From the IMG/VR virus record IMGVR_UViG_3300025425_001694: DNA of 64,000 bases. One strand, 5' to 3'. The notes under the pieces are model-generated. The model was not told the origin of the DNA. It did not search any database and saw only the letters and a program-made list of their open reading frames with translations. The DNA is from a virus. Shown here piece after piece: positions 1 through 64,000 of this stretch; position 1 is the stretch's first letter; the number at the start of each line of letters is the position of its first letter. The position numbers and the translations under genes were made by a program.

Positions 1-16
1 CAGAGGAAAAGATGCA

Positions 17-808
17 ATGAATAAATTTTTAACGACAACAGCAATCGTGTTTGCAAGTTCTACAGCTTTCGCAGAAGAAACTACTGTATTACCCCACGTC
101 AGCATTAGTGGTGAAATAGAAACAGTAATCGCAGAAACCGCTGGAGATAAGTACGGTGCTACTACATCTTTGGATTTGGACATCGAAGCAATGCATGGAA
201 TAGCTTTTGGTACTATGGATTTTGCTATTGATTCGGGATCTAACGCAATTACACTTGATGAATATTCGGTAGGTACAAATGTTGGAATAGCATCAGTAAG
301 CTTTGGCCGTCAAGGTAACATTTTTGTAGAAGGCGAAACAGGAGCAACTTTACTTGACCCAGCACTAGGTACGAGTGCTATAGTTAAAGCTCATGGCGCA
401 TCTGTTGGTCTCGGTTTTACTGACATAACTGCTGACGTAACTGATATTGAAAATGTACAAGGGGCATATTCCCTTGGCGCAAGTATTTTTGATCTAGCAG
501 TATCTGCAGATTATAATTTAAACTCAGAAGATTGGATCTTGGGTAGTCGTGCAACTACAGATCTAGATAACGCAGCAATTGGTATAACAACAACTTATGG
601 TTCAGCTGCAGAAACATTTGCTTTTGAAGCTGATGCAACTGTATTCGGTATTACTGGATATCTTGCCGGTGATGCTGACGATATGGCTCAAAATGTTGGT
701 GGTTCATATGAAATGAATTTTGCCGGTATGGCATTAAAGTCTGGCATAGATTATAATCTAGATTCTGAAGTAATTGCCCCGTCATTCACGGCAAGCTTTG
801 CATTCTAA
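17..808 (+). CDS. Outer-membrane porin (alphaproteobacterial type)
   Basis: Signal peptide, acidic Gly/Ala/Asp-rich amphipathic beta-strands, C-terminal ...SFTASFAF (terminal Phe, BAM signal). Confidence 0.75.
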   Translation: MNKFLTTTAIVFASSTAFAEETTVLPHVSISGEIETVIAETAGDKYGATTSLDLDIEAMHGIAFGTMDFAIDSGSNAITLDEYSVGTNVGIASVSFGRQGNIFVEGETGATLLDPALGTSAIVKAHGASVGLGFTDITADVTDIENVQGAYSLGASIFDLAVSADYNLNSEDWILGSRATTDLDNAAIGITTTYGSAAETFAFEADATVFGITGYLAGDADDMAQNVGGSYEMNFAGMALKSGIDYNLDSEVIAPSFTASFAF

Positions 809-830
809 TCACTAAAAATAACTTTCTAAT

Positions 831-860
831 AAAAAGAGGAGCTTCGGCTCCTCTTTTTTT
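831..860 (+). terminator. Rho-independent terminator with cUUCGg tetraloop
   Basis: aaaaagaggagc-ttcg-gctcctcttttttt. Confidence 0.9.
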
Positions 861-867
861 ATAAATA
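860..867 (+). promoter_or_regulatory. T4-type late promoter
   Basis: TATAAATA, intergenic, upstream of ORF 900. Confidence 0.75.
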
Positions 868-899
868 GATAGCAATCGTTATGAATATAGGATTAATTT

Positions 900-1484
900 A
901 TGTTTAAGAACTTTATTTTTATTACAATAATGCTGATGGTGTCGGGCGCTGCGCTGGCACAGGACACAGATAATGACGTAATTTACACTGATAATACAAA
1001 CACAAGTGACGTAAACAGTACAAGTAATTCTAAGACCACTGTAAAGTCTCCACCGCCGTCGGCAATTTCACCTTCTATAAATTCTGCAAACTCAGACTTG
1101 TGTACAACCGGTGTATCTGGTGCTGTGCAGACTCAAATACTTGGTATTTCAGCTGGAAAAATGGTTCGTGATATGAACTGTGAAAAGTTAAAGAATGCTA
1201 AAGTATTATACGATATGGGTATGAAGGTTGCAGCTGTTTCGGTGATGTGCCAAGATGAAAGAGTCTTTGATGCTATGATGAACGCAGGAACCCCTTGTCC
1301 GTACAAAGGAATGATTGGTGCAGAAGCAAGGGCGGCCTGGGAAGCAAATCAAGATAAACAACCTAGCAACAACAAACCAAAGAATAAATCAATGAACCCA
1401 TTTAAGGATTTAGGAGAAGATGAAAAGTCAACTATCTTTGGCGGCGGTGCTGTTGGCGCTCTCCTCCTCTTATTGTTACTCTGA
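900..1484 (+). CDS. Secreted Cys-containing protein with C-terminal hydrophobic anchor
   Basis: Signal peptide, S/T/P-rich linker, 4 Cys, C-terminal poly-Leu. Confidence 0.6.
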   Translation: MFKNFIFITIMLMVSGAALAQDTDNDVIYTDNTNTSDVNSTSNSKTTVKSPPPSAISPSINSANSDLCTTGVSGAVQTQILGISAGKMVRDMNCEKLKNAKVLYDMGMKVAAVSVMCQDERVFDAMMNAGTPCPYKGMIGAEARAAWEANQDKQPSNNKPKNKSMNPFKDLGEDEKSTIFGGGAVGALLLLLLL

Positions 1485-2313
1485 TATAAGTTACAGTGTT
1501 ACTAATAATGCAGCGATTGCTGGATTGTCTTGGAGTATGCAGCAAATACTCCCCGATTATTCTGCGCCATATGTTACAGTCCAAATTCATGGTTTAACAT
1601 ACAGATATAAAATGGTAAAAGATCCTGAAACGGATGCCTTAGTTTATATTAGAAACGAAAATGCTGTTGATGGTGGATATATATTTGAAGAAACTGATGA
1701 TTGGTCTGGTAATCCTGGCGGAACTATTCAAAAATATATTAGATTTCCATACAGCGATGCTACTAAATGGGGCGATGGATCTATGAGTGTTGAAGGCGAA
1801 GGGCGCATAGAAAATCCTTTGGCAATATATAATTATAAATTAGATGTAGACGAGCAAGCAATGTTATGCTACGGTAATCCTTTATATGATTCGTCATGCC
1901 CGGGTTTTCAACAAGCATTATTAGATTATTTGAATAACATGGAAACATTAAGTCCTGACGACCCGTTTTATGATGAATGGGTGCAAGCAAATCTTTCTTT
2001 AAATGATGAAAAAGGCAATGAAGAAGTAAAAGAAATAAAAGAACCCAAAGAAAAATTATCAAAATTTGAAAAAAAATTAGGTGGCGAAAATTCTATAGGA
2101 GATTTGGTTAATGGTGCAGAACAAGAAAGAGTATTAGCTGCACTAGCACAAAACCAAAAAATTGAAAATTATTATGCTGTAGTAATACCAGGCGGTGAAT
2201 ATACTGATGAACTAATACTTGAAGATGCAATATTACCAGATAACCCAAGGGCAATGAAAAGTTTAGCATCTGATACTAAACATAATACAATGGTACGCTC
2301 TCAATACGATTAA
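1420..2313 (+). CDS. Secreted hypothetical protein
   Basis: Signal peptide; GGAG RBS; overlaps upstream ORF; PGGEY motif shared with next ORF. Confidence 0.6.
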   Translation: MKSQLSLAAVLLALSSSYCYSDISYSVTNNAAIAGLSWSMQQILPDYSAPYVTVQIHGLTYRYKMVKDPETDALVYIRNENAVDGGYIFEETDDWSGNPGGTIQKYIRFPYSDATKWGDGSMSVEGEGRIENPLAIYNYKLDVDEQAMLCYGNPLYDSSCPGFQQALLDYLNNMETLSPDDPFYDEWVQANLSLNDEKGNEEVKEIKEPKEKLSKFEKKLGGENSIGDLVNGAEQERVLAALAQNQKIENYYAVVIPGGEYTDELILEDAILPDNPRAMKSLASDTKHNTMVRSQYD

Positions 2314-2331
2314 GAACAATAGGAGAAATAT

Positions 2332-2835
2332 ATGTTCAAACAATTATTAACTTTGAGTACATTTAGCATCATTGTAGGCACAGCAGCCTTTGCTAACGAA
2401 ACACCGATTGTAGGTAATGTTTCATCCAAGTGCTCAATATATACAGATAAAGCAGGTGTTTATGGCAACCCTACGCCTGACGAGTTGAGCACACTAGTAG
2501 CAGACGGTGGTGTACTTCCAGTCGTTAGATATGATGTGTCTATTGCTGATTATTACACTGCTAAAATATCATGGCCAAACACATTCTCTAGCAGTCCAAC
2601 ATTGCCAGATGCGATTGCTTGGGACGGCGAAATAGAAGTATCAAATACATCTGACGCTGGCATGTCTGGCTACGAAGCTGCAAAAATTGAGTATGAAAAC
2701 CATACAGAATACGATCTTTCAGTAGCTGGTTCAACGTGGTTTAAAGTAACTTCAGAAGCAATATATGGTGTTGGTAAAGCATTACCAGGCGGTGAATACA
2801 AGGCTAACGTTGTAGCGGAATGCATTGCAAAATAA
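2332..2835 (+). CDS. Secreted pilin/fimbrial-subunit-like protein
   Basis: Signal peptide, GNVSSKCSI first strand with Cys, C-terminal GGEYKANVVAEC resembling GxY terminal strand of chaperone-usher pilins. Confidence 0.45.
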   Translation: MFKQLLTLSTFSIIVGTAAFANETPIVGNVSSKCSIYTDKAGVYGNPTPDELSTLVADGGVLPVVRYDVSIADYYTAKISWPNTFSSSPTLPDAIAWDGEIEVSNTSDAGMSGYEAAKIEYENHTEYDLSVAGSTWFKVTSEAIYGVGKALPGGEYKANVVAECIAK

Positions 2836-3209
2836 TGAAAATTTTTGCTACAATCGCGGTGACACTTTTTGCTAGTAGTGTCACCGCACACGAACTAACA
2901 CCTACATATCCAAAAATATTACCGTCTTATATTACAGGCATATCAGTAATAAAAATGAAATTATGGAATAGAAGAGATGATGTTAGCTTTTATGAAATAG
3001 ATGTATTTGATTCTGAGTGGAACAAAATCTTATTTGCAACAACTGATAAAATTTTGCAGTTAACATATTTGGAGCATAAAAATTTTGAAGTCTTTATAAG
3101 GGACACCGATAAAGATAAAATAACCTTTGTATGTACTTCGTCAAAGCAATTAAAGAAAGACGTCGTGTCAACAGGAATAAAATCTAAAATTTGTTCAAGA
3201 ATAAAATAA
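2835..3209 (+). CDS. Secreted Ig-like, fimbrial-chaperone-like protein
   Basis: TAATG coupling to upstream gene; signal peptide then HELTPTY; two C-terminal Cys. Confidence 0.4.
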   Translation: MKIFATIAVTLFASSVTAHELTPTYPKILPSYITGISVIKMKLWNRRDDVSFYEIDVFDSEWNKILFATTDKILQLTYLEHKNFEVFIRDTDKDKITFVCTSSKQLKKDVVSTGIKSKICSRIK

Positions 3210-3226
3210 CACGAGTGAGATAAAAT

Positions 3227-3631
3227 ATGAAATATATAGTACTATTGTTTATCGTTATTGGTTCAGCTTCATACGCAGATTCATCTTCGTTAAATTTACA
3301 GCTGCCAGGAGCACCAGGCAATTATCAATCTGATAAGTTTCGTGCAGGTGACCTTGATTGTTCTAATGCTATTGGGTCGGCAACTAATTTAGAATTCGGG
3401 GTTACTGGTTTGATTGATAAAGATTATAACGATCCTATAAGTGGTTATAACCAAGACACTAGAACCGACGTTGGTGTATACGCAAGAATAACCATCCCCT
3501 TAGGTAAAAAGGCCAAATCGCGTATCGATTGTAATAGATTATTTGAATTAGAATTAAGAAAAAAGCAATTAGAAGTAAGAAAGCTAGAAAAAGAATTAGA
3601 GCAACTTAGAGAACTACAGTTCGAAAATTAA
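3227..3631 (+). CDS. Secreted hypothetical protein with C-terminal coiled coil
   Basis: Signal peptide, Cys pair, Glu/Leu/Lys heptads. Confidence 0.6.
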   Translation: MKYIVLLFIVIGSASYADSSSLNLQLPGAPGNYQSDKFRAGDLDCSNAIGSATNLEFGVTGLIDKDYNDPISGYNQDTRTDVGVYARITIPLGKKAKSRIDCNRLFELELRKKQLEVRKLEKELEQLRELQFEN

Positions 3632-3678
3632 AGGAAATTAGTTTTGTTTTGTAAATATTTAATAGGAGATTAGGACTG

Positions 3679-4374
3679 ATGGCTGAAGTAGAATTTGGCG
3701 GATTAAAATTTTCTGGTGGTAAGATGTTTGCAGTACTTACCGCACTATCAACATTAGGCGGCGCGGCCTGGGGTGGATTTGAAATATATAAAGATTACAT
3801 GGACATGAAAGAGATTATCCAAAACATTGACATAGATGAAATACAATCCGCTAACACATTACAACTCCAAAAGTTAAATGACGCGATTGGTTACACAACA
3901 GCCATAAGAGAAGACTTAGCATCCGACGTAGAACGTGTAGAAAATGCAGTTCGCCAGTTAGAAGCACAAGTACAACGTGCTGAAGAAACTGTTCGTACTC
4001 TTCGTACTGATGTATATACAAAATTAGATACGTTCGAAGAGCGTTTAAGATTAACGCTAACAAGCAACCAAAATACTATGGCGACACTTCGTGATACAAT
4101 TAGTACAAACTTAGAAACATCCGAAGCACGAATTAAAAGTACACAATCTTCTATAGAAAATATTCTTGCAAGTGTTCGTGATGATTTAAACAACCAAACT
4201 AAAGATGTTACCACGTCTATACGAGAAGTTGAGGCAACTGTGCGACTGTCAGAAAAAGATGTACGCAATGTCATGAAAGAAACAACCAAAGATCTTGAAG
4301 AAAAAATGGCAAAACTTGATAGTGATATAAATAGAATAATACAAGAAGCTCTTGATAATCCATTATCAGACTAG
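3679..4374 (+). CDS. Membrane-anchored long coiled-coil protein
   Basis: N-terminal TM helix then heptad repeats. Confidence 0.65.
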   Translation: MAEVEFGGLKFSGGKMFAVLTALSTLGGAAWGGFEIYKDYMDMKEIIQNIDIDEIQSANTLQLQKLNDAIGYTTAIREDLASDVERVENAVRQLEAQVQRAEETVRTLRTDVYTKLDTFEERLRLTLTSNQNTMATLRDTISTNLETSEARIKSTQSSIENILASVRDDLNNQTKDVTTSIREVEATVRLSEKDVRNVMKETTKDLEEKMAKLDSDINRIIQEALDNPLSD

Positions 4375-4400
4375 TACAAAAATCTTTAGGAGAAACGGCA

Positions 4401-5129
4401 ATGATAGAACAGTGTTCTAAAATGGCAAAACTGGCTGGGATTGCATATCTCGATGAAAAGCCAGCAAAACCAAAATATAAAAAGCTTGGGTATGCAGGTC
4501 ATAATTTTATAGAAAATGATGGAGCACAATGTCACGCTATTTGGAACGATGAAGAAATTGTATTATGTTTTAGAGGAACTGAGCCAAACGAATTTTCAGA
4601 TATATTAGCAGATCTTAATGCTTGGCCTGATAAAGCGAAAGTAGGTGGAAGAGTTCATAATGGTTTCCAAAACGAATTGGAAAAAATTTGGGAAGATATA
4701 ATTGAAATTCTCGAATTAAACAAAGATAAAGAGCTATATATCACAGGTCATTCTTTAGGTGGTGCAATGGCAACAATTGCTGCTAGCCGTTTAAAAGACG
4801 AAATAGAAGCTCTATACACATATGGATCGCCACGAGTTGGTACTAGAAAATTTGTAAAATCTTTTTCTAACGTTGAACATTATCGTCACGTTAATAATAA
4901 CGATGTAGTTACTTCAATTCCACTAGCCTTTATGGGATATGTACATCACCGCCCTCCTCGTTATATCAATTTTCATGGTCATATTAGACCTTTCACTACT
5001 TGGCAAAGATTAAAAGATAAATGGCGTGGCAGACTAGCATCCATCAAACAATGGAAACCATTTGATGGTGCTTCAGATCACGGAATGAATTTTTATGTAG
5101 AATATACAGAGAAAAATAAAAATGTCTAA
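4401..5129 (+). CDS. Lipase, class 3 (alpha/beta hydrolase)
   Basis: FRGT, VHNGF, GHSLGGA nucleophile elbow, YGSPRVG, RHVNNNDVV, C-terminal His. Confidence 0.9.
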   Translation: MIEQCSKMAKLAGIAYLDEKPAKPKYKKLGYAGHNFIENDGAQCHAIWNDEEIVLCFRGTEPNEFSDILADLNAWPDKAKVGGRVHNGFQNELEKIWEDIIEILELNKDKELYITGHSLGGAMATIAASRLKDEIEALYTYGSPRVGTRKFVKSFSNVEHYRHVNNNDVVTSIPLAFMGYVHHRPPRYINFHGHIRPFTTWQRLKDKWRGRLASIKQWKPFDGASDHGMNFYVEYTEKNKNV

Positions 5130-5331
5130 AGAAGTATTAAAAGATGAAGACACTCCTGAAGGAACTTTTGATTTAAGTTTTAGAGTTATGAATAACGAAA
5201 TACTAGGATTCACAATGCGTGTTGATGACTTTAAAGCTAAGTGGCTATTACTTGGTCTTATATCTATCGCCGTTTTAGGATACATGGTTTCTGTTTTCGG
5301 GCCTGTCATAATGTCTACGTTTGGAAGCTAA
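5122..5331 (+). CDS. Small membrane protein
   Basis: C-terminal TM segment; overlaps lipase stop. Confidence 0.55.
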   Translation: MSKEVLKDEDTPEGTFDLSFRVMNNEILGFTMRVDDFKAKWLLLGLISIAVLGYMVSVFGPVIMSTFGS

Positions 5332-5332
5332 C

Positions 5333-5608
5333 ATGGATACATTAGTAAGAATGTTTGGTGATACACTGTGGATTTATACAGCTATCGGCGGGTCAATAAT
5401 CGGTGCTGCGTTTCTGGCCTGGTTTAGAAATACAAAAGCTGCGCTATATCTAATGGGTAAGTTTGATAACGCTTTAGATTACTTGGTAGATCGATTTGGG
5501 TGGGATTGGCTACAAGACGATCCCGAGGCTTGGCGGAAACGCTATCCACGTGTTACTAAAAAAATTGACGACTTAGAATCTCGCGTTAAAGAATTGGAAG
5601 GTAAATAA
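5333..5608 (+). CDS. Small membrane protein
   Basis: One TM segment, C-terminal coiled coil. Confidence 0.55.
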   Translation: MDTLVRMFGDTLWIYTAIGGSIIGAAFLAWFRNTKAALYLMGKFDNALDYLVDRFGWDWLQDDPEAWRKRYPRVTKKIDDLESRVKELEGK

Positions 5609-5844
5609 TGAGTGATAGATTGAATATGCACGATGCTGTGGAAGATCTTAGAAAAAGAATCAATACTCTTCGAGCTCATATGGAAGCAAGTGAATCAAAT
5701 AACAATGTTGTTAATGATGCTGAACATGAAGATCCACCAATACAAATAATAGATAAAGTAGAAGACGAAAAAAAGATAGCAGCTGATAAGAAAATGGCTG
5801 AAATGAAAGCAATGAAAGCTAAACTGTTAGGAAAGAAAAAATGA
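5608..5844 (+). CDS. Hypothetical protein
   Basis: TAATG-coupled ORF. Confidence 0.55.
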   Translation: MSDRLNMHDAVEDLRKRINTLRAHMEASESNNNVVNDAEHEDPPIQIIDKVEDEKKIAADKKMAEMKAMKAKLLGKKK

Positions 5845-5993
5845 ATTGGATTAAAAAAAGATTAACAGAAAGAACTACTCTTGATGGCGCCGTTCTTATT
5901 GCGACTGGCGTAGCAATGATTTTAGTTCCAGTAGATTTAATTGCGTATGCAGTGATTTTCTACGGTGCATGGACTATTTGGAAAAAAGGATAG
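5841..5993 (+). CDS. 50-aa two-TM membrane protein (holin-like topology); not in ORF track
   Basis: Translated by hand: MNWIKKRLTERTTLDGAVLIATGVAMILVPVDLIAYAVIFYGAWTIWKKG; ATGA overlap. Confidence 0.55.
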   Translation: MNWIKKRLTERTTLDGAVLIATGVAMILVPVDLIAYAVIFYGAWTIWKKG

Positions 5994-5997
5994 TATA

Positions 5998-6198
5998 GTG
6001 TTTAGTAAAAAATGTAAACTACACTTAGACGAAGCTGATCAAAAACCTTTGGGGCATATGATGCATGCTCTAACCATAGCAGCTAAATTACAATTGCTAG
6101 TTCCTGTTTTAATTATACATAGTGTAGTGCCAAGATGCTTTACTAATACGGCATCTAACGTAATGAAAGATATATTGAATAAACAAAAAGATACTTAA
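5998..6198 (+). CDS. Hypothetical small protein
   Basis: Likely GTG start after AAGGA; His-containing helical ORF. Confidence 0.45.
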   Translation: MFSKKCKLHLDEADQKPLGHMMHALTIAAKLQLLVPVLIIHSVVPRCFTNTASNVMKDILNKQKDT

Positions 6199-6207
6199 AT
6201 TAATCTA

Positions 6208-6236
6208 TTGACAAATACAAAAATATGTAATATAAT
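6208..6236 (+). promoter_or_regulatory. Sigma70-type early promoter
   Basis: TTGACA-17 nt-TATAAT, perfect consensus. Confidence 0.85.
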
Positions 6237-6272
6237 AAAACAATAAGACTAAGTAAAGGTGAATTTGAATTA

Positions 6273-6866
6273 ATGGACAATTTAAAAAACTTAACAAAAT
6301 CAGAACATCGAAACGCTGAAAGAACTGCGTTTATGCGCAGGCTAATAAAAAAGAATATTGCTCCAGTTCAATACTATGTTTATTTAAAAAACCAATTGTT
6401 TGTATACACTACGTTAGAATATTATGCAGGGCTTAAAGGTATTTTTGAAGGTGAAATGTCAAAATTAGAAAGATCTTCTTCATTACTTCAAGATGTTTTG
6501 GAAATGGAATCGATTGAAAATTTTAATAACACTGATGACGATTTAATACTTTTAGCCGCTAAAGACTACGTAAAATATATTGAAGAAATACAAGACGATA
6601 AAGATAGGCTCTTTGCTCACGTTTATGTAAGGCATATGGGTGATTTATCTGGCGGGCAAATGATTAAAAAATTAGTACCAGGTCCTATATCCTTTTATGA
6701 ATTCGATGGCGACACCGAAGATCTTAAAGGCAAAATAAGAGAAAAACTACATGACGGCCTGGTTGATGAAGCTAAAGTTTGTTTCAGCATGGTTCAAAAA
6801 TTTTTAGAAGAATTGGAACAATATTTTAATGGAACAGACACCGAAGCTGTGGAAAACGTTGAATGA
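6273..6866 (+). CDS. hemO: Heme oxygenase
   Basis: LKNLTKSEHRNAE proximal His helix; AHVYVRHMGDLSGGQMI distal helix. Confidence 0.92.
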   Translation: MDNLKNLTKSEHRNAERTAFMRRLIKKNIAPVQYYVYLKNQLFVYTTLEYYAGLKGIFEGEMSKLERSSSLLQDVLEMESIENFNNTDDDLILLAAKDYVKYIEEIQDDKDRLFAHVYVRHMGDLSGGQMIKKLVPGPISFYEFDGDTEDLKGKIREKLHDGLVDEAKVCFSMVQKFLEELEQYFNGTDTEAVENVE

Positions 6867-7518
6867 ATATGCCAACTATTTAGAAGCAAGGTTTGACGAA
6901 GTCTTTGAACGTTACGAAGAACCAAAAATAAATAAGTTAAATTTTAAAAATTGGAACAACACTTTTTGGAGTTCTAATGTTATTCGTAAGTGTCATTTAA
7001 AAACAATTGTACCTAAAGACGGGCGCGACCATTGGCTAATGCATGTAAACGTGTTTCCGAACACGAATATAGAATTGCCAATCCTTGGGTTTAATATCGC
7101 AGCTAGCCCTAAAAAGATTACTAGTTCGTTTATGGACTATAGCCCTTTATATGGATTTCCACATCCGTATCACGATTATATGGAAATGCGTGTTGCTGGT
7201 TTGGAATGGAACATGCCACAGAATTTGCCACCCTGGGCCAGTGAAATCTTTTCAGGAGATGTGCTTACAGCTGACAACATTGATACTGATGCGGAACTCA
7301 ACCATTTTATCCAAGTCATGACCGATTTGGTAGATTATTACCTAGACAATTTAAATGCGAATGCGCTCGAAACTCAGCGTGATATAAAGCCATTATTAAA
7401 CAGATATTGTCAAAATCAAAAACTAAATCCGCATTTACATCGTTCTATTTTGGCTATGGGCATATCAGAGCAAGATAAAAACGATTACGTAAACAACGTA
7501 TTGTTTGAAGAAATTTAA
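6829..7518 (+). CDS. pcyX: Ferredoxin-dependent bilin reductase (PcyX/PcyA-like), catalytic Asp replaced by Asn
   Basis: RKCHL, MHVNVFP-x-LPILGFN, DYSP, LPPWASEIFS, YCQNQKLNP; overlaps hemO. Confidence 0.8.
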   Translation: MEQTPKLWKTLNEYANYLEARFDEVFERYEEPKINKLNFKNWNNTFWSSNVIRKCHLKTIVPKDGRDHWLMHVNVFPNTNIELPILGFNIAASPKKITSSFMDYSPLYGFPHPYHDYMEMRVAGLEWNMPQNLPPWASEIFSGDVLTADNIDTDAELNHFIQVMTDLVDYYLDNLNANALETQRDIKPLLNRYCQNQKLNPHLHRSILAMGISEQDKNDYVNNVLFEEI

Positions 7519-7728
7519 ATGAAAATATTCAAAGCTATTGCTGCCTATACCAACAATTCACCAAAAAAACAGTTGACATACATGCACTGTTGTGATAATA
7601 TTAATATTATTAGTAATGAAACAGTCCTAAACTTTTCGAACCACAAGTATTTAATAACTGTGGTTTGCTGTAGTAATTGTGGTAGTAAAAAAGCAACCTC
7701 TTACATTAAACACATAAAGGAGATATAA
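7519..7728 (+). CDS. Small Cys-rich hypothetical protein
   Basis: HCC and CCSNCG motifs; abuts upstream gene. Confidence 0.5.
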   Translation: MKIFKAIAAYTNNSPKKQLTYMHCCDNINIISNETVLNFSNHKYLITVVCCSNCGSKKATSYIKHIKEI

Positions 7729-7929
7729 ATGATTGTAAATAAATTCCTAAAAGAAAAGTCAGGACAAAATTTACGCGCTGAAATTCATTCTGACGTGGAT
7801 GGATATAACGTCAAATATTTTATAAATGAAACCATGCAAACTCAAAAAACATTTGCAGGGCAAACTATTCGACAAGTTGAAGATGAAGCAAAAGGATGGA
7901 TTAATTCGGTAGGAGTTATAAACGGTTAA
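7729..7929 (+). CDS. Hypothetical protein
   Basis: AAGGAG RBS. Confidence 0.55.
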   Translation: MIVNKFLKEKSGQNLRAEIHSDVDGYNVKYFINETMQTQKTFAGQTIRQVEDEAKGWINSVGVING

Positions 7930-8162
7930 TGATAGAAACTAGAACCCCGGAAAAAATTCACTTGGCAATTCAAGACAAATTAAAAAGAGGAGCAACTTAT
8001 ATTGATGCTCTTGTTACCTATGCCAAAGAAAACAATCTTGAAATTGAAACAGTCGCAAATATAGTTAAAAAATCTACAATCATAAAGCAAAAAATAAAAT
8101 CCGAAGCTTTAGAAATGAGATTGGTAAAAAAGGAAGAAAATGACGTCACTGAATTATGCTAA
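7929..8162 (+). CDS. 33: Late-transcription coactivator gp33
   Basis: TYIDAL...NLEIETVA...IKQKIKSEA motif; 33-59-32 synteny. Confidence 0.85.
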   Translation: MIETRTPEKIHLAIQDKLKRGATYIDALVTYAKENNLEIETVANIVKKSTIIKQKIKSEALEMRLVKKEENDVTELC

Positions 8163-8736
8163 TGAAGCATCGTTTCGAGTTTATGTCAACTATCTAGCAC
8201 TTAAGAAACATTTCGATACTGATGGTTATGATTATCACAAATATAATGGAAAAATTAGAGCTTCTTTCGATAAATTTCAAACACGAAACGATGCATTCTT
8301 TTTTTATAAGTTATCGAAAAAAGAAGATCCGTTAAAAATTCTTATCGCCAATCTAGTTCGTAATCCAAAGGCTTGGATACGAGAAATAGTCGAAGATCGT
8401 GGTGAAGAAATATATGCCGAATGGGAAAAGAGAATGGATTCTCTAACCTATTCGTATAAAATGGATTTAAAAAAACTAAAAGACAACTATCACGACAACC
8501 TAGCTGTTAACGACGGGCAGCATCCTTATATAATGACTATGTATTTCCAAAAGGAAATTTCTATTGAAACTTTTACTATACTTTCAAAGATTTCTAATGT
8601 TTATGACTATTGGGAAGAAAAAGTAGTTGACAAATTCGTTGCACGTGATATAATAAGATTATCCAAGAAATATTATCCATTCTTGGAAATAGACCAAAAA
8701 AAGTTTTCTGCAATCACTAAAGAATACTTTTTTTAA
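8140..8736 (+). CDS. 59: Helicase loader gp59
   Basis: YLALKKHF..YDYHKYNGK, ISIETF; synteny. Confidence 0.9.
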   Translation: MTSLNYANEASFRVYVNYLALKKHFDTDGYDYHKYNGKIRASFDKFQTRNDAFFFYKLSKKEDPLKILIANLVRNPKAWIREIVEDRGEEIYAEWEKRMDSLTYSYKMDLKKLKDNYHDNLAVNDGQHPYIMTMYFQKEISIETFTILSKISNVYDYWEEKVVDKFVARDIIRLSKKYYPFLEIDQKKFSAITKEYFF

Positions 8737-8744
8737 TATAAATA
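8737..8744 (+). promoter_or_regulatory. T4-type late promoter upstream of gene 32
   Basis: TATAAATA. Confidence 0.7.
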
Positions 8745-8819
8745 GATGGTGGAATAAATCCACAACATACATCGCAATATAAACCAATGCTATATAACGC
8801 AAAACTAGGAGACACAAAT

Positions 8820-9758
8820 ATGACAATGTCATTTGATGCACTTAAAAAGAACCGTTCATCTTCACTCGATAAGTTGAACTCACAGCTCTCACAAATCGCA
8901 ACAAAGAGCTATTCAGATCCTAACGAAGGTAAATTTTGGAAACCAACACGTGATAAAGCAGGTAACGGTTTCGCAATCATACGCTTTCTTCCTCCATCAT
9001 CGGGAGAAGAAATGCCATTCGCTAGACTCTGGGACCACGGATTTCAAGGTCCAACCGGTTTGTGGTATATCGAAAACTCTCTTACGACAATCGGAAAAGA
9101 CGATCCAGTTTCAGAATTTAATTCAAAGCTCTGGAACAGTGGTGTCGAACAAGATAAAGAGCAAGCTCGTAAACAAAAACGCCGCCTTAAATATATATCA
9201 AACGTTTATATAGTTAAAGATAGTGGCAACCCTGATAATGATGGAAAAGTATTCATGTATCAGTTTGGCAAGAAAATCTTTGATAAGCTAAATGATTTGA
9301 TGAACCCATCCTTTGAGGATGAAAGTCCAGTCAATCCGTTTGATTTTTGGGAAGGCGCAAACTTCCGTCTCAAAATCCGACAGTTTGAAGGATATCCAAA
9401 CTACGACAAATCAGAATTTGACGGCCCATCGCCGCTATTTGAAGATGATGATGAATTGGAGGGAGTTTGGAAGCAACAGCATTCTCTGCAAGAATTGGTT
9501 GATGAAAAGAACTTTAAATCATATGGAGATCTAAAAGCAAAAATGTATCGTGTTCTAAATCTCACTGGTGATTCTCCGCTGTCAACAAATACAGCAGATG
9601 ATGATACAGATAATGATCTTGACATGAGCAAGTTTGGAAAATCTGCTGATGCACCTACGATGAAAGAAGAAACATCTTCGGCATCAACATCGCAAACAGA
9701 TAGTATTAGTGATGATGACGAAGATCTCGCAATGTTTAGAGACCTCGTTAAAGGTTAA
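8820..9758 (+). CDS. 32: ssDNA-binding protein gp32
   Basis: DKAGNGFAIIRFLP, WYIENS, FGKKIFDK, GANFRLK, NYDKSEF, acidic tail; AGGAG RBS. Confidence 0.97.
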   Translation: MTMSFDALKKNRSSSLDKLNSQLSQIATKSYSDPNEGKFWKPTRDKAGNGFAIIRFLPPSSGEEMPFARLWDHGFQGPTGLWYIENSLTTIGKDDPVSEFNSKLWNSGVEQDKEQARKQKRRLKYISNVYIVKDSGNPDNDGKVFMYQFGKKIFDKLNDLMNPSFEDESPVNPFDFWEGANFRLKIRQFEGYPNYDKSEFDGPSPLFEDDDELEGVWKQQHSLQELVDEKNFKSYGDLKAKMYRVLNLTGDSPLSTNTADDDTDNDLDMSKFGKSADAPTMKEETSSASTSQTDSISDDDEDLAMFRDLVKG

Positions 9759-9762
9759 CAAA

Positions 9763-9786
9763 GAGAAGGGGCTTCGGCCCCTTCTC
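9763..9786 (+). terminator. cUUCGg hairpin (terminator/mRNA stabiliser) after gene 32
   Basis: gagaaggggc-ttcg-gccccttctc; no U-tract. Confidence 0.65.
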
Positions 9787-9805
9787 ATATCTAGGAGGTT
9801 AAAAC

Positions 9806-10132
9806 ATGGCTAATAAAATATACGAAGAAGTTTTAGATTTCGATTTTGGGTTTACTTTTATAGACGAAGAACTGCAAGAAAAAGAACTTGCGGCTGCTGA
9901 CACTATTCAACAAGTAAGCTCAGAAAAGCAAACACTTGAAGATCAGCTTAATGATTCAAAAGTTGCTGCTGATGATTTGGAATATAGATTAGAACTTTTA
10001 TATAAATCTATTGTACCATTTTTAAATAATCTTTGCAAAAATCCCGATAAATCAACAATCTTTTGGCCTGATAGAGTTTCTAAAATTCAATCCTATCAAG
10101 CTAAACTGCTTTCAATCGCAGAAGGAAAATAA
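9806..10132 (+). CDS. T4-like hypothetical protein
   Basis: FDFGFT and PFLNNL..NP.K..I.WP.R motifs; AGGAGG RBS. Confidence 0.7.
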   Translation: MANKIYEEVLDFDFGFTFIDEELQEKELAAADTIQQVSSEKQTLEDQLNDSKVAADDLEYRLELLYKSIVPFLNNLCKNPDKSTIFWPDRVSKIQSYQAKLLSIAEGK

Positions 10133-10133
10133 T

Positions 10134-11243
10134 ATGAGTCTACTATTAGACAAACTTGTGAAAAACTCTACCATTAAACTTACAGCTCAACTTACTGAGT
10201 CGAAAGTTTTTGGTAAAAAGGAAATGGCACCAACACCAGTTCCTATGGTAAATGTAGCTCTTTCTGGTGATATCGATGGTGGATTATCCCCAGGCCTTTT
10301 GGTTTTGGCTGGTCCGTCTAAACACTTTAAGTCTGCGTTTGCGCTATTAACAGCAGCTGCATATATGAACAAATATAAAGATGCAATTTTACTGTTTTAT
10401 GATTCAGAATTTGGTACACCACAAGCATATTTTGAATCGTTTGGTATTGACATGGATCGAGTAGTTCATACACCAATTACTAATGTTGAAGAACTTAAGT
10501 TTGATATCGCAAGTCAGCTTGATGCAATTGATAAAAAAGATCATGTATGTATTATCATTGACTCTGTAGGCAACCTTGCATCTAAGAAAGAAGTCGAAGA
10601 CGCAATGAATGAAAAATCTGTTGCGGATATGTCTCGTGCAAAGGCTCTTAAATCTTTGTTCCGTATTGTAACACCGCATCTTAATTTGAAAGATATCCCA
10701 CTTATTGCCGTGAATCATACTTATCAGGAAATCGGTTTGTTTCCAAAGGCTATCGTATCAGGCGGCACAGGCATATATTATTCGGCCACGGCTATTTGGA
10801 TTGTTGGTCGCCAGCAAGACAAAGTTGGTACTGAGGTCCAAGGTTATCACTTTGTTATTAATATTGAAAAATCACGGCACGTTAAAGAGAAATCCAAAAT
10901 TCCAATTACTGTATCTTGGGACGGTGGTATTGTTAAATGGTCAGGTTTGATGGACGTTGCTGAAAAGGGTGGATATCTACGTAAACCAAAGGTTGGTTGG
11001 TATGAGGCAGTAGATCCAGCAACTGGTGAAATACTTTCAGAAAAACTAATGCGAGCTAAGGAAGTAAATGACAATGGCGATTTTTGGAATATGATGTTTG
11101 AAAAAACTGATTTCAAAGCCTACGTTCACGATCGCTTTACAATCGGTGCATCTGGTAGTATTATGCGTGAAGACGATAGTAATAGCAGATCAAAGTCATT
11201 GGACGATTTGGCAGAAGCTAATAGCGAAGATGATCTAATTTAA
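10134..11243 (+). CDS. uvsX: RecA-like recombinase UvsX
   Basis: GPSKHFKS P-loop, YDSEFG, IDSVGNLASKKE, SGGTG. Confidence 0.97.
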   Translation: MSLLLDKLVKNSTIKLTAQLTESKVFGKKEMAPTPVPMVNVALSGDIDGGLSPGLLVLAGPSKHFKSAFALLTAAAYMNKYKDAILLFYDSEFGTPQAYFESFGIDMDRVVHTPITNVEELKFDIASQLDAIDKKDHVCIIIDSVGNLASKKEVEDAMNEKSVADMSRAKALKSLFRIVTPHLNLKDIPLIAVNHTYQEIGLFPKAIVSGGTGIYYSATAIWIVGRQQDKVGTEVQGYHFVINIEKSRHVKEKSKIPITVSWDGGIVKWSGLMDVAEKGGYLRKPKVGWYEAVDPATGEILSEKLMRAKEVNDNGDFWNMMFEKTDFKAYVHDRFTIGASGSIMREDDSNSRSKSLDDLAEANSEDDLI

Positions 11244-11246
11244 TTG

Positions 11247-11275
11247 TTGACAATTCTATGATATAGTGATATATT
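11247..11275 (+). promoter_or_regulatory. Sigma70-type promoter for gene 41
   Basis: TTGACA-17-TATATT. Confidence 0.75.
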
Positions 11276-11349
11276 AAAATTAATTACAAAGGTGATGGCA
11301 TTGATCTGTGATTGGTGCCATTACTCATCTTAACAATGGAAAAATTTGT

Positions 11350-12780
11350 ATGATTGAAAAAACAATATTATCTAATTTGATTTACAACGAAGAATATTGC
11401 AGAAGAGTATTCCCTTACATTAAGGAAGAATATTTCGATGATAATAGTCTTCGTAAAATCTTTTCAACATATTCGGATTATATGAACGAATATAAAGAGC
11501 CGCCATCAATTGAAGCTCTTAAAATCTCAATAGATAAACGTAAAGATCTAAATGAAAGCGCGTATAAAGAAGTCACGAATTTAATTGATGAATTGAAGAC
11601 GGACGAAAAAACAAACGAAACGTTTCTTGTTGATGAAACAGAAAAGTTCTGTCAGAATAAAGATTTGTATAATTCTATTCGTAAAGCTATTCTTATTCTT
11701 GACGGCCAAGATAAGGAAAATGATAAGGGTGCAATTCCAGGAATTCTTTCTGATTCGCTCGGTATTAGTTTCGATACACATATTGGCCACGACTTTCTTG
11801 AAGATTTTGAGTCTAGGCATGAATACTACCACCGTAAAGAAGAACGCATTCCTTTTGACATTGATATTTTAAATAGTATCACAAAGGGTGGATTACCTCG
11901 TAAATCCATGACTGTATTACTAGCAACAACTGGTGGTGGTAAATCATTAGTTAAATGCCATATGGCCGCAGCTAGTTTAATGCATGGCAAAAACGTTTTG
12001 TATGTTACAATGGAACTTGCCGAAGAAGAGGTTGCTCGTCGTATTGATGCCAATATTATGGACATTACACTCGATGAAGTAAAGGAAGTTCCGCTTGATG
12101 TATTTAAGAAGCAAATGGATCGTTACAAAACAAAAACTACAGGGAAGCTAGTTGTCAAAGAATATCCAACAGGTTCAGCTCACTCAGGCCATTTTAGACA
12201 TCTTTTAAATGAAATGCGTCTAAAGAAAAACTTCGTACCCGATGTTGTCTTTATTGATTATCTTAATATTTGTGCATCAGCAAGAGTAAAGGGTGCAGCC
12301 GCAGCAAATTCATATACACTAGTAAAATCTATTGCTGAAGAAATCCGTGGCCTTGCTATGGAATTTGATATTGCTATTGTAACCTCATCTCAGTTTAACC
12401 GTTCGGGATACGACAATTCTGATGTCGACTTAACAAATACCTCCGAGTCAATGGGTATTACTCACACTGCAGATTGTATTCTTGGTCTTATTACATCAGA
12501 AGATTTAGAATCAAGAGGACAAATTATGATTAAGCAACTAAAAAATCGTTGGGGAGATTTAGGTTATTATCGTAGGTTTGTTGTAGGAATTGACCGTTCA
12601 CGAATGAAACTGTTTAATCTTGAAGACGGAGCGCAACGAAACATTCAATCAGAATCATCCAATAGTAAAACAAATAACAATGATTCTGGATCGACGTTTG
12701 ATAAATCTTCTTTTGGACAAAAGTGGGATATGAATTCAAACAAAAAGAAAAGTTTATTTGAAGTAGGAGAATTGCAATGA
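11350..12780 (+). CDS. 41: Replicative DNA helicase gp41
   Basis: TTGGGKS Walker A, VKEYPT, IDYLNIC, SESMG, KQLKNR. Confidence 0.96.
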   Translation: MIEKTILSNLIYNEEYCRRVFPYIKEEYFDDNSLRKIFSTYSDYMNEYKEPPSIEALKISIDKRKDLNESAYKEVTNLIDELKTDEKTNETFLVDETEKFCQNKDLYNSIRKAILILDGQDKENDKGAIPGILSDSLGISFDTHIGHDFLEDFESRHEYYHRKEERIPFDIDILNSITKGGLPRKSMTVLLATTGGGKSLVKCHMAAASLMHGKNVLYVTMELAEEEVARRIDANIMDITLDEVKEVPLDVFKKQMDRYKTKTTGKLVVKEYPTGSAHSGHFRHLLNEMRLKKNFVPDVVFIDYLNICASARVKGAAAANSYTLVKSIAEEIRGLAMEFDIAIVTSSQFNRSGYDNSDVDLTNTSESMGITHTADCILGLITSEDLESRGQIMIKQLKNRWGDLGYYRRFVVGIDRSRMKLFNLEDGAQRNIQSESSNSKTNNNDSGSTFDKSSFGQKWDMNSNKKKSLFEVGELQ

Positions 12781-12968
12781 GTTACTCAGTGAAAAAAAAT
12801 AAAAACCAATACGATATTTTAGAAAAAAATACTGGAACTTTAATTCAAATTGGGCATAGTGAAAAGAACGCGAGAAATACCTGCAGGAAACTAAATTTAG
12901 GATCTGGTTTTGAAGGATGGACTCCACCATTCTTTTCTAAAAAAAATATCCTTGTTAATTTTTCGTAA
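12777..12968 (+). CDS. Small T4-like hypothetical protein
   Basis: LNLGSGFEGWTPPFF motif; ATGA overlap. Confidence 0.6.
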   Translation: MSYSVKKNKNQYDILEKNTGTLIQIGHSEKNARNTCRKLNLGSGFEGWTPPFFSKKNILVNFS

Positions 12969-12987
12969 AGCATACCAAACACTTTTT

Positions 12988-12995
12988 TATAAATA
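12988..12995 (+). promoter_or_regulatory. T4-type late promoter
   Basis: TATAAATA. Confidence 0.75.
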
Positions 12996-13026
12996 ATAGA
13001 AATTAAACCTATAATAGAGAATAGAT

Positions 13027-14322
13027 ATGATTTCATTTAAAAAATATGTAAGAGAGAATGCTGATATGCTTTTTACATCGCAACAAGATAAAGCAAAATT
13101 AGATAGTGCAATAACGCCTTATACTTATACTGTTAAAAATTCAACGCAAAGAAAAACAGTTTTAGTTGTTCGTTCTCAAAAAAACGATCGTGAAAAAGTA
13201 AAAAGAGACCTAGAAAAAAAATTAGATGACGCGAGTATTAGTTATGAATTAAGCACTACTGGCGGGTCTGTTGGATCTACTGTTGTAAAATTAGGTTCGC
13301 AATTAATTCAAATTACATATAAGCCAACGTCAGGCGGAATGTCTGAAACTACTCTTAATGCAACAATCACTGAACTTGCCCCTGCGCTTGCGTTCATGGC
13401 AAAAACAAAATTTTCTAATATAGATGACTTGTATAATTTTATTTCTAGTGCAGACGGAAATAAATTAGGAGTATATGTAAATACTCGTGATGCAGCGGCT
13501 GGTAAACAATTTATTGAACAAATGCCAACGTCGTCCAAATATGCTGAAAAAATGGAAAATGCTTTAGCTATCTTAGATTATCTAAATGATTTAAATAAGC
13601 AAACTCCAGTTAGCCAAGTATTTTGGGGCTATCGGGCAAAACCTGCTGGTATTGCGGCATCTCATAAAGGAGATCTTTTCGTTAAATTTAAAAATGGTAA
13701 TATGCTTGGAGTATCTCTTAAAGCTGGCGGTGAAAAAACCGCTGAACCACAATTAAATACATATGTAAACAAATTCTTTGATGATTACGGCTATAGTAGA
13801 GAAAAAACAACTTTGCAGAGTGAAGTGTATAAAGCGGTTCACTCAACTATCGGTCTTCCTAAAGATTGGGATTCTAGAACAAATAAAAAATCTTCTATTC
13901 AAACAATTAATGACTACAAGAGAAAAAATGCAAGAGAGTATGAAGCAAAATACGATCAAATGCTCGAAGTTATTCGGGGCGGTTTAATAAAGGCGGTAAA
14001 CCAAAATAAAAATAAAACTATAGATTATATACAAAAACAAGTATTGAAAAAAGATGCGAGCGTTCCTTTGGTTGTTGTAAAGGCTTTTGGTAAAAAATAT
14101 AAAATGGTAACAGATGAAGATGATTTAGAAACATTTTTACCAACTATAAAAAGTGTTCGCGCTTATTCGTCTACATCTTCAAAACAAAACTGGTTTATTG
14201 AATTGAGTAGCGGCCGCGAAAAGTTAACAATGAACATGTCTGTCCGCTCGAACAAATCACCACCTGAAAATAAAATTGCTCAGGGTTTTAATCTTACTAT
14301 CAAATTTAATGGAATTAAATAA
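13027..14322 (+). CDS. PD-(D/E)XK-nuclease-like protein with putative capsid-targeting N-terminus
   Basis: MISFKKYVRE start; TITE helix ... HKGDLFV..(x)..GVSLK pattern. Confidence 0.5.
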   Translation: MISFKKYVRENADMLFTSQQDKAKLDSAITPYTYTVKNSTQRKTVLVVRSQKNDREKVKRDLEKKLDDASISYELSTTGGSVGSTVVKLGSQLIQITYKPTSGGMSETTLNATITELAPALAFMAKTKFSNIDDLYNFISSADGNKLGVYVNTRDAAAGKQFIEQMPTSSKYAEKMENALAILDYLNDLNKQTPVSQVFWGYRAKPAGIAASHKGDLFVKFKNGNMLGVSLKAGGEKTAEPQLNTYVNKFFDDYGYSREKTTLQSEVYKAVHSTIGLPKDWDSRTNKKSSIQTINDYKRKNAREYEAKYDQMLEVIRGGLIKAVNQNKNKTIDYIQKQVLKKDASVPLVVVKAFGKKYKMVTDEDDLETFLPTIKSVRAYSSTSSKQNWFIELSSGREKLTMNMSVRSNKSPPENKIAQGFNLTIKFNGIK

Positions 14323-14814
14323 ATGTTAAGCTTTAAAAAGTTCATGACTGAAGAAAAAAACTTACACATGACGCACGCGGAAGATGCTGTTATAGATGGC
14401 GGAATTACAGGTACTCGTAACGTTATTAATTACCTACGTGATATTCGTGATATGCTAGCAGGTAATACTAAAGCACCTGTCAACATTAGCGTTAAGTGGG
14501 ACGGTTGTATTCACGAAGACACTATTGTTCTAACCAATGCCGGTGATATGACAATCAAAGAAGTTGTTGAACGCTGTCAGTTGGATGATAATCTTATGGT
14601 AATGGGTAAGGAATTGGGTAGCCCATTACAATATGATCGCATGGTTCATATTCTAGCTGGTATGTCACAAGATGGCAAAAAGGCTTGGGTTGAAATTGAA
14701 TTGGAAGATGGATCAAAACTGAAAATGACAGAAGACCACGAAGTACATACTTCTAACCGCGGTTGGGTTAAAGCTGGTGAATTAACTGAAGAGGATGATG
14801 TGACCGAATTGTAA
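14323..14814 (+). CDS. N-half of fractured ligase-like nucleotidyltransferase (61-aa N-extein ending KWDG) fused to split intein N-part
   Basis: SVKWDG|CIHEDT..., block B KMTEDHEV, WVKAGEL, stop at canonical split position. Confidence 0.9.
   Translation: MLSFKKFMTEEKNLHMTHAEDAVIDGGITGTRNVINYLRDIRDMLAGNTKAPVNISVKWDGCIHEDTIVLTNAGDMTIKEVVERCQLDDNLMVMGKELGSPLQYDRMVHILAGMSQDGKKAWVEIELEDGSKLKMTEDHEVHTSNRGWVKAGELTEEDDVTEL
14506..14811 (+). mobile_element. Split intein, N-fragment (102 aa)
   Basis: Cys1, block A CIHEDTIVLT, block B TEDH, acidic C-terminus. Confidence 0.9.
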
Positions 14815-14848
14815 AGTGTGATGGATACCGCCTCAAATTACATCTTTT

Positions 14849-14856
14849 TATAAATA
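14849..14856 (+). promoter_or_regulatory. Late promoter for the HNH endonuclease
   Basis: TATAAATA followed by AAGGAGG RBS. Confidence 0.75.
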
Positions 14857-14875
14857 AAAATAAAAGGAGGCTAAT

Positions 14876-15523
14876 ATGACTATTGAATTCACAGAAGAAA
14901 TGAAGACAAAATACATTGAGAAATACAAAGAAACGTATTCTGTATCAGAAGTATTGAGATCATTTGATAATGGAGTTGGAAGAAGTAGAGTAGTAAAGTT
15001 ATTAAAAGATGAAGGTATATACGAAGGGTTAACCGGCTCTAACTATCTCCGGAAGAAAGTTGAAAATAATGAAAAGATAATGACAGAGAGATACGGCGTT
15101 ATTAATTGGGGACAGACGAAAGAAGGCGGCTACAAAAAACAAAACAAAATACCATACCAAAAAATATCTTATTTAGATGATAAATACAGAGAATATAGAG
15201 CTGCGGTTGAAAAAGAAACAAAGAAGAATATAAAACATATAGACTTTCCAACATATTGTTATTATACTGGAATACAATTTGCAGACGAAGAAGGACTTGT
15301 TAATCCGAACGACCCAAGAAAGAGAAGTGTAGATCATAAGGTTCCGGTTATTATTTGTTATTTAAACGGTATATCAGTAGAGCAAGCAGGTAGTATAGAT
15401 AATCTTACTTTTGTTTTAAAATATGTAAATTCGGTTAAGTCTAACACAGAACACAAATCGTTTTTAGCGGTAGCGCATAAAATAAGAAAGGTTTTTATAA
15501 ATGAAGGTTATAAAAGTAATTAA
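14876..15523 (+). CDS. Free-standing HNH homing endonuclease
   Basis: CYYTG ... RSVDHKVP ... DNL ... VNSVKSN; lies between the intein halves. Confidence 0.8.
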   Translation: MTIEFTEEMKTKYIEKYKETYSVSEVLRSFDNGVGRSRVVKLLKDEGIYEGLTGSNYLRKKVENNEKIMTERYGVINWGQTKEGGYKKQNKIPYQKISYLDDKYREYRAAVEKETKKNIKHIDFPTYCYYTGIQFADEEGLVNPNDPRKRSVDHKVPVIICYLNGISVEQAGSIDNLTFVLKYVNSVKSNTEHKSFLAVAHKIRKVFINEGYKSN

Positions 15524-15614
15524 ACTAAAAGAGAAGTATGAGCAATATGATATTAGCACTACTTCCGAAAACTTTTATGTGCGAACAAACAATGGATACA
15601 TATTAATTCATAAC
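15501..15614 (+). mobile_element. Split intein, C-fragment (38 aa)
   Basis: Block F YDI...NFY, block G HN followed by Ser+1; basic N-terminus. Confidence 0.9.
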
Positions 15615-16673
15615 TCGCCAGCTGTATTTGCTGGAATTGATCCTAGCGATGGTAAATTCTTTGTAGCTAAAAAGGGTATTTTTAATAAGAACCCAAAGCT
15701 ATATAAAACACACGCCGATATTGATGCTGATACTATTGGCAAGGCTGAATTAAACGCAAAATTAAAAATTGCACTCGACGAGTTTTCAAAGCTCGGAATT
15801 AAGGGTGTAGTACAAGGTGATTTTTTATATGAAAAAAGCGATATTAAAGAAGATAAGATTAATGGGGAATCGCATATTACTTTCCATCCTAATACGATTG
15901 TTTACGCTGTACCTAAATCGACTGCCCTTGCTAAAACAATACTCAAATCCAAAGTTGGAGTGGTCTGGCATACTGTATACCGAGGATCAAAACTTGAGGA
16001 AATGTCTGCAAGTTTTGGAGAAGAGATTGCAAGCGGTCTCAAAACAGTCCCGTCGGTCTGGTCAGTAGACGCAGTATTCAAAGATCAATCTGGCAACGCA
16101 ACATTTACCGCAAAAGAGACTGCTGATATTACAAAGGTAATATCTCAAATTGGTTCACTGTTTAGAACAATTCCAAAAAACACGTTTGATGCTTTAAAGC
16201 CAGGATCTCAGTATGATATTAATATGCGCCTCAATACTTACATCAATACAAAGGTTCGTGCCGGCGAAAGAATTGGTAGTCCAAAAACTTTTGTTAAAGG
16301 CTTTCAGAAATACTTAAGTGATTATTATGATAAAGAAATTGATAATAAAAAATCGCCAAAAGGTAAAGCAACCTGGCAAGCTAAAAAAGATAATGCCATG
16401 ATGTTTTTCAGTAAAGTTAAACCACGTGATTTAGAAAATCTTTTTACTATGTATAATTTAATCGTTGACGCAAAGCATACAATTATTCGTAAACTTGAAA
16501 ACGTTGATGGTTTAAAAACGCTACTCAAAACTAATAATGGTTATGAGGTTACAGGACAAGAAGGTTTTGTTGCTATTGACCGTTATGGTAAAAACGCACT
16601 AAAACTAGTCGACAGATTGCAATTTTCGTCAGCAAACTTTTCAGACAAGTATATTAAAGGATGGCAAAAATAA
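15501..16673 (+). CDS. Split intein C-part (38 aa) fused to C-half (352 aa) of ligase-like nucleotidyltransferase
   Basis: MKVIKV...QYDIST..ENFY...ILIHN|SPAVFAG; later QGD, QEGFVA, ALKLVDR motifs. Confidence 0.9.
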   Translation: MKVIKVIKLKEKYEQYDISTTSENFYVRTNNGYILIHNSPAVFAGIDPSDGKFFVAKKGIFNKNPKLYKTHADIDADTIGKAELNAKLKIALDEFSKLGIKGVVQGDFLYEKSDIKEDKINGESHITFHPNTIVYAVPKSTALAKTILKSKVGVVWHTVYRGSKLEEMSASFGEEIASGLKTVPSVWSVDAVFKDQSGNATFTAKETADITKVISQIGSLFRTIPKNTFDALKPGSQYDINMRLNTYINTKVRAGERIGSPKTFVKGFQKYLSDYYDKEIDNKKSPKGKATWQAKKDNAMMFFSKVKPRDLENLFTMYNLIVDAKHTIIRKLENVDGLKTLLKTNNGYEVTGQEGFVAIDRYGKNALKLVDRLQFSSANFSDKYIKGWQK

Positions 16674-16726
16674 TGGCGATGTGGAACAAAAATTCATTGT
16701 TGACATACGTGAATACCGGCTATACC

Positions 16727-16756
16727 AAATAGGCAACTCTAATTTGCCTATTTTTT
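16727..16756 (+). terminator. Inverted repeat with U-tract (terminator or operator)
   Basis: aaataggcaa-ctctaat-ttgcctattt-ttt. Confidence 0.55.
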
Positions 16757-16818
16757 AACTTTCCTCTAATAAATATAATTGTTAATTAAAACAATAACCA
16801 TTATTAGGGGAAACTAAA

Positions 16819-17106
16819 ATGACTACAACAGTTAACTACTTACCGAAACAGATAGTAATCACCCCAGTCGTACAACTCTTTAAGGTTGTATTTAATGCAC
16901 TGGGGTCACTTCATAGGTCATATAAAAAAGCAAGAAAAGCTAGTGAAACTATTCAAGAACTGAATAGACTAAGCAATTCTGAACTGATGGATATTGGTCT
17001 TACACGGGGTGACATCTATTCTATTGCACATCAGTCTATGTCTGATTACTCAGATAAGATTAATACTAAAGTTGGTCCTAACCAAAACCTTAAGGGGTGG
17101 GTGTAA
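16819..17106 (+). CDS. DUF1127 (YjiS-like) small protein
   Basis: TIQELNRLSNSELMDIGLTRGDI signature. Confidence 0.85.
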   Translation: MTTTVNYLPKQIVITPVVQLFKVVFNALGSLHRSYKKARKASETIQELNRLSNSELMDIGLTRGDIYSIAHQSMSDYSDKINTKVGPNQNLKGWV

Positions 17107-17279
17107 TGACTGCAATAGCATATAACCTTATCGCCGGCCCGTTTGCTGGTCTGGGCAAAAAGATTATGACTAATCTAGAAATCATTGGATATGCCCGAGC
17201 AGCTGCTCATTTGGCAAACCACGGCTTTCACGAAGAAGCAAAAAAGTGCATGGAAGAATACTCTAAGTTGCGTAAGTAA
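17106..17279 (+). CDS. Small hypothetical protein coupled to the DUF1127 gene
   Basis: TAATG overlap; GYARAAAHL..GFHEEAK. Confidence 0.6.
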   Translation: MTAIAYNLIAGPFAGLGKKIMTNLEIIGYARAAAHLANHGFHEEAKKCMEEYSKLRK

Positions 17280-17349
17280 ATATAAATGCTAGCACCAAGA
17301 GAGCTGAATGACCAGATGAATTGAAAAAATAAATAATTTTTATAAACAT

Positions 17350-17386
17350 TATAAATATTAGGGTAGTCGAAAGGCTACCCTTTTTT
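17350..17386 (+). promoter_or_regulatory. Late promoter followed by terminator hairpin
   Basis: TATAAATA (17350-57); gggtagtc-gaaa-ggctaccc-tttttt (17361-86). Confidence 0.65.
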
Positions 17387-17405
17387 ATTAATATGGATTA
17401 ACAGA

Positions 17406-17942
17406 ATGAAAGAATGGTTTGAAGGAAAAACTGTTGCTGTAGTTGGAAACGCTGCATCTCTCATAGAAAAAAAATACGGTGAAGAAATAGACACTGCTGA
17501 TGCTGTTGTAAGAATAAACCGTGGCGGTTATAGGTTTCCGCAATTCGAAAAACAAATGGGTAAAAAACTCAACGTGTGGTGTGTGCAAAACATACGCCAA
17601 AATAAAAAGTGGATTCAAAATCCGTTAATAAAATCGGCTCATATAATGCAAATGGATACGATAGATATATCTCCACAGTTTATAGAAATGGCTGATATGG
17701 TGTTTACCAAAAAAGATAGACATGCGTTAGATAAAAGCTTGCCAAAGAAATCTTCTACAGGTCTTAGGGTTCTTTATTATATAGCCAAACACAATCCAGA
17801 AAAAGTTTTTGTATATGGCTTTGATTGGAAAGAAACGTATTCTTGGCATGAAAAAAGAAAATGTATAGCACACAACTTTGAGGAAGAAAAGAAGTATTGC
17901 TATGATAACTTTTTTAATAACCAATTTGAATTAAGGAATTGA
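17406..17942 (+). CDS. GT29 (sialyltransferase-like) glycosyltransferase, paralogue 1
   Basis: Sialylmotif L VAVVGN...YG.EID..D.V.R.N; STGL; VYGFD; H....E. Confidence 0.75.
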   Translation: MKEWFEGKTVAVVGNAASLIEKKYGEEIDTADAVVRINRGGYRFPQFEKQMGKKLNVWCVQNIRQNKKWIQNPLIKSAHIMQMDTIDISPQFIEMADMVFTKKDRHALDKSLPKKSSTGLRVLYYIAKHNPEKVFVYGFDWKETYSWHEKRKCIAHNFEEEKKYCYDNFFNNQFELRN

Positions 17943-17943
17943 A

Positions 17944-18996
17944 ATGAACTTTTTCGTGGCATCATCTTCAAAGGCTACTGCGCATATAGCAGAAGTATTG
18001 TGCTCGCCAAGAATTAAGTATTTCTCTGAAAATACTACTATACCAAAGCATGTAATGCCAAAGGACTTTAAACACCACTTTGATAATTCTGATGCTTTAA
18101 TACTCAACGGTACATGGGGTTCCAAACTAAGAAAGAAATTGTATTTGCCAAAGTGCGAGAATGGAGTCTGGAAAGATGGGAATATTCCTAGACACATTTA
18201 CAAGGGAAACAAACTACCTGACAAAAGCAGATTTGCAATATTGGATTACATTAATTCAGAACTAGTGCTACTTGCGCGGAAACAGAAAAAGCCGATTATC
18301 GTTTTAGAGAGTGCAACTATTTCTCGAGCCGAAAAGAATTATGCTAAAGATTACGATCATAAAAATTTTGTAAGGATTAGCTTGGACAATTGGTCATACG
18401 GTGACGGCAAATGGTTGGATGAAAACAATGTGGACAACATAAGAACTGTAAATGCATCGCGTCTTTATAATCACCAATGGAAATCAGAGAAAGAAGGTAG
18501 CATATACATATTTACCGGTCTTGAGACAGACCCAACTAGTACCATGCCAATCGAACAATTTATCACAAGTTCTATAAAAAAAATAAGAAACCATACAAAT
18601 AAAAGAATATGTATAAAAGTACATCCTGGCTCAAAAAATAATAAAGCAATCGGACTCAAGTTAAAAAACTACGAGAACGTAGATTTAATAGAAAAACGTG
18701 TTCCTATTCAAAACTTCTATCAGGACATGTACTGCGCAGTGATAGACAATTCAACGAGCATCTTTGAACTAATAGACGCAGGAATACCAACTTTCTGCTC
18801 AGACACAAACTTTGGATCTTTATTACATAACACAGATCTAAATAATATATGCGATCCCTACTTCGCGACTCAAAAAGAAATACTTAACTGGACCAATAAA
18901 ATGTCCTGCACTGAATTTACTAAAAAAGACATCAGTTCACCAAACATAGTGCATATACTCGAAAAGCTAGTAAGGAAGAATAAGGAATTCAAATGA
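17944..18996 (+). CDS. Putative glycosyltransferase (capsule-biosynthesis-like GT-B)
   Basis: IKVHP ... NSTS..E.I.AGIP motif. Confidence 0.55.
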   Translation: MNFFVASSSKATAHIAEVLCSPRIKYFSENTTIPKHVMPKDFKHHFDNSDALILNGTWGSKLRKKLYLPKCENGVWKDGNIPRHIYKGNKLPDKSRFAILDYINSELVLLARKQKKPIIVLESATISRAEKNYAKDYDHKNFVRISLDNWSYGDGKWLDENNVDNIRTVNASRLYNHQWKSEKEGSIYIFTGLETDPTSTMPIEQFITSSIKKIRNHTNKRICIKVHPGSKNNKAIGLKLKNYENVDLIEKRVPIQNFYQDMYCAVIDNSTSIFELIDAGIPTFCSDTNFGSLLHNTDLNNICDPYFATQKEILNWTNKMSCTEFTKKDISSPNIVHILEKLVRKNKEFK

Positions 18997-19784
18997 AAAA
19001 AATAAATGCAGTAACTTGTTTTAGTCTAAAAGGTTGGAGAGAGACTGGTGGTCTATTAGTAAATGGCTTTATTAAATATTGGCCTAAAGAAACAACTCTT
19101 ACCGTGTACGTTGATGATCCAATTCCAAAGAAGGATCTAATACGCGACCCTAGAGTAAAGTACGAGATACTCAATCACAAAGATCTTTTGGCGTTTAAAA
19201 ATAGACACAAGAATAATACAGAAGCAAACGGAGGTGGCAAGTATTTAGTGAAGGGTGCTAAAAACTATAAGTACGATGCTGTTCGTTTTAGTCATAAGGT
19301 GTTTACTCTGTTTCAATTTCTAGAAACAAATGACACCGACATTCTTATATGGCTTGACGGTGATAGTAGAACACATTCGCCTGTTAGTATAAATAATATT
19401 AACAGTTGGTTGCCAACAGGTAAATTTGCTGGGTATCTTGCTCGTCCTTGGATGTATACAGAAACAGGGTTCCATATTTTTGACGTAAAGCACAAAATAG
19501 CAAATGATTTTTTAAATATGTGGAAGCAATATTATTTAGACGATAGCATTTTTCAATTAACAATGTGGACTGATTGCCATACGTACGACGCTGCTAAAAC
19601 TCACTTTGAAGATTTGCATTGGTTTAATCTTAGTCCTCCTGTTAAAAACAACCACCCTTTTATTAATGGCCCGCTTGGCGAATTCATGGATCATATGAAG
19701 GGTCCTCGTAAAGCAAAAGGTACAAGTCATAAAAAAGATTTGGTAGTTCGAAGAAAAAATACTTATTGGGATAACGTAAAATGA
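18993..19784 (+). CDS. Putative GT-A glycosyltransferase
   Basis: DAVRFSHKV, WLDGD (DxD), ETGF, DHMKG. Confidence 0.65.
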   Translation: MKKINAVTCFSLKGWRETGGLLVNGFIKYWPKETTLTVYVDDPIPKKDLIRDPRVKYEILNHKDLLAFKNRHKNNTEANGGGKYLVKGAKNYKYDAVRFSHKVFTLFQFLETNDTDILIWLDGDSRTHSPVSINNINSWLPTGKFAGYLARPWMYTETGFHIFDVKHKIANDFLNMWKQYYLDDSIFQLTMWTDCHTYDAAKTHFEDLHWFNLSPPVKNNHPFINGPLGEFMDHMKGPRKAKGTSHKKDLVVRRKNTYWDNVK

Positions 19785-20668
19785 TATATTCTTTTATGTC
19801 AGGCAAAGGAGAACAAGATCTTTATGTAAGGCATTTTGGTGCTTCTGTCGGTGCAAAGCTGGTTTGGACAAAACATTTTTTTACAAAAACACAAGGTAAC
19901 AGTCAAGTACCGGGCAGTATTAGAAAACGGCCGCTACCACAGAACGTAACTGGAATTATATTTGCAGGCATGCTCCGTGGAAACGCGCATTTATTTCAAT
20001 TGGCGAAGCAATATAATATTGATTTTTATTACATTGATCATGCGTATTTTAACTCAGGATATAAAAATCCACACTGGATGCGGATTATAAAAAACGGATT
20101 TGCTCAGAACGCAATCATTTCTCAAAGAGATAATAACAGATACAAATCCAACTTTAACACAGATTTTAAAGACTATAGTTTTAAAGACAAAAAAAATATT
20201 GTTGTCCTTCCGCCTAGCAACGTTGTTTCAAAAGTTTTCGACAAAGGCGCTTGGGAGGAAGATGTAATTACTACGTTAAGAAAACATACAGATCGTCCTA
20301 TTGTTATAAGAAAAAAAGTTGGTACTAACATTGACAAGTTATTATATAGTCCGATTAAACAAAAAAACAAAATTGTATATGCAACATCTTTAGAAGAAGA
20401 ACTCGAAAATGCATACTGTGTTGTTGCATTTAATAGCTCAGTAGCATTAGACGCATTAAGATTAGGAATTCCAGTTATATGCGACAAGTTTTGCCCAGCA
20501 TATCCATTATCGCATTCTCTTTCTCAAATTGAAAATTTGCAGGAAAAAAGTAGAAAGCAATTATTTAATAGCCTAGCTTGTGGTCAATTTACATTAGAAG
20601 AAGCTAGAAATATTAAAACATTTAACTATATTAACACAATTAGACAATGGAGTGGAAAGTTCCCATGA
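19781..20668 (+). CDS. Putative glycosyltransferase (capsule-biosynthesis-like)
   Basis: YIDHAY, HTDRPIVIRKK, FNSSVALDAL..GIPV; related to ORF 17944. Confidence 0.55.
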   Translation: MIYSFMSGKGEQDLYVRHFGASVGAKLVWTKHFFTKTQGNSQVPGSIRKRPLPQNVTGIIFAGMLRGNAHLFQLAKQYNIDFYYIDHAYFNSGYKNPHWMRIIKNGFAQNAIISQRDNNRYKSNFNTDFKDYSFKDKKNIVVLPPSNVVSKVFDKGAWEEDVITTLRKHTDRPIVIRKKVGTNIDKLLYSPIKQKNKIVYATSLEEELENAYCVVAFNSSVALDALRLGIPVICDKFCPAYPLSHSLSQIENLQEKSRKQLFNSLACGQFTLEEARNIKTFNYINTIRQWSGKFP

Positions 20669-21825
20669 AATACAGATTAGCGAATGATACCTGGGGTAAA
20701 GAGGAAATTGGCGCAATACAAAGGGTTATAGATAGCGGCCGCTATACTATGGGTGAAGAAGTAAAAAAATATGAAAAACAATTCGCTGAGTTTTTTGGAA
20801 GTAAATATGCTGTAATGACAAATAGCGGAAGTAGTGCTAATTTAATTACAATTGCTACACTAGCTTTAAATCCAAAATACAAAAACAAAGGAAATATAAT
20901 AGTCCCGGCTGTTAGCTGGAGTACAACATATTTTCCTGTTCATCAGTGGGGATATAAATTAAGATTTGTTGATGTAGATCCAAATACTTTTAATATAGAC
21001 CCTAAGAAGGTAGAAGAAGCTATAGATGAAGACACTGCTGCTGTTTTTGCAGTTAATCTATTAGGAAATCCAGCACATCTCAATGACTTAAAAAACATAT
21101 GCGAAAAAAATAATATTACACTCCTAGAAGATAATTGCGAAAGCTTGGGCGCAATTGAATACGGAAAGCACTGTGGATCAGTTGGTGAAATGGGAACGTT
21201 TAGTTTCTTTTTTAGTCATCATATGCAAACCATGGAAGGTGGAATGGTTCTTACAAATGATGATATTACTTACGAGTATTTAAAAAGTTTAAGAGCACAC
21301 GGTTGGATCCGTGACATGTCTGACGATAGCCCGTTATATGAAAAATCTGGAGATCCTTTTGAAGATAGTTTTAAATTTATATTACCAGGATATTGCGTAA
21401 GGCCGCTAGAAATGAGTGGTGCTATTGGTCAAGTACAACTCGCTAAATGGCCAAGTATGATGGAAGGTCGTAGAAAAAACGCAGTTGAAGCTAAACGAAT
21501 ATTTGCCGATGTTCCTAATATAAGACTTCAGCAAGAACACGAAGTTAGTAGTTGGTTTGGTTTTGGTCTAGTGTTAGAAGGATCTTTGGCAGGAAACAGG
21601 AAAAAGGTAATAGCCGAATTAACAAAACACGGCGTAGAAACCCGCCCGATTGTAGCAGGAAACTTTATGCGAAATCCTGTTATAGACAGATTAAATTGGG
21701 ATAGCGTTGGAGATTTTACTGGAACTGATAAATTACATTTTGATGGTTTTTTCGTTGGTAACGATTGTGTAGATCTTTCTGATAATATACAAATGGCGGC
21801 AGACGCAATAAGGAATATAAAATGA
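20665..21825 (+). CDS. colD: GDP-4-keto-6-deoxymannose 3-dehydratase (ColD-like; DegT/DnrJ family)
   Basis: NSGSSAN, EDNCES, SFFFSHHMQTMEGG with His at the usual PLP-Lys position. Confidence 0.8.
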   Translation: MKYRLANDTWGKEEIGAIQRVIDSGRYTMGEEVKKYEKQFAEFFGSKYAVMTNSGSSANLITIATLALNPKYKNKGNIIVPAVSWSTTYFPVHQWGYKLRFVDVDPNTFNIDPKKVEEAIDEDTAAVFAVNLLGNPAHLNDLKNICEKNNITLLEDNCESLGAIEYGKHCGSVGEMGTFSFFFSHHMQTMEGGMVLTNDDITYEYLKSLRAHGWIRDMSDDSPLYEKSGDPFEDSFKFILPGYCVRPLEMSGAIGQVQLAKWPSMMEGRRKNAVEAKRIFADVPNIRLQQEHEVSSWFGFGLVLEGSLAGNRKKVIAELTKHGVETRPIVAGNFMRNPVIDRLNWDSVGDFTGTDKLHFDGFFVGNDCVDLSDNIQMAADAIRNIK

Positions 21826-22823
21826 AAACTGCTCTGATTACTGGCTTCCCAGGACAGGATGCATGCTATCTTGCCGATCTTCTTTTAGAAAAAGGTTATA
21901 TCGTATATGGATTAGTAAAAAGATATACGAGTCCAAATTGGTCAAATATTGAATATTTAAATTTATTCGAAAGAGGTCTTAAAACCATCATCGGGGATGT
22001 TACAGACCCCTGTAGTATGATGGATGCAATGGAAATAGCGAAACCTAACGAATTTTATAACCTTGCAGCTCAAAGCTTTGTTGGTGGTTCTTGGAGATTA
22101 GCTTATGTAACTACACATGTTGACGCTATCGGCCCACTTAATTGTCTTGAAGCTATTCGGCGAATTAAACCTGATACTAAATTTTATCAGGCTGGTACAA
22201 GTGAAATGTTTGGAAATAGTAATGTAAACGGAAGACAAACAGAAAAGACACCGTTTGAACCAGCAAGTCCGTATGGAATAGCAAAACTATATGGTTACCA
22301 TATAACAAAAAATTACCGCGAAAGTTATAACGCGTTTGCATGCACAGGTATACTTTTTAATCATGAATCTTCGATACGTGGAATTGAATTTGTTTCAAGG
22401 AAAATCACGAACGGTGTAGCAAAAATAGTGTTAGGGAAATCTGATAAAATTGTATTAGGAAATCTTGACGCTGAAAGAGATTGGGGTCATGCCAAAGATT
22501 ACGTGAGAGCCCAGTGGCTTATGCTTCAAGAAGACAAACCTGATGATTTTATTATCGCAACTGGTATTAAACACAGTGTACGTGATCTATGCAAGATAGC
22601 TTTCGAAACGGCAGGAATATCAGATTGGGAACAGTATGTTAAATCCGACAAAGAATTTGAAAGACCAAATGAATTGCACAGTTTACATGCTGATTCAAAT
22701 AAAGCAAAAAACATATTGAACTGGGAACCAGAATATACGTTTGAAAAAATGATATCTGAAATGGTTGAAGATGATATATCTAGACACAAAATTTTAAACG
22801 TTAGTGGCACTTTTAAATTATGA
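21822..22823 (+). CDS. gmd: GDP-mannose 4,6-dehydratase
   Basis: ALITGFPGQD, NLAAQSFV, SPYGIAKLY, GILFNHES, RDWGHAKDYV. Confidence 0.93.
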   Translation: MKTALITGFPGQDACYLADLLLEKGYIVYGLVKRYTSPNWSNIEYLNLFERGLKTIIGDVTDPCSMMDAMEIAKPNEFYNLAAQSFVGGSWRLAYVTTHVDAIGPLNCLEAIRRIKPDTKFYQAGTSEMFGNSNVNGRQTEKTPFEPASPYGIAKLYGYHITKNYRESYNAFACTGILFNHESSIRGIEFVSRKITNGVAKIVLGKSDKIVLGNLDAERDWGHAKDYVRAQWLMLQEDKPDDFIIATGIKHSVRDLCKIAFETAGISDWEQYVKSDKEFERPNELHSLHADSNKAKNILNWEPEYTFEKMISEMVEDDISRHKILNVSGTFKL

Positions 22824-23359
22824 AAATAGTAATCACTGGCCATACAAGTGGTCTTGGAAAAACATTATATGAAACTCTTTCAAAAAAGCATGAAGTTGTA
22901 GGATTAAGCCGAGCAACTGGTAACGATTTAAACGACGGCGTTAATTCTTTCTTAATAAATGATTTTGATTTATATATTAATAATGCGCATTGTAAATACT
23001 TTCAATCAGATCTTTTATACGAGTTGTTTAATCGGAATAAATATAGAAAATGCGCAATAATTAATATTGGAAGTGTAAGCGCAGACGGCAATAAAGATAT
23101 GGTAAATGAATACGCTATTCATAAAGCCTCGCTTGAAAAAGCATGTTTGCAATTACAACTTATCGATTCTGATTGTAAAATAATTCATATGAAGCTAGGG
23201 AGAATGAATACTCCTATGACTGAGCACAGAAAAGAATATCCTAGGATGAATACTGATTACATAACTAGTACTATTGAATGGATTATGAGTCAACCAAAAG
23301 AAATAATAATAAAAAATTTGACACTAGATATAATGCATAGTAGAAGGAAACTTGTATAA
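22820..23359 (+). CDS. Short-chain dehydrogenase/reductase
   Basis: TGHTSGLG, INNA, INIGS, YAIHK. Confidence 0.8.
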   Translation: MKIVITGHTSGLGKTLYETLSKKHEVVGLSRATGNDLNDGVNSFLINDFDLYINNAHCKYFQSDLLYELFNRNKYRKCAIINIGSVSADGNKDMVNEYAIHKASLEKACLQLQLIDSDCKIIHMKLGRMNTPMTEHRKEYPRMNTDYITSTIEWIMSQPKEIIIKNLTLDIMHSRRKLV

Positions 23360-24036
23360 TGATACCAATTTTTATGGGATACGATAAAAGAGAAGCAACA
23401 GCATATCATGTTTGTGCTAATTCTATTATTCGGCATGCAACATCTCCAATAAGTTTAAATCCTTTATCACTTAATCTTTTAAATGGTTACGAGGAAAAAC
23501 ATTCAGATGGTAGTAATCATTTTATATACAGCCGGTTTCTTATTCCACATTTGATGGAATATAAAGGATGGGCTATTTTTATTGACGGAGATATGATATT
23601 ACGCGATGACATATCAAAACTTTGGGAAATGCGAGACGAATCAAAAGCAGTTATGGTAGTAAAGCATGACTATAAAACCAAAATGTCTGAAAAATATTTA
23701 GGATCAAAAAACGAAGATTACCCTCGCAAAAATTGGTCAAGTGTAATTTTATGGAACTGTGAGCATCCTGAAAATAGAATTGTTACTACAGATTTTGTTT
23801 CAAATGCAACAGGGGCGCAAGTTCATAGGTTTACATGGTTAGAAGATAATTTAATCGGTGAATTGCCTATTGAATGGAATTGGCTACCAGACGAGTTTGG
23901 GCCAAATGAAGATGCCAAATTATTACATTATACTTTAGGAACACCGTGTTTTCATGATTTTGCTGATTCTCCAATGGCTGATGAATGGCACCGGGAAAGA
24001 ATATATATGGACTATAGTCAACAACACGGGTTATGA
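23359..24036 (+). CDS. GT-A glycosyltransferase (GT8/CDI-like)
   Basis: YSRFL, DGD, YPRKNWSSVILWN, LPIEWNWL, HYTLGTP. Confidence 0.8.
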   Translation: MIPIFMGYDKREATAYHVCANSIIRHATSPISLNPLSLNLLNGYEEKHSDGSNHFIYSRFLIPHLMEYKGWAIFIDGDMILRDDISKLWEMRDESKAVMVVKHDYKTKMSEKYLGSKNEDYPRKNWSSVILWNCEHPENRIVTTDFVSNATGAQVHRFTWLEDNLIGELPIEWNWLPDEFGPNEDAKLLHYTLGTPCFHDFADSPMADEWHRERIYMDYSQQHGL

Positions 24037-24042
24037 TATATT

Positions 24043-24552
24043 ATGAAAGAAGTATTTGAAGGTAAAACAATTTCTATTGTTGGAAATGCAAGAAGTTTGT
24101 TTGATAAAAAATACGGAAATGAAATAGATAACCATGATGTAGTTTGTAGAATTAAAAGAGGATTTTTCCTGCTAAAACCATCTGATGTTATTTCACACGG
24201 TACAAAAACAGACGTTTGGTTTTTAAATTGGTTTAAAACTATGAACCCCAATAAAGTTACCAACAAAACGTGTGATAATATTATTGAAATTCTGTATCAT
24301 CCTGAAATAAATGAAAAATGGTTAGTAAAAGATTTGGGTCATCATCGCCCATCAACTGGACTAAGAATATTACATTTAATATCTTTGTACAAACCAAAGA
24401 CTGTAAATGTTTACGGTTTTGATTGGAAAAAGACGCCGTCGTTTCATGATAAAAAAATGATTGACGAAAGGCACAACTTTGCGTTAGAAAAAGACTATTG
24501 TCGTATACGGTTTTTTGAAAAACAAAAAGAGGTTTTTAAATTAATAAAATGA
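24043..24552 (+). CDS. GT29-like glycosyltransferase, paralogue 2
   Basis: ISIVGNA..YG.EID.HD.V.R; PSTGL; VYGFD; HNFALE. Confidence 0.72.
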   Translation: MKEVFEGKTISIVGNARSLFDKKYGNEIDNHDVVCRIKRGFFLLKPSDVISHGTKTDVWFLNWFKTMNPNKVTNKTCDNIIEILYHPEINEKWLVKDLGHHRPSTGLRILHLISLYKPKTVNVYGFDWKKTPSFHDKKMIDERHNFALEKDYCRIRFFEKQKEVFKLIK

Positions 24553-25109
24553 AAGAATGGTTTGAAGGAAAAACTGTTGCCGTGGTTGGAAACTCTATGG
24601 CGCTATTTAGTAAAAAATACGGAAACGAAATTGATTCCCACGACGTTGTGGTGCGCTTAAATAAAGCTGCCATGTTATATACAAGAATGCGTGTTCCGCT
24701 AAGTCACGGAAGTAAAACTAGCGTGTGGGTGTTTTGGAATACTTCTGAATATAAATTATTTTTTGAAAAAATACCAAAACATGTTAAAAAAATACACGCA
24801 GGACATCAGGCCAGGACTCCAGGTAATCTCAATAAAGTAGATTTTGTATACCCAGATTCTTTGTATAAACACTTGAAGTTAAAATCTGGGCGCCATAAAA
24901 ATCCTACAACAGGTTTAATCACGCTAGATTATATATCTACATGCGATCCAAAGAGTGTTACTGTTTACGGGTTTGACTGGAAAGAAACTGCAACGTTTAC
25001 AGATCCAGAAAAGAAAAGAGAACGCGGATGTCCACATGATTATCCTGTAGAAAAGGAATACTGCATGACAACGTTTTTTTCAAAGAATAACTTTTCTCTA
25101 AGAAGCTAA
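24549..25109 (+). CDS. GT29-like glycosyltransferase, paralogue 3
   Basis: VAVVGNS..YG.EIDSHDVVVRLN; PTTGL; VYGFD; HDYPVE. Confidence 0.75.
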   Translation: MKEWFEGKTVAVVGNSMALFSKKYGNEIDSHDVVVRLNKAAMLYTRMRVPLSHGSKTSVWVFWNTSEYKLFFEKIPKHVKKIHAGHQARTPGNLNKVDFVYPDSLYKHLKLKSGRHKNPTTGLITLDYISTCDPKSVTVYGFDWKETATFTDPEKKRERGCPHDYPVEKEYCMTTFFSKNNFSLRS

Positions 25110-25112
25110 TAT

Positions 25113-25120
25113 TATAAATA
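25113..25120 (+). promoter_or_regulatory. T4-type late promoter
   Basis: TATAAATA. Confidence 0.75.
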
Positions 25121-25151
25121 AAATAGAATTCATATGACCTAGGGGTATTTC

Positions 25152-27446
25152 ATGGTTGAGAAGAAAAAAGATAAAAAAGATCTTAAAAAAATAAAAGATC
25201 ATAATCCTAGCGATTATATTGAAACAAAGCCAACTATGTCTGAGGCTTTAAAGAAATCCGTGGTAGTAACTTTTGGTAGGTTTAACCCTATCACAGTTGG
25301 TCACGAAAAATTGATAAACAAAGTAATAACCGAAGCTGCGACACGTAAGGCTGATGCTGCAGTTTACATGTCGCATTCTCAAGATTCAAAAAAGAACCCT
25401 TTAAGTTATGATCAAAAAATATCGCTTGGGCAAAAAGCCTATGGTGGAATTGTAAAAAAATCTCCGTCAAGAACAATTATTGAAGTAGCTAAAGAATTAT
25501 CTAAAAAATATAGTACTTTTATACTTGTTGTTGGATCTGATAGAGTCAAAGAGTTTGAAGCACTTTTGAAAAAATATAATGAATTAGATTATACTTTTGA
25601 AAATATTGAAATAGTTTCTGCTGGCGAGAGAGATCCTGACTCTGACGGTGTGTCTGGAATGTCTGCATCAAAGATGAGAAAGGCCGCGGAAACTGGAAAT
25701 GTTGTTTCTTTTAAACAAGGTCTGCCTAAAAAGTTAAAAATATCTGCGGTATCTATAATGAACATGGTTCGTAAAGGTATGAATATTACAGAAGAACTTG
25801 ACGAAGAAAATCTTTCAGAAAGAGAACCACTTTCAATTCAACAAAGACGTAAAAGAGCTTTGGTAATGAGAAAGTACAAAACAAAAATAAAAATGGCACG
25901 TGAAAGATCTAGAAGAAAAATGGCTCCAAAAGAAAAGCTATTAAAAAGATCTAGAAAATCCGCTATTAATTTTATGAGAGACAGGTTATCTAAAAACAAA
26001 AAGTATTCTGCAATGTCAACAGCAGAAAAAATTACTTTGGACCGAAGATTACAAAAAATTCCTGGAAAAGTAATAGATCGTATTGCAACCCGTCTTTTAC
26101 CTAAAGTTAGAACTGCAGAAAAAGAACGTCTTGCCGGTGTTTTAAACCCGCAAAAGAATGAAGATATTTATGATATCAATAATATGTTTGAAACCTTTTT
26201 AGAATCAACATCAACAAAACCACAGGACCCTGATGTAAAAGATATGCCTGGTTCGCAACCAAAAGGTTATTATAAGGGTGTTGAAAAAGATAAAAAAGAC
26301 GATAGAGCTAGACATTTTGCAAAGCACGGTAAAATGGATGATGATAATCCCGACGCGTATAAACCAGCACCCGGTGATAAAGAAGCTAAAACAAAACCGT
26401 CTGTTCATACGAAAAAATTTAAAGATATGTTTGGCGAAAATCCAACTACCAGCGTAGTTCGTAAAAGACCTCATATGGCTTTAGAAAAAAACGGTTCTGT
26501 TAAATTTGACAAGCGGTTTAAAATATTTAAACCAAAAGAAAACTCAGTGAACGAAAGCCATGAAGACTTTAACGAAGATCTTGTAAACCTTATTAACTAT
26601 GTAGACGATTTTGTTATATCAGAAGATTTTGCTATTTTAACAGAATCAGATTCTTCAGCAGCACTTAAGAAAAAAGCAGAGAAAACCGGAATATCATACG
26701 GCATTCTAAAGAAGGTTTTTGATCGCGGCGTAGCTGCTTGGAGAACTGGCCACAGACCAGGAACAAACCCAACACAATGGGGATTTGCTAGAGTTAATTC
26801 ATTTGCTACTAAAGGTAAAGGAACCTGGGGAAAAGCAGATAAAGACTTGGCAGATAAAGTTAGAAAGGAACAGTTTAATTTGACAACAGGAGAAGAGCAA
26901 TTCTTAAACCTTGATGAACAAATTATGCTAAATAAAATTCTTGAAAAAATACACAATCACGTTTTAAAAGGCGAAAATTTAAAAGATGTAATCGAAGAAA
27001 TTGAAACCCTCATGAATACAGGAATTCCAGAGAGGCATTTGGAAGTAGAATACTTAAAAAAATATAATGATGAGTATATACACACCGAAGTACAGAGTGA
27101 AGACAGTGAAAGTTTATTAAAAAGAAACCAGTTACTTAAAAAATATGGTTATAAAGCAGAAAATAAAGTAAAAGATTCAAAAGATTCTTCGGCTGATAGA
27201 GAATATGGTACTGACGAATTAACTAAAAAATATAAAAAAGACACACCAGGCCAAACCAACGAAGAAGCTTCATTAAACTCAGTTATAAGTAGGGGTGATA
27301 CTGTCACGTTTAAACATGACTTAGTTACAAACAACACGAAAACTCTCGAGGGAATTTTTGTTGGAACTGATGGAGCTACTGGCAGAGCTAAAATAAAAAC
27401 AGGGGACGGTAAATTGTATATCGTAAAACATGATGAAATCGTTTAA
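25152..27446 (+). CDS. HIGH-family (cytidylyl/NMN-adenylyl-transferase-like) nucleotidyltransferase fused to a long modular basic tail
   Basis: FGRFNPITVGH, KKNPL, VVGSDR, SAGERD, MSASKMR; about 550 aa of further modules. Confidence 0.8.
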   Translation: MVEKKKDKKDLKKIKDHNPSDYIETKPTMSEALKKSVVVTFGRFNPITVGHEKLINKVITEAATRKADAAVYMSHSQDSKKNPLSYDQKISLGQKAYGGIVKKSPSRTIIEVAKELSKKYSTFILVVGSDRVKEFEALLKKYNELDYTFENIEIVSAGERDPDSDGVSGMSASKMRKAAETGNVVSFKQGLPKKLKISAVSIMNMVRKGMNITEELDEENLSEREPLSIQQRRKRALVMRKYKTKIKMARERSRRKMAPKEKLLKRSRKSAINFMRDRLSKNKKYSAMSTAEKITLDRRLQKIPGKVIDRIATRLLPKVRTAEKERLAGVLNPQKNEDIYDINNMFETFLESTSTKPQDPDVKDMPGSQPKGYYKGVEKDKKDDRARHFAKHGKMDDDNPDAYKPAPGDKEAKTKPSVHTKKFKDMFGENPTTSVVRKRPHMALEKNGSVKFDKRFKIFKPKENSVNESHEDFNEDLVNLINYVDDFVISEDFAILTESDSSAALKKKAEKTGISYGILKKVFDRGVAAWRTGHRPGTNPTQWGFARVNSFATKGKGTWGKADKDLADKVRKEQFNLTTGEEQFLNLDEQIMLNKILEKIHNHVLKGENLKDVIEEIETLMNTGIPERHLEVEYLKKYNDEYIHTEVQSEDSESLLKRNQLLKKYGYKAENKVKDSKDSSADREYGTDELTKKYKKDTPGQTNEEASLNSVISRGDTVTFKHDLVTNNTKTLEGIFVGTDGATGRAKIKTGDGKLYIVKHDEIV

Positions 27447-27738
27447 GCAGCACATGGAAAATACACCAAATTTAAAAGAGCAACATCCAAACTGTGGTAC
27501 TCCGCAATGTTGCGGTAAATGCGATACTGCAGTTACCGAAGGTTCAGAAACTTGGGAAGATGGTTATAAACGTAGGGTTATAAAAACTACTAAACCAGAA
27601 CACAAAGACGATGGGTATAACTGGCGTATTAAAGGTAAAGACCGTCCTAATATTTCTATCAAATTGTATAAAGAAAAACCATCTTTTAAAGAATTTACAA
27701 AACAAATGAAAAGAGTTGCTGGTCATGAGTTTGGTTAG
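27433..27738 (+). CDS. Putative head-internal protein
   Basis: MKSFKQHME start; HPNCGTPQCCGKC module. Confidence 0.55.
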   Translation: MKSFKQHMENTPNLKEQHPNCGTPQCCGKCDTAVTEGSETWEDGYKRRVIKTTKPEHKDDGYNWRIKGKDRPNISIKLYKEKPSFKEFTKQMKRVAGHEFG

Positions 27739-28024
27739 ATTTCGTTTATATATTTCTGAGGGTGTTCGTCTTAAACTCATTAGGGGTAAGGGCGAAGACA
27801 CTTTAAAGATGCAGGATACTAAAGAGAAATCTTGGGTTGAACTTCGTGGAAAACCTGGATTTGAAACTAAGTACGACAAACACGATCCTTTACACAAAGC
27901 TATTACCGCGTTAGGCAAATCTGCTAATATATCAGATTTCATGAACGGAGATGAAGTATCTATTAATCCAAACCATTCTGACGGTAAAAAAGCGTTGGCA
28001 ACAATAAAGAAGTTGATGAAATGA
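27725..28024 (+). CDS. Putative head-internal protein
   Basis: MSLVRFRLYISE start. Confidence 0.5.
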   Translation: MSLVRFRLYISEGVRLKLIRGKGEDTLKMQDTKEKSWVELRGKPGFETKYDKHDPLHKAITALGKSANISDFMNGDEVSINPNHSDGKKALATIKKLMK

Positions 28025-28329
28025 AAAGTTTTAAAGAGTTTTTAGAAGAAAAAGATCCTCGATTGGCGAAGGCTGGAGTAGATGGTTATAATAAAGCCAA
28101 AAGGACTCCTAGCCATCCTGAAAAGAGTCATATCGTTGTCGCTAAGGACGGTGACAAGATTAAGACTATTCGTTTTGGTCAACAAGGTGCTTCTACTGCC
28201 GGTGATCCTAAAAAAGGCGAATCAGATAAAATGAAAGCTAAGCGAAAGTCTTTCAAAGCACGCCACGGTAAAAACATTGCTAAAGGTAAAATGAGTGGTG
28301 CATATTGGGCAGATAAAGAAAAGTGGTAA
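28021..28329 (+). CDS. Putative head-internal basic protein
   Basis: MKSFKEFLEE start; KTIRFGQQG ... RKSFKARH ... AYWA..KW. Confidence 0.6.
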   Translation: MKSFKEFLEEKDPRLAKAGVDGYNKAKRTPSHPEKSHIVVAKDGDKIKTIRFGQQGASTAGDPKKGESDKMKAKRKSFKARHGKNIAKGKMSGAYWADKEKW

Positions 28330-28402
28330 CAATTGTTGCGTAATAACTCAATGCAAAAAATTGATAAATAGTTTTAAATACAACGAAAGTAAAGGTTAGT
28401 CA

Positions 28403-29605
28403 ATGAAAAACTTTAACAGATTTTTAAAAGAAAAAAATAAAAAAACTGAGTGCCCTAAATGTGAAGGAGCTGGCTGCGATCATTGCGATGATAAAGGCTA
28501 TCACATTATCGACGAAAGTTTTACTAAGAAACAAATTTCGTCTGCAATTGGAATTGCATCTGATAAAAGATATGCTGGCAATAATATGACTGGCGCTGTT
28601 AAAGTAATTGAAAAAATTAAAAACGGTTTATCTAATCACCCACAAGTAATGGCAGTTTTGAAAAGACAAAACGAAGAACTTGATGAGATTAGTGCTTCTG
28701 ATAAAAAGCATATGGCTCAAATCTACGATAAGAAAGGCAACCTTACTCCTCTCGGTAAAAGAGTTATGGATCACGGTAAAAAAGCTGCTGATGCAAAAGT
28801 AGCAGATAAGGCCCGGCGTAAAGAATATAACGCATATCAAAAATCTAAGCGCAATGAAGAAGTCGAGCTTGATGAAGCATCAATTCAACTTGTAGCTAAG
28901 GATCTTGAAGCATATGCTAAAAAACACGGTGGCATGGATAAAAAAGATTTTATGAAAGCTGCAGCTATGATGAAATCAAACCAGAAAGCTGACTTAGTAA
29001 AATTTGTAGACGACTTAGACACAGAGCCGCGCGAGAAAATTATTTATATGATTTTTCAAATGATGGGTAAAAAAACAGCAGAAAAAATGTTTAATGTTAA
29101 CATTAATGAAGCAGGGCCCAGGCATACAATGATACCAATGAATAAACGATTTGGTAGTAGTGGACGTGATTCTAAGAAATTTGATATATATAAGAAACAC
29201 ATGAAAAAGACTAGTTCTGATGAATCGACTGTGCGAATGATCGCTGACAACCCAGCCGACCCTGAATCAAAGCGTATGATGAAAAACAAAGATATTGCTA
29301 AGGGTGTTGAATTATATAAAGCTTCTTTTAAAGAAGAGGTTGAACTTGATGAAAAGGCGCCTAAAATACAAGGTGACTCTATTGCAATTCAACGTGCTAG
29401 AGATAAAGCTCATGCTGATGCTATGGGCCGGCATGTAAAATCTGGCCGTGAGAAAAGTGCACCATCTGTTCAATGGAAAGTTCAAATCGGTAAAAGACAT
29501 TATACTGTAACTGCGCGAGATACTGCTAATGCGCATGCAAAGGCTAGAGTGATGGCAAAGGCAGACCAAAATTTTGGTGTACCTGGCACAATTGAACGTA
29601 TTTAA
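28403..29605 (+). CDS. Putative head-internal polyprotein with repeated EE(VE)LDE linkers
   Basis: MKNFNRFLKE start, CxxCxGxGCxxC module, EELDE/EEVELDE x3. Confidence 0.6.
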   Translation: MKNFNRFLKEKNKKTECPKCEGAGCDHCDDKGYHIIDESFTKKQISSAIGIASDKRYAGNNMTGAVKVIEKIKNGLSNHPQVMAVLKRQNEELDEISASDKKHMAQIYDKKGNLTPLGKRVMDHGKKAADAKVADKARRKEYNAYQKSKRNEEVELDEASIQLVAKDLEAYAKKHGGMDKKDFMKAAAMMKSNQKADLVKFVDDLDTEPREKIIYMIFQMMGKKTAEKMFNVNINEAGPRHTMIPMNKRFGSSGRDSKKFDIYKKHMKKTSSDESTVRMIADNPADPESKRMMKNKDIAKGVELYKASFKEEVELDEKAPKIQGDSIAIQRARDKAHADAMGRHVKSGREKSAPSVQWKVQIGKRHYTVTARDTANAHAKARVMAKADQNFGVPGTIERI

Positions 29606-29643
29606 AATTAATTTAAACAACCCAAACAAGGAGAACAACAACA

Positions 29644-29955
29644 ATGGCACTTTGGGGAAAAACAGACGCATTAGCTTCAGTACCAACATGGTTAGAAGCT
29701 GACTCTAATAATACAAACAAATCAAATGACCAAGATAACGCGATTTTTGTCGACACCACAGAAGCTGGTGTAGCAGCTAACCGTGCAAAAGGTATTAAAA
29801 CTCCAGGCTGGAATTTATATAATACTTATACAACAGCCGAGGGTAATACTCGCCACATAGTAGAATCATTAGTGACTATGAAAGTTACTGCAGGCGATGC
29901 TGGCGACCTTGGTGTAACTGGAGCAGGCGATGACTCAATCGTAGCTGATGCTTAA
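29644..29955 (+). CDS. Hypothetical (possible virion) protein
   Basis: MALWGKTD...GIKTPGW motif; AAGGAG RBS. Confidence 0.6.
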   Translation: MALWGKTDALASVPTWLEADSNNTNKSNDQDNAIFVDTTEAGVAANRAKGIKTPGWNLYNTYTTAEGNTRHIVESLVTMKVTAGDAGDLGVTGAGDDSIVADA

Positions 29956-29975
29956 TCGAAAGTAGAAATTAAATT

Positions 29976-30350
29976 ATGAAGCTAGGAGAATCAACTTTTC
30001 TTCTTTATGCTGCAAAATATTATGAAAATCCGCATTGTTCGGATATTGCAGAATTTGAAGAAGACTTAAAAAGATTGCAGTACTTAAGAAAGCTCTTTGG
30101 TAGATACAAACAGTCCGGAGATCTAAAAGAAAGGTTGATTCTCAATCATTTAATTATTTTATATAATTGTTTTGGTATAGAAACAACAAATATGCTGTTT
30201 ATGAAGCTAGAAGAATACCACGATTATTTGAAGCCCTTTGTGGTATATTTAAATTTTATGCCAGAATTTATTGAATATGATGATGAAAAAATTCATAATC
30301 GTCACTTTAAATCAGATGAACATATAGAAGAAATTTTAAGGAAAATATAA
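29976..30350 (+). CDS. T4-like hypothetical protein
   Basis: FLLYAAKYYENP..EFEEDLKR..LKERLILNHLI. Confidence 0.7.
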   Translation: MKLGESTFLLYAAKYYENPHCSDIAEFEEDLKRLQYLRKLFGRYKQSGDLKERLILNHLIILYNCFGIETTNMLFMKLEEYHDYLKPFVVYLNFMPEFIEYDDEKIHNRHFKSDEHIEEILRKI

Positions 30351-30351
30351 A

Positions 30352-31350
30352 GTGATAGTAGATCTATTTTTAGTTTATCAATTTATTCGTAGATTAGCTA
30401 CGCCATTTGAGAAGTGGCCTGCTTACGAAGCCGGTGTAATAGATAAAAATGGAAATATACTCAAAGGAAAAAAACAGAGAAATTTAAAATCTGAAAAAGA
30501 TTCGTTTGGTATTTTTGATTTGATGATATTAAAACTTAAAAAGCTTTTAGCTAAACTACCAGGTGGATCATCAAATTTTGCTTCATACGCTGCAGCACTA
30601 TTTCTCATAAAGGAATGGAAACATTTTACTGATGACAGCATGCTTAATGAATCTGTATCTACCAAACAACTAGATGAATCATTAGATTTATTTTTTAGTA
30701 GATATAATCATTATAACACACTTTCAGAAGATGTCAATCTAAATATGTTGCCAGAAGCAAAAGAATTACCAACCAAACCACCTAAGTTCACAAAAGCTGG
30801 TCCAGATGGCGAAATTGAAATAAAGTTTCCGACAGGACGTAAGTTCCTGATCCGAAAGCAGCTTGATCCAAATTTGCGTCACGAGCGTGGTTCGTTTCAA
30901 TTTCTTGAGTGGGACGGAGACGATTGGGAGTGGGCTGATACAGTTAGTCCTAAAGCGTATGCAAAAGAAAAAGTGCTTGGTATAGGTATGTGGGATAAAG
31001 GGCACAAGAAATTAGTTGCTGATTATTCTTCATCTATGACCAAATATATTCATACTAAGGTTACTGATGGTAAAACTACTATTAATTTTAATGAGTCAGC
31101 TATTAATATGCGCACAATAAAATTAATTAATAAAATTAAAAAGTCTGGTGTAGTAAAATCTGGTTCAATGTCAAAATCAATAGACACGAAACCAGCAATG
31201 AAAGAAGAACTAGCTAATAGTGTTGGTGGCGGTGGTATAGCCGGTTTAGATGGCGGGCATATGTCAAAGGCTGCTCAGAAAAAATGGACATCAAGTAATA
31301 AGTCTAATAAAAAGAAAAGACTTAGAGATATTATAGGAGTGAATACATGA
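30352..31350 (+). CDS. T4-like hypothetical protein with inserted internal module
   Basis: YQFIRRL.TPF..W.AY..G.ID..G N-terminus; EELANSVGGGGIAG C-terminus. Confidence 0.6.
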   Translation: MIVDLFLVYQFIRRLATPFEKWPAYEAGVIDKNGNILKGKKQRNLKSEKDSFGIFDLMILKLKKLLAKLPGGSSNFASYAAALFLIKEWKHFTDDSMLNESVSTKQLDESLDLFFSRYNHYNTLSEDVNLNMLPEAKELPTKPPKFTKAGPDGEIEIKFPTGRKFLIRKQLDPNLRHERGSFQFLEWDGDDWEWADTVSPKAYAKEKVLGIGMWDKGHKKLVADYSSSMTKYIHTKVTDGKTTINFNESAINMRTIKLINKIKKSGVVKSGSMSKSIDTKPAMKEELANSVGGGGIAGLDGGHMSKAAQKKWTSSNKSNKKKRLRDIIGVNT

Positions 31351-32204
31351 TTAGTTTAGATCAATTTAGCGCAATGATACCGAGGAATAAAGAACCAGAA
31401 GCCTGGTATAAAAATGTTGTTGACATGTTTGAAAAATATGATATAGTAACACCATTGCGTATTGCAGGTTTCATGGCTCAATGCGGTCACGAGTCTGCAG
31501 ACTTTAACTCGCTGGAAGAAAATTTAAATTACAGTGAAAAAGCATTGAATGGCGTATTTGGTAGGTACTTTGGATCTGGTAAAAGAAACGCGGCAGATTA
31601 TGCTCGTAAACCAGAAAAAATTGCGAATTATGTTTACCAAGATGAATTCCGTTCAAAACGCGGTCAGATGGGTAACACCAAAGATGGCGACGGTTGGAGG
31701 TTCCGTGGCCGTGGTATTAAACAATTAACCGGTCGCAACAACTATACTGCATTCGGTAAATCTGTTGGTATGTCGGCAGAAGAAGCGTCAGAATATGTAG
31801 CAACAAAAAAAGGTGCTCTTGAGTCTGCATGCTGGTTTTGGGCTACAAACAAAATTGATAGATATGCAGATAATGACGATATCGTTGGAATGACTAAACG
31901 CATTAACGGTGGTACAATTGGTTTAGACGATCGCAAATCTCGTTATTCAAGAGCAAAGAGTATTTTAGGTGGTGAAAGTATTCCAACGCCAAAGAAAACT
32001 TCAAGTAGCTCGTCAAGTAAAAGAACATTGCGCAAAGGTATGAAAGGCGACGATGTAGCTAAGATGCAAAAAGCTCTCGGTGTTACTGCAGACGGCGATT
32101 TTGGCTTTGGTACTCTAGGTGTAGTAAAAAAATGGCAACGATCAAACGGATTAACTCCAGATGGTATAGTTGGCCCAAAGACTCAAGCAAAAATGTTTAG
32201 TTGA
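31347..32204 (+). CDS. Endolysin: GH19 domain plus C-terminal peptidoglycan-binding domain
   Basis: FMAQCGHES, EENLNYS, RGRGIKQLTGRNNY, RINGG; DGDFG and DGIVGPKT repeats. Confidence 0.92.
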   Translation: MISLDQFSAMIPRNKEPEAWYKNVVDMFEKYDIVTPLRIAGFMAQCGHESADFNSLEENLNYSEKALNGVFGRYFGSGKRNAADYARKPEKIANYVYQDEFRSKRGQMGNTKDGDGWRFRGRGIKQLTGRNNYTAFGKSVGMSAEEASEYVATKKGALESACWFWATNKIDRYADNDDIVGMTKRINGGTIGLDDRKSRYSRAKSILGGESIPTPKKTSSSSSSKRTLRKGMKGDDVAKMQKALGVTADGDFGFGTLGVVKKWQRSNGLTPDGIVGPKTQAKMFS

Positions 32205-32252
32205 TAAATAGTAGATAATAAGTTAAACCACAGAAGAATAAGGAGACAGTAA

Positions 32253-32591
32253 ATGTCAATTAGAGATATTATAGAGCACTCGGTTAATAAAAATCCTCTC
32301 GCCATGAGAGAAGCTTTGGACGAAGAAATGCGCAACCGTATTTCTATAGCGATCCAAGAAAAAATGATGGCGGAAAAAAATGCTGAAATGTTGGAAGCAT
32401 CTGATGACGAAGATGACGAAGATGACGAAGATGATGACGAAGATGATGACGAAGACGAAATGGCATCTGAAATGAAAGAACTACATGCTTCTTCATGTGG
32501 CAAAACAGAAATGTATGCCAAAATGAAAGAAAAGTATGGTTGTAATAAAGCAACATTTGAAGGTCTATACGCTTCCAACTGTACTAGCTAA
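32253..32591 (+). CDS. Acidic hypothetical protein (prohead-core-like)
   Basis: Long D/E tract; AAGGAG RBS. Confidence 0.5.
   Translation: MSIRDIIEHSVNKNPLAMREALDEEMRNRISIAIQEKMMAEKNAEMLEASDDEDDEDDEDDDEDDDEDEMASEMKELHASSCGKTEMYAKMKEKYGCNKATFEGLYASNCTS
32402..32460 (+). repeat. GATGACGAA-type microsatellite encoding poly-Asp/Glu
   Basis: gatgacgaa-based tandem units. Confidence 0.8.
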
Positions 32592-32603
32592 AGAAAGCTT
32601 TAG

Positions 32604-33053
32604 ATGGCAAAGTTATATCTTCTAATCATAATGATTGGTATTATTGGCGGTGTAGGTTACACAGCTAAAAGCTACTATGAATGGTCAGAAGAAACCATCG
32701 GAACACTTCGTGAGAATAACGTTAAATTGGTGTCTGCAACTGAAACTCTACAAAATACTGTAGATACGATGGTTGCAGACGCTGAACGTAATGAAGAACT
32801 AAATCAAAATCTTACAATACAATTAGCAGAATCACGTGAGTACCTTAATACTTTACGTAACAAATTTGCTCGTATTGATTTAACTATGGAAGCCTTACAA
32901 GATCCTGTAAACTTAGAGGAAAGGGTACAGCGTGCAGTTGACAGACTTATCAATGACATCGCTGAAGACACTGCTCGTCCTGGTGATACCGATGACACTC
33001 CTGACGGCGTGCTCGAGTCGGATACCGGAACCGACAGTAGTAGTTCAGACTGA
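32604..33053 (+). CDS. Inner-membrane spanin (Rz-like)
   Basis: N-terminal TM helix plus periplasmic coiled coil; overlapped by a lipoprotein ORF. Confidence 0.7.
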   Translation: MAKLYLLIIMIGIIGGVGYTAKSYYEWSEETIGTLRENNVKLVSATETLQNTVDTMVADAERNEELNQNLTIQLAESREYLNTLRNKFARIDLTMEALQDPVNLEERVQRAVDRLINDIAEDTARPGDTDDTPDGVLESDTGTDSSSSD

Positions 33054-33312
33054 ATATCAAAAACAAAACATTCCGATCCAATCACGACCGCCTGTGGTCG
33101 AGTTTCCGCCTGTTGAATGGCATGTAATAACTGAAGATAACGTAGATGCAAAGATGGAAGAGCTTAACGGTTCAACCGGTAACTTTGTAGTGTTTGCAAT
33201 TGGTCCTAAGGGATACGAAAATCTAGCCATTGGTATTGCTGAGATGCGCAGATATATTAATGAGCAAAAGGCTATAATTGTTTACTATGAGGATGCTTTA
33301 GAGAATAAATAA
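32953..33312 (+). CDS. Outer-membrane spanin lipoprotein (Rz1-like)
   Basis: Lipobox LLTAC, Pro-rich segment, +1 frame overlap with i-spanin. Confidence 0.72.
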   Translation: MTSLKTLLVLVIPMTLLTACSSRIPEPTVVVQTEYQKQNIPIQSRPPVVEFPPVEWHVITEDNVDAKMEELNGSTGNFVVFAIGPKGYENLAIGIAEMRRYINEQKAIIVYYEDALENK

Positions 33313-33342
33313 CATTAGCAGATTGTATTATGTTGAATACTG

Positions 33343-33371
33343 AAGGGGATATAATTTATATCCTCTTTTTT
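33343..33371 (+). terminator. Rho-independent terminator
   Basis: aaggggatata-att-tatatcctctt-tttt. Confidence 0.65.
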
Positions 33372-33399
33372 AATTTAAACAGCTAAAGAGTAAACAAAA

Positions 33400-33864
33400 A
33401 TGGTAGACGACTTAAACACACTTAAAACAGACGTTGCTCTTATAAAAAAAGACATAAAACAAATAGATCGTGTATTCAACAAAGTGGATAGTGCGATTGA
33501 AGACATGTCTGAACTTCATAAAATCGCGGCAGTACAAGATACGATATTAGAAAACACTGAAAGAAGACTTACAAGTCTAGAAAACAACTTCGTAAAACAC
33601 GGTGATGATGAACTTGCGTTCAGGAAAGATCTAAATAAATCTTTAAATGAAATGAAAGAAGAGGCGCAAATCCAAAGAGAGCGTCGACATAAAGAAATTT
33701 TAGAAACGCTCAACTCAATGAACTCGTCAGTAAAAAAACGTCTTGAAATGCAAGATGAAAGAGTACGAACATTAGAAAATTGGAGATGGTGGATCCTAGG
33801 TGCGTCAGGCGGCCTCGTTTTCATTTTAACAAAATATAATGTATTGATGTCATTTTTTAGTTGA
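33400..33864 (+). CDS. Coiled-coil protein with C-terminal TM helix (holin-like candidate)
   Basis: LENWRWWILG then TM; next to spanins. Confidence 0.5.
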   Translation: MVDDLNTLKTDVALIKKDIKQIDRVFNKVDSAIEDMSELHKIAAVQDTILENTERRLTSLENNFVKHGDDELAFRKDLNKSLNEMKEEAQIQRERRHKEILETLNSMNSSVKKRLEMQDERVRTLENWRWWILGASGGLVFILTKYNVLMSFFS

Positions 33865-33889
33865 CATTTTCTTATATCGGTGGTATATT
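33861..33889 (+). promoter_or_regulatory. Sigma70-type promoter for primase operon
   Basis: TTGACA-17-TATATT with extended TG. Confidence 0.75.
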
Positions 33890-33924
33890 AAATAGTAACC
33901 CTATAAACCAACTCGTGAGGCGAA

Positions 33925-34938
33925 ATGGTAGATTTCGTAGACCTTCATTATGCAACTTTGTTATCAAACAGGCTCGAACGCTTTCGAGTTAGATCTACAA
34001 ACCCGTATAAAATAAATTTCAGATGTCCAGCATGCGGTGATTCTCAAACATCCCGCACCAAGGCTAGAGGATGGCTATTAGAAAAAGATAACACGTTTCA
34101 TTTTTATTGCCATAATTGTGGAGCAAGTCAATCTTTTTCATATTTCCTAAAAAGTGTTGATAACCTAGTATATAACGATTACATATCTGAAAAGTTTGTA
34201 AAAAAAGTAAGTGAAAAACAGCCAGAAAAAACGGCAATAGAAAAAACAAAATTTGAAACTCCGGTATTCAATACAGATCCACTTAAAAAACTAAAAAAGA
34301 TAAGTCAGCTGAATGTTAACCATCCTTTAAAAAAATATATTATGAAGAGAGGTATTCCACCTCAACATCATTATCGAATGTTTTATGCGCAAAAATTTAA
34401 AACATGGATTAATAGTGTTATTCCAAACAAATTTGAAAATGTTGGAAAAGATGAGCCTCGCCTGGTAATACCATTCGTAGACAAAAAAGGTAAAGTCTTT
34501 GGAGTTTCAGCAAGAGGTTTTGATCCAAAAGGAATGCGCTATATTACAATTATGTTTGACGATCGCCCAAAGATTTTTGGATTAGACAAAGTTGATTTTA
34601 ATAAAAAATATTTTGTAGTTGAAGGCGCTCTTGACAGCATGTTTCTTTCAAACGCAGTAGCTATGGCTGGTGCTGAAGGAAGTACAGCAGCATTACAAAA
34701 TACTAATAATGCAGTATTTGTATTTGACGCCGAACCTCGCAACAAAGAAATTCACAAAAGAATGGAAAAGGTAATTCGCAACGGTCATAAAATCTGCATT
34801 TGGCCATCTGACATTCCTGCAAAAGATATTAACGAAATGGTATTAGCAGGCTCAAATAATGTTGAAGAAATTATTCGCAATAACACATATACTAGCTTGG
34901 AAGCTAATTTGAAATTGATGACTTGGAGAAAAACATGA
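33925..34938 (+). CDS. 61: DNA primase gp61
   Basis: NFRCPACGDS..CHNCG zinc finger, RLVIPF, VEGALDS, KDINEM. Confidence 0.96.
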   Translation: MVDFVDLHYATLLSNRLERFRVRSTNPYKINFRCPACGDSQTSRTKARGWLLEKDNTFHFYCHNCGASQSFSYFLKSVDNLVYNDYISEKFVKKVSEKQPEKTAIEKTKFETPVFNTDPLKKLKKISQLNVNHPLKKYIMKRGIPPQHHYRMFYAQKFKTWINSVIPNKFENVGKDEPRLVIPFVDKKGKVFGVSARGFDPKGMRYITIMFDDRPKIFGLDKVDFNKKYFVVEGALDSMFLSNAVAMAGAEGSTAALQNTNNAVFVFDAEPRNKEIHKRMEKVIRNGHKICIWPSDIPAKDINEMVLAGSNNVEEIIRNNTYTSLEANLKLMTWRKT

Positions 34939-35408
34939 TTAAGGCAATATTAGCATGTGATGATGATTGGGGTATAGGTAAAGGTGGTACATTGCCTTGG
35001 CCCAATAATGCAAACGACTTGGCGTGGTTTAAAGAAAACACATTAAACGATACGGTTGTTATGGGAAGGCGGACATGGGAAAGCTTACCAGTCAAACCGT
35101 TAACAAAACGCAAAAATATTGTAGCATCTAATACCATGAAGCCTCAGACAGGCATTGAAGTAGTTCGATCTGATATATACAAATCAAGGATGAATACTCT
35201 TAGTAAAACCGACAACATATGGATCATTGGCGGTTGCCATTTAATTGAAAATAGCTTACCTATTATTGACGAGTTTTGGCTAAGCCGCATTAGTGGAACG
35301 TACGATTGCGAAATATTTTTGCCTAGAACGTTAATTGAATTATCATACGAACTTTATAGTAGTCAGCACGAAGGTAAAGTATATGTAGATAAGTGGAAAA
35401 AAATATAA
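34935..35408 (+). CDS. frd: Dihydrofolate reductase
   Basis: GIGKGGTLPW, DLAWFK, VMGRRTWESLP, IIGG. Confidence 0.95.
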   Translation: MIKAILACDDDWGIGKGGTLPWPNNANDLAWFKENTLNDTVVMGRRTWESLPVKPLTKRKNIVASNTMKPQTGIEVVRSDIYKSRMNTLSKTDNIWIIGGCHLIENSLPIIDEFWLSRISGTYDCEIFLPRTLIELSYELYSSQHEGKVYVDKWKKI

Positions 35409-36298
35409 TGCATCAATATAAAAATTTGATTAATGACATTATTACGAGTGGCGAAAATGTAAGTGATCGAACTGGTGTAGGAACTCGTTCTATTTTTGGA
35501 TATCAAATGAAGTTTGATCTTTTAGACGGGTTTCCTGCAGTAACAGTAAAAAAGCTTGCATGGAAACCAGTAGTTGGAGAGTTACTTTGGTTTCTTGAAG
35601 GAGGCACTGACGAACGACGTTTAGCCGAACTTACGTATGGAAAAGATCGCGAAGATTTGGTAAATAAAACAACCATTTGGACTGCAAACGCTGATAAGCA
35701 AGGGGTTGATCTAGGGCACTATAATGATGAATACATCAAAGATCTAGGCCCTGTGTATGGATCTCAATGGAGACGCTTTTCCTATTATCAGGACGATCCA
35801 CGGGGTGTAGACCAAGTTTTAAACGTAATTAATCAAATCAAAAACAATCCTACTTCTAGGCGCATTATTATGTCAGCCTGGAACCCAATGACTATAGATA
35901 ACATGGCGCTACCACCTTGCCATGTAATGACTCAATTTGTAGTTCGTAATGGAAAGTTGCATTGTCAAATGTACCAAAGATCAGCTGATGTAGGTCTTGG
36001 CGTTCCATTTAATATTGCATCATACGCGTTGCTTACACATATTATCGCAAGAGAATGCAATCTTGAGGTTGGTACGTATGTTCATACTATTGGAGATGCT
36101 CATATTTACAACGATCATTTATATAATCTTGCAGAAGTATTGGATCGAGAATCTTATCCATTGCCAACTTTAAAAATAGATGATACATTTAATCTTATTG
36201 ATCGTTTAGCGTCAGGCTTTAAAAAAGAAGACTGTAGTTTATTTACTTTGGATAACTACCAACACCACCCAGAAATTAAAATGAAAATGGCCGTGTAA
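35408..36298 (+). CDS. td: Thymidylate synthase (ThyA type)
   Basis: DRTGVGT, ELLWFL, GPVYG.QWR, ALPPCH, QRSAD..LGVPFN. Confidence 0.97.
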   Translation: MHQYKNLINDIITSGENVSDRTGVGTRSIFGYQMKFDLLDGFPAVTVKKLAWKPVVGELLWFLEGGTDERRLAELTYGKDREDLVNKTTIWTANADKQGVDLGHYNDEYIKDLGPVYGSQWRRFSYYQDDPRGVDQVLNVINQIKNNPTSRRIIMSAWNPMTIDNMALPPCHVMTQFVVRNGKLHCQMYQRSADVGLGVPFNIASYALLTHIIARECNLEVGTYVHTIGDAHIYNDHLYNLAEVLDRESYPLPTLKIDDTFNLIDRLASGFKKEDCSLFTLDNYQHHPEIKMKMAV

Positions 36299-36460
36299 AA
36301 AAATAAAAAATATATGAAACAATTCGTATATGTTGTGGGCAAGGCTAATAAATATAATATGTCGGACATCGTAATGTCTAAATTTTCAAAACAATAAAAT
36401 TAAAGAGACCGTATTGCGGAATATGATTTCTTTACTTAATCAGCAAAAAAGGTTATAAAT

Positions 36461-37741
36461 ATGCTCGAAGGTTCTTTAGCACTAGAATATTCTAAAGCAG
36501 TTAATTACGTTTTAAAACGTGATGGCTCTACTGAAAATTTTAATGTCGAAAAAATCCAAACCGCTGTTTCCAAAGCAATGAAAGCAGTTGGAATTAAAAG
36601 CAAAAATCTTTCAAGCGAGATTGCTTCTAACGTCGTTGTTCATTTAAACACGGATTTTAATGATATTATAGTTGAAGTTGATTCTGTTCATAAAGCAGTA
36701 GAAAATGTAATCATGGATATGGGTCTACACGATCTCGCCCGTGAATATATTTTGTTTCGTTTTAATAATATGCCAAACATTTTTCGTAAGCGTACTAATT
36801 TAAAACCATACGAATATCCACAGTTGGTTGAATACACGGATGCTATTCGTCATTCATATTGGGTACATACTGAGTTTAACTATTCGTCAGACATTCAGGA
36901 TATGAAAGTTCGTATGACTCCTGAAGAAGTTGAAATTGTAAAAAAATCCATGTTAGCGATTTCTCAAATTGAAGTTGCGGTAAAAACCTTTTGGTCGAAA
37001 ATAGGAGACAAGTTTCCAAAGCCGGAAGTTGCTGCGGTTGGAATTACATTTGGAGAATCAGAAGTACGCCATGCTGACGCATATTCAAATCTTATTGAAA
37101 TTATGGGTCTTAACGAAGAGTTTGAAACAGTTGTAGAAGTACCAGCAATGAAGAAACGCATTGCATACCTCGAACAGTCTATCGGTACTCCTACTGACGA
37201 TAAAGATTACTTCCATAAAATTATACTATTTTCTATGTTTGTAGAAAACGTATCTTTGTTTTCGCAATTTCTTATTATGATGGCGTTTAATAAACACAAG
37301 AATGTTCTTAAAGGTATTTCAAATGCGGTTGAAGCAACGTCAAAAGAAGAAGATATTCATGCTCGCTTTGGTTTTGAATTAGTAAACATTATTCGTGAAG
37401 AAAACCCAGAATGGTTTAACAAAGAAAGTGTCGTAGAAGTTAATCGTTTGTGCCGAGATGCGTTTAAAGCAGAGTCCGCGATTGTTGACTGGATTTATGG
37501 TAATAGCGATTTAGATTTCCTTCCAAAGGATACTGTAAAAGAATTCTTAAAACATCGCTTCAATCAATCTCTTATTGCAATAAAATTGAAACCTCTTTAT
37601 GAAGTTGATGAAGAAAAAGTACGTTCAACAAATTGGTTTGCAGAAGAAATTCTAAGTACAAAAAATGTAGACTTTTTTGTAAAACGTAGCACTGCATATT
37701 CTAAAAAAACAAAAGCTTTCACAGAGGATGACCTTTTTTAA
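36461..37741 (+). CDS. nrdB: Class I ribonucleotide reductase beta subunit with N-terminal ATP-cone
   Basis: VLKRDG..ATP-cone; ESEVRHADAY, ENVSLFSQF, EEDIH, DFFVKRSTAY. Confidence 0.93.
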   Translation: MLEGSLALEYSKAVNYVLKRDGSTENFNVEKIQTAVSKAMKAVGIKSKNLSSEIASNVVVHLNTDFNDIIVEVDSVHKAVENVIMDMGLHDLAREYILFRFNNMPNIFRKRTNLKPYEYPQLVEYTDAIRHSYWVHTEFNYSSDIQDMKVRMTPEEVEIVKKSMLAISQIEVAVKTFWSKIGDKFPKPEVAAVGITFGESEVRHADAYSNLIEIMGLNEEFETVVEVPAMKKRIAYLEQSIGTPTDDKDYFHKIILFSMFVENVSLFSQFLIMMAFNKHKNVLKGISNAVEATSKEEDIHARFGFELVNIIREENPEWFNKESVVEVNRLCRDAFKAESAIVDWIYGNSDLDFLPKDTVKEFLKHRFNQSLIAIKLKPLYEVDEEKVRSTNWFAEEILSTKNVDFFVKRSTAYSKKTKAFTEDDLF

Positions 37742-37792
37742 AAAATTAAAAATTATGATATCAAACAAAATTAGTATACTCAAGAGGAAAAC

Positions 37793-39448
37793 ATGGAAAA
37801 ATTTTATTGGCTAAACGAAGACTCGCGTACATTTTTATCACGTGGATATTTAAGTGAAGGTGAAACACCAGAAGGTCGTATTCGTAATATTGCAGACGGC
37901 GCTGAAAGAAGATTGGGTATTAAAGGATTTGCCGATAAATTCTATGATTATATGAGCCGTGGTTATTATTCTCTTGCATCCCCGGTATGGGCAAACTACA
38001 ACAAAGATCGCGGGCTACCAGTTTCTTGCTTTGGTTCTTTCATTGACGACAGCATGGAATCTATTCTGTGTGGCCATGCTGAAAATGGAATGCTTATGAA
38101 AAATGGTGGAGGTACATCTGGATATTTTGGTGCAATCCGTGGAAGAGGAGCTGAAATTAAAGATTCTGGCGAGTCTTCAGGATCTGTTCACTTTATGCAA
38201 ATGTATGATACTCTAGCTTCTGTAGTTTCTCAGGGTTCTGTGCGACGTGGTTTCTTTGCTGCGTACACAGATATTGAACATCCAGATGCTAGAGAATTTT
38301 TAGACATTGGTACTGAAGGCAATCCAATCCAAGGTTTAACAACTGGTATTACTGTTTCTGATAAATTTATTAAAGAAATGAAAGCAGGTGACGGTGATAA
38401 ACGTTCTCTCTGGGCAAAGGTATTACAACGCCGTTCTGAAATTGGATTTCCGTATATTTTATTTTCTGACAACGTAAACAATAACAAACCTCAAGTTTAT
38501 AAAGACTTTAAAATGAGAATACACGCGTCAAACATGTGTGCGGAAATTGCGTTACCATCTTCTGCAGAAGAAACCTTTACGTGTGTTTTGTCGTCCATCA
38601 ATATTTTGCATTGGGACGAAATCATTAAAACAGATGCGATCGAAGTAATGACTATGTTTCTTGATACAGTATGCCAAGAATTTATTGATAAAACCGAAGG
38701 TCAAATTTACATGAAAAGAGCTCGTGATTTTGCGATTAATCACAGAGCTCTTGGAGTTGGTATTCTTGGGTGGCATTCATACTTGCAATCAAATATGATT
38801 TCGTTTGAATCAAAAGAAGCGGCTCAGAAAAATCTTGAAGTCGCAAAAACACTTAGAGAAAGAACACACGCTGCGTCTAAAGAATTGGCCGAAAAACTTG
38901 GAGAAGCTCCATTACTAAAAGGCTATGGAATGCGCAATACAACTACTATGGCTATTGCGCCAACAAAATCAAGTAGCTTTATTCTTGGTCAAGTATCGCA
39001 ATCAATTGAACCAGAATTCTCTAACGCGTATGTAAAGGATTTGGCAAAAATCAAAGTTACTATTAAAAATCCGTATCTTACTAAATTGCTTCAAGAAAAA
39101 AACGAAGACAGTCTTCAAACATGGGATTCAATTAAAAATAGAGATGGTTCTGTTCAGCATCTTGAGTGTCTTACACAAGACGAAAAAGAAGTGTTTAAAA
39201 CTTTCTCTGAAATTAACCCATATGCAATAGTAGACCAAGCAGGAATACGCCAGCAATACATCGACCAAGGACAGAGTTTAAACTTGATGTTAGATCCAGA
39301 TATGACTGTTAAAGAAATTAACCAATTGTATTTGTATGCTCACACCGCGGGTGTTAAGAGTCTTTATTATAGCTATTCCATGTCTGCGGCGCAATCACTA
39401 ACTCGTAAACGTGTTATGTCTGATGATTGTGCAGCTTGCGAAGCATAA
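37793..39448 (+). CDS. nrdA: Class I ribonucleotide reductase alpha subunit (no ATP-cone)
   Basis: PVSCF, GGGT, SNMCAEI, AIAPT, DQGQSLN, KSLYY, C-terminal CAACEA. Confidence 0.95.
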   Translation: MEKFYWLNEDSRTFLSRGYLSEGETPEGRIRNIADGAERRLGIKGFADKFYDYMSRGYYSLASPVWANYNKDRGLPVSCFGSFIDDSMESILCGHAENGMLMKNGGGTSGYFGAIRGRGAEIKDSGESSGSVHFMQMYDTLASVVSQGSVRRGFFAAYTDIEHPDAREFLDIGTEGNPIQGLTTGITVSDKFIKEMKAGDGDKRSLWAKVLQRRSEIGFPYILFSDNVNNNKPQVYKDFKMRIHASNMCAEIALPSSAEETFTCVLSSINILHWDEIIKTDAIEVMTMFLDTVCQEFIDKTEGQIYMKRARDFAINHRALGVGILGWHSYLQSNMISFESKEAAQKNLEVAKTLRERTHAASKELAEKLGEAPLLKGYGMRNTTTMAIAPTKSSSFILGQVSQSIEPEFSNAYVKDLAKIKVTIKNPYLTKLLQEKNEDSLQTWDSIKNRDGSVQHLECLTQDEKEVFKTFSEINPYAIVDQAGIRQQYIDQGQSLNLMLDPDMTVKEINQLYLYAHTAGVKSLYYSYSMSAAQSLTRKRVMSDDCAACEA

Positions 39449-39462
39449 ACTAAAATAAACTA

Positions 39463-39491
39463 TTGACATTGTAATAGAATCAGTATATAAA
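39463..39491 (+). promoter_or_regulatory. Early promoter with GANTC in spacer
   Basis: TTGACATT..TAGAATCAG..TATAAA. Confidence 0.7.
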
Positions 39492-39520
39492 TTATTAACA
39501 GTGAAAAAAAGGTTCGAGCA

Positions 39521-40009
39521 ATGAAAAAGACACTAATTAGCATGGCAATCGTATTTACATCAGCCGTATCAGCGGCAGCAGATTGCAATAAAGAAGATCA
39601 GATCCACGCGCTAGCAATGAACATGTATCACGAGGCGCGTGGGGAAGGATCCGAAGCAATGCAGCTAGTCGGAGAAGTAACTCTAAATAGAACTAAAAGT
39701 AAACATTTTCCAAATAATATTTGTAAGGTTGTTTACCAAGCAAGGTTTGATTCTAAAGGAAATCCTCGGCGACATAAATGCCAATTTTCATGGTATTGCG
39801 ATGGTCTTTCAGATAAACCTTATAACGCAAAATCGTGGAAACAAGCTGAGGCCATCGCAACCGGCCTCGTGAATAAAACTATTTCTTTAATTGGAATTCA
39901 AGCTACTCACTACCACACAAAAAGTGTAAACCCGTATTGGGCAAAGAAATATACTAAGCTCGGCATGCACGGTACTCATGTATTTTATCATATGGGAAAT
40001 AAGCTGTGA
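39521..40009 (+). CDS. Cell-wall hydrolase (SleB/Hydrolase_2)
   Basis: Signal peptide, YHEARGE, CKVVYQ, CQFSWYC, ATHYH, HVFY. Confidence 0.9.
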   Translation: MKKTLISMAIVFTSAVSAAADCNKEDQIHALAMNMYHEARGEGSEAMQLVGEVTLNRTKSKHFPNNICKVVYQARFDSKGNPRRHKCQFSWYCDGLSDKPYNAKSWKQAEAIATGLVNKTISLIGIQATHYHTKSVNPYWAKKYTKLGMHGTHVFYHMGNKL

Positions 40010-40191
40010 TAAGATGGTATGATTGGGTGCTAGCATTTGTAGTAGCAGATTTGTTTATAGCGAATATTGCCATGTTATTCAAATCCACGAACATTCTTGT
40101 AACTGCAATAGCATTCTTTTCGTGTTATACTCTGTTACATTTGTGGAATAAATATTATTGTAAATTTAGGTTAAAGTTGGAAAATAATTAA
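40006..40191 (+). CDS. Small two-TM membrane protein
   Basis: Hydrophobic ORF, GTGA overlap. Confidence 0.5.
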   Translation: MIRWYDWVLAFVVADLFIANIAMLFKSTNILVTAIAFFSCYTLLHLWNKYYCKFRLKLENN

Positions 40192-40210
40192 AGTAGGAGT
40201 TATATTTAAA

Positions 40211-40435
40211 ATGTTACACACTATTGAATCTCTCATAGAACGCATTAATGTAATGAAAGACAAAGCAATTCAATTGCATCGCATACGAAATCAATATAGT
40301 GAATTAAGCGGAAAAGAATACGACAAAAAACAAGCACAGTTGTTGTTAGATGATATACAAGCTATGGCGCTATCAATTGCAAAAGATCGTCAAGGTAATG
40401 AAATACTAACTGATATGGATGAATGGAAAAAATGA
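40211..40435 (+). CDS. Hypothetical protein
   Basis: AGGAG RBS, helical ORF. Confidence 0.55.
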   Translation: MLHTIESLIERINVMKDKAIQLHRIRNQYSELSGKEYDKKQAQLLLDDIQAMALSIAKDRQGNEILTDMDEWKK

Positions 40436-40770
40436 AATATGTAATTGATATTGACGGTACTATTTGTACTGAAGTAATACTTCCTGGAACTGGCGGAAAG
40501 AAAGACTACGCTAAACATATTCCAATGGTGGATCGTATTGCAAAAGTAAATGCACTGTATGATGCAGGACATACTATTAAATATATGACAGCACGTGGGT
40601 GCGTAAGTAAAATTGATTATTATGATCTAACTAAAGAACAACTAATAAACTGGGGTGCAAAGCATCACGAACTAAGTGTAGGCGAAAAAGAAAACTACGA
40701 TATTTGGATTGACGATAAAGCTTTTTGGAGTGAAAACTTCTTCCGTAGAACAGGCGAAAGCTATGAATAA
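40432..40770 (+). CDS. Small HAD-family phosphatase
   Basis: DIDGT, TARG, DIWIDDK. Confidence 0.8.
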   Translation: MKYVIDIDGTICTEVILPGTGGKKDYAKHIPMVDRIAKVNALYDAGHTIKYMTARGCVSKIDYYDLTKEQLINWGAKHHELSVGEKENYDIWIDDKAFWSENFFRRTGESYE

Positions 40771-40921
40771 AAAAACCTGTGATGCATTTTTTTGTATTAA
40801 CCAAACTCCAAAGAAATATCGTTACTGTCATGATTGCGCTAAACGCAAAGGATTAGCCGGTGGCACTAATTGGTTTGGCTGGGTTGTATTCTTTATAATT
40901 ATAATAGTACTTTTCGGATGA
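40763..40921 (+). CDS. Small Cys-rich membrane protein
   Basis: CxxxxC...CxxC then TM. Confidence 0.45.
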   Translation: MNKKTCDAFFCINQTPKKYRYCHDCAKRKGLAGGTNWFGWVVFFIIIIVLFG

Positions 40922-41421
40922 GTAAAATTAATAAATTTAAAAGTAAAATTGATAATTTTTTTGGGTGGGTTAAAGTCACTGAGTTGGTTGAGCTTGAAAA
41001 CATTGATGTTAGCGAAGATCCAGTGCGCCCAGAACTTGATGTAGAATGGCGTACAAGCTACGGCCGCAAAATATATGGTTTAAAATATAACGAAGAAATT
41101 GAAGGTATCATTTGCATTGCATATACCAATGATGTACCCTCAAGTGTAAAAGAATTAGACCTAATGAGTCAAAATGCTTACTTACAGAATAATAGCGATA
41201 CTGCAGTTGCTTACACTGTGTGGAGCCGTAAACGTGGCGCTGGTAAAGAAATTATCGGAAAGGTAGGCGAATTAATGAAAGATGTGCCTGAGATTAAAAC
41301 ATTAGTAACTTTAAGTCCTCTAACACCAATGGCAACACATTTTCATATTCGTAATGGTGCAAAGCAGATTGCTATTAACAGCACTACACAAAATTTTAAG
41401 TATGATTTAACAAAAGGATAA
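40918..41421 (+). CDS. Hypothetical protein (GNAT-like motif)
   Basis: EDPVRP, YTVWS..RGAG, TLSP.T.MA..FH..NGA. Confidence 0.55.
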   Translation: MSKINKFKSKIDNFFGWVKVTELVELENIDVSEDPVRPELDVEWRTSYGRKIYGLKYNEEIEGIICIAYTNDVPSSVKELDLMSQNAYLQNNSDTAVAYTVWSRKRGAGKEIIGKVGELMKDVPEIKTLVTLSPLTPMATHFHIRNGAKQIAINSTTQNFKYDLTKG

Positions 41422-41424
41422 CAC

Positions 41425-41604
41425 ATGATTGACAAATATTTTTTAAGTATAACGATAGTGTTAATATTAATAGGCTGTGTCTTACTAGGAACAATATTAA
41501 TTAATATTGGTGATAATATTGATAATATTAATCTAAAGCTACAAGAATCTGGGCGCATGCTAGATGCAATGTCGAATAAGCTAGAGGATATGCCAGATGG
41601 GTAG
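41425..41604 (+). CDS. Small membrane protein (not in ORF track)
   Basis: AAGGA RBS; MIDKYFLSITIVLILIGCVLLG... Confidence 0.5.
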   Translation: MIDKYFLSITIVLILIGCVLLGTILINIGDNIDNINLKLQESGRMLDAMSNKLEDMPDG

Positions 41605-42418
41605 ATTTATAGCTGCGATGGATCACAGCGGTGGTTCAACCGGTGCCGTGTTAAAACGATACGGGCAAGAATATACTGAAGAAGATAAAATGGAAAAAGT
41701 TCATGCTATGCGATTGCGCATGGTGAACTCGCCAGACTTTAACGATGAAAACATCTGGGGAGCAATCCTTTATCAAGACACGGTCACGCGTGGAATGGTT
41801 AACATCTTGGATGAAATAGGTATTGAAACATTCCTAAAAATTGATAGTGGCTGTCTTAGTAATGGTATGATGAGACAATTTCCAGTAAAGCAAATGCTAG
41901 AGTTTGCTACATCTGCCGATGAAAATAGTGCAAGCATTGGTCCTAAAATTTATGGGACGAAGATGCGCAGTATCATACACAATCCATTTATGATTGATCC
42001 TGTGCTCAAACAACAGTTTACACTTGCCCGTACTATTAGCGAATACGGACTCGTTCCAATTATCGAACCTGAAGTTCCTATTAACCATCCCGATAAAGAA
42101 GCAATTGAAGATACATTAATGTGTCTCTTGGAAGTTTATCTACACAGCAAAGACTTTCCTGTTATTCTTAAACTAACACCGCCCGAAGTACCTAACTTAT
42201 ACCACAACTTAACAGTTAAACATAACGTAGAACGTGTAGTATTTTTGAGTGGTGGATATAGTACAAACGAAGCATGCAATAGACTTGGCCTCAATGAAAA
42301 CGTAAGCGCCAGTTTTAGTAGAGCGTTATCGCAAGACTTGATTTATGACATGGGAGATACCCAGTTTAATACTATCATGTCTAGAAATATTAAATTAATA
42401 ACCGATGCATGCGGATAA
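41597..42418 (+). CDS. Class I fructose-1,6-bisphosphate aldolase
   Basis: FIAAMDHSGGST, FLKIDSG, GTKMRS, PIIEPEV, ILKLT, LSGGY, ASFSRAL. Confidence 0.9.
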   Translation: MGRFIAAMDHSGGSTGAVLKRYGQEYTEEDKMEKVHAMRLRMVNSPDFNDENIWGAILYQDTVTRGMVNILDEIGIETFLKIDSGCLSNGMMRQFPVKQMLEFATSADENSASIGPKIYGTKMRSIIHNPFMIDPVLKQQFTLARTISEYGLVPIIEPEVPINHPDKEAIEDTLMCLLEVYLHSKDFPVILKLTPPEVPNLYHNLTVKHNVERVVFLSGGYSTNEACNRLGLNENVSASFSRALSQDLIYDMGDTQFNTIMSRNIKLITDACG

Positions 42419-42473
42419 AAATAAAATGAATCAATTAGAACACGCATTTTTTAACCATAAAAAGGACAACAAC

Positions 42474-42893
42474 ATGACCAAAATTAAAAAAGCTTTTTGG
42501 CTGATACTTGGATTTCTTAGTCTCGGCATGGCCTACATAGGAGTCATTGTTCCTGGAATTCCGTTTTCAATCTTCTTAGTATTCGCGGCATACTGCTTTG
42601 CTAAAAGTTCTAAAAAAATGCACGATTGGATTTACAACCACAAATACTTTGGACCATTCCTAACGAATTGGACACAAAAGAGTGTATTCCCTACTAAGGG
42701 TAAATATGCAATGATTTTAGTTATGAGCAGTTCACTTGCTTTTTTGTATTTCAGTACAGGAAATATCAAGGCAACACTATGGAGTGGAAGCTTCATGGCA
42801 CTAGTTGCAATTTGGGCTTGGAGATATCCAGGCTCAGTTAATGAATGGGAAACTCGGCAAGACGCAGGGAAAAAAATTGGCTGGTTAAAATGA
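42474..42893 (+). CDS. YbaN/DUF454 inner-membrane protein
   Basis: IGVIVPGIP...AAYCFAKSS..MHDWIYNH..FGPFL.NW. Confidence 0.85.
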   Translation: MTKIKKAFWLILGFLSLGMAYIGVIVPGIPFSIFLVFAAYCFAKSSKKMHDWIYNHKYFGPFLTNWTQKSVFPTKGKYAMILVMSSSLAFLYFSTGNIKATLWSGSFMALVAIWAWRYPGSVNEWETRQDAGKKIGWLK

Positions 42894-42911
42894 TTTAATT
42901 TCATTTTTTAG

Positions 42912-42940
42912 TTGACATTCCTGTTAGAATCAGTTATATT
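42912..42940 (+). promoter_or_regulatory. Early promoter with GANTC in spacer
   Basis: TTGACATT..TAGAATCAG.TATATT, 17-nt spacer. Confidence 0.8.
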
Positions 42941-42974
42941 GTATATATAAGGTAACAAAAAAGGAATCACTACA

Positions 42975-43346
42975 ATGACAAAATTCGCAGTATATCAAAT
43001 TCAACTTACTTCAGCTCAATGCGACGCGGTTAACAACAACGAGATTGTTCCAGCATTCGAAGCTCGTAACAAAATGATGATGGACTTCAGCGGAGATCGT
43101 ATTGGTGGTTTGGCTTCTAACGCTTTCGAAGCTGGTCTATATACTCACGTAGCTAACATCACAGCTAAAGATTACAATGATTGTTTCGAAGTTGGTAACA
43201 TCGGTCCCGAGTCAAGCATCGAACGTTTGTCTCGTATGTCTTCACTTTCAGTTGGCGATGTTATCGTCCACGAAGATGGTACAGTAGCAGTTATTGCTCC
43301 AGTTGGTTTTGTAGCCTTTTCACATAATATAAAGGTAGCAGCATAA
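42975..43346 (+). CDS. Early hypothetical protein (YodL-like SLSVGDV motif)
   Basis: VYQI ... SSLSVGDVI. Confidence 0.6.
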   Translation: MTKFAVYQIQLTSAQCDAVNNNEIVPAFEARNKMMMDFSGDRIGGLASNAFEAGLYTHVANITAKDYNDCFEVGNIGPESSIERLSRMSSLSVGDVIVHEDGTVAVIAPVGFVAFSHNIKVAA

Positions 43347-43394
43347 TGGGAGCTTTTGTTGGATGTTTAGTTTTTATCGTATTCTTAATTATTG

Positions 43395-43925
43395 CTACTG
43401 TAATTTACGAGAAATTTTATGATTAACTAATCCTGGCCATCTTCGAATAGAAATGGCGATTTTTGCTTCATATGGCAAGTAACTTACCTTATCGTTTTGA
43501 TTACCTCCTAAAATGATATAATATTCTGTTCCATTACTCGTGTAAGAACTTATATAAAAACCTACATGCCCCTTCCAATTAGAACCACCCCGAGGAAATA
43601 CTATTATATCACCATATTCTGGAGACTTTACTTCGTCTCCCCATTCTAGAAAGCTACGTGCCATCAAAGGATGATCGTGAAATTTGCCAGATCCTGGGAT
43701 GTTTACAGAATCAAGAATAGAATTAACAAACGCTGCACACCATTCAGTACGTACAGGATCTACTTCCATAAATGATTTTAACGCGGCCCTGTGATTGCTC
43801 TCGTCCATGCCAACGTATGCATCTGCGCTATTAATTAACATGACAGCTCTAGTTTCTTTTTCAATGTTTTCTAAATTAGCACAAGAAATTAAAAAAGTTG
43901 AGATAAATAAAATTAACAATTTCAT
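43395..43925 (-). CDS. TIGR02594-like NlpC/P60 (CHAP) peptidoglycan peptidase, lipoprotein
   Basis: Lipobox LISC; WCAAFV, ARSFL.WG, GDI.VF.R, GHVGF, LGGNQ. Confidence 0.85.
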   Translation of the reverse strand: MKLLILFISTFLISCANLENIEKETRAVMLINSADAYVGMDESNHRAALKSFMEVDPVRTEWCAAFVNSILDSVNIPGSGKFHDHPLMARSFLEWGDEVKSPEYGDIIVFPRGGSNWKGHVGFYISSYTSNGTEYYIILGGNQNDKVSYLPYEAKIAISIRRWPGLVNHKISRKLQ

Positions 43926-43944
43926 ATATTAAAAAGGTACCTTT

Positions 43945-44166
43945 ATGTATAATGCCATGATTCTTATGTGTCTTTACGGCGAAGCTGTTGACATTAACAA
44001 CTGCACTGTCATATATAATCAATTTATATACAAAACAGAAATTGAATGCATAGATTCTATTGCAGGGTTTTTAAATGATGAAATGTTTTCTATAGTATAT
44101 AAAGACTATAAACTAGAAAAAATTGAGTGTTACGAATGGTTCAATAGTGCTGAAAGTAAAACATAA
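43945..44166 (+). CDS. Hypothetical protein
   Basis: AAGG RBS; 4 Cys. Confidence 0.5.
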   Translation: MYNAMILMCLYGEAVDINNCTVIYNQFIYKTEIECIDSIAGFLNDEMFSIVYKDYKLEKIECYEWFNSAESKT

Positions 44167-44188
44167 TATTACTTTTTCTATTTATCTA

Positions 44189-44217
44189 TTTACAAACAAC
44201 ACAATGTGTAATATAAT
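44189..44217 (+). promoter_or_regulatory. Sigma70-type promoter
   Basis: TTTACA-17-TATAAT. Confidence 0.7.
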
Positions 44218-44223
44218 AAACGT

Positions 44224-44535
44224 ATGTTAGAAAATTTTATAAAAAAAGACGATACCGATTCTGCAAAATGGGGTTCTCCTATTGAAGTAGAGATTCGCAA
44301 TCGAATTAAATTGTCAGTTGCTGCATACGCATACGAATATGAAAACGATTCGATAATGTCTGACGCTGAATATGATAAAAAATCGTTAGAAATAAAACCA
44401 AAGTTAAAGACAGGCTACTCCAGGATAGACGCGTTTTTTAAAAATAACTTCGATGCAGACACTGGTGTATGGATAAGAAAACATCCAGATCTGCTAAGAA
44501 TTAAAAATATATATAATGATTATTATAAGAGGTAA
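44224..44535 (+). CDS. Stand-alone LigA N-terminal (Ia)-like domain protein
   Basis: AAYAYEYENDSIMSDAEYD resembles Y-Y...P..SD.EYD of NAD-ligase domain Ia. Confidence 0.55.
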   Translation: MLENFIKKDDTDSAKWGSPIEVEIRNRIKLSVAAYAYEYENDSIMSDAEYDKKSLEIKPKLKTGYSRIDAFFKNNFDADTGVWIRKHPDLLRIKNIYNDYYKR

Positions 44536-44537
44536 AT

Positions 44538-45638
44538 ATGTGGTCATCGCAACAAGAAAAAGCACTTAAAGCTGTTGATAAATGGTTTTTTACAGAGTCA
44601 AAAAAGAAACAGATTTTTCGTATTTTTGGTTACGCAGGTACTGGAAAAACCACCCTTGCCACACACTTTGCACAAAACATCGATGGGTTAGTTATCTTTG
44701 CAGCATTCACTGGAAAGGCTGCTCTTGTAATGAAAAAAAGAGGCTGTGAAGGTGCTAGAACTATTCACAGCCTAATTTATATTGCAGGGCAAAACAAAAA
44801 GACTGGCGAAATTACTTGGAGAATGAATAAAGATAGTTCTCTTAAAGACGCGTCTCTTCTTATTATTGACGAATGTTCTATGGTAGATAAAGATTTAGCA
44901 GAAGATCTTCTATCGTTTGGTATACCTATTCTAGTTCTTGGAGATCCAGCCCAGCTTCCACCAGTTTCAGGCGCTGGATACTTTACTGACGCAAAGCCAG
45001 ATATCATGTTAACTGAAATACATCGTCAGGCTAAAGATAATCCTATTGTCTATCTTGCGTCTAAAATCCGCGAAGGTGTATATCCTGAACATGGGACGTA
45101 TGGCGAATCACGAATAGTTTCAAAGATCGCATCAACCGACGCACTAAATTCTAGTCAAATTTTGGTAGGTCGAAACGCAACTCGTGATAATATGAATATA
45201 AAAATGCGCAAGCTTTTAAAAATGAACGGCGAATATCCAATTCAAAAAGAAAAGCTTATATGCCTTAGTAATGACAAAGACTTAGGAATATTTAACGGCG
45301 GCATATTTAGCGTTGATAGAGTAATTGATACAAGACAAAAAAGTAATTTTTTACATATGAGTTTGTATCCAGAAGATGATGATGAAGGTATGCCGGTATT
45401 AGTAAAAGTTCACAAGAGCCAGTTCAGTGGAGAAGTATCAGCTCCAAACTGGAAGTTGTTAAAAGGAAGTCAACAATTTGATTTTGGCTACGCAATTACG
45501 TGTCATAAATCACAAGGATCACAATGGGATAACGTATTAATATACGATGAGTCTTGGTGCTTCCGTGACGATTGGCAACGTTGGCTGTATACTGCAATTA
45601 CCCGCGCGTCTGAAAAGGTAACGTTAGTTAAAAATTAA
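44538..45638 (+). CDS. SF1B helicase (Dda/RecD-like)
   Basis: GYAGTGKT, TIHS, IIDECSM, GDPAQLPPV, YAITCHKSQGS, YTAITRA. Confidence 0.92.
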   Translation: MWSSQQEKALKAVDKWFFTESKKKQIFRIFGYAGTGKTTLATHFAQNIDGLVIFAAFTGKAALVMKKRGCEGARTIHSLIYIAGQNKKTGEITWRMNKDSSLKDASLLIIDECSMVDKDLAEDLLSFGIPILVLGDPAQLPPVSGAGYFTDAKPDIMLTEIHRQAKDNPIVYLASKIREGVYPEHGTYGESRIVSKIASTDALNSSQILVGRNATRDNMNIKMRKLLKMNGEYPIQKEKLICLSNDKDLGIFNGGIFSVDRVIDTRQKSNFLHMSLYPEDDDEGMPVLVKVHKSQFSGEVSAPNWKLLKGSQQFDFGYAITCHKSQGSQWDNVLIYDESWCFRDDWQRWLYTAITRASEKVTLVKN

Positions 45639-45662
45639 CAAATCTTATGATGTATTTTTTAG

Positions 45663-45691
45663 TTGACAAATTTTAAAAAATGTGTTATTAT
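45663..45691 (+). promoter_or_regulatory. Sigma70-type promoter
   Basis: TTGACA-17-TATTAT. Confidence 0.7.
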
Positions 45692-45719
45692 TATATAGAA
45701 CGTAAGGAGAATAACTACA

Positions 45720-46166
45720 ATGGCCATGCACAAAACGAAAATTAATCATTCTCCAATCTTAGATACAGAACGAGTGTGTGAGCTATATTCTAAAAAGGAT
45801 GGTGTTCCTGTAAAATATGTCTGCACTAGTGCTGCAAATCATGGCACAGTTGCGATGGACATTTTTTATCGTCCTACACCGCATCCTGAGTTTGGCAATC
45901 ATTACTTTGGACTTTATAAAGCTACTGGATACGGTGCTGCTTTGGAGCCGCATGTCATGATCACTAACGCTGATAAGATTGAAGGTCTTGAGTTTGGTAT
46001 GATTGAAGGACCGGATGGTTGGGAATACAGCCAGCATCGACATGACTATCGTACTGTAGGTGATTGTGCTATTGATGGTGGCCGAGCATATGTTAAACGA
46101 GTTGGTGACGTGAGTGGGCCTTGTAAATATATGACAGTAAAAGACGGCGAATTTGTATTAGATTAA
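45720..46166 (+). CDS. Phage hypothetical protein
   Basis: YS.HRHDY ... IDGGR.Y motif; AAGGAG RBS. Confidence 0.65.
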   Translation: MAMHKTKINHSPILDTERVCELYSKKDGVPVKYVCTSAANHGTVAMDIFYRPTPHPEFGNHYFGLYKATGYGAALEPHVMITNADKIEGLEFGMIEGPDGWEYSQHRHDYRTVGDCAIDGGRAYVKRVGDVSGPCKYMTVKDGEFVLD

Positions 46167-46220
46167 AAATGATTGGCATAGAGCATGAGTAAAAATGATT
46201 GGCATAGAGCATGAGTAAAA
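46164..46220 (+). repeat. 26-bp perfect tandem duplication
   Basis: taaaaatgattggcatagagcatgag x2 plus taaaa. Confidence 0.9.
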
Positions 46221-46339
46221 TTCATTGGTTTGATAGAATTGAAAATCCAGCTAACAGAATGGTTGGGTACGAACACTATCCAGGATCGCACAAGGCAATT
46301 TGCTTCTGGTGGTTCTGTATTTTATGGAGTTCCAAATGA
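46211..46339 (+). CDS. 42-aa hypothetical protein (not in ORF track)
   Basis: MSKIHWFDRIENPANRMVGYEHYPGSHKAICFWWFCILWSSK; ATGA-coupled to next gene. Confidence 0.45.
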   Translation: MSKIHWFDRIENPANRMVGYEHYPGSHKAICFWWFCILWSSK

Positions 46340-46677
46340 CTGAATACAATCCTGACGAATACAATCCTGACAACTGGGTCATCATTAAGATTAAAGGTGA
46401 TGACCCTCACTACCGTGTCCTAGGCGGATGGAGTGGTGGTTACTTGGATGGTGACAGCTGGCGAATGAACAGTGGTATTACAAAGGTAGAAGAGGACGAA
46501 GCATTCTACTACTTCTATGGGTCTAGTGGGTCTCGATATCGTTGTTGTAAAGAGTCGTACACGTTAAGAATGAATAATGCTTATATTTGGGAACAACTAC
46601 AAGAACTTCACGGTGACACAGTTGAAATGATGTCAGAAGATACGGACTGGTTGAACACGGATTGGATTATCAAATGA
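46336..46677 (+). CDS. Phage hypothetical protein
   Basis: PDNWV..WSGGYLDGDSWRMNSGI..GSSGS.Y.C motif. Confidence 0.7.
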   Translation: MTEYNPDEYNPDNWVIIKIKGDDPHYRVLGGWSGGYLDGDSWRMNSGITKVEEDEAFYYFYGSSGSRYRCCKESYTLRMNNAYIWEQLQELHGDTVEMMSEDTDWLNTDWIIK

Positions 46678-46847
46678 CTAAACTAGAAGAACTCAAGGCT
46701 GGTTATGATACTGCTCGTGATGCTTATGCTGCTATTCGTGATGCTTATGATGCTGCTTATGTTGCTTATGCTGCTGCTCGTGATGTGCGTGATGCTGCTT
46801 ATGATGCTTATAAAGCTGAACTGAAGAAGGAGAGCACAAATGACTAA
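46674..46847 (+). CDS. Ala/Tyr/Asp-repeat small protein
   Basis: (R)DAYDAAY repeats encoded by gatgcttat units. Confidence 0.55.
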   Translation: MTKLEELKAGYDTARDAYAAIRDAYDAAYVAYAAARDVRDAAYDAYKAELKKESTND

Positions 46848-46886
46848 ATTAGAAGGTGCTCGTAAAGCACAATTACTAGATAAAGT

Positions 46887-47066
46887 ATGACTGACCATAT
46901 GTGGAAACCAGTAGAAGAAGTTCCTGATGGTTGCTCCAAAATTGAAGTGATGTTTGAGGATAACTCCATAGGTCACTGGTGCTCATGCGATTATCATTGG
47001 GCTGTTGCTTTAAAACAAAAGTTGCCCATATATTATAGAATGGATATAGAGGATATGGACGAATGA
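46887..47066 (+). CDS. 59-aa hypothetical protein (not in ORF track)
   Basis: MTDHMWKPVEE...IEDMDE; ATGA-coupled at both ends. Confidence 0.5.
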   Translation: MTDHMWKPVEEVPDGCSKIEVMFEDNSIGHWCSCDYHWAVALKQKLPIYYRMDIEDMDE

Positions 47067-47308
47067 GCTATAGGATTGAAGCCGCTACAAAAGAAGAATG
47101 GGCTGAAAGAGCATTATCTGGTGAGAAGAAGTTAGCTGACTTGAAAGATAGTATTAAAGAGTTGTTTAGTCTCCTTGATGCTACTGAAGAAACGGATGAA
47201 GGTCGGGCACACCGTCCAGTTCAAATAGTTTGTGTCCGTAGTGATATGTTGATGAAACTTGAGAACGTCTTGGCTACATTGAAAAGCACGTTAGGGGATA
47301 AAAAATGA
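47063..47308 (+). CDS. Hypothetical protein
   Basis: Coupled ORF. Confidence 0.55.
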   Translation: MSYRIEAATKEEWAERALSGEKKLADLKDSIKELFSLLDATEETDEGRAHRPVQIVCVRSDMLMKLENVLATLKSTLGDKK

Positions 47309-47469
47309 AGTTTATTCAACACCAAGATAATGGAACAAAGATTGAAATAGAAATCGACAATCATGCATCACTTGATGCTGTGCTTGAAGAGTTTCAAAAC
47401 TTTCTTCGTGCTTGTGGATACACAATTGAATATAATCAAGTGTTAACGATACAGGATATGGACGAATGA
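47305..47469 (+). CDS. 54-aa hypothetical protein (not in ORF track)
   Basis: MKFIQH...LEEFQNFLRACGY...QDMDE. Confidence 0.55.
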   Translation: MKFIQHQDNGTKIEIEIDNHASLDAVLEEFQNFLRACGYTIEYNQVLTIQDMDE

Positions 47470-47972
47470 AAGTTAAAATTGGCGGATATCCAAACTATTA
47501 CTATTGGTTAGATAAGTTTTTTGGTTGGAATCCTAAACAAAAAATAAGCGTTCGTATTGATGAGCACGACACTTGGAGCATGGATAATACCCTTGCTCAT
47601 ATTATCCTACCTATGCTGGTGCAGTTGAAAGATACCAAGCACGGTGCTCCAAATGTAGACGCCGCCGATGTACCTAAAGAACTTCGTGCTACTAAAAAAC
47701 AACTGGCCGCATATAGTAAAACAGGCGAGACTGATGACAACTATTTCAAGCGTTGGGATTGGGTATTAGACGAAATGATTTGGGCGTTTGAACAGAAAGT
47801 AAAAGATGATTGGGAAAGCGATTATTACAAGTTGGAAGAAGGAGCTGGTGATGGGTTTCCTGGTGGTTTTAAACTAGTATGGGAGGATCGTGAAGGTTGC
47901 AAAGCGCATCAACTAAGAATGACCAACGGTTTTAAACTGTTTGGCAAATTTTACGAAAATTTATGGGATTGA
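47466..47972 (+). CDS. Phage hypothetical protein
   Basis: DTWSMD.TLA.II.PML.QLK, W.W.LDEMIWAF, GF.LFGK.Y..LWD. Confidence 0.7.
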   Translation: MKVKIGGYPNYYYWLDKFFGWNPKQKISVRIDEHDTWSMDNTLAHIILPMLVQLKDTKHGAPNVDAADVPKELRATKKQLAAYSKTGETDDNYFKRWDWVLDEMIWAFEQKVKDDWESDYYKLEEGAGDGFPGGFKLVWEDREGCKAHQLRMTNGFKLFGKFYENLWD

Positions 47973-47976
47973 TGTA

Positions 47977-48189
47977 ATGAGTAAAATTCAAGCCAAACTA
48001 AATGTTATTATGGATGAAATCCAAGCTTTAATGGAAACCGGCCCAAGGGCACATCTTGAAGACGGATCTAATATTCACAAGCTTATGAGTTCTGCAGGAT
48101 TATATTTTGCTCATATGAATGACGAAAATAAAGATTATTATCAGGCTATTCAATATGCCATAGAAGAAGAAATGGAGTGGAAACTATGA
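47977..48189 (+). CDS. Hypothetical protein
   Basis: ORF in coupled array. Confidence 0.5.
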   Translation: MSKIQAKLNVIMDEIQALMETGPRAHLEDGSNIHKLMSSAGLYFAHMNDENKDYYQAIQYAIEEEMEWKL

Positions 48190-48365
48190 CGGACGGACCT
48201 TTTAAAAACGCATTTGACGCCGACACTACCGGTGTTGTTCGTAGAGAAATTGTAACATATCGTATGCGTGATGGCACGATGGTTAAAGAACAAGCATGTC
48301 GTGATTATTATCAGAGCGGTGATTATCACGACTCGCAAACAACTGCTCCATTGGTGGTACGATAA
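48186..48365 (+). CDS. Hypothetical protein
   Basis: ATGA overlap, GGAG RBS. Confidence 0.5.
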   Translation: MTDGPFKNAFDADTTGVVRREIVTYRMRDGTMVKEQACRDYYQSGDYHDSQTTAPLVVR

Positions 48366-48366
48366 A

Positions 48367-48597
48367 ATGGCTATATTACCCCAAGGTAGAAAACCGTTAA
48401 CCGAAACAGATTTGTTAAAAATGATACCTCGCAGTAATATTTATTGTACAGAAGAAATCATTAAAGAAGACACCGAAATGTTAGCTTGGCTCCGACTTGC
48501 AGCCGAAGATAGCGAAATCGTTACACGAATTGCAGATAGATTTGAATCGCTTGCAAATACAGCTCATAACCGTAAACATTGGACAGGACACGAATGA
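48367..48597 (+). CDS. Hypothetical protein
   Basis: ORF in coupled array. Confidence 0.5.
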   Translation: MAILPQGRKPLTETDLLKMIPRSNIYCTEEIIKEDTEMLAWLRLAAEDSEIVTRIADRFESLANTAHNRKHWTGHE

Positions 48598-48917
48598 TGG
48601 AAAAAGAATATGTTGTTATAACTACAATTTCAACTCACAAATCACGGTTTGTTATTCGTAAAGATGAATTGCAAAAAATGAACACTGATATTACTCTTAC
48701 AGACGAATCTGCTTTTGAATGGGCAGGAGACTCTGTTTTGTCTAATGAAATTAAAGAATTTTCTCAAGAATGGCTGGGAGACAGTTTTATTGACGCTGAT
48801 ATTAAAACTAAAGAAGAAATTTTACAATTGTTTGACCGTGAAAATGATTACCTGAAAAACTGGTCGCACGAGCAAAAAATGAATTGGATAAACAATTGGA
48901 GAGAAACTGATGTCTAA
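48594..48917 (+). CDS. Hypothetical protein
   Basis: EFSQEWLG, FDRENDYL..W motifs. Confidence 0.55.
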   Translation: MMEKEYVVITTISTHKSRFVIRKDELQKMNTDITLTDESAFEWAGDSVLSNEIKEFSQEWLGDSFIDADIKTKEEILQLFDRENDYLKNWSHEQKMNWINNWRETDV

Positions 48918-49176
48918 AATAGCAGTGACCATATATGGAAAAGATAATTGCCATTGGTGTAAAGAAGCAAAATCTTTAGCTGAAAGGTATTCTCTTAAGT
49001 ACGAATATAAAAATATAGGCACGGTAGAAAATAGAAACGAAATGTTTGAATTAGCTCCTGATGCTAAAACTGTGCCTCAAGTATTTTGGAATAATCAGTA
49101 CGTAGGTGGATATAATGAATTTGCTTCTGAAATCGAAAATACGCTAGGTAGCAATTTTGGACAAGAACTTTTTTAA
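48910..49176 (+). CDS. nrdC: Glutaredoxin
   Basis: CHWC, KTVPQVF, VGGY. Confidence 0.9.
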   Translation: MSKIAVTIYGKDNCHWCKEAKSLAERYSLKYEYKNIGTVENRNEMFELAPDAKTVPQVFWNNQYVGGYNEFASEIENTLGSNFGQELF

Positions 49177-49191
49177 ATTATCATTTAGCTA

Positions 49192-49225
49192 TTGACATTT
49201 GCCTAATAATAGTTTAGATTGATTC
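49192..49225 (+). promoter_or_regulatory. Early promoter with GANTC just downstream of -10
   Basis: TTGACA-17-TAGATT-GATTC. Confidence 0.75.
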
Positions 49226-49245
49226 TATAAACAAAAGGAATCAAT

Positions 49246-49488
49246 ATGACATATGCAATCGAACTTGACATTTCCCACGAACCTTCTCATTCGGAAGTTG
49301 TTCAATTCGCGGGTGACCATGGCTGCACAACTAAACTTCTGATGGAAAATGGTCCTGCAGGCGGCAATCCTCTTTATGAATTCTCATCTGATAACTATGA
49401 TAACATCCGAGGATTTCTTGAACGAGTTATAGGTTATGGTCATGGATTTGATGAAGAAGAACTTAAAACTATGATCGTAGAGGTATAA
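49246..49488 (+). CDS. Early hypothetical protein
   Basis: GPAGGNP motif. Confidence 0.6.
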   Translation: MTYAIELDISHEPSHSEVVQFAGDHGCTTKLLMENGPAGGNPLYEFSSDNYDNIRGFLERVIGYGHGFDEEELKTMIVEV

Positions 49489-49491
49489 ATT

Positions 49492-49680
49492 ATGATTGAC
49501 TATATTGAATTTGCAAAACGTCTTCGCAGCTTAGCAAGACGTGCTGATAATTTTGGAAAAAACCGCCAAGACGTTCTTTGGGAAATTATTGCAATTGCTG
49601 AAGACTATGAAGAAAAAGTAGATCGCCTTGAAATGGAAATGATTATCCAAGCTCAACGTGATGCAGTAGAAGCATCTTAG
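49492..49680 (+). CDS. Hypothetical protein
   Basis: GAGG RBS. Confidence 0.5.
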   Translation: MIDYIEFAKRLRSLARRADNFGKNRQDVLWEIIAIAEDYEEKVDRLEMEMIIQAQRDAVEAS

Positions 49681-49681
49681 T

Positions 49682-50023
49682 ATGAGTATGCATATGATAC
49701 GTGGCGTACAAGTTCACGGAAAATGTAAAAAGAAACTAACTCCTAAAGATCGGCTAGCCGCTGTTGAGCATGAAAAGTGGCTTAAGTCTATGGGTGTTGG
49801 CAAGACAAAAGCTCAGAATACGAATACTATTCCAGATTATAGTACAGGACCGAGAATGACTTCTGATAAAATTGCAGGTCATGGTCGTGCTAAAGAGCGC
49901 AATGTATATAGTGGTGAACGACAACTGCTCGGCATCGCAACAATGCATAAAAGCAACATGGTACCAATCTTTGCCGATAAAAAAGAAGATGCTAAAGATA
50001 TTGCAGAAATGCGGAGAAATTAA
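49682..50023 (+). CDS. T4-like hypothetical protein
   Basis: YSG...GIATMHKSNMVPIF...A.DIA.MRRN. Confidence 0.7.
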   Translation: MSMHMIRGVQVHGKCKKKLTPKDRLAAVEHEKWLKSMGVGKTKAQNTNTIPDYSTGPRMTSDKIAGHGRAKERNVYSGERQLLGIATMHKSNMVPIFADKKEDAKDIAEMRRN

Positions 50024-50227
50024 ATGAAGCTCACTACTAATATGATTATAGATGATGAGTATATTATGTTTGGAAACAGAATTACACGCTTTGAGGTTAT
50101 TGATAATAACGGCCGCTCTTATACAAAAAATGAAATAAAGGAAATAAAGTTTCAATTACAAGATGATGGTCAAACACTAAAAGCTTTTGTTCATTATAAT
50201 AAAGAAGAAGAAATATGTATTGATTAA
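50024..50227 (+). CDS. Hypothetical protein
   Basis: TRFEVID..GR.Y ... QDDGQTLK.F. Confidence 0.55.
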   Translation: MKLTTNMIIDDEYIMFGNRITRFEVIDNNGRSYTKNEIKEIKFQLQDDGQTLKAFVHYNKEEEICID

Positions 50228-50278
50228 TAATTTAATCTAGGCAGGCTGAATAAATAACTCTATCAAAGGAGTTATATT

Positions 50279-50713
50279 ATGTGGCATTACAAAGATAAAG
50301 AATTTACTTCAGAAATGATTGGGGATTATATCGGTTTTGTTTACATAATCACTGACGTTTCAAACGATAAGAAATATATCGGAAAAAAAATCTTTAAATC
50401 AAAAAGAAGACTTAAACCGCTTAAGGGTAAAACCCGTAGGCGGACTAAAATTGTTGAATCTGATTGGATGAAATACTATGGCTCATCAGAAACAGTTCAA
50501 TTGATATTAGAAGAAAAGGGAGTAAATAACTTTCATAGAGAAATAATTCATCTCTGTGATAAGAAAGGAGAAATGGGATACCTCGAGCTTTATGAACAAA
50601 TTACTCGTCACGCATTATTAGATGACTCATATTACAATGGTATATGCCAAGCTAAAATACATAGAAGCCATGTTAAGGGATTAAAATGGCTTATGAGTGA
50701 TACTAATAGTTGA
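50279..50713 (+). CDS. GIY-YIG endonuclease (EndoII-like)
   Basis: GFVYIIT..KKYIGKK, ESDW.KYYGSS, YYN. Confidence 0.85.
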   Translation: MWHYKDKEFTSEMIGDYIGFVYIITDVSNDKKYIGKKIFKSKRRLKPLKGKTRRRTKIVESDWMKYYGSSETVQLILEEKGVNNFHREIIHLCDKKGEMGYLELYEQITRHALLDDSYYNGICQAKIHRSHVKGLKWLMSDTNS

Positions 50714-50738
50714 CATTTATATTCAATTGTGTTATATT
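50710..50738 (+). promoter_or_regulatory. Sigma70-type promoter
   Basis: TTGACA-17-TATATT; GAATC at 50748. Confidence 0.75.
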
Positions 50739-50773
50739 AGAAATATAGAATCAAACATGCCGGAGAAAAGCAA

Positions 50774-51022
50774 ATGATTATTAAAAGAAAAAGTGTTATT
50801 AGTGGAACTGTTCGTTCATTGGATATTCCTGTTAATCCTGACGATTATGCTACATGGAAATCTGGCCTTGAAAGTATTCAAAAAGCTATGCCTTATCTTA
50901 ATGATGCTGATCGCGAGTTTATTCTCTCTGGCATTACAAGTAGTGAATGGGACAGTGCTTTTTCTGAAACGATTGAAGATATTATTTCTGATACAGTATT
51001 AAGCAGAAAGCTTTCGGTTTGA
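50774..51022 (+). CDS. Phage hypothetical protein
   Basis: IQ.AMP.L...DREFILSGIT..EWD. Confidence 0.65.
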   Translation: MIIKRKSVISGTVRSLDIPVNPDDYATWKSGLESIQKAMPYLNDADREFILSGITSSEWDSAFSETIEDIISDTVLSRKLSV

Positions 51023-51669
51023 TTGTATTATTTAACGGACCTCCTAGGTCAGGAAAAGATGAGGCTGCTGACTATTTTAAACAAAAAGGGTTTAAACACC
51101 TTTCTTTTAAGTACCAGCTATACAGAGAAACATGTAACTATTTCAAATGTGACTATGAATGGTTTATAGAACGATATGACAATCGCAGCTTAAAAGAAGT
51201 TCCTCATGTTGATCTTGGCCATATGTCTTGTCGTGAAGCAATGATATACGTATCAGAAAAAGTTATTAAACCAAAACATGGTTTAGATTTTTTTGGAAAA
51301 CAAGTTGCAAATGAAATTAACTTATCAAAAGATTATTGTATTTCAGACGGTGGCTTTATTGATGAACTCATTCCGGTTATAAATAGAATTGGTTCCGATA
51401 ATTTTGTTTTGGTACAACTTACTAGAGACGGTTGCGATTATTCTTCAGATTCAAGAAGATATTTTGACGGTGAATTAATTCACCAATATATAAATTCGCA
51501 CGAAACACCAATTCAAAAAAAATATGTTTTACCTCATAAATTTAATGTAAAAACATATAGAATTCATAATAACGGCGCGCTCGGAGCCTTTCACAATGTA
51601 TTAAAAGATATTTACGCAAAGGAATGTCATGAGCGAGCATCAAGAGCAAAAGAAAACTGTCAAGTCTAA
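51019..51669 (+). CDS. Deoxynucleoside-monophosphate kinase (gp1-like)
   Basis: NGPPRSGKD P-loop, ISDGGF.DE. Confidence 0.75.
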   Translation: MIVLFNGPPRSGKDEAADYFKQKGFKHLSFKYQLYRETCNYFKCDYEWFIERYDNRSLKEVPHVDLGHMSCREAMIYVSEKVIKPKHGLDFFGKQVANEINLSKDYCISDGGFIDELIPVINRIGSDNFVLVQLTRDGCDYSSDSRRYFDGELIHQYINSHETPIQKKYVLPHKFNVKTYRIHNNGALGAFHNVLKDIYAKECHERASRAKENCQV

Positions 51670-51859
51670 AATATTTTGCGAAAATCCGTATGATCTAGAA
51701 ACCTTTTTCCAATCGCTGGAAATTGCTGCACACGCAAACAAAGAACTTTTTTTTATGGATAAATTCGTATCTTATGTGCGTCTAGACCCATTAGTTGATA
51801 CTACAGAAATAAGTTATAAAATATTACAAGATTTAGATCTTATAAACATAGAAATTTAA
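51629..51859 (+). CDS. Hypothetical protein
   Basis: AAGG RBS; overlaps kinase gene. Confidence 0.45.
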   Translation: MSEHQEQKKTVKSKIFCENPYDLETFFQSLEIAAHANKELFFMDKFVSYVRLDPLVDTTEISYKILQDLDLINIEI

Positions 51860-51877
51860 ATTCAAGGAAATTATATT

Positions 51878-52138
51878 ATGTACGATAGAAATGAAATTGC
51901 CGAGTCTTTGAAGAACGGTCGTTGTAAAATTGTCTTTACGAAAGTAAATGGCGATGAACGTGTAATGAATTGCACACTTCACGAGTCTCTACTCCCAGAG
52001 CAGATTGACATAGAAGAACATATTCAAAAGAAAAAACCAAACCAAGACGTTCTTGCAGTTTGGGATATTGATGCCACTGGCTGGCGGTCGTTTCGTTGGG
52101 ATTCAATTAAAGATTTTACAGTCGATTCTGTTCTATGA
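51878..52138 (+). CDS. WYL-like/SH3 beta-barrel protein
   Basis: FTKVNGDERVM.CTL ... VWD....WRSFR. Confidence 0.7.
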   Translation: MYDRNEIAESLKNGRCKIVFTKVNGDERVMNCTLHESLLPEQIDIEEHIQKKKPNQDVLAVWDIDATGWRSFRWDSIKDFTVDSVL

Positions 52139-53079
52139 GTTGTGTCTATAAAGGAAAGGTAATAGAAACAGATTTATCTAAAAACTCCAAAGGCGGCACT
52201 GAAATGATGCGCAATCGTCTTGTTGAAAACGTAGATAAAACTTTACTTAAAAAATATGCTGTTCATTTGTCAAGACCTCGAGAATTGTATGGTGATGTAA
52301 AAAACATTTTTTATTGTCACGATCTTGCTTTAGATCCTGAGAACAAAATTCTTAAAGACAATGGCTGGGAAAAATTCGATCATTTTGTGTTCGTTTCATA
52401 TTGGCAAAGAGATCAATATATTTTAATCTATGGAATTCCCTACTCTAAATGTACAGTTATTCAAAACGCTATTGAATTAGAATATTCGCCGATTGAAAAG
52501 CAAACAGGCCAAATTCGTTTAATATATCACACGACTCCACATAGAGGCCTCGAACTTGTATATCCAATTGTTGACGCGTTATCAAAACAATATGACAATA
52601 TTCATTTAGACGTGTATTCTTCTTTTTCAATATACGGTTGGAAGCAAAGAGATAAACCTTTTAAAGAACTTTTCAATAAAATTAAAAATCATAGTCATAT
52701 GACATATCATGGCTCTGTTAATAACAATGTTATTCTTGATGCGTTGAAGAAAAGCCATATATTTTTATTTCCATCTATTTGGCAAGAAACGTCATGCATT
52801 GCTATGATAGAGGCCATCCGCTCTGGGGTTCTAGTAATTCATCCTAGTTACGGTGCTCTTCAAGAAACTGCTGTCGATGCAACTGTGATGTACGAATATA
52901 CTGAAATTGCAAATGATAACGCGAATATGGCTTTTTCCGTAGTTAAAAATTTATTAGAAGCTCAAAAGATTGAACCAAATTTGTTTAATAATATGACTTC
53001 GTCTGAGCGATTTGCCCTTCCTAAAAATAGTATAAATAATTTTACTAACTCTTGGAATAACTTATTGAGGCATTTATAA
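52135..53079 (+). CDS. GT-B glycosyltransferase (GT4-like)
   Basis: GGTE, YHTTPHRGL, PSIWQETSCI..IEA. Confidence 0.8.
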   Translation: MSCVYKGKVIETDLSKNSKGGTEMMRNRLVENVDKTLLKKYAVHLSRPRELYGDVKNIFYCHDLALDPENKILKDNGWEKFDHFVFVSYWQRDQYILIYGIPYSKCTVIQNAIELEYSPIEKQTGQIRLIYHTTPHRGLELVYPIVDALSKQYDNIHLDVYSSFSIYGWKQRDKPFKELFNKIKNHSHMTYHGSVNNNVILDALKKSHIFLFPSIWQETSCIAMIEAIRSGVLVIHPSYGALQETAVDATVMYEYTEIANDNANMAFSVVKNLLEAQKIEPNLFNNMTSSERFALPKNSINNFTNSWNNLLRHL

Positions 53080-53080
53080 A

Positions 53081-53422
53081 ATGGGTGAACTTATTACCTT
53101 TCCGAAAATGAAATTAGATACTCCACCGCAATCCGCTGATGAATTAGCAGAAAAGCTAGCTGACTACAGAACCAGCTTTTCAACAGATGTTGCTGAACAA
53201 ATGTGGAATCTAGTTCTTATCGAAATGGTAAGGTCCGGGTGTAAATTTGATGATAACATGGAAGAGTATTTTCCTTCAATTATACTTTTGTTGGAAGCAA
53301 TCAAATCACTACACCTACAAACTAACGAAATTCATCATACACTACAAGATTTTGCAAAAGATTTTGTTATTGAAGAAGATATCAATGAAGAATCTATTGA
53401 CATTAATGATCTTTTAGATTAA
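53081..53422 (+). CDS. Hypothetical protein
   Basis: ITFP start; GAGG RBS. Confidence 0.55.
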   Translation: MGELITFPKMKLDTPPQSADELAEKLADYRTSFSTDVAEQMWNLVLIEMVRSGCKFDDNMEEYFPSIILLLEAIKSLHLQTNEIHHTLQDFAKDFVIEEDINEESIDINDLLD

Positions 53423-53463
53423 TATAGATCTGTAACACACAGATATGAAAGAAACAATATAAC

Positions 53464-54324
53464 ATGGCTATTTTAATTGACTTTAACCAAGTAATGCTAG
53501 CATCCTTATTCGCTAGCATTGGAAACCACCACAACATTGATGTTGACGAAAACCTTTTACGTCACATGTTCCTCAACTCTATTCGATCAAATCGAAAAAA
53601 GTTCCACGAAGAATTTGGCGAAATTGTAATTTGCGCTGACGGCCAAAAATCATGGCGGCGTGAGTCATATCCATACTACAAAGCAGCACGTAAAAAAACT
53701 CGTGATGAATCTGAATTGGATTGGAACCATTTGTTTAGTATCATAAACAATATTCGCTCTGAACTAAAAGAGTACTTTCCTTATAAAGTAATTCACATCG
53801 ACCATTGCGAAGCAGATGACGTAATTGGAACAGTACTACATAAATATGGTACTGAACTAAATATTGGCGCTGAACAATTTCTTGTTCTGTCTGGCGACCA
53901 CGATTTTAAACAATTGCACAAATACGCAAATGTAAAACAATACGATCCTGTTCGTAAAAAATGGATCCAAAATTCTGATCCTGATAAATATTTACGAGAA
54001 CACATATTAAAAGGAGACGTCGGGGACGGAGTGCCAAACATTCTTTCTGCTGATAATTGTATAGTAGTTGGCGAACGCCAAAAGCCGATGACAGCAAAAA
54101 GAATTGCAAACTTTACTGAAAATCCTGATTCGATGGATTCTCAAACAAAGGCCCGTTTTGACCGCAATACTCTTATGATTGATCTTTGTCAAGTTCCTCA
54201 AAAATATCAAGATATAATTCTTTCTGAATACGCTATTAAAAAAGAATTTGGAAGATCTAAACTATTTAACTATTTCGTACAAAAGAAATTGAAAAACTTA
54301 ATCACGGACATACAGGATTTTTAA
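53464..54324 (+). CDS. rnh: T4-type RNase H (5'-3' exonuclease)
   Basis: LIDFNQ, SWRR..YPYYKA.R, EADDVI, SGDHDF.QL, GD.GDGVPN. Confidence 0.95.
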   Translation: MAILIDFNQVMLASLFASIGNHHNIDVDENLLRHMFLNSIRSNRKKFHEEFGEIVICADGQKSWRRESYPYYKAARKKTRDESELDWNHLFSIINNIRSELKEYFPYKVIHIDHCEADDVIGTVLHKYGTELNIGAEQFLVLSGDHDFKQLHKYANVKQYDPVRKKWIQNSDPDKYLREHILKGDVGDGVPNILSADNCIVVGERQKPMTAKRIANFTENPDSMDSQTKARFDRNTLMIDLCQVPQKYQDIILSEYAIKKEFGRSKLFNYFVQKKLKNLITDIQDF

Positions 54325-54764
54325 TGTTACTATCATTATCTGAAATTATTAATAAAGCATGTGAACTTAACTCAAAAGAGGAAAAGGTAGCATGGCTTCA
54401 ACAAAACGATACCGCTCCCCTACGAACAATTCTTAAAAACACGTATGATAAAGGTGTTGAATTTCTAATTCCTAACGTTCCACCCCCTTGGAAAAAGAAT
54501 GGGTATTTTGACGTTGAAGGAATGCTATTCAAAGAAGCTCGGCGTTTGCGTATTTTCATCAAAGGTGGTGGTTATGATAACCTAAACCAAGCAAAAAGAG
54601 AAAATCTTTTTATTAGTCTATTACAAGACATTGACGATAGAGACGCAGATCTCCTATGTAATATGATTGCACAAAAACCTATTAAAGGATTGCCAAAAGC
54701 AACAGTGATTGAAGCATTCCCAGACCTAATTTCAACAGAAGTAAAAGAGAAAGAAAATGGCTAA
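54324..54764 (+). CDS. T4-like hypothetical protein
   Basis: L.KEARRL..F.KGG ... KRE.LFI.LL, EAFP.L. Confidence 0.7.
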   Translation: MLLSLSEIINKACELNSKEEKVAWLQQNDTAPLRTILKNTYDKGVEFLIPNVPPPWKKNGYFDVEGMLFKEARRLRIFIKGGGYDNLNQAKRENLFISLLQDIDDRDADLLCNMIAQKPIKGLPKATVIEAFPDLISTEVKEKENG

Positions 54765-54915
54765 GTCGTTTAAAAAATTTAGAGAAGATTACGATGAATG
54801 GGATGATGATAACGAAGATCACGAACGCAAAAAGCAAAAAATGAACATCCAAAACCAACGTCGTAAAAAAGCGCAGGAAAGATCTTCTATTTTTGATGAA
54901 AACGAAAAACCATAA
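54757..54915 (+). CDS. 52-aa highly charged protein (not in ORF track)
   Basis: MAKSFKKFREDYDEWDDD...RKKQK. Confidence 0.55.
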   Translation: MAKSFKKFREDYDEWDDDNEDHERKKQKMNIQNQRRKKAQERSSIFDENEKP

Positions 54916-54934
54916 TTCTTTTTCATATTAACTA

Positions 54935-54968
54935 TTGACATTTGAGTAGTACTAGTGTATATTGATTC
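54935..54968 (+). promoter_or_regulatory. Early promoter with GANTC just downstream of -10
   Basis: TTGACA-17-TATATT-GATTC. Confidence 0.78.
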
Positions 54969-54997
54969 TATAGGGTAAAACAAAAGGAATCAGTCTT

Positions 54998-55384
54998 ATG
55001 GGTACTTCATCAATGATCGCAAACTATAACGAAGACGGCACAGTTACAGCAACGTATTGCCATTACGATGGTTATCTTGCATATAACGGCCGTCTTCTTT
55101 TTGATTCATATAACACTCCTGAAAAGGCAAAAGCTGTTGCGAATGCTGGTTATATCTCGAGTTTGAAAAAAGATCTACAAACATCCTTAGATGAGTCAGT
55201 TCACTCAAATCAAGATCCAATAACATATAGCTCTATCGAAGATTTTTTAGCCGAAGGTCGAGAATTTTCCATGGCGGATTATCTTTATCTTTTTGACGGC
55301 GGCGCGTGGTTTTATGCTGCAGCTAACGGTAATAAAAAATTGCTAATGGAAGAAGTTGAACTTAATTTGAAAGAAATGGCATAA
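54998..55384 (+). CDS. Early hypothetical protein
   Basis: MGT.S.I ... YCHYDGY ... DYLYLF. Confidence 0.65.
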   Translation: MGTSSMIANYNEDGTVTATYCHYDGYLAYNGRLLFDSYNTPEKAKAVANAGYISSLKKDLQTSLDESVHSNQDPITYSSIEDFLAEGREFSMADYLYLFDGGAWFYAAANGNKKLLMEEVELNLKEMA

Positions 55385-55409
55385 ATTTGAAATTAAATCA
55401 AATTAACTA

Positions 55410-55438
55410 TTGACATTCTCTTTAGAATCAGATAGATT
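55410..55438 (+). promoter_or_regulatory. Early promoter with GANTC in spacer
   Basis: TTGACATT..TAGAATCAG.TAGATT. Confidence 0.78.
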
Positions 55439-55468
55439 GTATATATCAAATGGAAAAGGAATAACACA

Positions 55469-55828
55469 ATGACAAAGACAATCACAAAATTCGACAAACC
55501 AACACTTCGCAACCTTCGTACTGAAATGCAAGCATTGCTTGAGTCATATGGTGTTAAAACTAATTTGGATATCACGGTAGGAAACATGAGTTTCTCAGAT
55601 GCTGAAGTCAATATTAAAATCCAAGTAAAAGTAAAAGGTGCAGTTACTATGACTGACAGAATTCTTCAAATGGAAGTTGATCGTCTTGGTCTAGTAACAG
55701 TCAATAAAGCAGGAGATAAACTTGTAGAGTATAAAACGCGTGCTCAAAAATACTCATTCGTATATGAGTCTCGTGGAAAAATGTATAAGACCGACGAACG
55801 TGGTGTTCAAGCCCGGTTCGCGGCATAA
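55469..55828 (+). CDS. Early hypothetical protein
   Basis: AAGGA RBS after early promoter. Confidence 0.6.
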   Translation: MTKTITKFDKPTLRNLRTEMQALLESYGVKTNLDITVGNMSFSDAEVNIKIQVKVKGAVTMTDRILQMEVDRLGLVTVNKAGDKLVEYKTRAQKYSFVYESRGKMYKTDERGVQARFAA

Positions 55829-55846
55829 GTTAAGAAAGAATATAAT

Positions 55847-56425
55847 ATGAAATTGAATGAAAAACTAATCCTCGTAGATTGCGACGGTGTATTGCTTGAT
55901 TGGCAATATTCCTTTTATAAATGGATGGAAGCACGGGGTCATACTCCGCTTTCGTACGATGAATATGATATGGGTAAAGTATTTAATATGCCTTATTCTG
56001 AAGCAAAACAAATGTGTGAATATTTTAATACATCGGCAGCAATTGGATGGCTAACTCCATTCCGTGATGCTGTTAAATACGTACGCAAACTTCACGAAGA
56101 TCACGGCTATGTTTTCCACTGCATTACATCGCTGTCAACAGACAAATATGCTGGTAAACTTCGTAAGAAAAACCTTGAAGCTATTTTTGGTAAAAAAGTT
56201 TTTGAAGAGGTTATTTGTCTAGAATGCGGTGGAGACAAGGATGAAGCCTTGCTACCATATAAAGATACCGGCTGTGCATGGATCGAAGATAAAGAGTCTA
56301 ACGCAGACCTCGGTTTAGAACTTGGTTTAAATTCGATGCTTATTGAACATGGTCATAATAAAAATTATGCTGGTGAAGCAATAAAAGTTGCAAATTGGAA
56401 AGAAATATACGATCTTATTGTATAA
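55847..56425 (+). CDS. HAD-family nucleotidase/phosphatase (T4 30.2-like)
   Basis: DCDGVLLDW, ITSL, WIEDK. Confidence 0.8.
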   Translation: MKLNEKLILVDCDGVLLDWQYSFYKWMEARGHTPLSYDEYDMGKVFNMPYSEAKQMCEYFNTSAAIGWLTPFRDAVKYVRKLHEDHGYVFHCITSLSTDKYAGKLRKKNLEAIFGKKVFEEVICLECGGDKDEALLPYKDTGCAWIEDKESNADLGLELGLNSMLIEHGHNKNYAGEAIKVANWKEIYDLIV

Positions 56426-56428
56426 ATA
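56421..56428 (+). promoter_or_regulatory. T4-type late promoter
   Basis: TATAAATA. Confidence 0.65.
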
Positions 56429-56457
56429 AAGGTAATACAGATTAGTTATATTATGCT

Positions 56458-56488
56458 AAGGCGGTTCTGTATGGATCGCCTTTTTTTT
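56458..56488 (+). terminator. Rho-independent terminator
   Basis: aaggcggttc-tgtat-ggatcgcctt-tttttt. Confidence 0.75.
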
Positions 56489-56507
56489 ATTTATTAAAGG
56501 AGACTTA

Positions 56508-56741
56508 ATGCCTCATTATAGTTTTGAAAACAAAGAAACAAATGAACAATTTGATAAGATTATGAGCATGTCCGAACGCGAGACATATCTAATAGAAAAC
56601 CCCACCATAAAACAAATATTCAAGAGATTTCCGGGAATCGTTGACTCGGTACGCATTGGTGTCCGTAGACCTGATGATAATTTTCGTGATGTATTACAAA
56701 AAGCAAAAGTTCATAAAGATAACACAATAAACATACGATAG
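56508..56741 (+). CDS. FmdB-like small protein (Cys-less variant)
   Basis: MP.Y.F start ... PDD.FRDVL. Confidence 0.55.
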   Translation: MPHYSFENKETNEQFDKIMSMSERETYLIENPTIKQIFKRFPGIVDSVRIGVRRPDDNFRDVLQKAKVHKDNTINIR

Positions 56742-56777
56742 GAAATGAAATATTTTCCTAATTCGTAAGGAGGTTTC

Positions 56778-57530
56778 ATGGCAACACAGCAGCGTAGATT
56801 ATCTAAAAGAGAAAAGCGTAGACAGGAAAGAGAAATGGATCATATAGTTGGTATTTTAAACCAAAAGTTTTCAATGCGAAAGATCAGTCCATTAACTCCA
56901 ACACAAAGCGATTTATTTCAATCTTATAAACAAGGATACAATCTCGCAGCCATCGGAACAGCAGGTACAGGAAAAACAATGTGTGCTACATACTTAGCAC
57001 TCAAAGATGTACTAGAGAAAGGAGAGTATGAAAAGGTCGTCATAGTTAGATCTGCAGTTCAGACGCGCGAGCAGGGGTTTGTACCCGGCACACTAGAACA
57101 AAAGGAAGCAATATTTGAAGCTCCTTATGTTGACATAGTTAACGATTTATTTAAAAGAAAAGACGCTTATCAAATACTTAAAATGAAAGGAATGATTAAA
57201 TTCACAACTTCTTCAAATATTAGAGGCCTTACATTTGATAACTCAATCATAATTGTTGATGAATGTCAATCCATGAATTATCACGAACTCGATACTATTA
57301 TTACACGGGTTGGTGAATCGTCAAAAATTGTATTCTGCGGTGATACAGCACAGGACGATTTAGCTACTTCTAAAAATAGAGCTGATAATTCAGGACTGCA
57401 CGACTTTTTAAAAGTTCTTAATCAAATCACGTCTTTTAACGTTATAAATTTTGGAGTAGACGATATTGTTCGCTCCGGGCTTGTAAAAGAATATATAATT
57501 GCAAAAGAAAAAATATTAGAAGCTGCTTAA
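56778..57530 (+). CDS. phoH: PhoH-like ATPase
   Basis: GTAGTGKT, GFVPG, RGLTF, IIVDECQ, GD..Q.DL, DIVRSGLVK. Confidence 0.95.
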   Translation: MATQQRRLSKREKRRQEREMDHIVGILNQKFSMRKISPLTPTQSDLFQSYKQGYNLAAIGTAGTGKTMCATYLALKDVLEKGEYEKVVIVRSAVQTREQGFVPGTLEQKEAIFEAPYVDIVNDLFKRKDAYQILKMKGMIKFTTSSNIRGLTFDNSIIIVDECQSMNYHELDTIITRVGESSKIVFCGDTAQDDLATSKNRADNSGLHDFLKVLNQITSFNVINFGVDDIVRSGLVKEYIIAKEKILEAA

Positions 57531-57536
57531 ATACTG

Positions 57537-57577
57537 ATTAGCGCCTCTTTATAAATAAAAGTAAAAGAGGCGCTAAT
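57537..57577 (+). promoter_or_regulatory. Late promoter in the loop of a 14-bp hairpin that sequesters the PAAR gene SD
   Basis: attagcgcctcttt / aaagaggcgctaat arms; TATAAATA at 57550-57. Confidence 0.8.
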
Positions 57578-57580
57578 ATT

Positions 57581-57883
57581 ATGAGTGGAAAAGCAATAGT
57601 AAGAGATAGAATAGATCGTCATTATGGCCACGCATCTCCAACACCAAACCCATTTCATCAAACACCATACAATTCAACAAAACAATCCAAGGTGTTTGTT
57701 GAAACACGCAAAGCAATCGTAAAAGGTGACAAGACCGCGTGTGGAGATCCAGCTGTAGGCGCATCTACAAAGGTTTTTGCGCAAGGGATTGGCGTGCACA
57801 GAAAATTAGATACTACAGAGGGTCATGGTACTTGGGTTGCAAACGCCGCCAGTTCAGGATCTGGCAAAGTTTTTGCAGGTTGA
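57581..57883 (+). CDS. PAAR-repeat baseplate spike tip (gp5.4-like)
   Basis: SKVFV..K.IV.KGD.TACGD...G.S.KVFA...HRK.D...GH ... GSGKVFAG. Confidence 0.85.
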   Translation: MSGKAIVRDRIDRHYGHASPTPNPFHQTPYNSTKQSKVFVETRKAIVKGDKTACGDPAVGASTKVFAQGIGVHRKLDTTEGHGTWVANAASSGSGKVFAG

Positions 57884-57889
57884 TGATTA

Positions 57890-58150
57890 ATGAGTACTAA
57901 ACCAAATTACAGAGATTTACTTGCCCAAATTGCGGCAGAAACAGACCCTGTTGAAAAACAGCGCCTGATTGAACTCTGTTTTCAATTTGTTTTTGACGAT
58001 ATAACTGATGAAGACAAAATAGCCTTTTCGTATGTTAACGACGATTATGTAGTACCAAACCCAGGTTATCAACCATATGGACCGGGAACGGTAGGTCTTT
58101 TTGCAGCCTACGTCGGCCTGTATTACAGTGACGAAGGAGAAACTACATAA
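57890..58150 (+). CDS. Hypothetical virion-region protein
   Basis: Late operon; YV..DYV.PNPGY. Confidence 0.5.
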   Translation: MSTKPNYRDLLAQIAAETDPVEKQRLIELCFQFVFDDITDEDKIAFSYVNDDYVVPNPGYQPYGPGTVGLFAAYVGLYYSDEGETT

Positions 58151-58809
58151 TGGCTGTTGTAACGCTAAGACGCAATAAAGGTTTCGCTTTAACGTTTGAC
58201 GAATTAGATGACAACTTTGCAGCTCTCTCCGGAGGGTTACTTTCTCTTGGTTTAACAATTTCTGACACTGCACCCGCAAATCCGACTGACGGCGAATTGT
58301 GGTTGGATACAGGGATAACAAATAGAACGTTTACTTGGTACGCAAATATATCCGCGTGGGTTGATATTTCTCCTGGCAATAAAACAACAGTTTCAGGGAC
58401 AGAACCTGCTACAAAGAATACTGGCGACGCCTGGTTTGATACTTCAAGTGGCGGCATTGGTTCTTTAGTAATATGGAATGGAAACGCGTGGCTTGAGGTA
58501 ATTGGGGCAGGTGGTGGAGGGGGAGGCGGCGCCAGCAGCGTCACTAGGACTGTTCAAACAGGCAGTATTCGCCATGATTCATCTATAACCTTTGCGGATG
58601 TACAAGTGGGTGACCAGCTAATAATCACCAGTATTGGTACTGGCACATTAGACCTTCGGTCAACAATTAACAGCACACCTTCAGGCTCTTCGTACACAGA
58701 TGATACTATCATTGATGTGACTATAGCAGGCTCATATCTCTTCTTCATACCCGACTTCTTATCAACTCAAAGTAATCAGGTAATTATTTCACAGACAAGG
58801 AGTACATAA
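58150..58809 (+). CDS. Virion (tail/baseplate-associated) protein
   Basis: [10 protein letters not shown] head, two G(E/D)xW.DT repeats, poly-Gly hinge. Confidence 0.6.
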
Positions 58810-58811
58810 TA

Positions 58812-61800
58812 ATGGCATTCCCAACAAATCCAGTTAACGGCGATACATATGTTGTTGGCTCTATTGTATTTACTTATAATGCCGCTACGAATGTATGGGT
58901 TAGATCCACTAGCGCAGTATCTGCGCAAGGTACTCAAGGTACTCAAGGTTCTGGCGGTACTGACGGCGCTCAAGGATTTCAAGGTACTGATGGCCGTGGT
59001 TTTGACGGATTTCAAGGAACACAAGGAGAAACCGGCGAAGGTATCCAGGGTTTACAGGGCCGGCGAGGTATCCAAGGTATCCAAGGATTTCAAGGTGTAC
59101 AGGGCATTCAGGGAAACCAAGGAATGCAAGGAATGCAAGGCATTCAGGGACTTCAAGGAAATCAAGGTGTCCAAGGTATGCAGGGCATCCAAGGAGTACA
59201 AGGATTCCAAGGCATTCAAGGAGACCAAGGAGTACAAGGTACTGGGGGTCTAGGATCTCAAGGATTCCAAGGTACTACTGGTGAACAAGGTGTCCAAGGT
59301 AGAGCTGGATATGGTAACCAAGGACTACAAGGTATCCAAGGATATACTGGCGACCAAGGTATTCAAGGAACCCAAGGTTCTCAAGGAAACCAAGGCTTTC
59401 AAGGTATACAAGGATATCTAGGTATACAAGGCGACCAGGGCGTTCAAGGTGTACAAGGTATTGCAGTTCAAGGTACTACTGGTGCTGGGTTTCAAGGTAC
59501 TGTTGGGCAACAGGGCCTCCAAGGCGTACAAGGTATGCAAGGATTCCAAGGTATTCAAGGTACTCAAGGTGTACAAGGTCTTATGGGAGAGCAAGGCCTC
59601 CAAGGAGATCAGGGACTTCAAGGCGCGTTTGGCCCCGCTTTAAACATTATTGGTGCAGTAAGCGATGTTAACGCAAATCCGCCAAACGACCCAAATACAT
59701 TATTAAACGCAGGATTTCCGTCAGCAGGAGTTGGTGAGACTGTTATAGATGAAGCTTCAAACGATTTGTGGGCATATACTGGCGGTAGCGTTTGGATAAA
59801 TGTTGGACCAATAAGAGGCGTTCAAGGTTTTCAAGGGATACAAGGGGCGGCTATCCAAGGCATACAAGGTATGCAAGGTACACAAGCGGCGCAAGGTTCG
59901 CAAGGTGTCCAAGGAAATCTCGGAACACAAGGTACGCAGGGTACACAAGGCATCCAAGGTATGCAGGGCATGCAGGGTATGCAAGGGTTCCAAGGAATTC
60001 AAGGAGAGCAAGGTGTACAAGGTGCTATTGGTATTGGTACACAGGGTATTCAAGGTCGCCAAGGTATTCAAGGTTTTGACGGTATTCAAGGTATCCAAGG
60101 CGAGCAAGGTATTCAGGGCCTTCAAGGTGGGCAAGGTATGCAAGGCTTCCAAGGTATGCAAGGCATACAAGGAACGCAGGGTATACAAGGCGGTGGCGGC
60201 CAGCAAGGATTACAAGGAAGCCAAGGATTACAAGGCTTCCAAGGTATTCAAGGTAAAACTGGAGATCCATTTAGAATACTTGGATCTATTGAAGACGTTA
60301 ATGTTAATTTCCCAGCACGTACTCCTGAAGAAATAATAAGAGAAGCCTTTGGGCCTACGTTAGATGGTCAGCCGCCGACAGAAAGGCCAGCAATTGCTAG
60401 CCCAGATTTGTCTGACGGCATAATCGATGAAGAACTAAATGAATTTTGGCTGTGGAACGGTACTGAATGGATTAACACTGGTAATATTGTCGGGCCGCAC
60501 GGTATTCAAGGTATTCAAGGTCGCCAAGGTATTCAAGGTATTCAAGGTCGCCAAGGTATTCAAGGTGTACAAGGTATTCAAGGTGTACAAGGTATCCAGG
60601 GTCCGGTTGGACAGGGTCTTCAAGGTAGTCAGGCTTCACAAGGTATCATAGGAAATCGTGGTTTCCAAGGATTTCAAGGTATTCAAGGTCGCCAAGGTTC
60701 TCAAGGTACTCAAGGCATGCAGGGTATCCAAGGTGTACAAGGTGTACAAGGTAACACAGGTAACCCGTTTAGAATACTTGGAACTATAGCAGACGTAAAT
60801 CAGGCTCCTACATTTGACCCACAAGTAATATTGGAAACAGCCTTCCCAGATGCTGTACCAGGTGATGCGGTTATAGATGAATTGGAAAACGACCTGTGGA
60901 CGTTTACTCCTGACGATGGTGGAGAATGGATAAACGTAGGAAATATCGTTGGTCCTCAGGGTATTCAAGGTATTCAAGGTATCCAAGGCATGCAAGGTAT
61001 GCAAGGTATTCAAGGCGAACAAGGCACGCAAGGCAGCCAAGGTGTTCAAGGCTCGTACGGTCGGCAAGGTATTCAAGGTACTGGTAATGCTGGTTTCCAA
61101 GGTATTACTGGTGACCAAGGTGTACAAGGTATTCAGGGTTTACGTGGCCCTGGGCAAGGTGTGCAAGGTATTCAGGGCGAACAAGGTATTCAAGGCATAC
61201 AGGGAACGCTAGGTATTCAAGGTCGCCAAGGTATTCAAGGTCGTCAAGGATTACAAGGTATTCAGGGTCGCCAAGGTATTCAAGGTATGCAAGGCGAGCA
61301 AGGTATTCAGGGTGTGCAGGGTATGCAGGGTACTCAAGGTCGCCAGGGTATTCAGGGTCGCCAAGGTATTCAAGGTGTACAAGGTATCCAGGGTATTCAA
61401 GGACTACAGGGTATTCAGGGCATTCAGGGACTTCAAGGAAATCAAGGTGTCCAAGGTATGCAGGGCATCCAAGGAGTACAAGGATTCCAAGGCATTCAGG
61501 GTCGCCTAGGCGAGCAAGGTACTCAAGGTAAGACCGGGGCTGGTACTCAAGGTGCCCAAGGTCGCCAAGGTATACGAGGTGATACTGGCTTACAGGGTAT
61601 TTATGGAGTTCAAGGTTCTCAAGGTACTCAGGGTTCTCAAGGGAATCAGGGATTTCAGGGATTTCAAGGATTTCAAGGATTTCAAGGATTTCAGGGTTTC
61701 CAAGGATTGGTTGGCCATGGCCTTCAAGGACAGGCAGGGTCGACGCAGGGTACCCAGGGCTCTATAGGACCGGGCGGTGGGACAACATTACCGATAGGTC

Positions 61801-63686
61801 AAGAAGGTGAAGTACTCTATAATACTCAGGATGATACAAATAACGCAGCGTTTGATGATCTTGTAAATATAGAACCTATTATTGTAACGAGTGAAAGCGA
61901 AGCTGCAGCCTATTTTACCGAACCCGGCCCATCGGCACCGACGCCACAGGAGATCTTTAACAATTGGTATAGGTTTTCACACAATTCAGGAACAAATTAT
62001 CCAGCAAACGCGGCTGAAACTGCTTCGTCGCAATGGCAGTTTGATGCCGGAACACAAGAAATCGTTGGGGTAACCAACACGGGCACTGCTGTTGGCTTTG
62101 TTTCGGATCTTGAGTATTCATACTATACCTTATCATACACTTTAAGAAGTGGCCAGTACGACAACGATACGATTGGTGTTGTTCTTGCGTATATAACAGA
62201 AGGAACTTTTGGGCAGGCAGGTTATAGAGAACACACACTAACAGCATTTAGAACTGGCGGCGGTACTCAAGGAGCGCGTACATGGGGTGTTTCATATAAT
62301 ATTCTGCAAAGCGATGAGCAGATTATTGCCGACGGATCTCCTGCGGTGCCAACGACCGGTGTTTGGCATTCACTTGGATCTACGATCGTTGACGTAGATA
62401 GGCAAGGCGATATAATAACTGTAAAAACTTCTCCATTTGGTAGTGCATTATTGAGCCAAGCTTCAACTCTTACCATTGATCTAACTAGCAATCCAGTTCT
62501 CGAAAAGTTTAGAGGTCCAAAAGCTTACGGTTACATGGCTCATAGTCAAGGGGATGCGAGATTTAAAGGTGATTTTAGCGGTGTTTCATCCACAGACAAT
62601 GTTGTTTATGATGTTGTATCTGGTAAAGTTTACGGCTCACAAGTAACCCTGCCGTATTATAAAGAGTTAGTAGGAGCTGCGTCGTTTAATGACATTACAG
62701 AACCAGGCCGTTTCTATAACAACCCAGATAACAAGATTACTACCTGGAGATCTTCCTTTGATGAGAATAATTATCTAATAGGGGGCAGTGGAAGTGGAGG
62801 TACACAGGGTACACAAGGAACTACCGGGGCAGGCAGCATTGATTGTGTAGATTGCTACTATGATGAACCAACAGATACAACTAATAGTGTGGCGTTTCAC
62901 TCAAAACAATCCATGTATTTGTTTATTGATGATAACAATAATGTGGGTGAAGATTCGAATTACTTTGGCTTCTATAATGACTTAGATCCTTATACTGACA
63001 CGGTGAATAGGGATAATACAATCTTTAGGATAGATCAAGACGGGTCTGTTAGAACAACGAATGCGATATACGCAACAACGAGCGGTATTAAGTTTCCTGT
63101 TGATGCGTATGGGGGGTCGGGTGATACCGCAATGATTGATTTAAGAACAGGTGGCGGAGAAGCTACTCAACTTACTCTTCAAGTGACAAACGACGCGGAT
63201 GACGAAATACATTTTAGAGCTCCAACGGATAATGGTGTAAAAGTTAATGGATACACTGTATGGCACGAGGGAAATCATGACTGTAGTGGCGGCGGCGGCA
63301 CTGGCCTTGCTTCAAGAGCCAATTTAACAACAACGACATCTTCATTAGCAAATGATGTAAGTGAAAACGTTGACTTAACTGGCTATAAAGGATATGTGGT
63401 CTACACAATCACAACTGACCGGGCAGCTTGGGTTAGATTATATATCAATGCGGCGAGCAGAACGGCCGATGCAAGTAGAAACGAGCTTACAGACCCAGAT
63501 CCAGATGCAGGCGTAATCCTAGAAGTTATAACAAATGGCGCTGAAACCGTTGTCATTTCACCGGGTGTATTTGGATATAATGGAGAAGCTCCAGCAACAA
63601 CAACTATACCAATGAGAGTAACAAATAAATCAGGATCAACTAGCACAGTGCAGGTAGCAGTTACTGCGCTTCAATTAGAGGCATAA
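58812..63686 (+). CDS. Collagen-like tail fibre (1624 aa) with G-X-Q repeats, three knob domains and lectin-like C-terminal region
   Basis: MAFP.NP..GD start, long (Gly-X-Gln)n runs, globular C-terminus. Confidence 0.8.
58925..61775 (+). repeat. 9-nt-periodic CAAGGT/CAGGGT collagen repeat region, four blocks
   Basis: caaggt-NNN periodicity interrupted by three homologous domains. Confidence 0.9.
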
Positions 63687-63689
63687 CAA

Positions 63690-64000
63690 ATGTTAAGAGA
63701 ATGGATCGTTACTCTTTATAATCGTGAAGATCTGGACGATTTTTACGAAGATATGCAAACGCCAGGTGGAAATTTATATATTCCAGACAGAGCTGTTGAT
63801 GTTGCCAAGCAAAGACCTATAAGCAGAAATACTCACTACATGTTAACTGACGAAGAAGCAGAAACGATACGCCAAGACGAAAGAGTTTGGGGAGTTGAAC
63901 TCCTTGAGCTTTTAGAACTATCAACTCGGCCGGCTGGATATAAAATTGAAAATGGTTTGTTTGCTAAAGATTGGGGTGCAGGTGGGCCACCATACACTTC
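63690..64000 (+). CDS. N-terminus of probable S8 peptidase-like virion protein (truncated by window end)
   Basis: MLREWIVTL...FYEDM.TPGG...RPISRNTHYMLT.EEA..I..D.RV resembles prodomain of T4-like S8 proteins. Confidence 0.45.
   Translation, partial: MLREWIVTLYNREDLDDFYEDMQTPGGNLYIPDRAVDVAKQRPISRNTHYMLTDEEAETIRQDERVWGVELLELLELSTRPAGYKIENGLFAKDWGAGGPPYT

Follow-up and report, generated by a model that had tools for sequence, protein, structure and literature searches.

We asked whether a DUF6267 gene of an uncultured marine/salt-lake T4-like phage, broken in two at a point 3 residues past its predicted catalytic lysine K58, is put together again at the protein level, and what kind of enzyme the joined product would be. 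The gene lies in a stretch of viral DNA of 64,000 nucleotides (IMGVR_UViG_3300025425_001694), called the window below. A preliminary description made from the letters had proposed a naturally split intein in a ligase-like enzyme, with an HNH homing endonuclease gene between the two halves. Its coordinates and ORF features all held when we went over them again, including the Cys codon, the TEDH block, the stop codon and Ser+1 at 15615. The features are as follows (residue numbers of the DUF6267 motifs are those of the 413-aa joined protein):

12988-12995, + strand: T4-type late-promoter-like TATAAATA, upstream of the 431-aa gene
13027-14322, + strand: upstream neighbour gene, 431 aa, phrog_2496 (function unknown); its stop overlaps the N-half start (TAAATG)
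14323-14814, + strand: N-half ORF, 163 aa, made up of the 61-aa DUF6267 N-extein (ends SVKWDG) and the 102-aa N-intein
14323-14505, + strand: N-extein, 61 aa; CTS-like leader MLSFKKFMTE, H15/H18/ED motif, terminal motif I K58-W-D60-G61
14506-14814, + strand: N-intein, 102 aa and stop; Cys1, block B T136-E-D-H139, net charge -13
14815-14875, + strand: spacer, 61 nt; TATAAATA at 14849-14856, AAGGAGG Shine-Dalgarno (SD) at 14864-14870
14876-15523, + strand: nuclease ORF, 215 aa, free-standing
15501-16673, + strand: C-half ORF, 390 aa, made up of the 38-aa C-intein (ends HN), Ser+1 and the 352-aa C-extein
15501-15614, + strand: C-intein, 38 aa; basic start MKVIKVIKLKEK, block F Y-D17-I-S...N24-F25-Y, block G L-I-H37-N38
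15615-16673, + strand: C-extein, 352 aa and stop, Ser+1 first, Pfam DUF6267 48-373; motif III Q128-G-D130, F151-x-P-N154, H180, helical insertion ~227-356, motif IV E377-G378-F-V, motif V K391-L-V-D-R395
16727-16753, + strand: terminator-like hairpin followed by a T run, 3' of the C-half (consensus scan only)

Intein-free alleles and recurrence of the cassette

The Pfam DUF6267 profile was matched at positions 1-47 in the first ORF and at positions 48-373 in the third (E 1.7e-86), a break that, going by the profile positions, is seamless far beyond chance. The intein-free homologue P0001 is an uninterrupted gene that is 99% identical, reads KFDG|APA at the junction and has a length of 413 aa, exactly the extein sum of 61 + 352. 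Among the uninterrupted homologues KWDG-APA is far commoner than KWDG-SPA, the residue after KWDG being Ala in 89 and Ser in 21 of the 113 intein-free homologues.

A sibling contig without the intein (L001) is 98.9-99.4% identical to the window; in the alignment, window positions 8320-14497 correspond to L001 1-6175 and positions 15616-16693 to L001 6185-7262. Since the intein-free sibling is ~99% identical, the insertion can be set at exactly 14506-15614, between motif I G61 and residue 62. These 1109 bp form the mobile cassette: N-intein, spacer, nuclease gene and C-intein. The four junction codons hold 5 substitutions (TGG GAC GGT|TCG versus TTC GAT GGA GCG), and the 200-nt bin beside the insertion is the divergence peak of the 6.2-kb comparison, with 14 differences, 10 of them within 14400-14418. 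The intein-free form was also present in two marine runs (X7 and X8), where contigs pass from 14497 to 15616 with TCGATGGAG between.

The window is a metagenome assembly, and the runs in which it is complete may be those that it came from; one way to read the locus would be as a contiguous intein that errors of assembly or sequencing have interrupted, in particular at the stop codon 14812-14814 and the intergenic DNA, or as a decaying pseudogene. We examined other contigs, and in four that were assembled independently from different samples (L004, L005, L007, and L008) all three ORFs are arranged as they are here, down to the stop, the spacer, the nuclease ORF and the ATG of the C-half. Small contigs from a salt-lake run of another year (X9) are identical to pieces of the cassette, with zero differences. 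Because of these four contigs and the X9 contigs, we concluded that the three-ORF architecture does not stem from faulty assembly. The C-half start overlaps the 3' end of the nuclease gene by 23 nt in all five loci. The same C-intein was found in further C-halves whose exteins are 40-77% identical (P0029, P0047, P0060, P0090, P0099, P0164, P0225, P0264, and P0269), and the fractured alleles retain all catalytic extein residues. The frame is also open in the 82 nuclease homologues (210-280 aa, none with a Pfam domain), and all 16 residues that are invariant in the family are retained in the two extein halves. It is therefore extremely improbable that the locus is an artefact or a dead gene.

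The split intein and the putative nuclease gene

The N-intein resembles the NrdJ-1 split intein 8ubs over residues 65-160 (phmmer, E 1.7e-8), and Pfam Intein_splicing gave 25.3 bits on it, under the gathering cutoff of 35.8 bits. The Cys1 codon (14506-14508) lies directly 3' of KWDG. Cys1 is invariant in 5 N-halves, T136 and H139 of the TEDH block (residues 136-139 of the N-half) are invariant in 5 alleles, and the N-intein tail is acidic (ELTEEDDVTEL). The 38-aa C-intein alone gave no PDB match by sequence because it is too short for detection; M1, K2, D17, T20, N24, F25, L35, H37, N38, S39 (Ser+1), and P40 are invariant in its 12 alleles. The locus hence shows what characterises a class-1 split intein, namely Cys1, a block B TxxH, the block F Asp, HN, Ser+1, intein homology and exteins that are contiguous in intein-free homologues. 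The split-intein reading was borne out by the homology of the N-half to NrdJ-1, the conservation of the splicing residues in all aligned alleles and the exact extein continuity.

The complex predicted for the two intein halves scored 0.87, compared with 0.01 for the best control; 58 of 80 solved complexes and 2 of 110 mismatched pairs attained this mark. Three runs shared at least 97% of the contacts, with a partner pLDDT of at least 81. Split-intein complexes have already been solved, so this result may only reflect likeness to those. The prediction speaks to association only and not to chemistry, and to that extent it would also suit a gene fractured without splicing, in which the intein halves act as non-covalent docking domains and the enzyme is a heterodimer. 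Precedents for such an arrangement are a fragmented phage ribonucleotide reductase assembled by mobile-element-derived interaction domains (PMC3045599), and the NrdA of phage Aeh1, which is split by an HNH gene with no intein and works as two chains (PMC2677866). Cys1, T136/H139, the block F Asp, H37-N38 and Ser+1 are nevertheless invariant although the exteins have diverged to 40-60% identity, and docking alone would not keep all the splicing residues. Moreover, the break falls inside motif I, where a HINT domain as bulky as 140 aa would occupy the active site. We regard the heterodimer as quite improbable.

The reading that we hold to be very probable is that the fractured DUF6267 gene carries a split-intein cassette with a homing-endonuclease gene and is trans-spliced to give a host protein of the RNA-ligase type. 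The two host-gene halves would be translated separately, and the acidic N-intein and the C-intein with its basic start would associate to form the class-1 HINT fold. Cys1, TxxH, the terminal Asn and Ser+1 would then trans-splice the exteins into the 413-aa protein ...SVKWDG-SPAVFAG....

The middle ORF has a GC content of 31%, compared with 36% for the window. In its predicted structure (AF2 model, pLDDT 95), an N-terminal three-helix HTH/Myb-like domain (residues 1-48) is followed by a C-terminal HNH-like domain (residues ~94-213). The HNH-like domain matched the Gme HNH nickase 4h9d (Z 7.3, rmsd 5.8, 92/97 residues), PacI (Z 6.6) and GVE2 HNH (Z 5.5), and the N-terminal 48 residues matched HTH/Myb DNA-binding domains at Z ~7; Z ~7 is the range that the structure-comparison tool calls middling. 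The top Foldseek rows were HNH nucleases at E ~0.2. The elements of an HNH fold (beta-beta-alpha, His base, Asn/His metal ligands) were found at moderate Z, and D153, H154, N176, and N185, which form a D-H...N...N pattern, are invariant in 63 sequences, as is K188. Sequence searches of Pfam, NCBIfam and PDB gave no match to the nuclease, and PHROG gave weak ones, to phrog_3322 ('endonuclease', E 0.0016) and phrog_5104 (function unknown, E 0.0063). The HNH claim is upheld by fold and invariant residues, though not by a Pfam match, and we describe the ORF as a putative HTH-HNH homing endonuclease. Every homologue with checked context lies inside this cassette in a DUF6267 gene.

A hairpin predicted in the spacer pairs the promoter region with the SD; its z-score is only -1.05 here, and among the four other alleles it is -2.2, -3.25, -5.44 and, in one, -0.5. 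The motif [T/G/C]ATAAATA is kept upstream of the nuclease gene in all four other contigs with the full layout. Matches to TATAAATA in the window number 14, a total not above chance (9.5 expected); the + strand holds 13 of them, and for many the next gene starts 7-55 nt downstream. The nuclease gene seems to be served by a T4-type late promoter of its own. In read-through transcripts the hairpin would hide the ribosome-binding site of the nuclease, as in known T-even homing-endonuclease genes. During co-infection the endonuclease would cut intein-free alleles near the KWDG codons and repair would copy the cassette in, while the junction substitutions would protect the carrier allele from cutting.

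Fold and predicted active-site residues of the DUF6267 protein

The preliminary description had named ligase-type motifs KxDG (I), QGD (III), EGFV (IV), and LKLV (V) in the joined protein. All of these are present: K58, D60, G61, D130, E377, G378, and K391 are invariant in the 113 intein-free DUF6267 homologues, and K58, D60, and G61 in 5 fractured alleles as well. The AF2 model of DUF6267 (pLDDT 93.8, pTM 0.90) was compared with PDB representatives. Ranks 1-7 were all RNA ligases, and DNA ligases stood lower (Z 5.6-6.5) among short helical-bundle matches. In a second structural comparison all top 50 rows were RNA or DNA ligases, the DNA ligases aligning via their NTase domains only (Z ~6). 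NgrRnl came first there (Z 8.8, rmsd 3.6, 183 residues), and the match extends over residues 143-339, its NTase domain. Foldseek gave E ~0.1. The catalytic set of NgrRnl, K170 and D172 (motif I), E227 (III), E312 (IV), and K326 (V) (PMC7261155), corresponds to K58, D60, D130, E377, and K391 of DUF6267, respectively. The motif IV Glu and the motif V Lys are 14 residues apart in both proteins.

Ligases usually have Glu in motif III and K-x-K in motif V. Motif III of DUF6267 carries Asp and its motif V reads K-L-V-D-R. The C-terminal OB domain is absent in the model, which ends ~20 residues past motif V with one short helix. At the level of sequence, Pfam RNA_lig_T4_1 was weakly matched by 5 of the 113 members (best E 6e-4), hhalign of the DUF6267 profile against the Rnl2 profile gave a probability of 0.08, and a PDB profile search returned no ligase. 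The ligase-like claim is thus backed by fold and invariant catalytic residues, and found no confirmation when profiles were compared with Rnl2. The features of the covalent nucleotidyltransferase superfamily were found in order (motif I lysine, motif III and IV carboxylates, motif V lysine) on an NTase fold of moderate Z. The likeliest identity of DUF6267 is that of a covalent lysyl-NMP nucleotidyltransferase of RNA-ligase type without an OB domain, with K58 as the predicted nucleophile.

A correct reading of the cassette would also suit a DUF6267 enzyme with a different lysyl- or nucleotide-transfer reaction (AMPylation of proteins or small molecules, or a reaction akin to capping), or a ligase fold devoid of catalysis. 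We consider this unlikely, though it deserves some weight. No sequence-profile link between DUF6267 and a ligase family rose above threshold, a Z of 8-9 is only moderate, there is a helical insertion of ~130 aa that separates motif IIIa from motif IV, and the N-terminal H-x-x-H-x-E-D motif is without a ligase counterpart. Fusions of DUF6267 to cytidylyltransferase-like and DUF5824 domains (P0133, P0160, and P0259) or to a P-loop kinase (P0123) make other nucleotide chemistry possible. On the other hand, each of the five NgrRnl residues for lysine adenylylation is matched by an invariant residue of DUF6267, correctly ordered and spaced, the top 50 structural rows are polynucleotide ligases throughout, and known RNA-repair enzymes such as Trl1 (9r3w, Trl1-LIG-KIN) also join a kinase to a ligase. 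A separate suggestion, that DUF6267 does no more than supply the DNA ligase that cyanophage-like T4 relatives lack, was ruled out because a gp30 DNA ligase gene and a DUF6267 gene occur together in phage DLP6.

The leader of DUF6267, MLSFKKFMTE, shares the pattern of the T4 capsid-targeting sequence (CTS) MKTYQEFIAE (PMC8442874). Such a CTS is an N-terminal stretch of ~10 aa with a prohead-protease site, [L/I]-x-E, at its end. A CTS-like motif was found in 37 of the 113 members with a strict pattern and in 60 with a loose one; a search for a virion proteome returned none. The first residues of the 431-aa neighbour, MISFKKYVRE, also resemble the T4 CTS, and this neighbour adjoins the DUF6267 gene in the intein-free siblings L001-L003 as well. 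Going by its leader, the DUF6267 protein may end up inside the phage head and enter the host by injection. A broader proposal, which we put forward tentatively and consider somewhat doubtful, is that DUF6267 is an unrecognised RNA-ligase-type family, capsid-packed and injected by T4-like marine phages, and trans-spliced in lineages amounting to a few percent by a new NrdJ-1-like split intein, which a new HTH-HNH homing-endonuclease family dedicated to the motif I codons would mobilise. The intein would still be actively homing, given that an intein-free sibling is 99% identical. If the proposal is true, injected DUF6267 could, for example, mend breaks that host defences make in RNA or DNA at entry.

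Comparison with known systems

The closest fold matches of DUF6267 are NgrRnl (Rnl5 family; 5cot and 6vt1), trypanosome REL1 (1xdn, Z 8.2), and T4 Rnl2 (1s68 and 2hvq, Z 7.6), with 178-193 residues aligned at about 10-15% identity. The order of motifs I, III, IV, and V, the K-x-D of motif I and the lack of a C-terminal OB domain are common to all. DUF6267 differs from these RNA ligases in the Asp of motif III, the helical insertion before motif IV and an N-terminal helix with HxxHxED, and it is without the N-terminal OB domain of NgrRnl. The nuclease has the D-H...N...N pattern in common with Gme (4h9d) and PacI (3ldy and 3m7k) but no sequence-family match; it carries the HTH/Myb-like domain as an extra N-terminal part and, with only one invariant Cys, does not have the PacI-type Cys4 zinc site.

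NrdJ-1 (8ubs and 9omb) is the closest solved relative of the N-intein. The two have class-1 character, Cys1, TxxH, a C-terminal HN, Ser+1 and an acidic N-fragment tail in common; the aligned residues are identical only in part, the two inteins lie in different hosts and at different sites, and splicing has been characterised experimentally for NrdJ-1 and is predicted here. In Aeh1, likewise, a gene of a T-even-type phage is split by a free-standing HNH-type gene, mobE, which is under late transcriptional and translational control, the host halves being expressed separately and the two NrdA chains working non-covalently (PMC2677866). The DUF6267 locus differs in that a complete split intein flanks the HNH gene.

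Read from its sequence, the layout is that of the known "fractured gene" class (Dassa et al., 2009), which includes gp41-1, gp41-8, NrdJ-1, IMPDH-1, NrdA-2, DnaE, a Felix01-like DNA ligase and a terminase (PMC2677866). DUF6267 is not among these eight enzyme types, the one host of unknown function in that work being left out of the comparison. We found no mention of DUF6267 in the searchable literature, and the host gene and the nuclease family appear to be undescribed; the claim of a new host family holds to this extent, a DNA ligase of another family already being a fractured-gene host (PMC2677866). Relative to the genes of Dassa et al., the spacer is longer (61 nt versus 27-51 nt), and the overlap of the C-half start with the nuclease gene is a feature of the present locus. 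The endonucleases of those genes are GIY-YIG or Vsr-like and the one described here is HNH-like with an HTH domain, so that the cargo differs and the layout is the same. In both cases a host N-part fused to IntN, a short non-coding spacer, an endonuclease gene and IntC fused to the host C-part follow one another on one strand, in T4-like phage sequence from aquatic metagenomes, with hairpin regulatory elements upstream of the endonuclease gene and insertion at an active-site motif. The N-intein of ~100 aa and the C-intein of ~38 aa fall inside the ranges of 88-105 and 33-54 aa given for those genes (PMC2677866).

Anatomy of the interrupted DUF6267 gene and its intein

The window carries T4-like phage genes for gp32, UvsX, gp41 helicase, primase, a Dda-like helicase and NrdAB. 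Its closest cultured relatives are Melnitz, DLP6, Cr30 and the cyanomyophages, at only ~50% identity in gp41. The three-ORF arrangement set out in the preliminary description, with a nuclease gene between two intein-bearing halves, matches the ORFs and features as we read them again.

Features of the interrupted gene
14323-14814: N-half ORF, 163 aa; residues 1-61 are the extein, with C-terminal SVKWDG
Spacer of 61 nt between the N-half and the middle ORF
14876-15523: middle ORF, 215 aa, with AAGGAGG upstream
15501-16673: C-half ORF, 390 aa, its first 23 nt overlapping the middle ORF

In the N-half, the Cys at codon 14506 directly follows KWDG, TEDH occupies residues 136-139, and the C-terminus is acidic (ELTEEDDVTEL). 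The C-half reads MKVIKVIKLKEKYEQYDISTTSENFYVRTNNGYILIHN and continues with SPAVFAG. The Pfam profile of DUF6267 (PF19782) aligns by positions 1-47 to the first ORF and by positions 48-373 to the third (E 1.7e-86), and thus a single family has been split with zero profile positions lost or overlapping.

The N-half matched the solved NrdJ-1 split intein (8ubs) over residues 65-160 (E 1.7e-8); Pfam Intein_splicing scored 25.3 bits on it, under the 35.8-bit threshold. Five N-halves share invariant Cys1, T136/H139 (block B) and an NRGWV segment, and twelve C-halves share D17 (block F), N24-F25 and H37-N38 followed by S-P. The intein parts of 102 and 38 aa are separated at the usual endonuclease-domain position; both size and break point agree with those of mini split inteins in fractured genes, which have N-parts of 88-105 aa and C-parts of 33-54 aa (Dassa et al., 2009; PMC2677866). 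The net charge is -13 for the N-intein and +3 for residues 1-14 of the C-intein. When the two halves were modelled as a complex, the score was 0.87 (best control 0.01), with contacts agreeing by at least 97% between runs and partner pLDDT of at least 81. Of 80 solved complexes 58 came up to this mark, as did 2 of 110 mismatched pairs, and since split-intein complexes have already been solved, the score shows likeness and does not prove that this pair binds. Among the 113 intein-free homologues, 89 have Ala and 21 have Ser at residue 62, so the Ser required for splicing is tolerated by the enzyme. Orthogonal fast split inteins for protein ligation include gp41-1, NrdJ-1 and IMPDH-1 relatives, to which the 102 + 38-aa pair (Gly at -1; Ser-Pro-Ala from +1) is a candidate addition.

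A phmmer search with both halves against six-frame ORFs of the window recovered only the locus itself and no second split intein. The Dda-like helicase (44538-45638) was considered as another fractured gene, having only a C-terminal PHROG-profile match, but Pfam shows a complete helicase, which is not fractured. In the ribonucleotide reductase small and large subunit genes (36461-37741 and 37793-39448), an N-terminal ATP-cone domain (PF03477, E 2e-16) was found in the small subunit NrdB (426 aa) and not in the large subunit (551 aa); allosteric control via the radical-generating subunit is an uncommon arrangement.

Intein-free sibling, insertion map and distribution of the cassette

The 413-aa protein that the preliminary description had assembled from the two exteins has an intein-free homologue contiguous across the junction. 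A protein search with the C-half gave P0001, an uninterrupted allele of 413 aa (61 + 352) that is 99% identical and reads SVKFDG-APAVFAG at the junction. The three intein-free sibling contigs (L001-L003) have the same neighbours as the window (gp59, gp32, UvsX, gp41, a 63-aa ORF and a 431-aa gene). Positions 1-6175 of L001 align to window 8320-14497 at 98.9%, and positions 6185-7262 to window 15616-16693 at 99.4%, which places the cassette at 14506-15614 (1109 bp). The four junction codons differ at five positions (TGG GAC GGT|TCG in the window, TTC GAT GGA GCG in the sibling), giving W59 for F, S62 for A and two silent changes. The most divergent 200-nt bin of the whole 6.2-kb comparison lies directly upstream of the insertion, with 14 differences against a mean of ~2 per bin. 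Its densest patch, at 14400-14418 (~90-105 nt upstream of the insertion), has 10 differences in 19 nt; these are codons 26-32, reading ITGTR in the window, VNGAR in the sibling and VTGTR in L004, a cassette-bearing contig. Such a peak is what homing with co-conversion, or substitutions protecting the carrier allele, would leave, and the pattern points to recent gain or loss of the cassette and not to long separate descent. By blastn the locus had zero matches among 50,697 phage records; relatives came up by protein-level search only. The ~99% identical sibling makes an unusually clean natural pair, on which the homing site and co-conversion tract can be mapped and current movement of the cassette can be tested.

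The two alleles are divided by habitat, with the cassette in salt-lake samples and the intein-free allele in marine samples. Two marine runs gave contigs joining 14497 to 15616 through nine letters of the intein-free junction (depth 18.9 and 8.6). The whole window is present in six salt-lake runs, which may be its source, and a salt-lake run of another year gave identical small contigs from within the cassette. One marine run (X7), in which the intein-free allele dominates at depth 18.9, also gave a 151-nt contig at depth 3, identical to window 15208-15358 in the nuclease gene, which hints weakly that the two alleles may occur there side by side. None of the sequencing runs listed as carrying the window is RNA.

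The same C-intein was found in nine further C-halves, whose exteins are 40-77% identical to that of the window. Cassette-bearing members make up ~3-4% of the listed DUF6267 clusters (5/120 in one list and 4/150 in another, the latter being the best 150 of 2526 cluster representatives); among those best 150, a two-stretch match search found zero contiguous inteins at residue 61. The full layout recurs in four other contigs in differing genomic neighbourhoods. Every invariant extein residue is retained in the fractured alleles, which argues that they are not decaying genes.

The nuclease gene

The middle ORF gave zero matches against Pfam, NCBIfam and PDB sequences. In an alignment of 63 homologues, D153-H154, N176, N185 and K188 are invariant and an N143-P-N145 motif is present. 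The AF2 model (pLDDT 95) divides in two. A three-helix HTH/Myb-like domain at residues 1-48 is best matched by the GcrA DNA-binding domain (Z 7.2) and Tc3 transposase; the fold of residues ~94-213 matches HNH nucleases, namely Gme nickase (Z 7.3, 92 of its 97 residues), PacI (Z 6.6), GVE2 HNH (Z 5.5) and T5 SciA (Z 5.2). The top Foldseek rows for this model were HNH nucleases at E of only ~0.2, and neither the nuclease nor the DUF6267 model had a Foldseek match at E <= 0.001. On the fold and the invariant D-H...N...N residues, the best reading of the middle ORF is an HNH-like homing endonuclease, and we accept the HNH assignment of the preliminary description on this moderate evidence.

Genomic context was checked for 4 of 82 nuclease homologues, the one in L004 and three picked as the most divergent (40-53% identity). 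Each of the four is flanked by DUF6267 halves and retains the 23-nt overlap at the C-half ATG; the nuclease family thus appears tied to one site, DUF6267, in the cases examined.

The nuclease ATG is preceded, 20 nt away, by the motif TATAAATA, which we take to be the T4 late-promoter core, and [T/G/C]ATAAATA precedes the nuclease gene in 4/4 other loci. Predicted hairpins pair the region of this core with the Shine-Dalgarno sequence or start codon, with z-scores of -5.4, -3.3 and -2.2 in three loci and only -1.05 in the window and -0.5 in one other. This would resemble the T-even arrangement (mobE), in which read-through transcripts hide the RBS of the homing endonuclease and late transcripts alone free it (PMC2677866). 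The whole window has 14 TATAAATA motifs, a total not above chance; 13 of them lie on the + strand, and several are just upstream of gene starts (860, 8737, 12988, 14849, 17350, 25113 and 36454). In the divergent allele of contig L005 (2448-3032, 3001-3678), the N-half is longer by 27 aa at its C-terminus, the nuclease starts within the N-half ORF (32-nt overlap), and a TATAAATA motif falls inside coding sequence.

The host protein and comparison with known fractured genes

DUF6267 was found in 448 phage genome records, among them those of HTVC008M, Melnitz and most cyanomyophages, and its annotation is hypothetical in every one. Sixteen columns are invariant in 113 intein-free sequences, including K58, D60, G61, D130, E377, G378 and K391. 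The AF2 model of DUF6267 (pLDDT 93.8, pTM 0.90) was compared with 48,161 PDB representatives, and ranks 1-7 were all RNA ligases: NgrRnl (Z 8.4), REL1 (8.2), T4 Rnl2 (7.6), Trl1 (7.6; 6n0t), full-length T4 Rnl2 (7.5), Trl1-LIG-KIN (7.4) and archaeal Rnl3 (6.8). DNA ligases ranked lower (Z 5.6-6.5), among short helical-bundle matches. In a second structural look, 50/50 rows were ligases, led by NgrRnl (Z 8.8, rmsd 3.6, 183 residues across the NTase domain). Carbonic anhydrases among the Foldseek ligase rows were taken as noise. In NgrRnl the nucleophile is K170, the catalytic metal is held by D172 (motif I), E227 (III) and E312 (IV), and K326 (V) binds phosphates (PMC7261155). The invariant residues of DUF6267 follow the order of these: motif I has K-x-D, and the motif V Lys comes 14 residues after the motif IV Glu, as in NgrRnl. 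The DUF6267 model lacks an OB domain and has a helical insertion (~227-356) ahead of motif IV.

Sequence comparison gave less. RNA_lig_T4_1 matched 5/113 members weakly, sequence and profile searches against PDB returned no ligases, NCBIfam gave zero matches, and the protein atlas gave unnamed viral clusters only. In hhalign, the DUF6267 alignment paired motif IV with motif IV of T4 Rnl2 alone over a non-significant 11 columns. With a 28-sequence Rnl2 profile, hhalign gave a probability of 0.08, which is not evidence against the fold match, since that profile is narrow (>=55% identity). The ligase-like enzyme of the preliminary description is supported by fold and invariant motif residues, and the profile matches to Rnl2 are without significance.

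A role as the missing DNA ligase of cyanophage-like T4 relatives was downgraded: DLP6 carries both gp30 DNA ligase and DUF6267, so DUF6267 is not simply a replacement DNA ligase. In one homologue (P0123, 636 aa), DUF6267 follows an N-terminal P-loop kinase (AAA_33 E 9e-10, Zeta_toxin E 1e-8); RNA-repair enzymes are built in this way, as a kinase plus a ligase, which is a lead and not a result. In three others (P0133, P0160, P0259) DUF6267 is fused to cytidylyltransferase-like and DUF5824 domains, which adjoin it in S-PM2 and form a 764-aa protein in the window (25152-27446). The fusions and the S-PM2 adjacency suggest a joint function of the two proteins. The DUF6267 match in the older S-PM2 record (NC_006820: 103025-104804) is in two pieces, annotated as a 192-aa hypothetical protein and part of a 'cytidyltransferase'. 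It is one piece in the resequenced record LN828717, and the older record probably has a frameshift or annotation problem.

The N-terminus of DUF6267, MLSFKKFMTE, was compared with the T4 capsid-targeting sequence MKTYQEFIAE (PMC8442874), whose pattern is found in 37/113 (strict) or 60/113 (loose) members; residues 1-10 are disordered in the model. Packing of DUF6267 into the phage head is plausible on this pattern. The 431-aa upstream gene (13027-14322; phrog_2496, function unknown) starts MISFKKYVRE, with the same pattern as the N-half, has TATAAATA at 12988 and abuts the N-half translationally (TAAATG); its product may be a co-packaged partner. If these readings hold, a ligase-type, possibly injected enzyme would give a widespread marine phage gene a function.

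Fractured genes are proposed intermediates between contiguous and split inteins. The host family and insertion site, called apparently new in the preliminary description, appear so as far as the searchable literature goes, as does the endonuclease family. That literature has no mention of DUF6267, and nothing was found there on a split intein with an RNA ligase or on the S-PM2 locus tags. A DNA ligase of another family was already among the known hosts (Dassa et al., 2009; PMC2677866). In that work HNH genes were predicted to be able to fracture genes, and only GIY-YIG and Vsr-like endonucleases were found (PMC2677866). The window locus has the same layout as those fractured genes, with an HNH-like nuclease carrying an HTH domain. 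It adds DUF6267 as a host, a site inside ligase motif I and an HNH + HTH endonuclease; the window also contributes a near-identical intein-free sibling, an exact insertion map with an adjacent divergence peak, a habitat split of the alleles, and conservation of the nuclease gene's putative late promoter and of its overlap with the C-half. We regard the result as sound and of use both to intein biology and to the annotation of a widespread phage gene; in kind it is unsurprising next to the known fractured genes.
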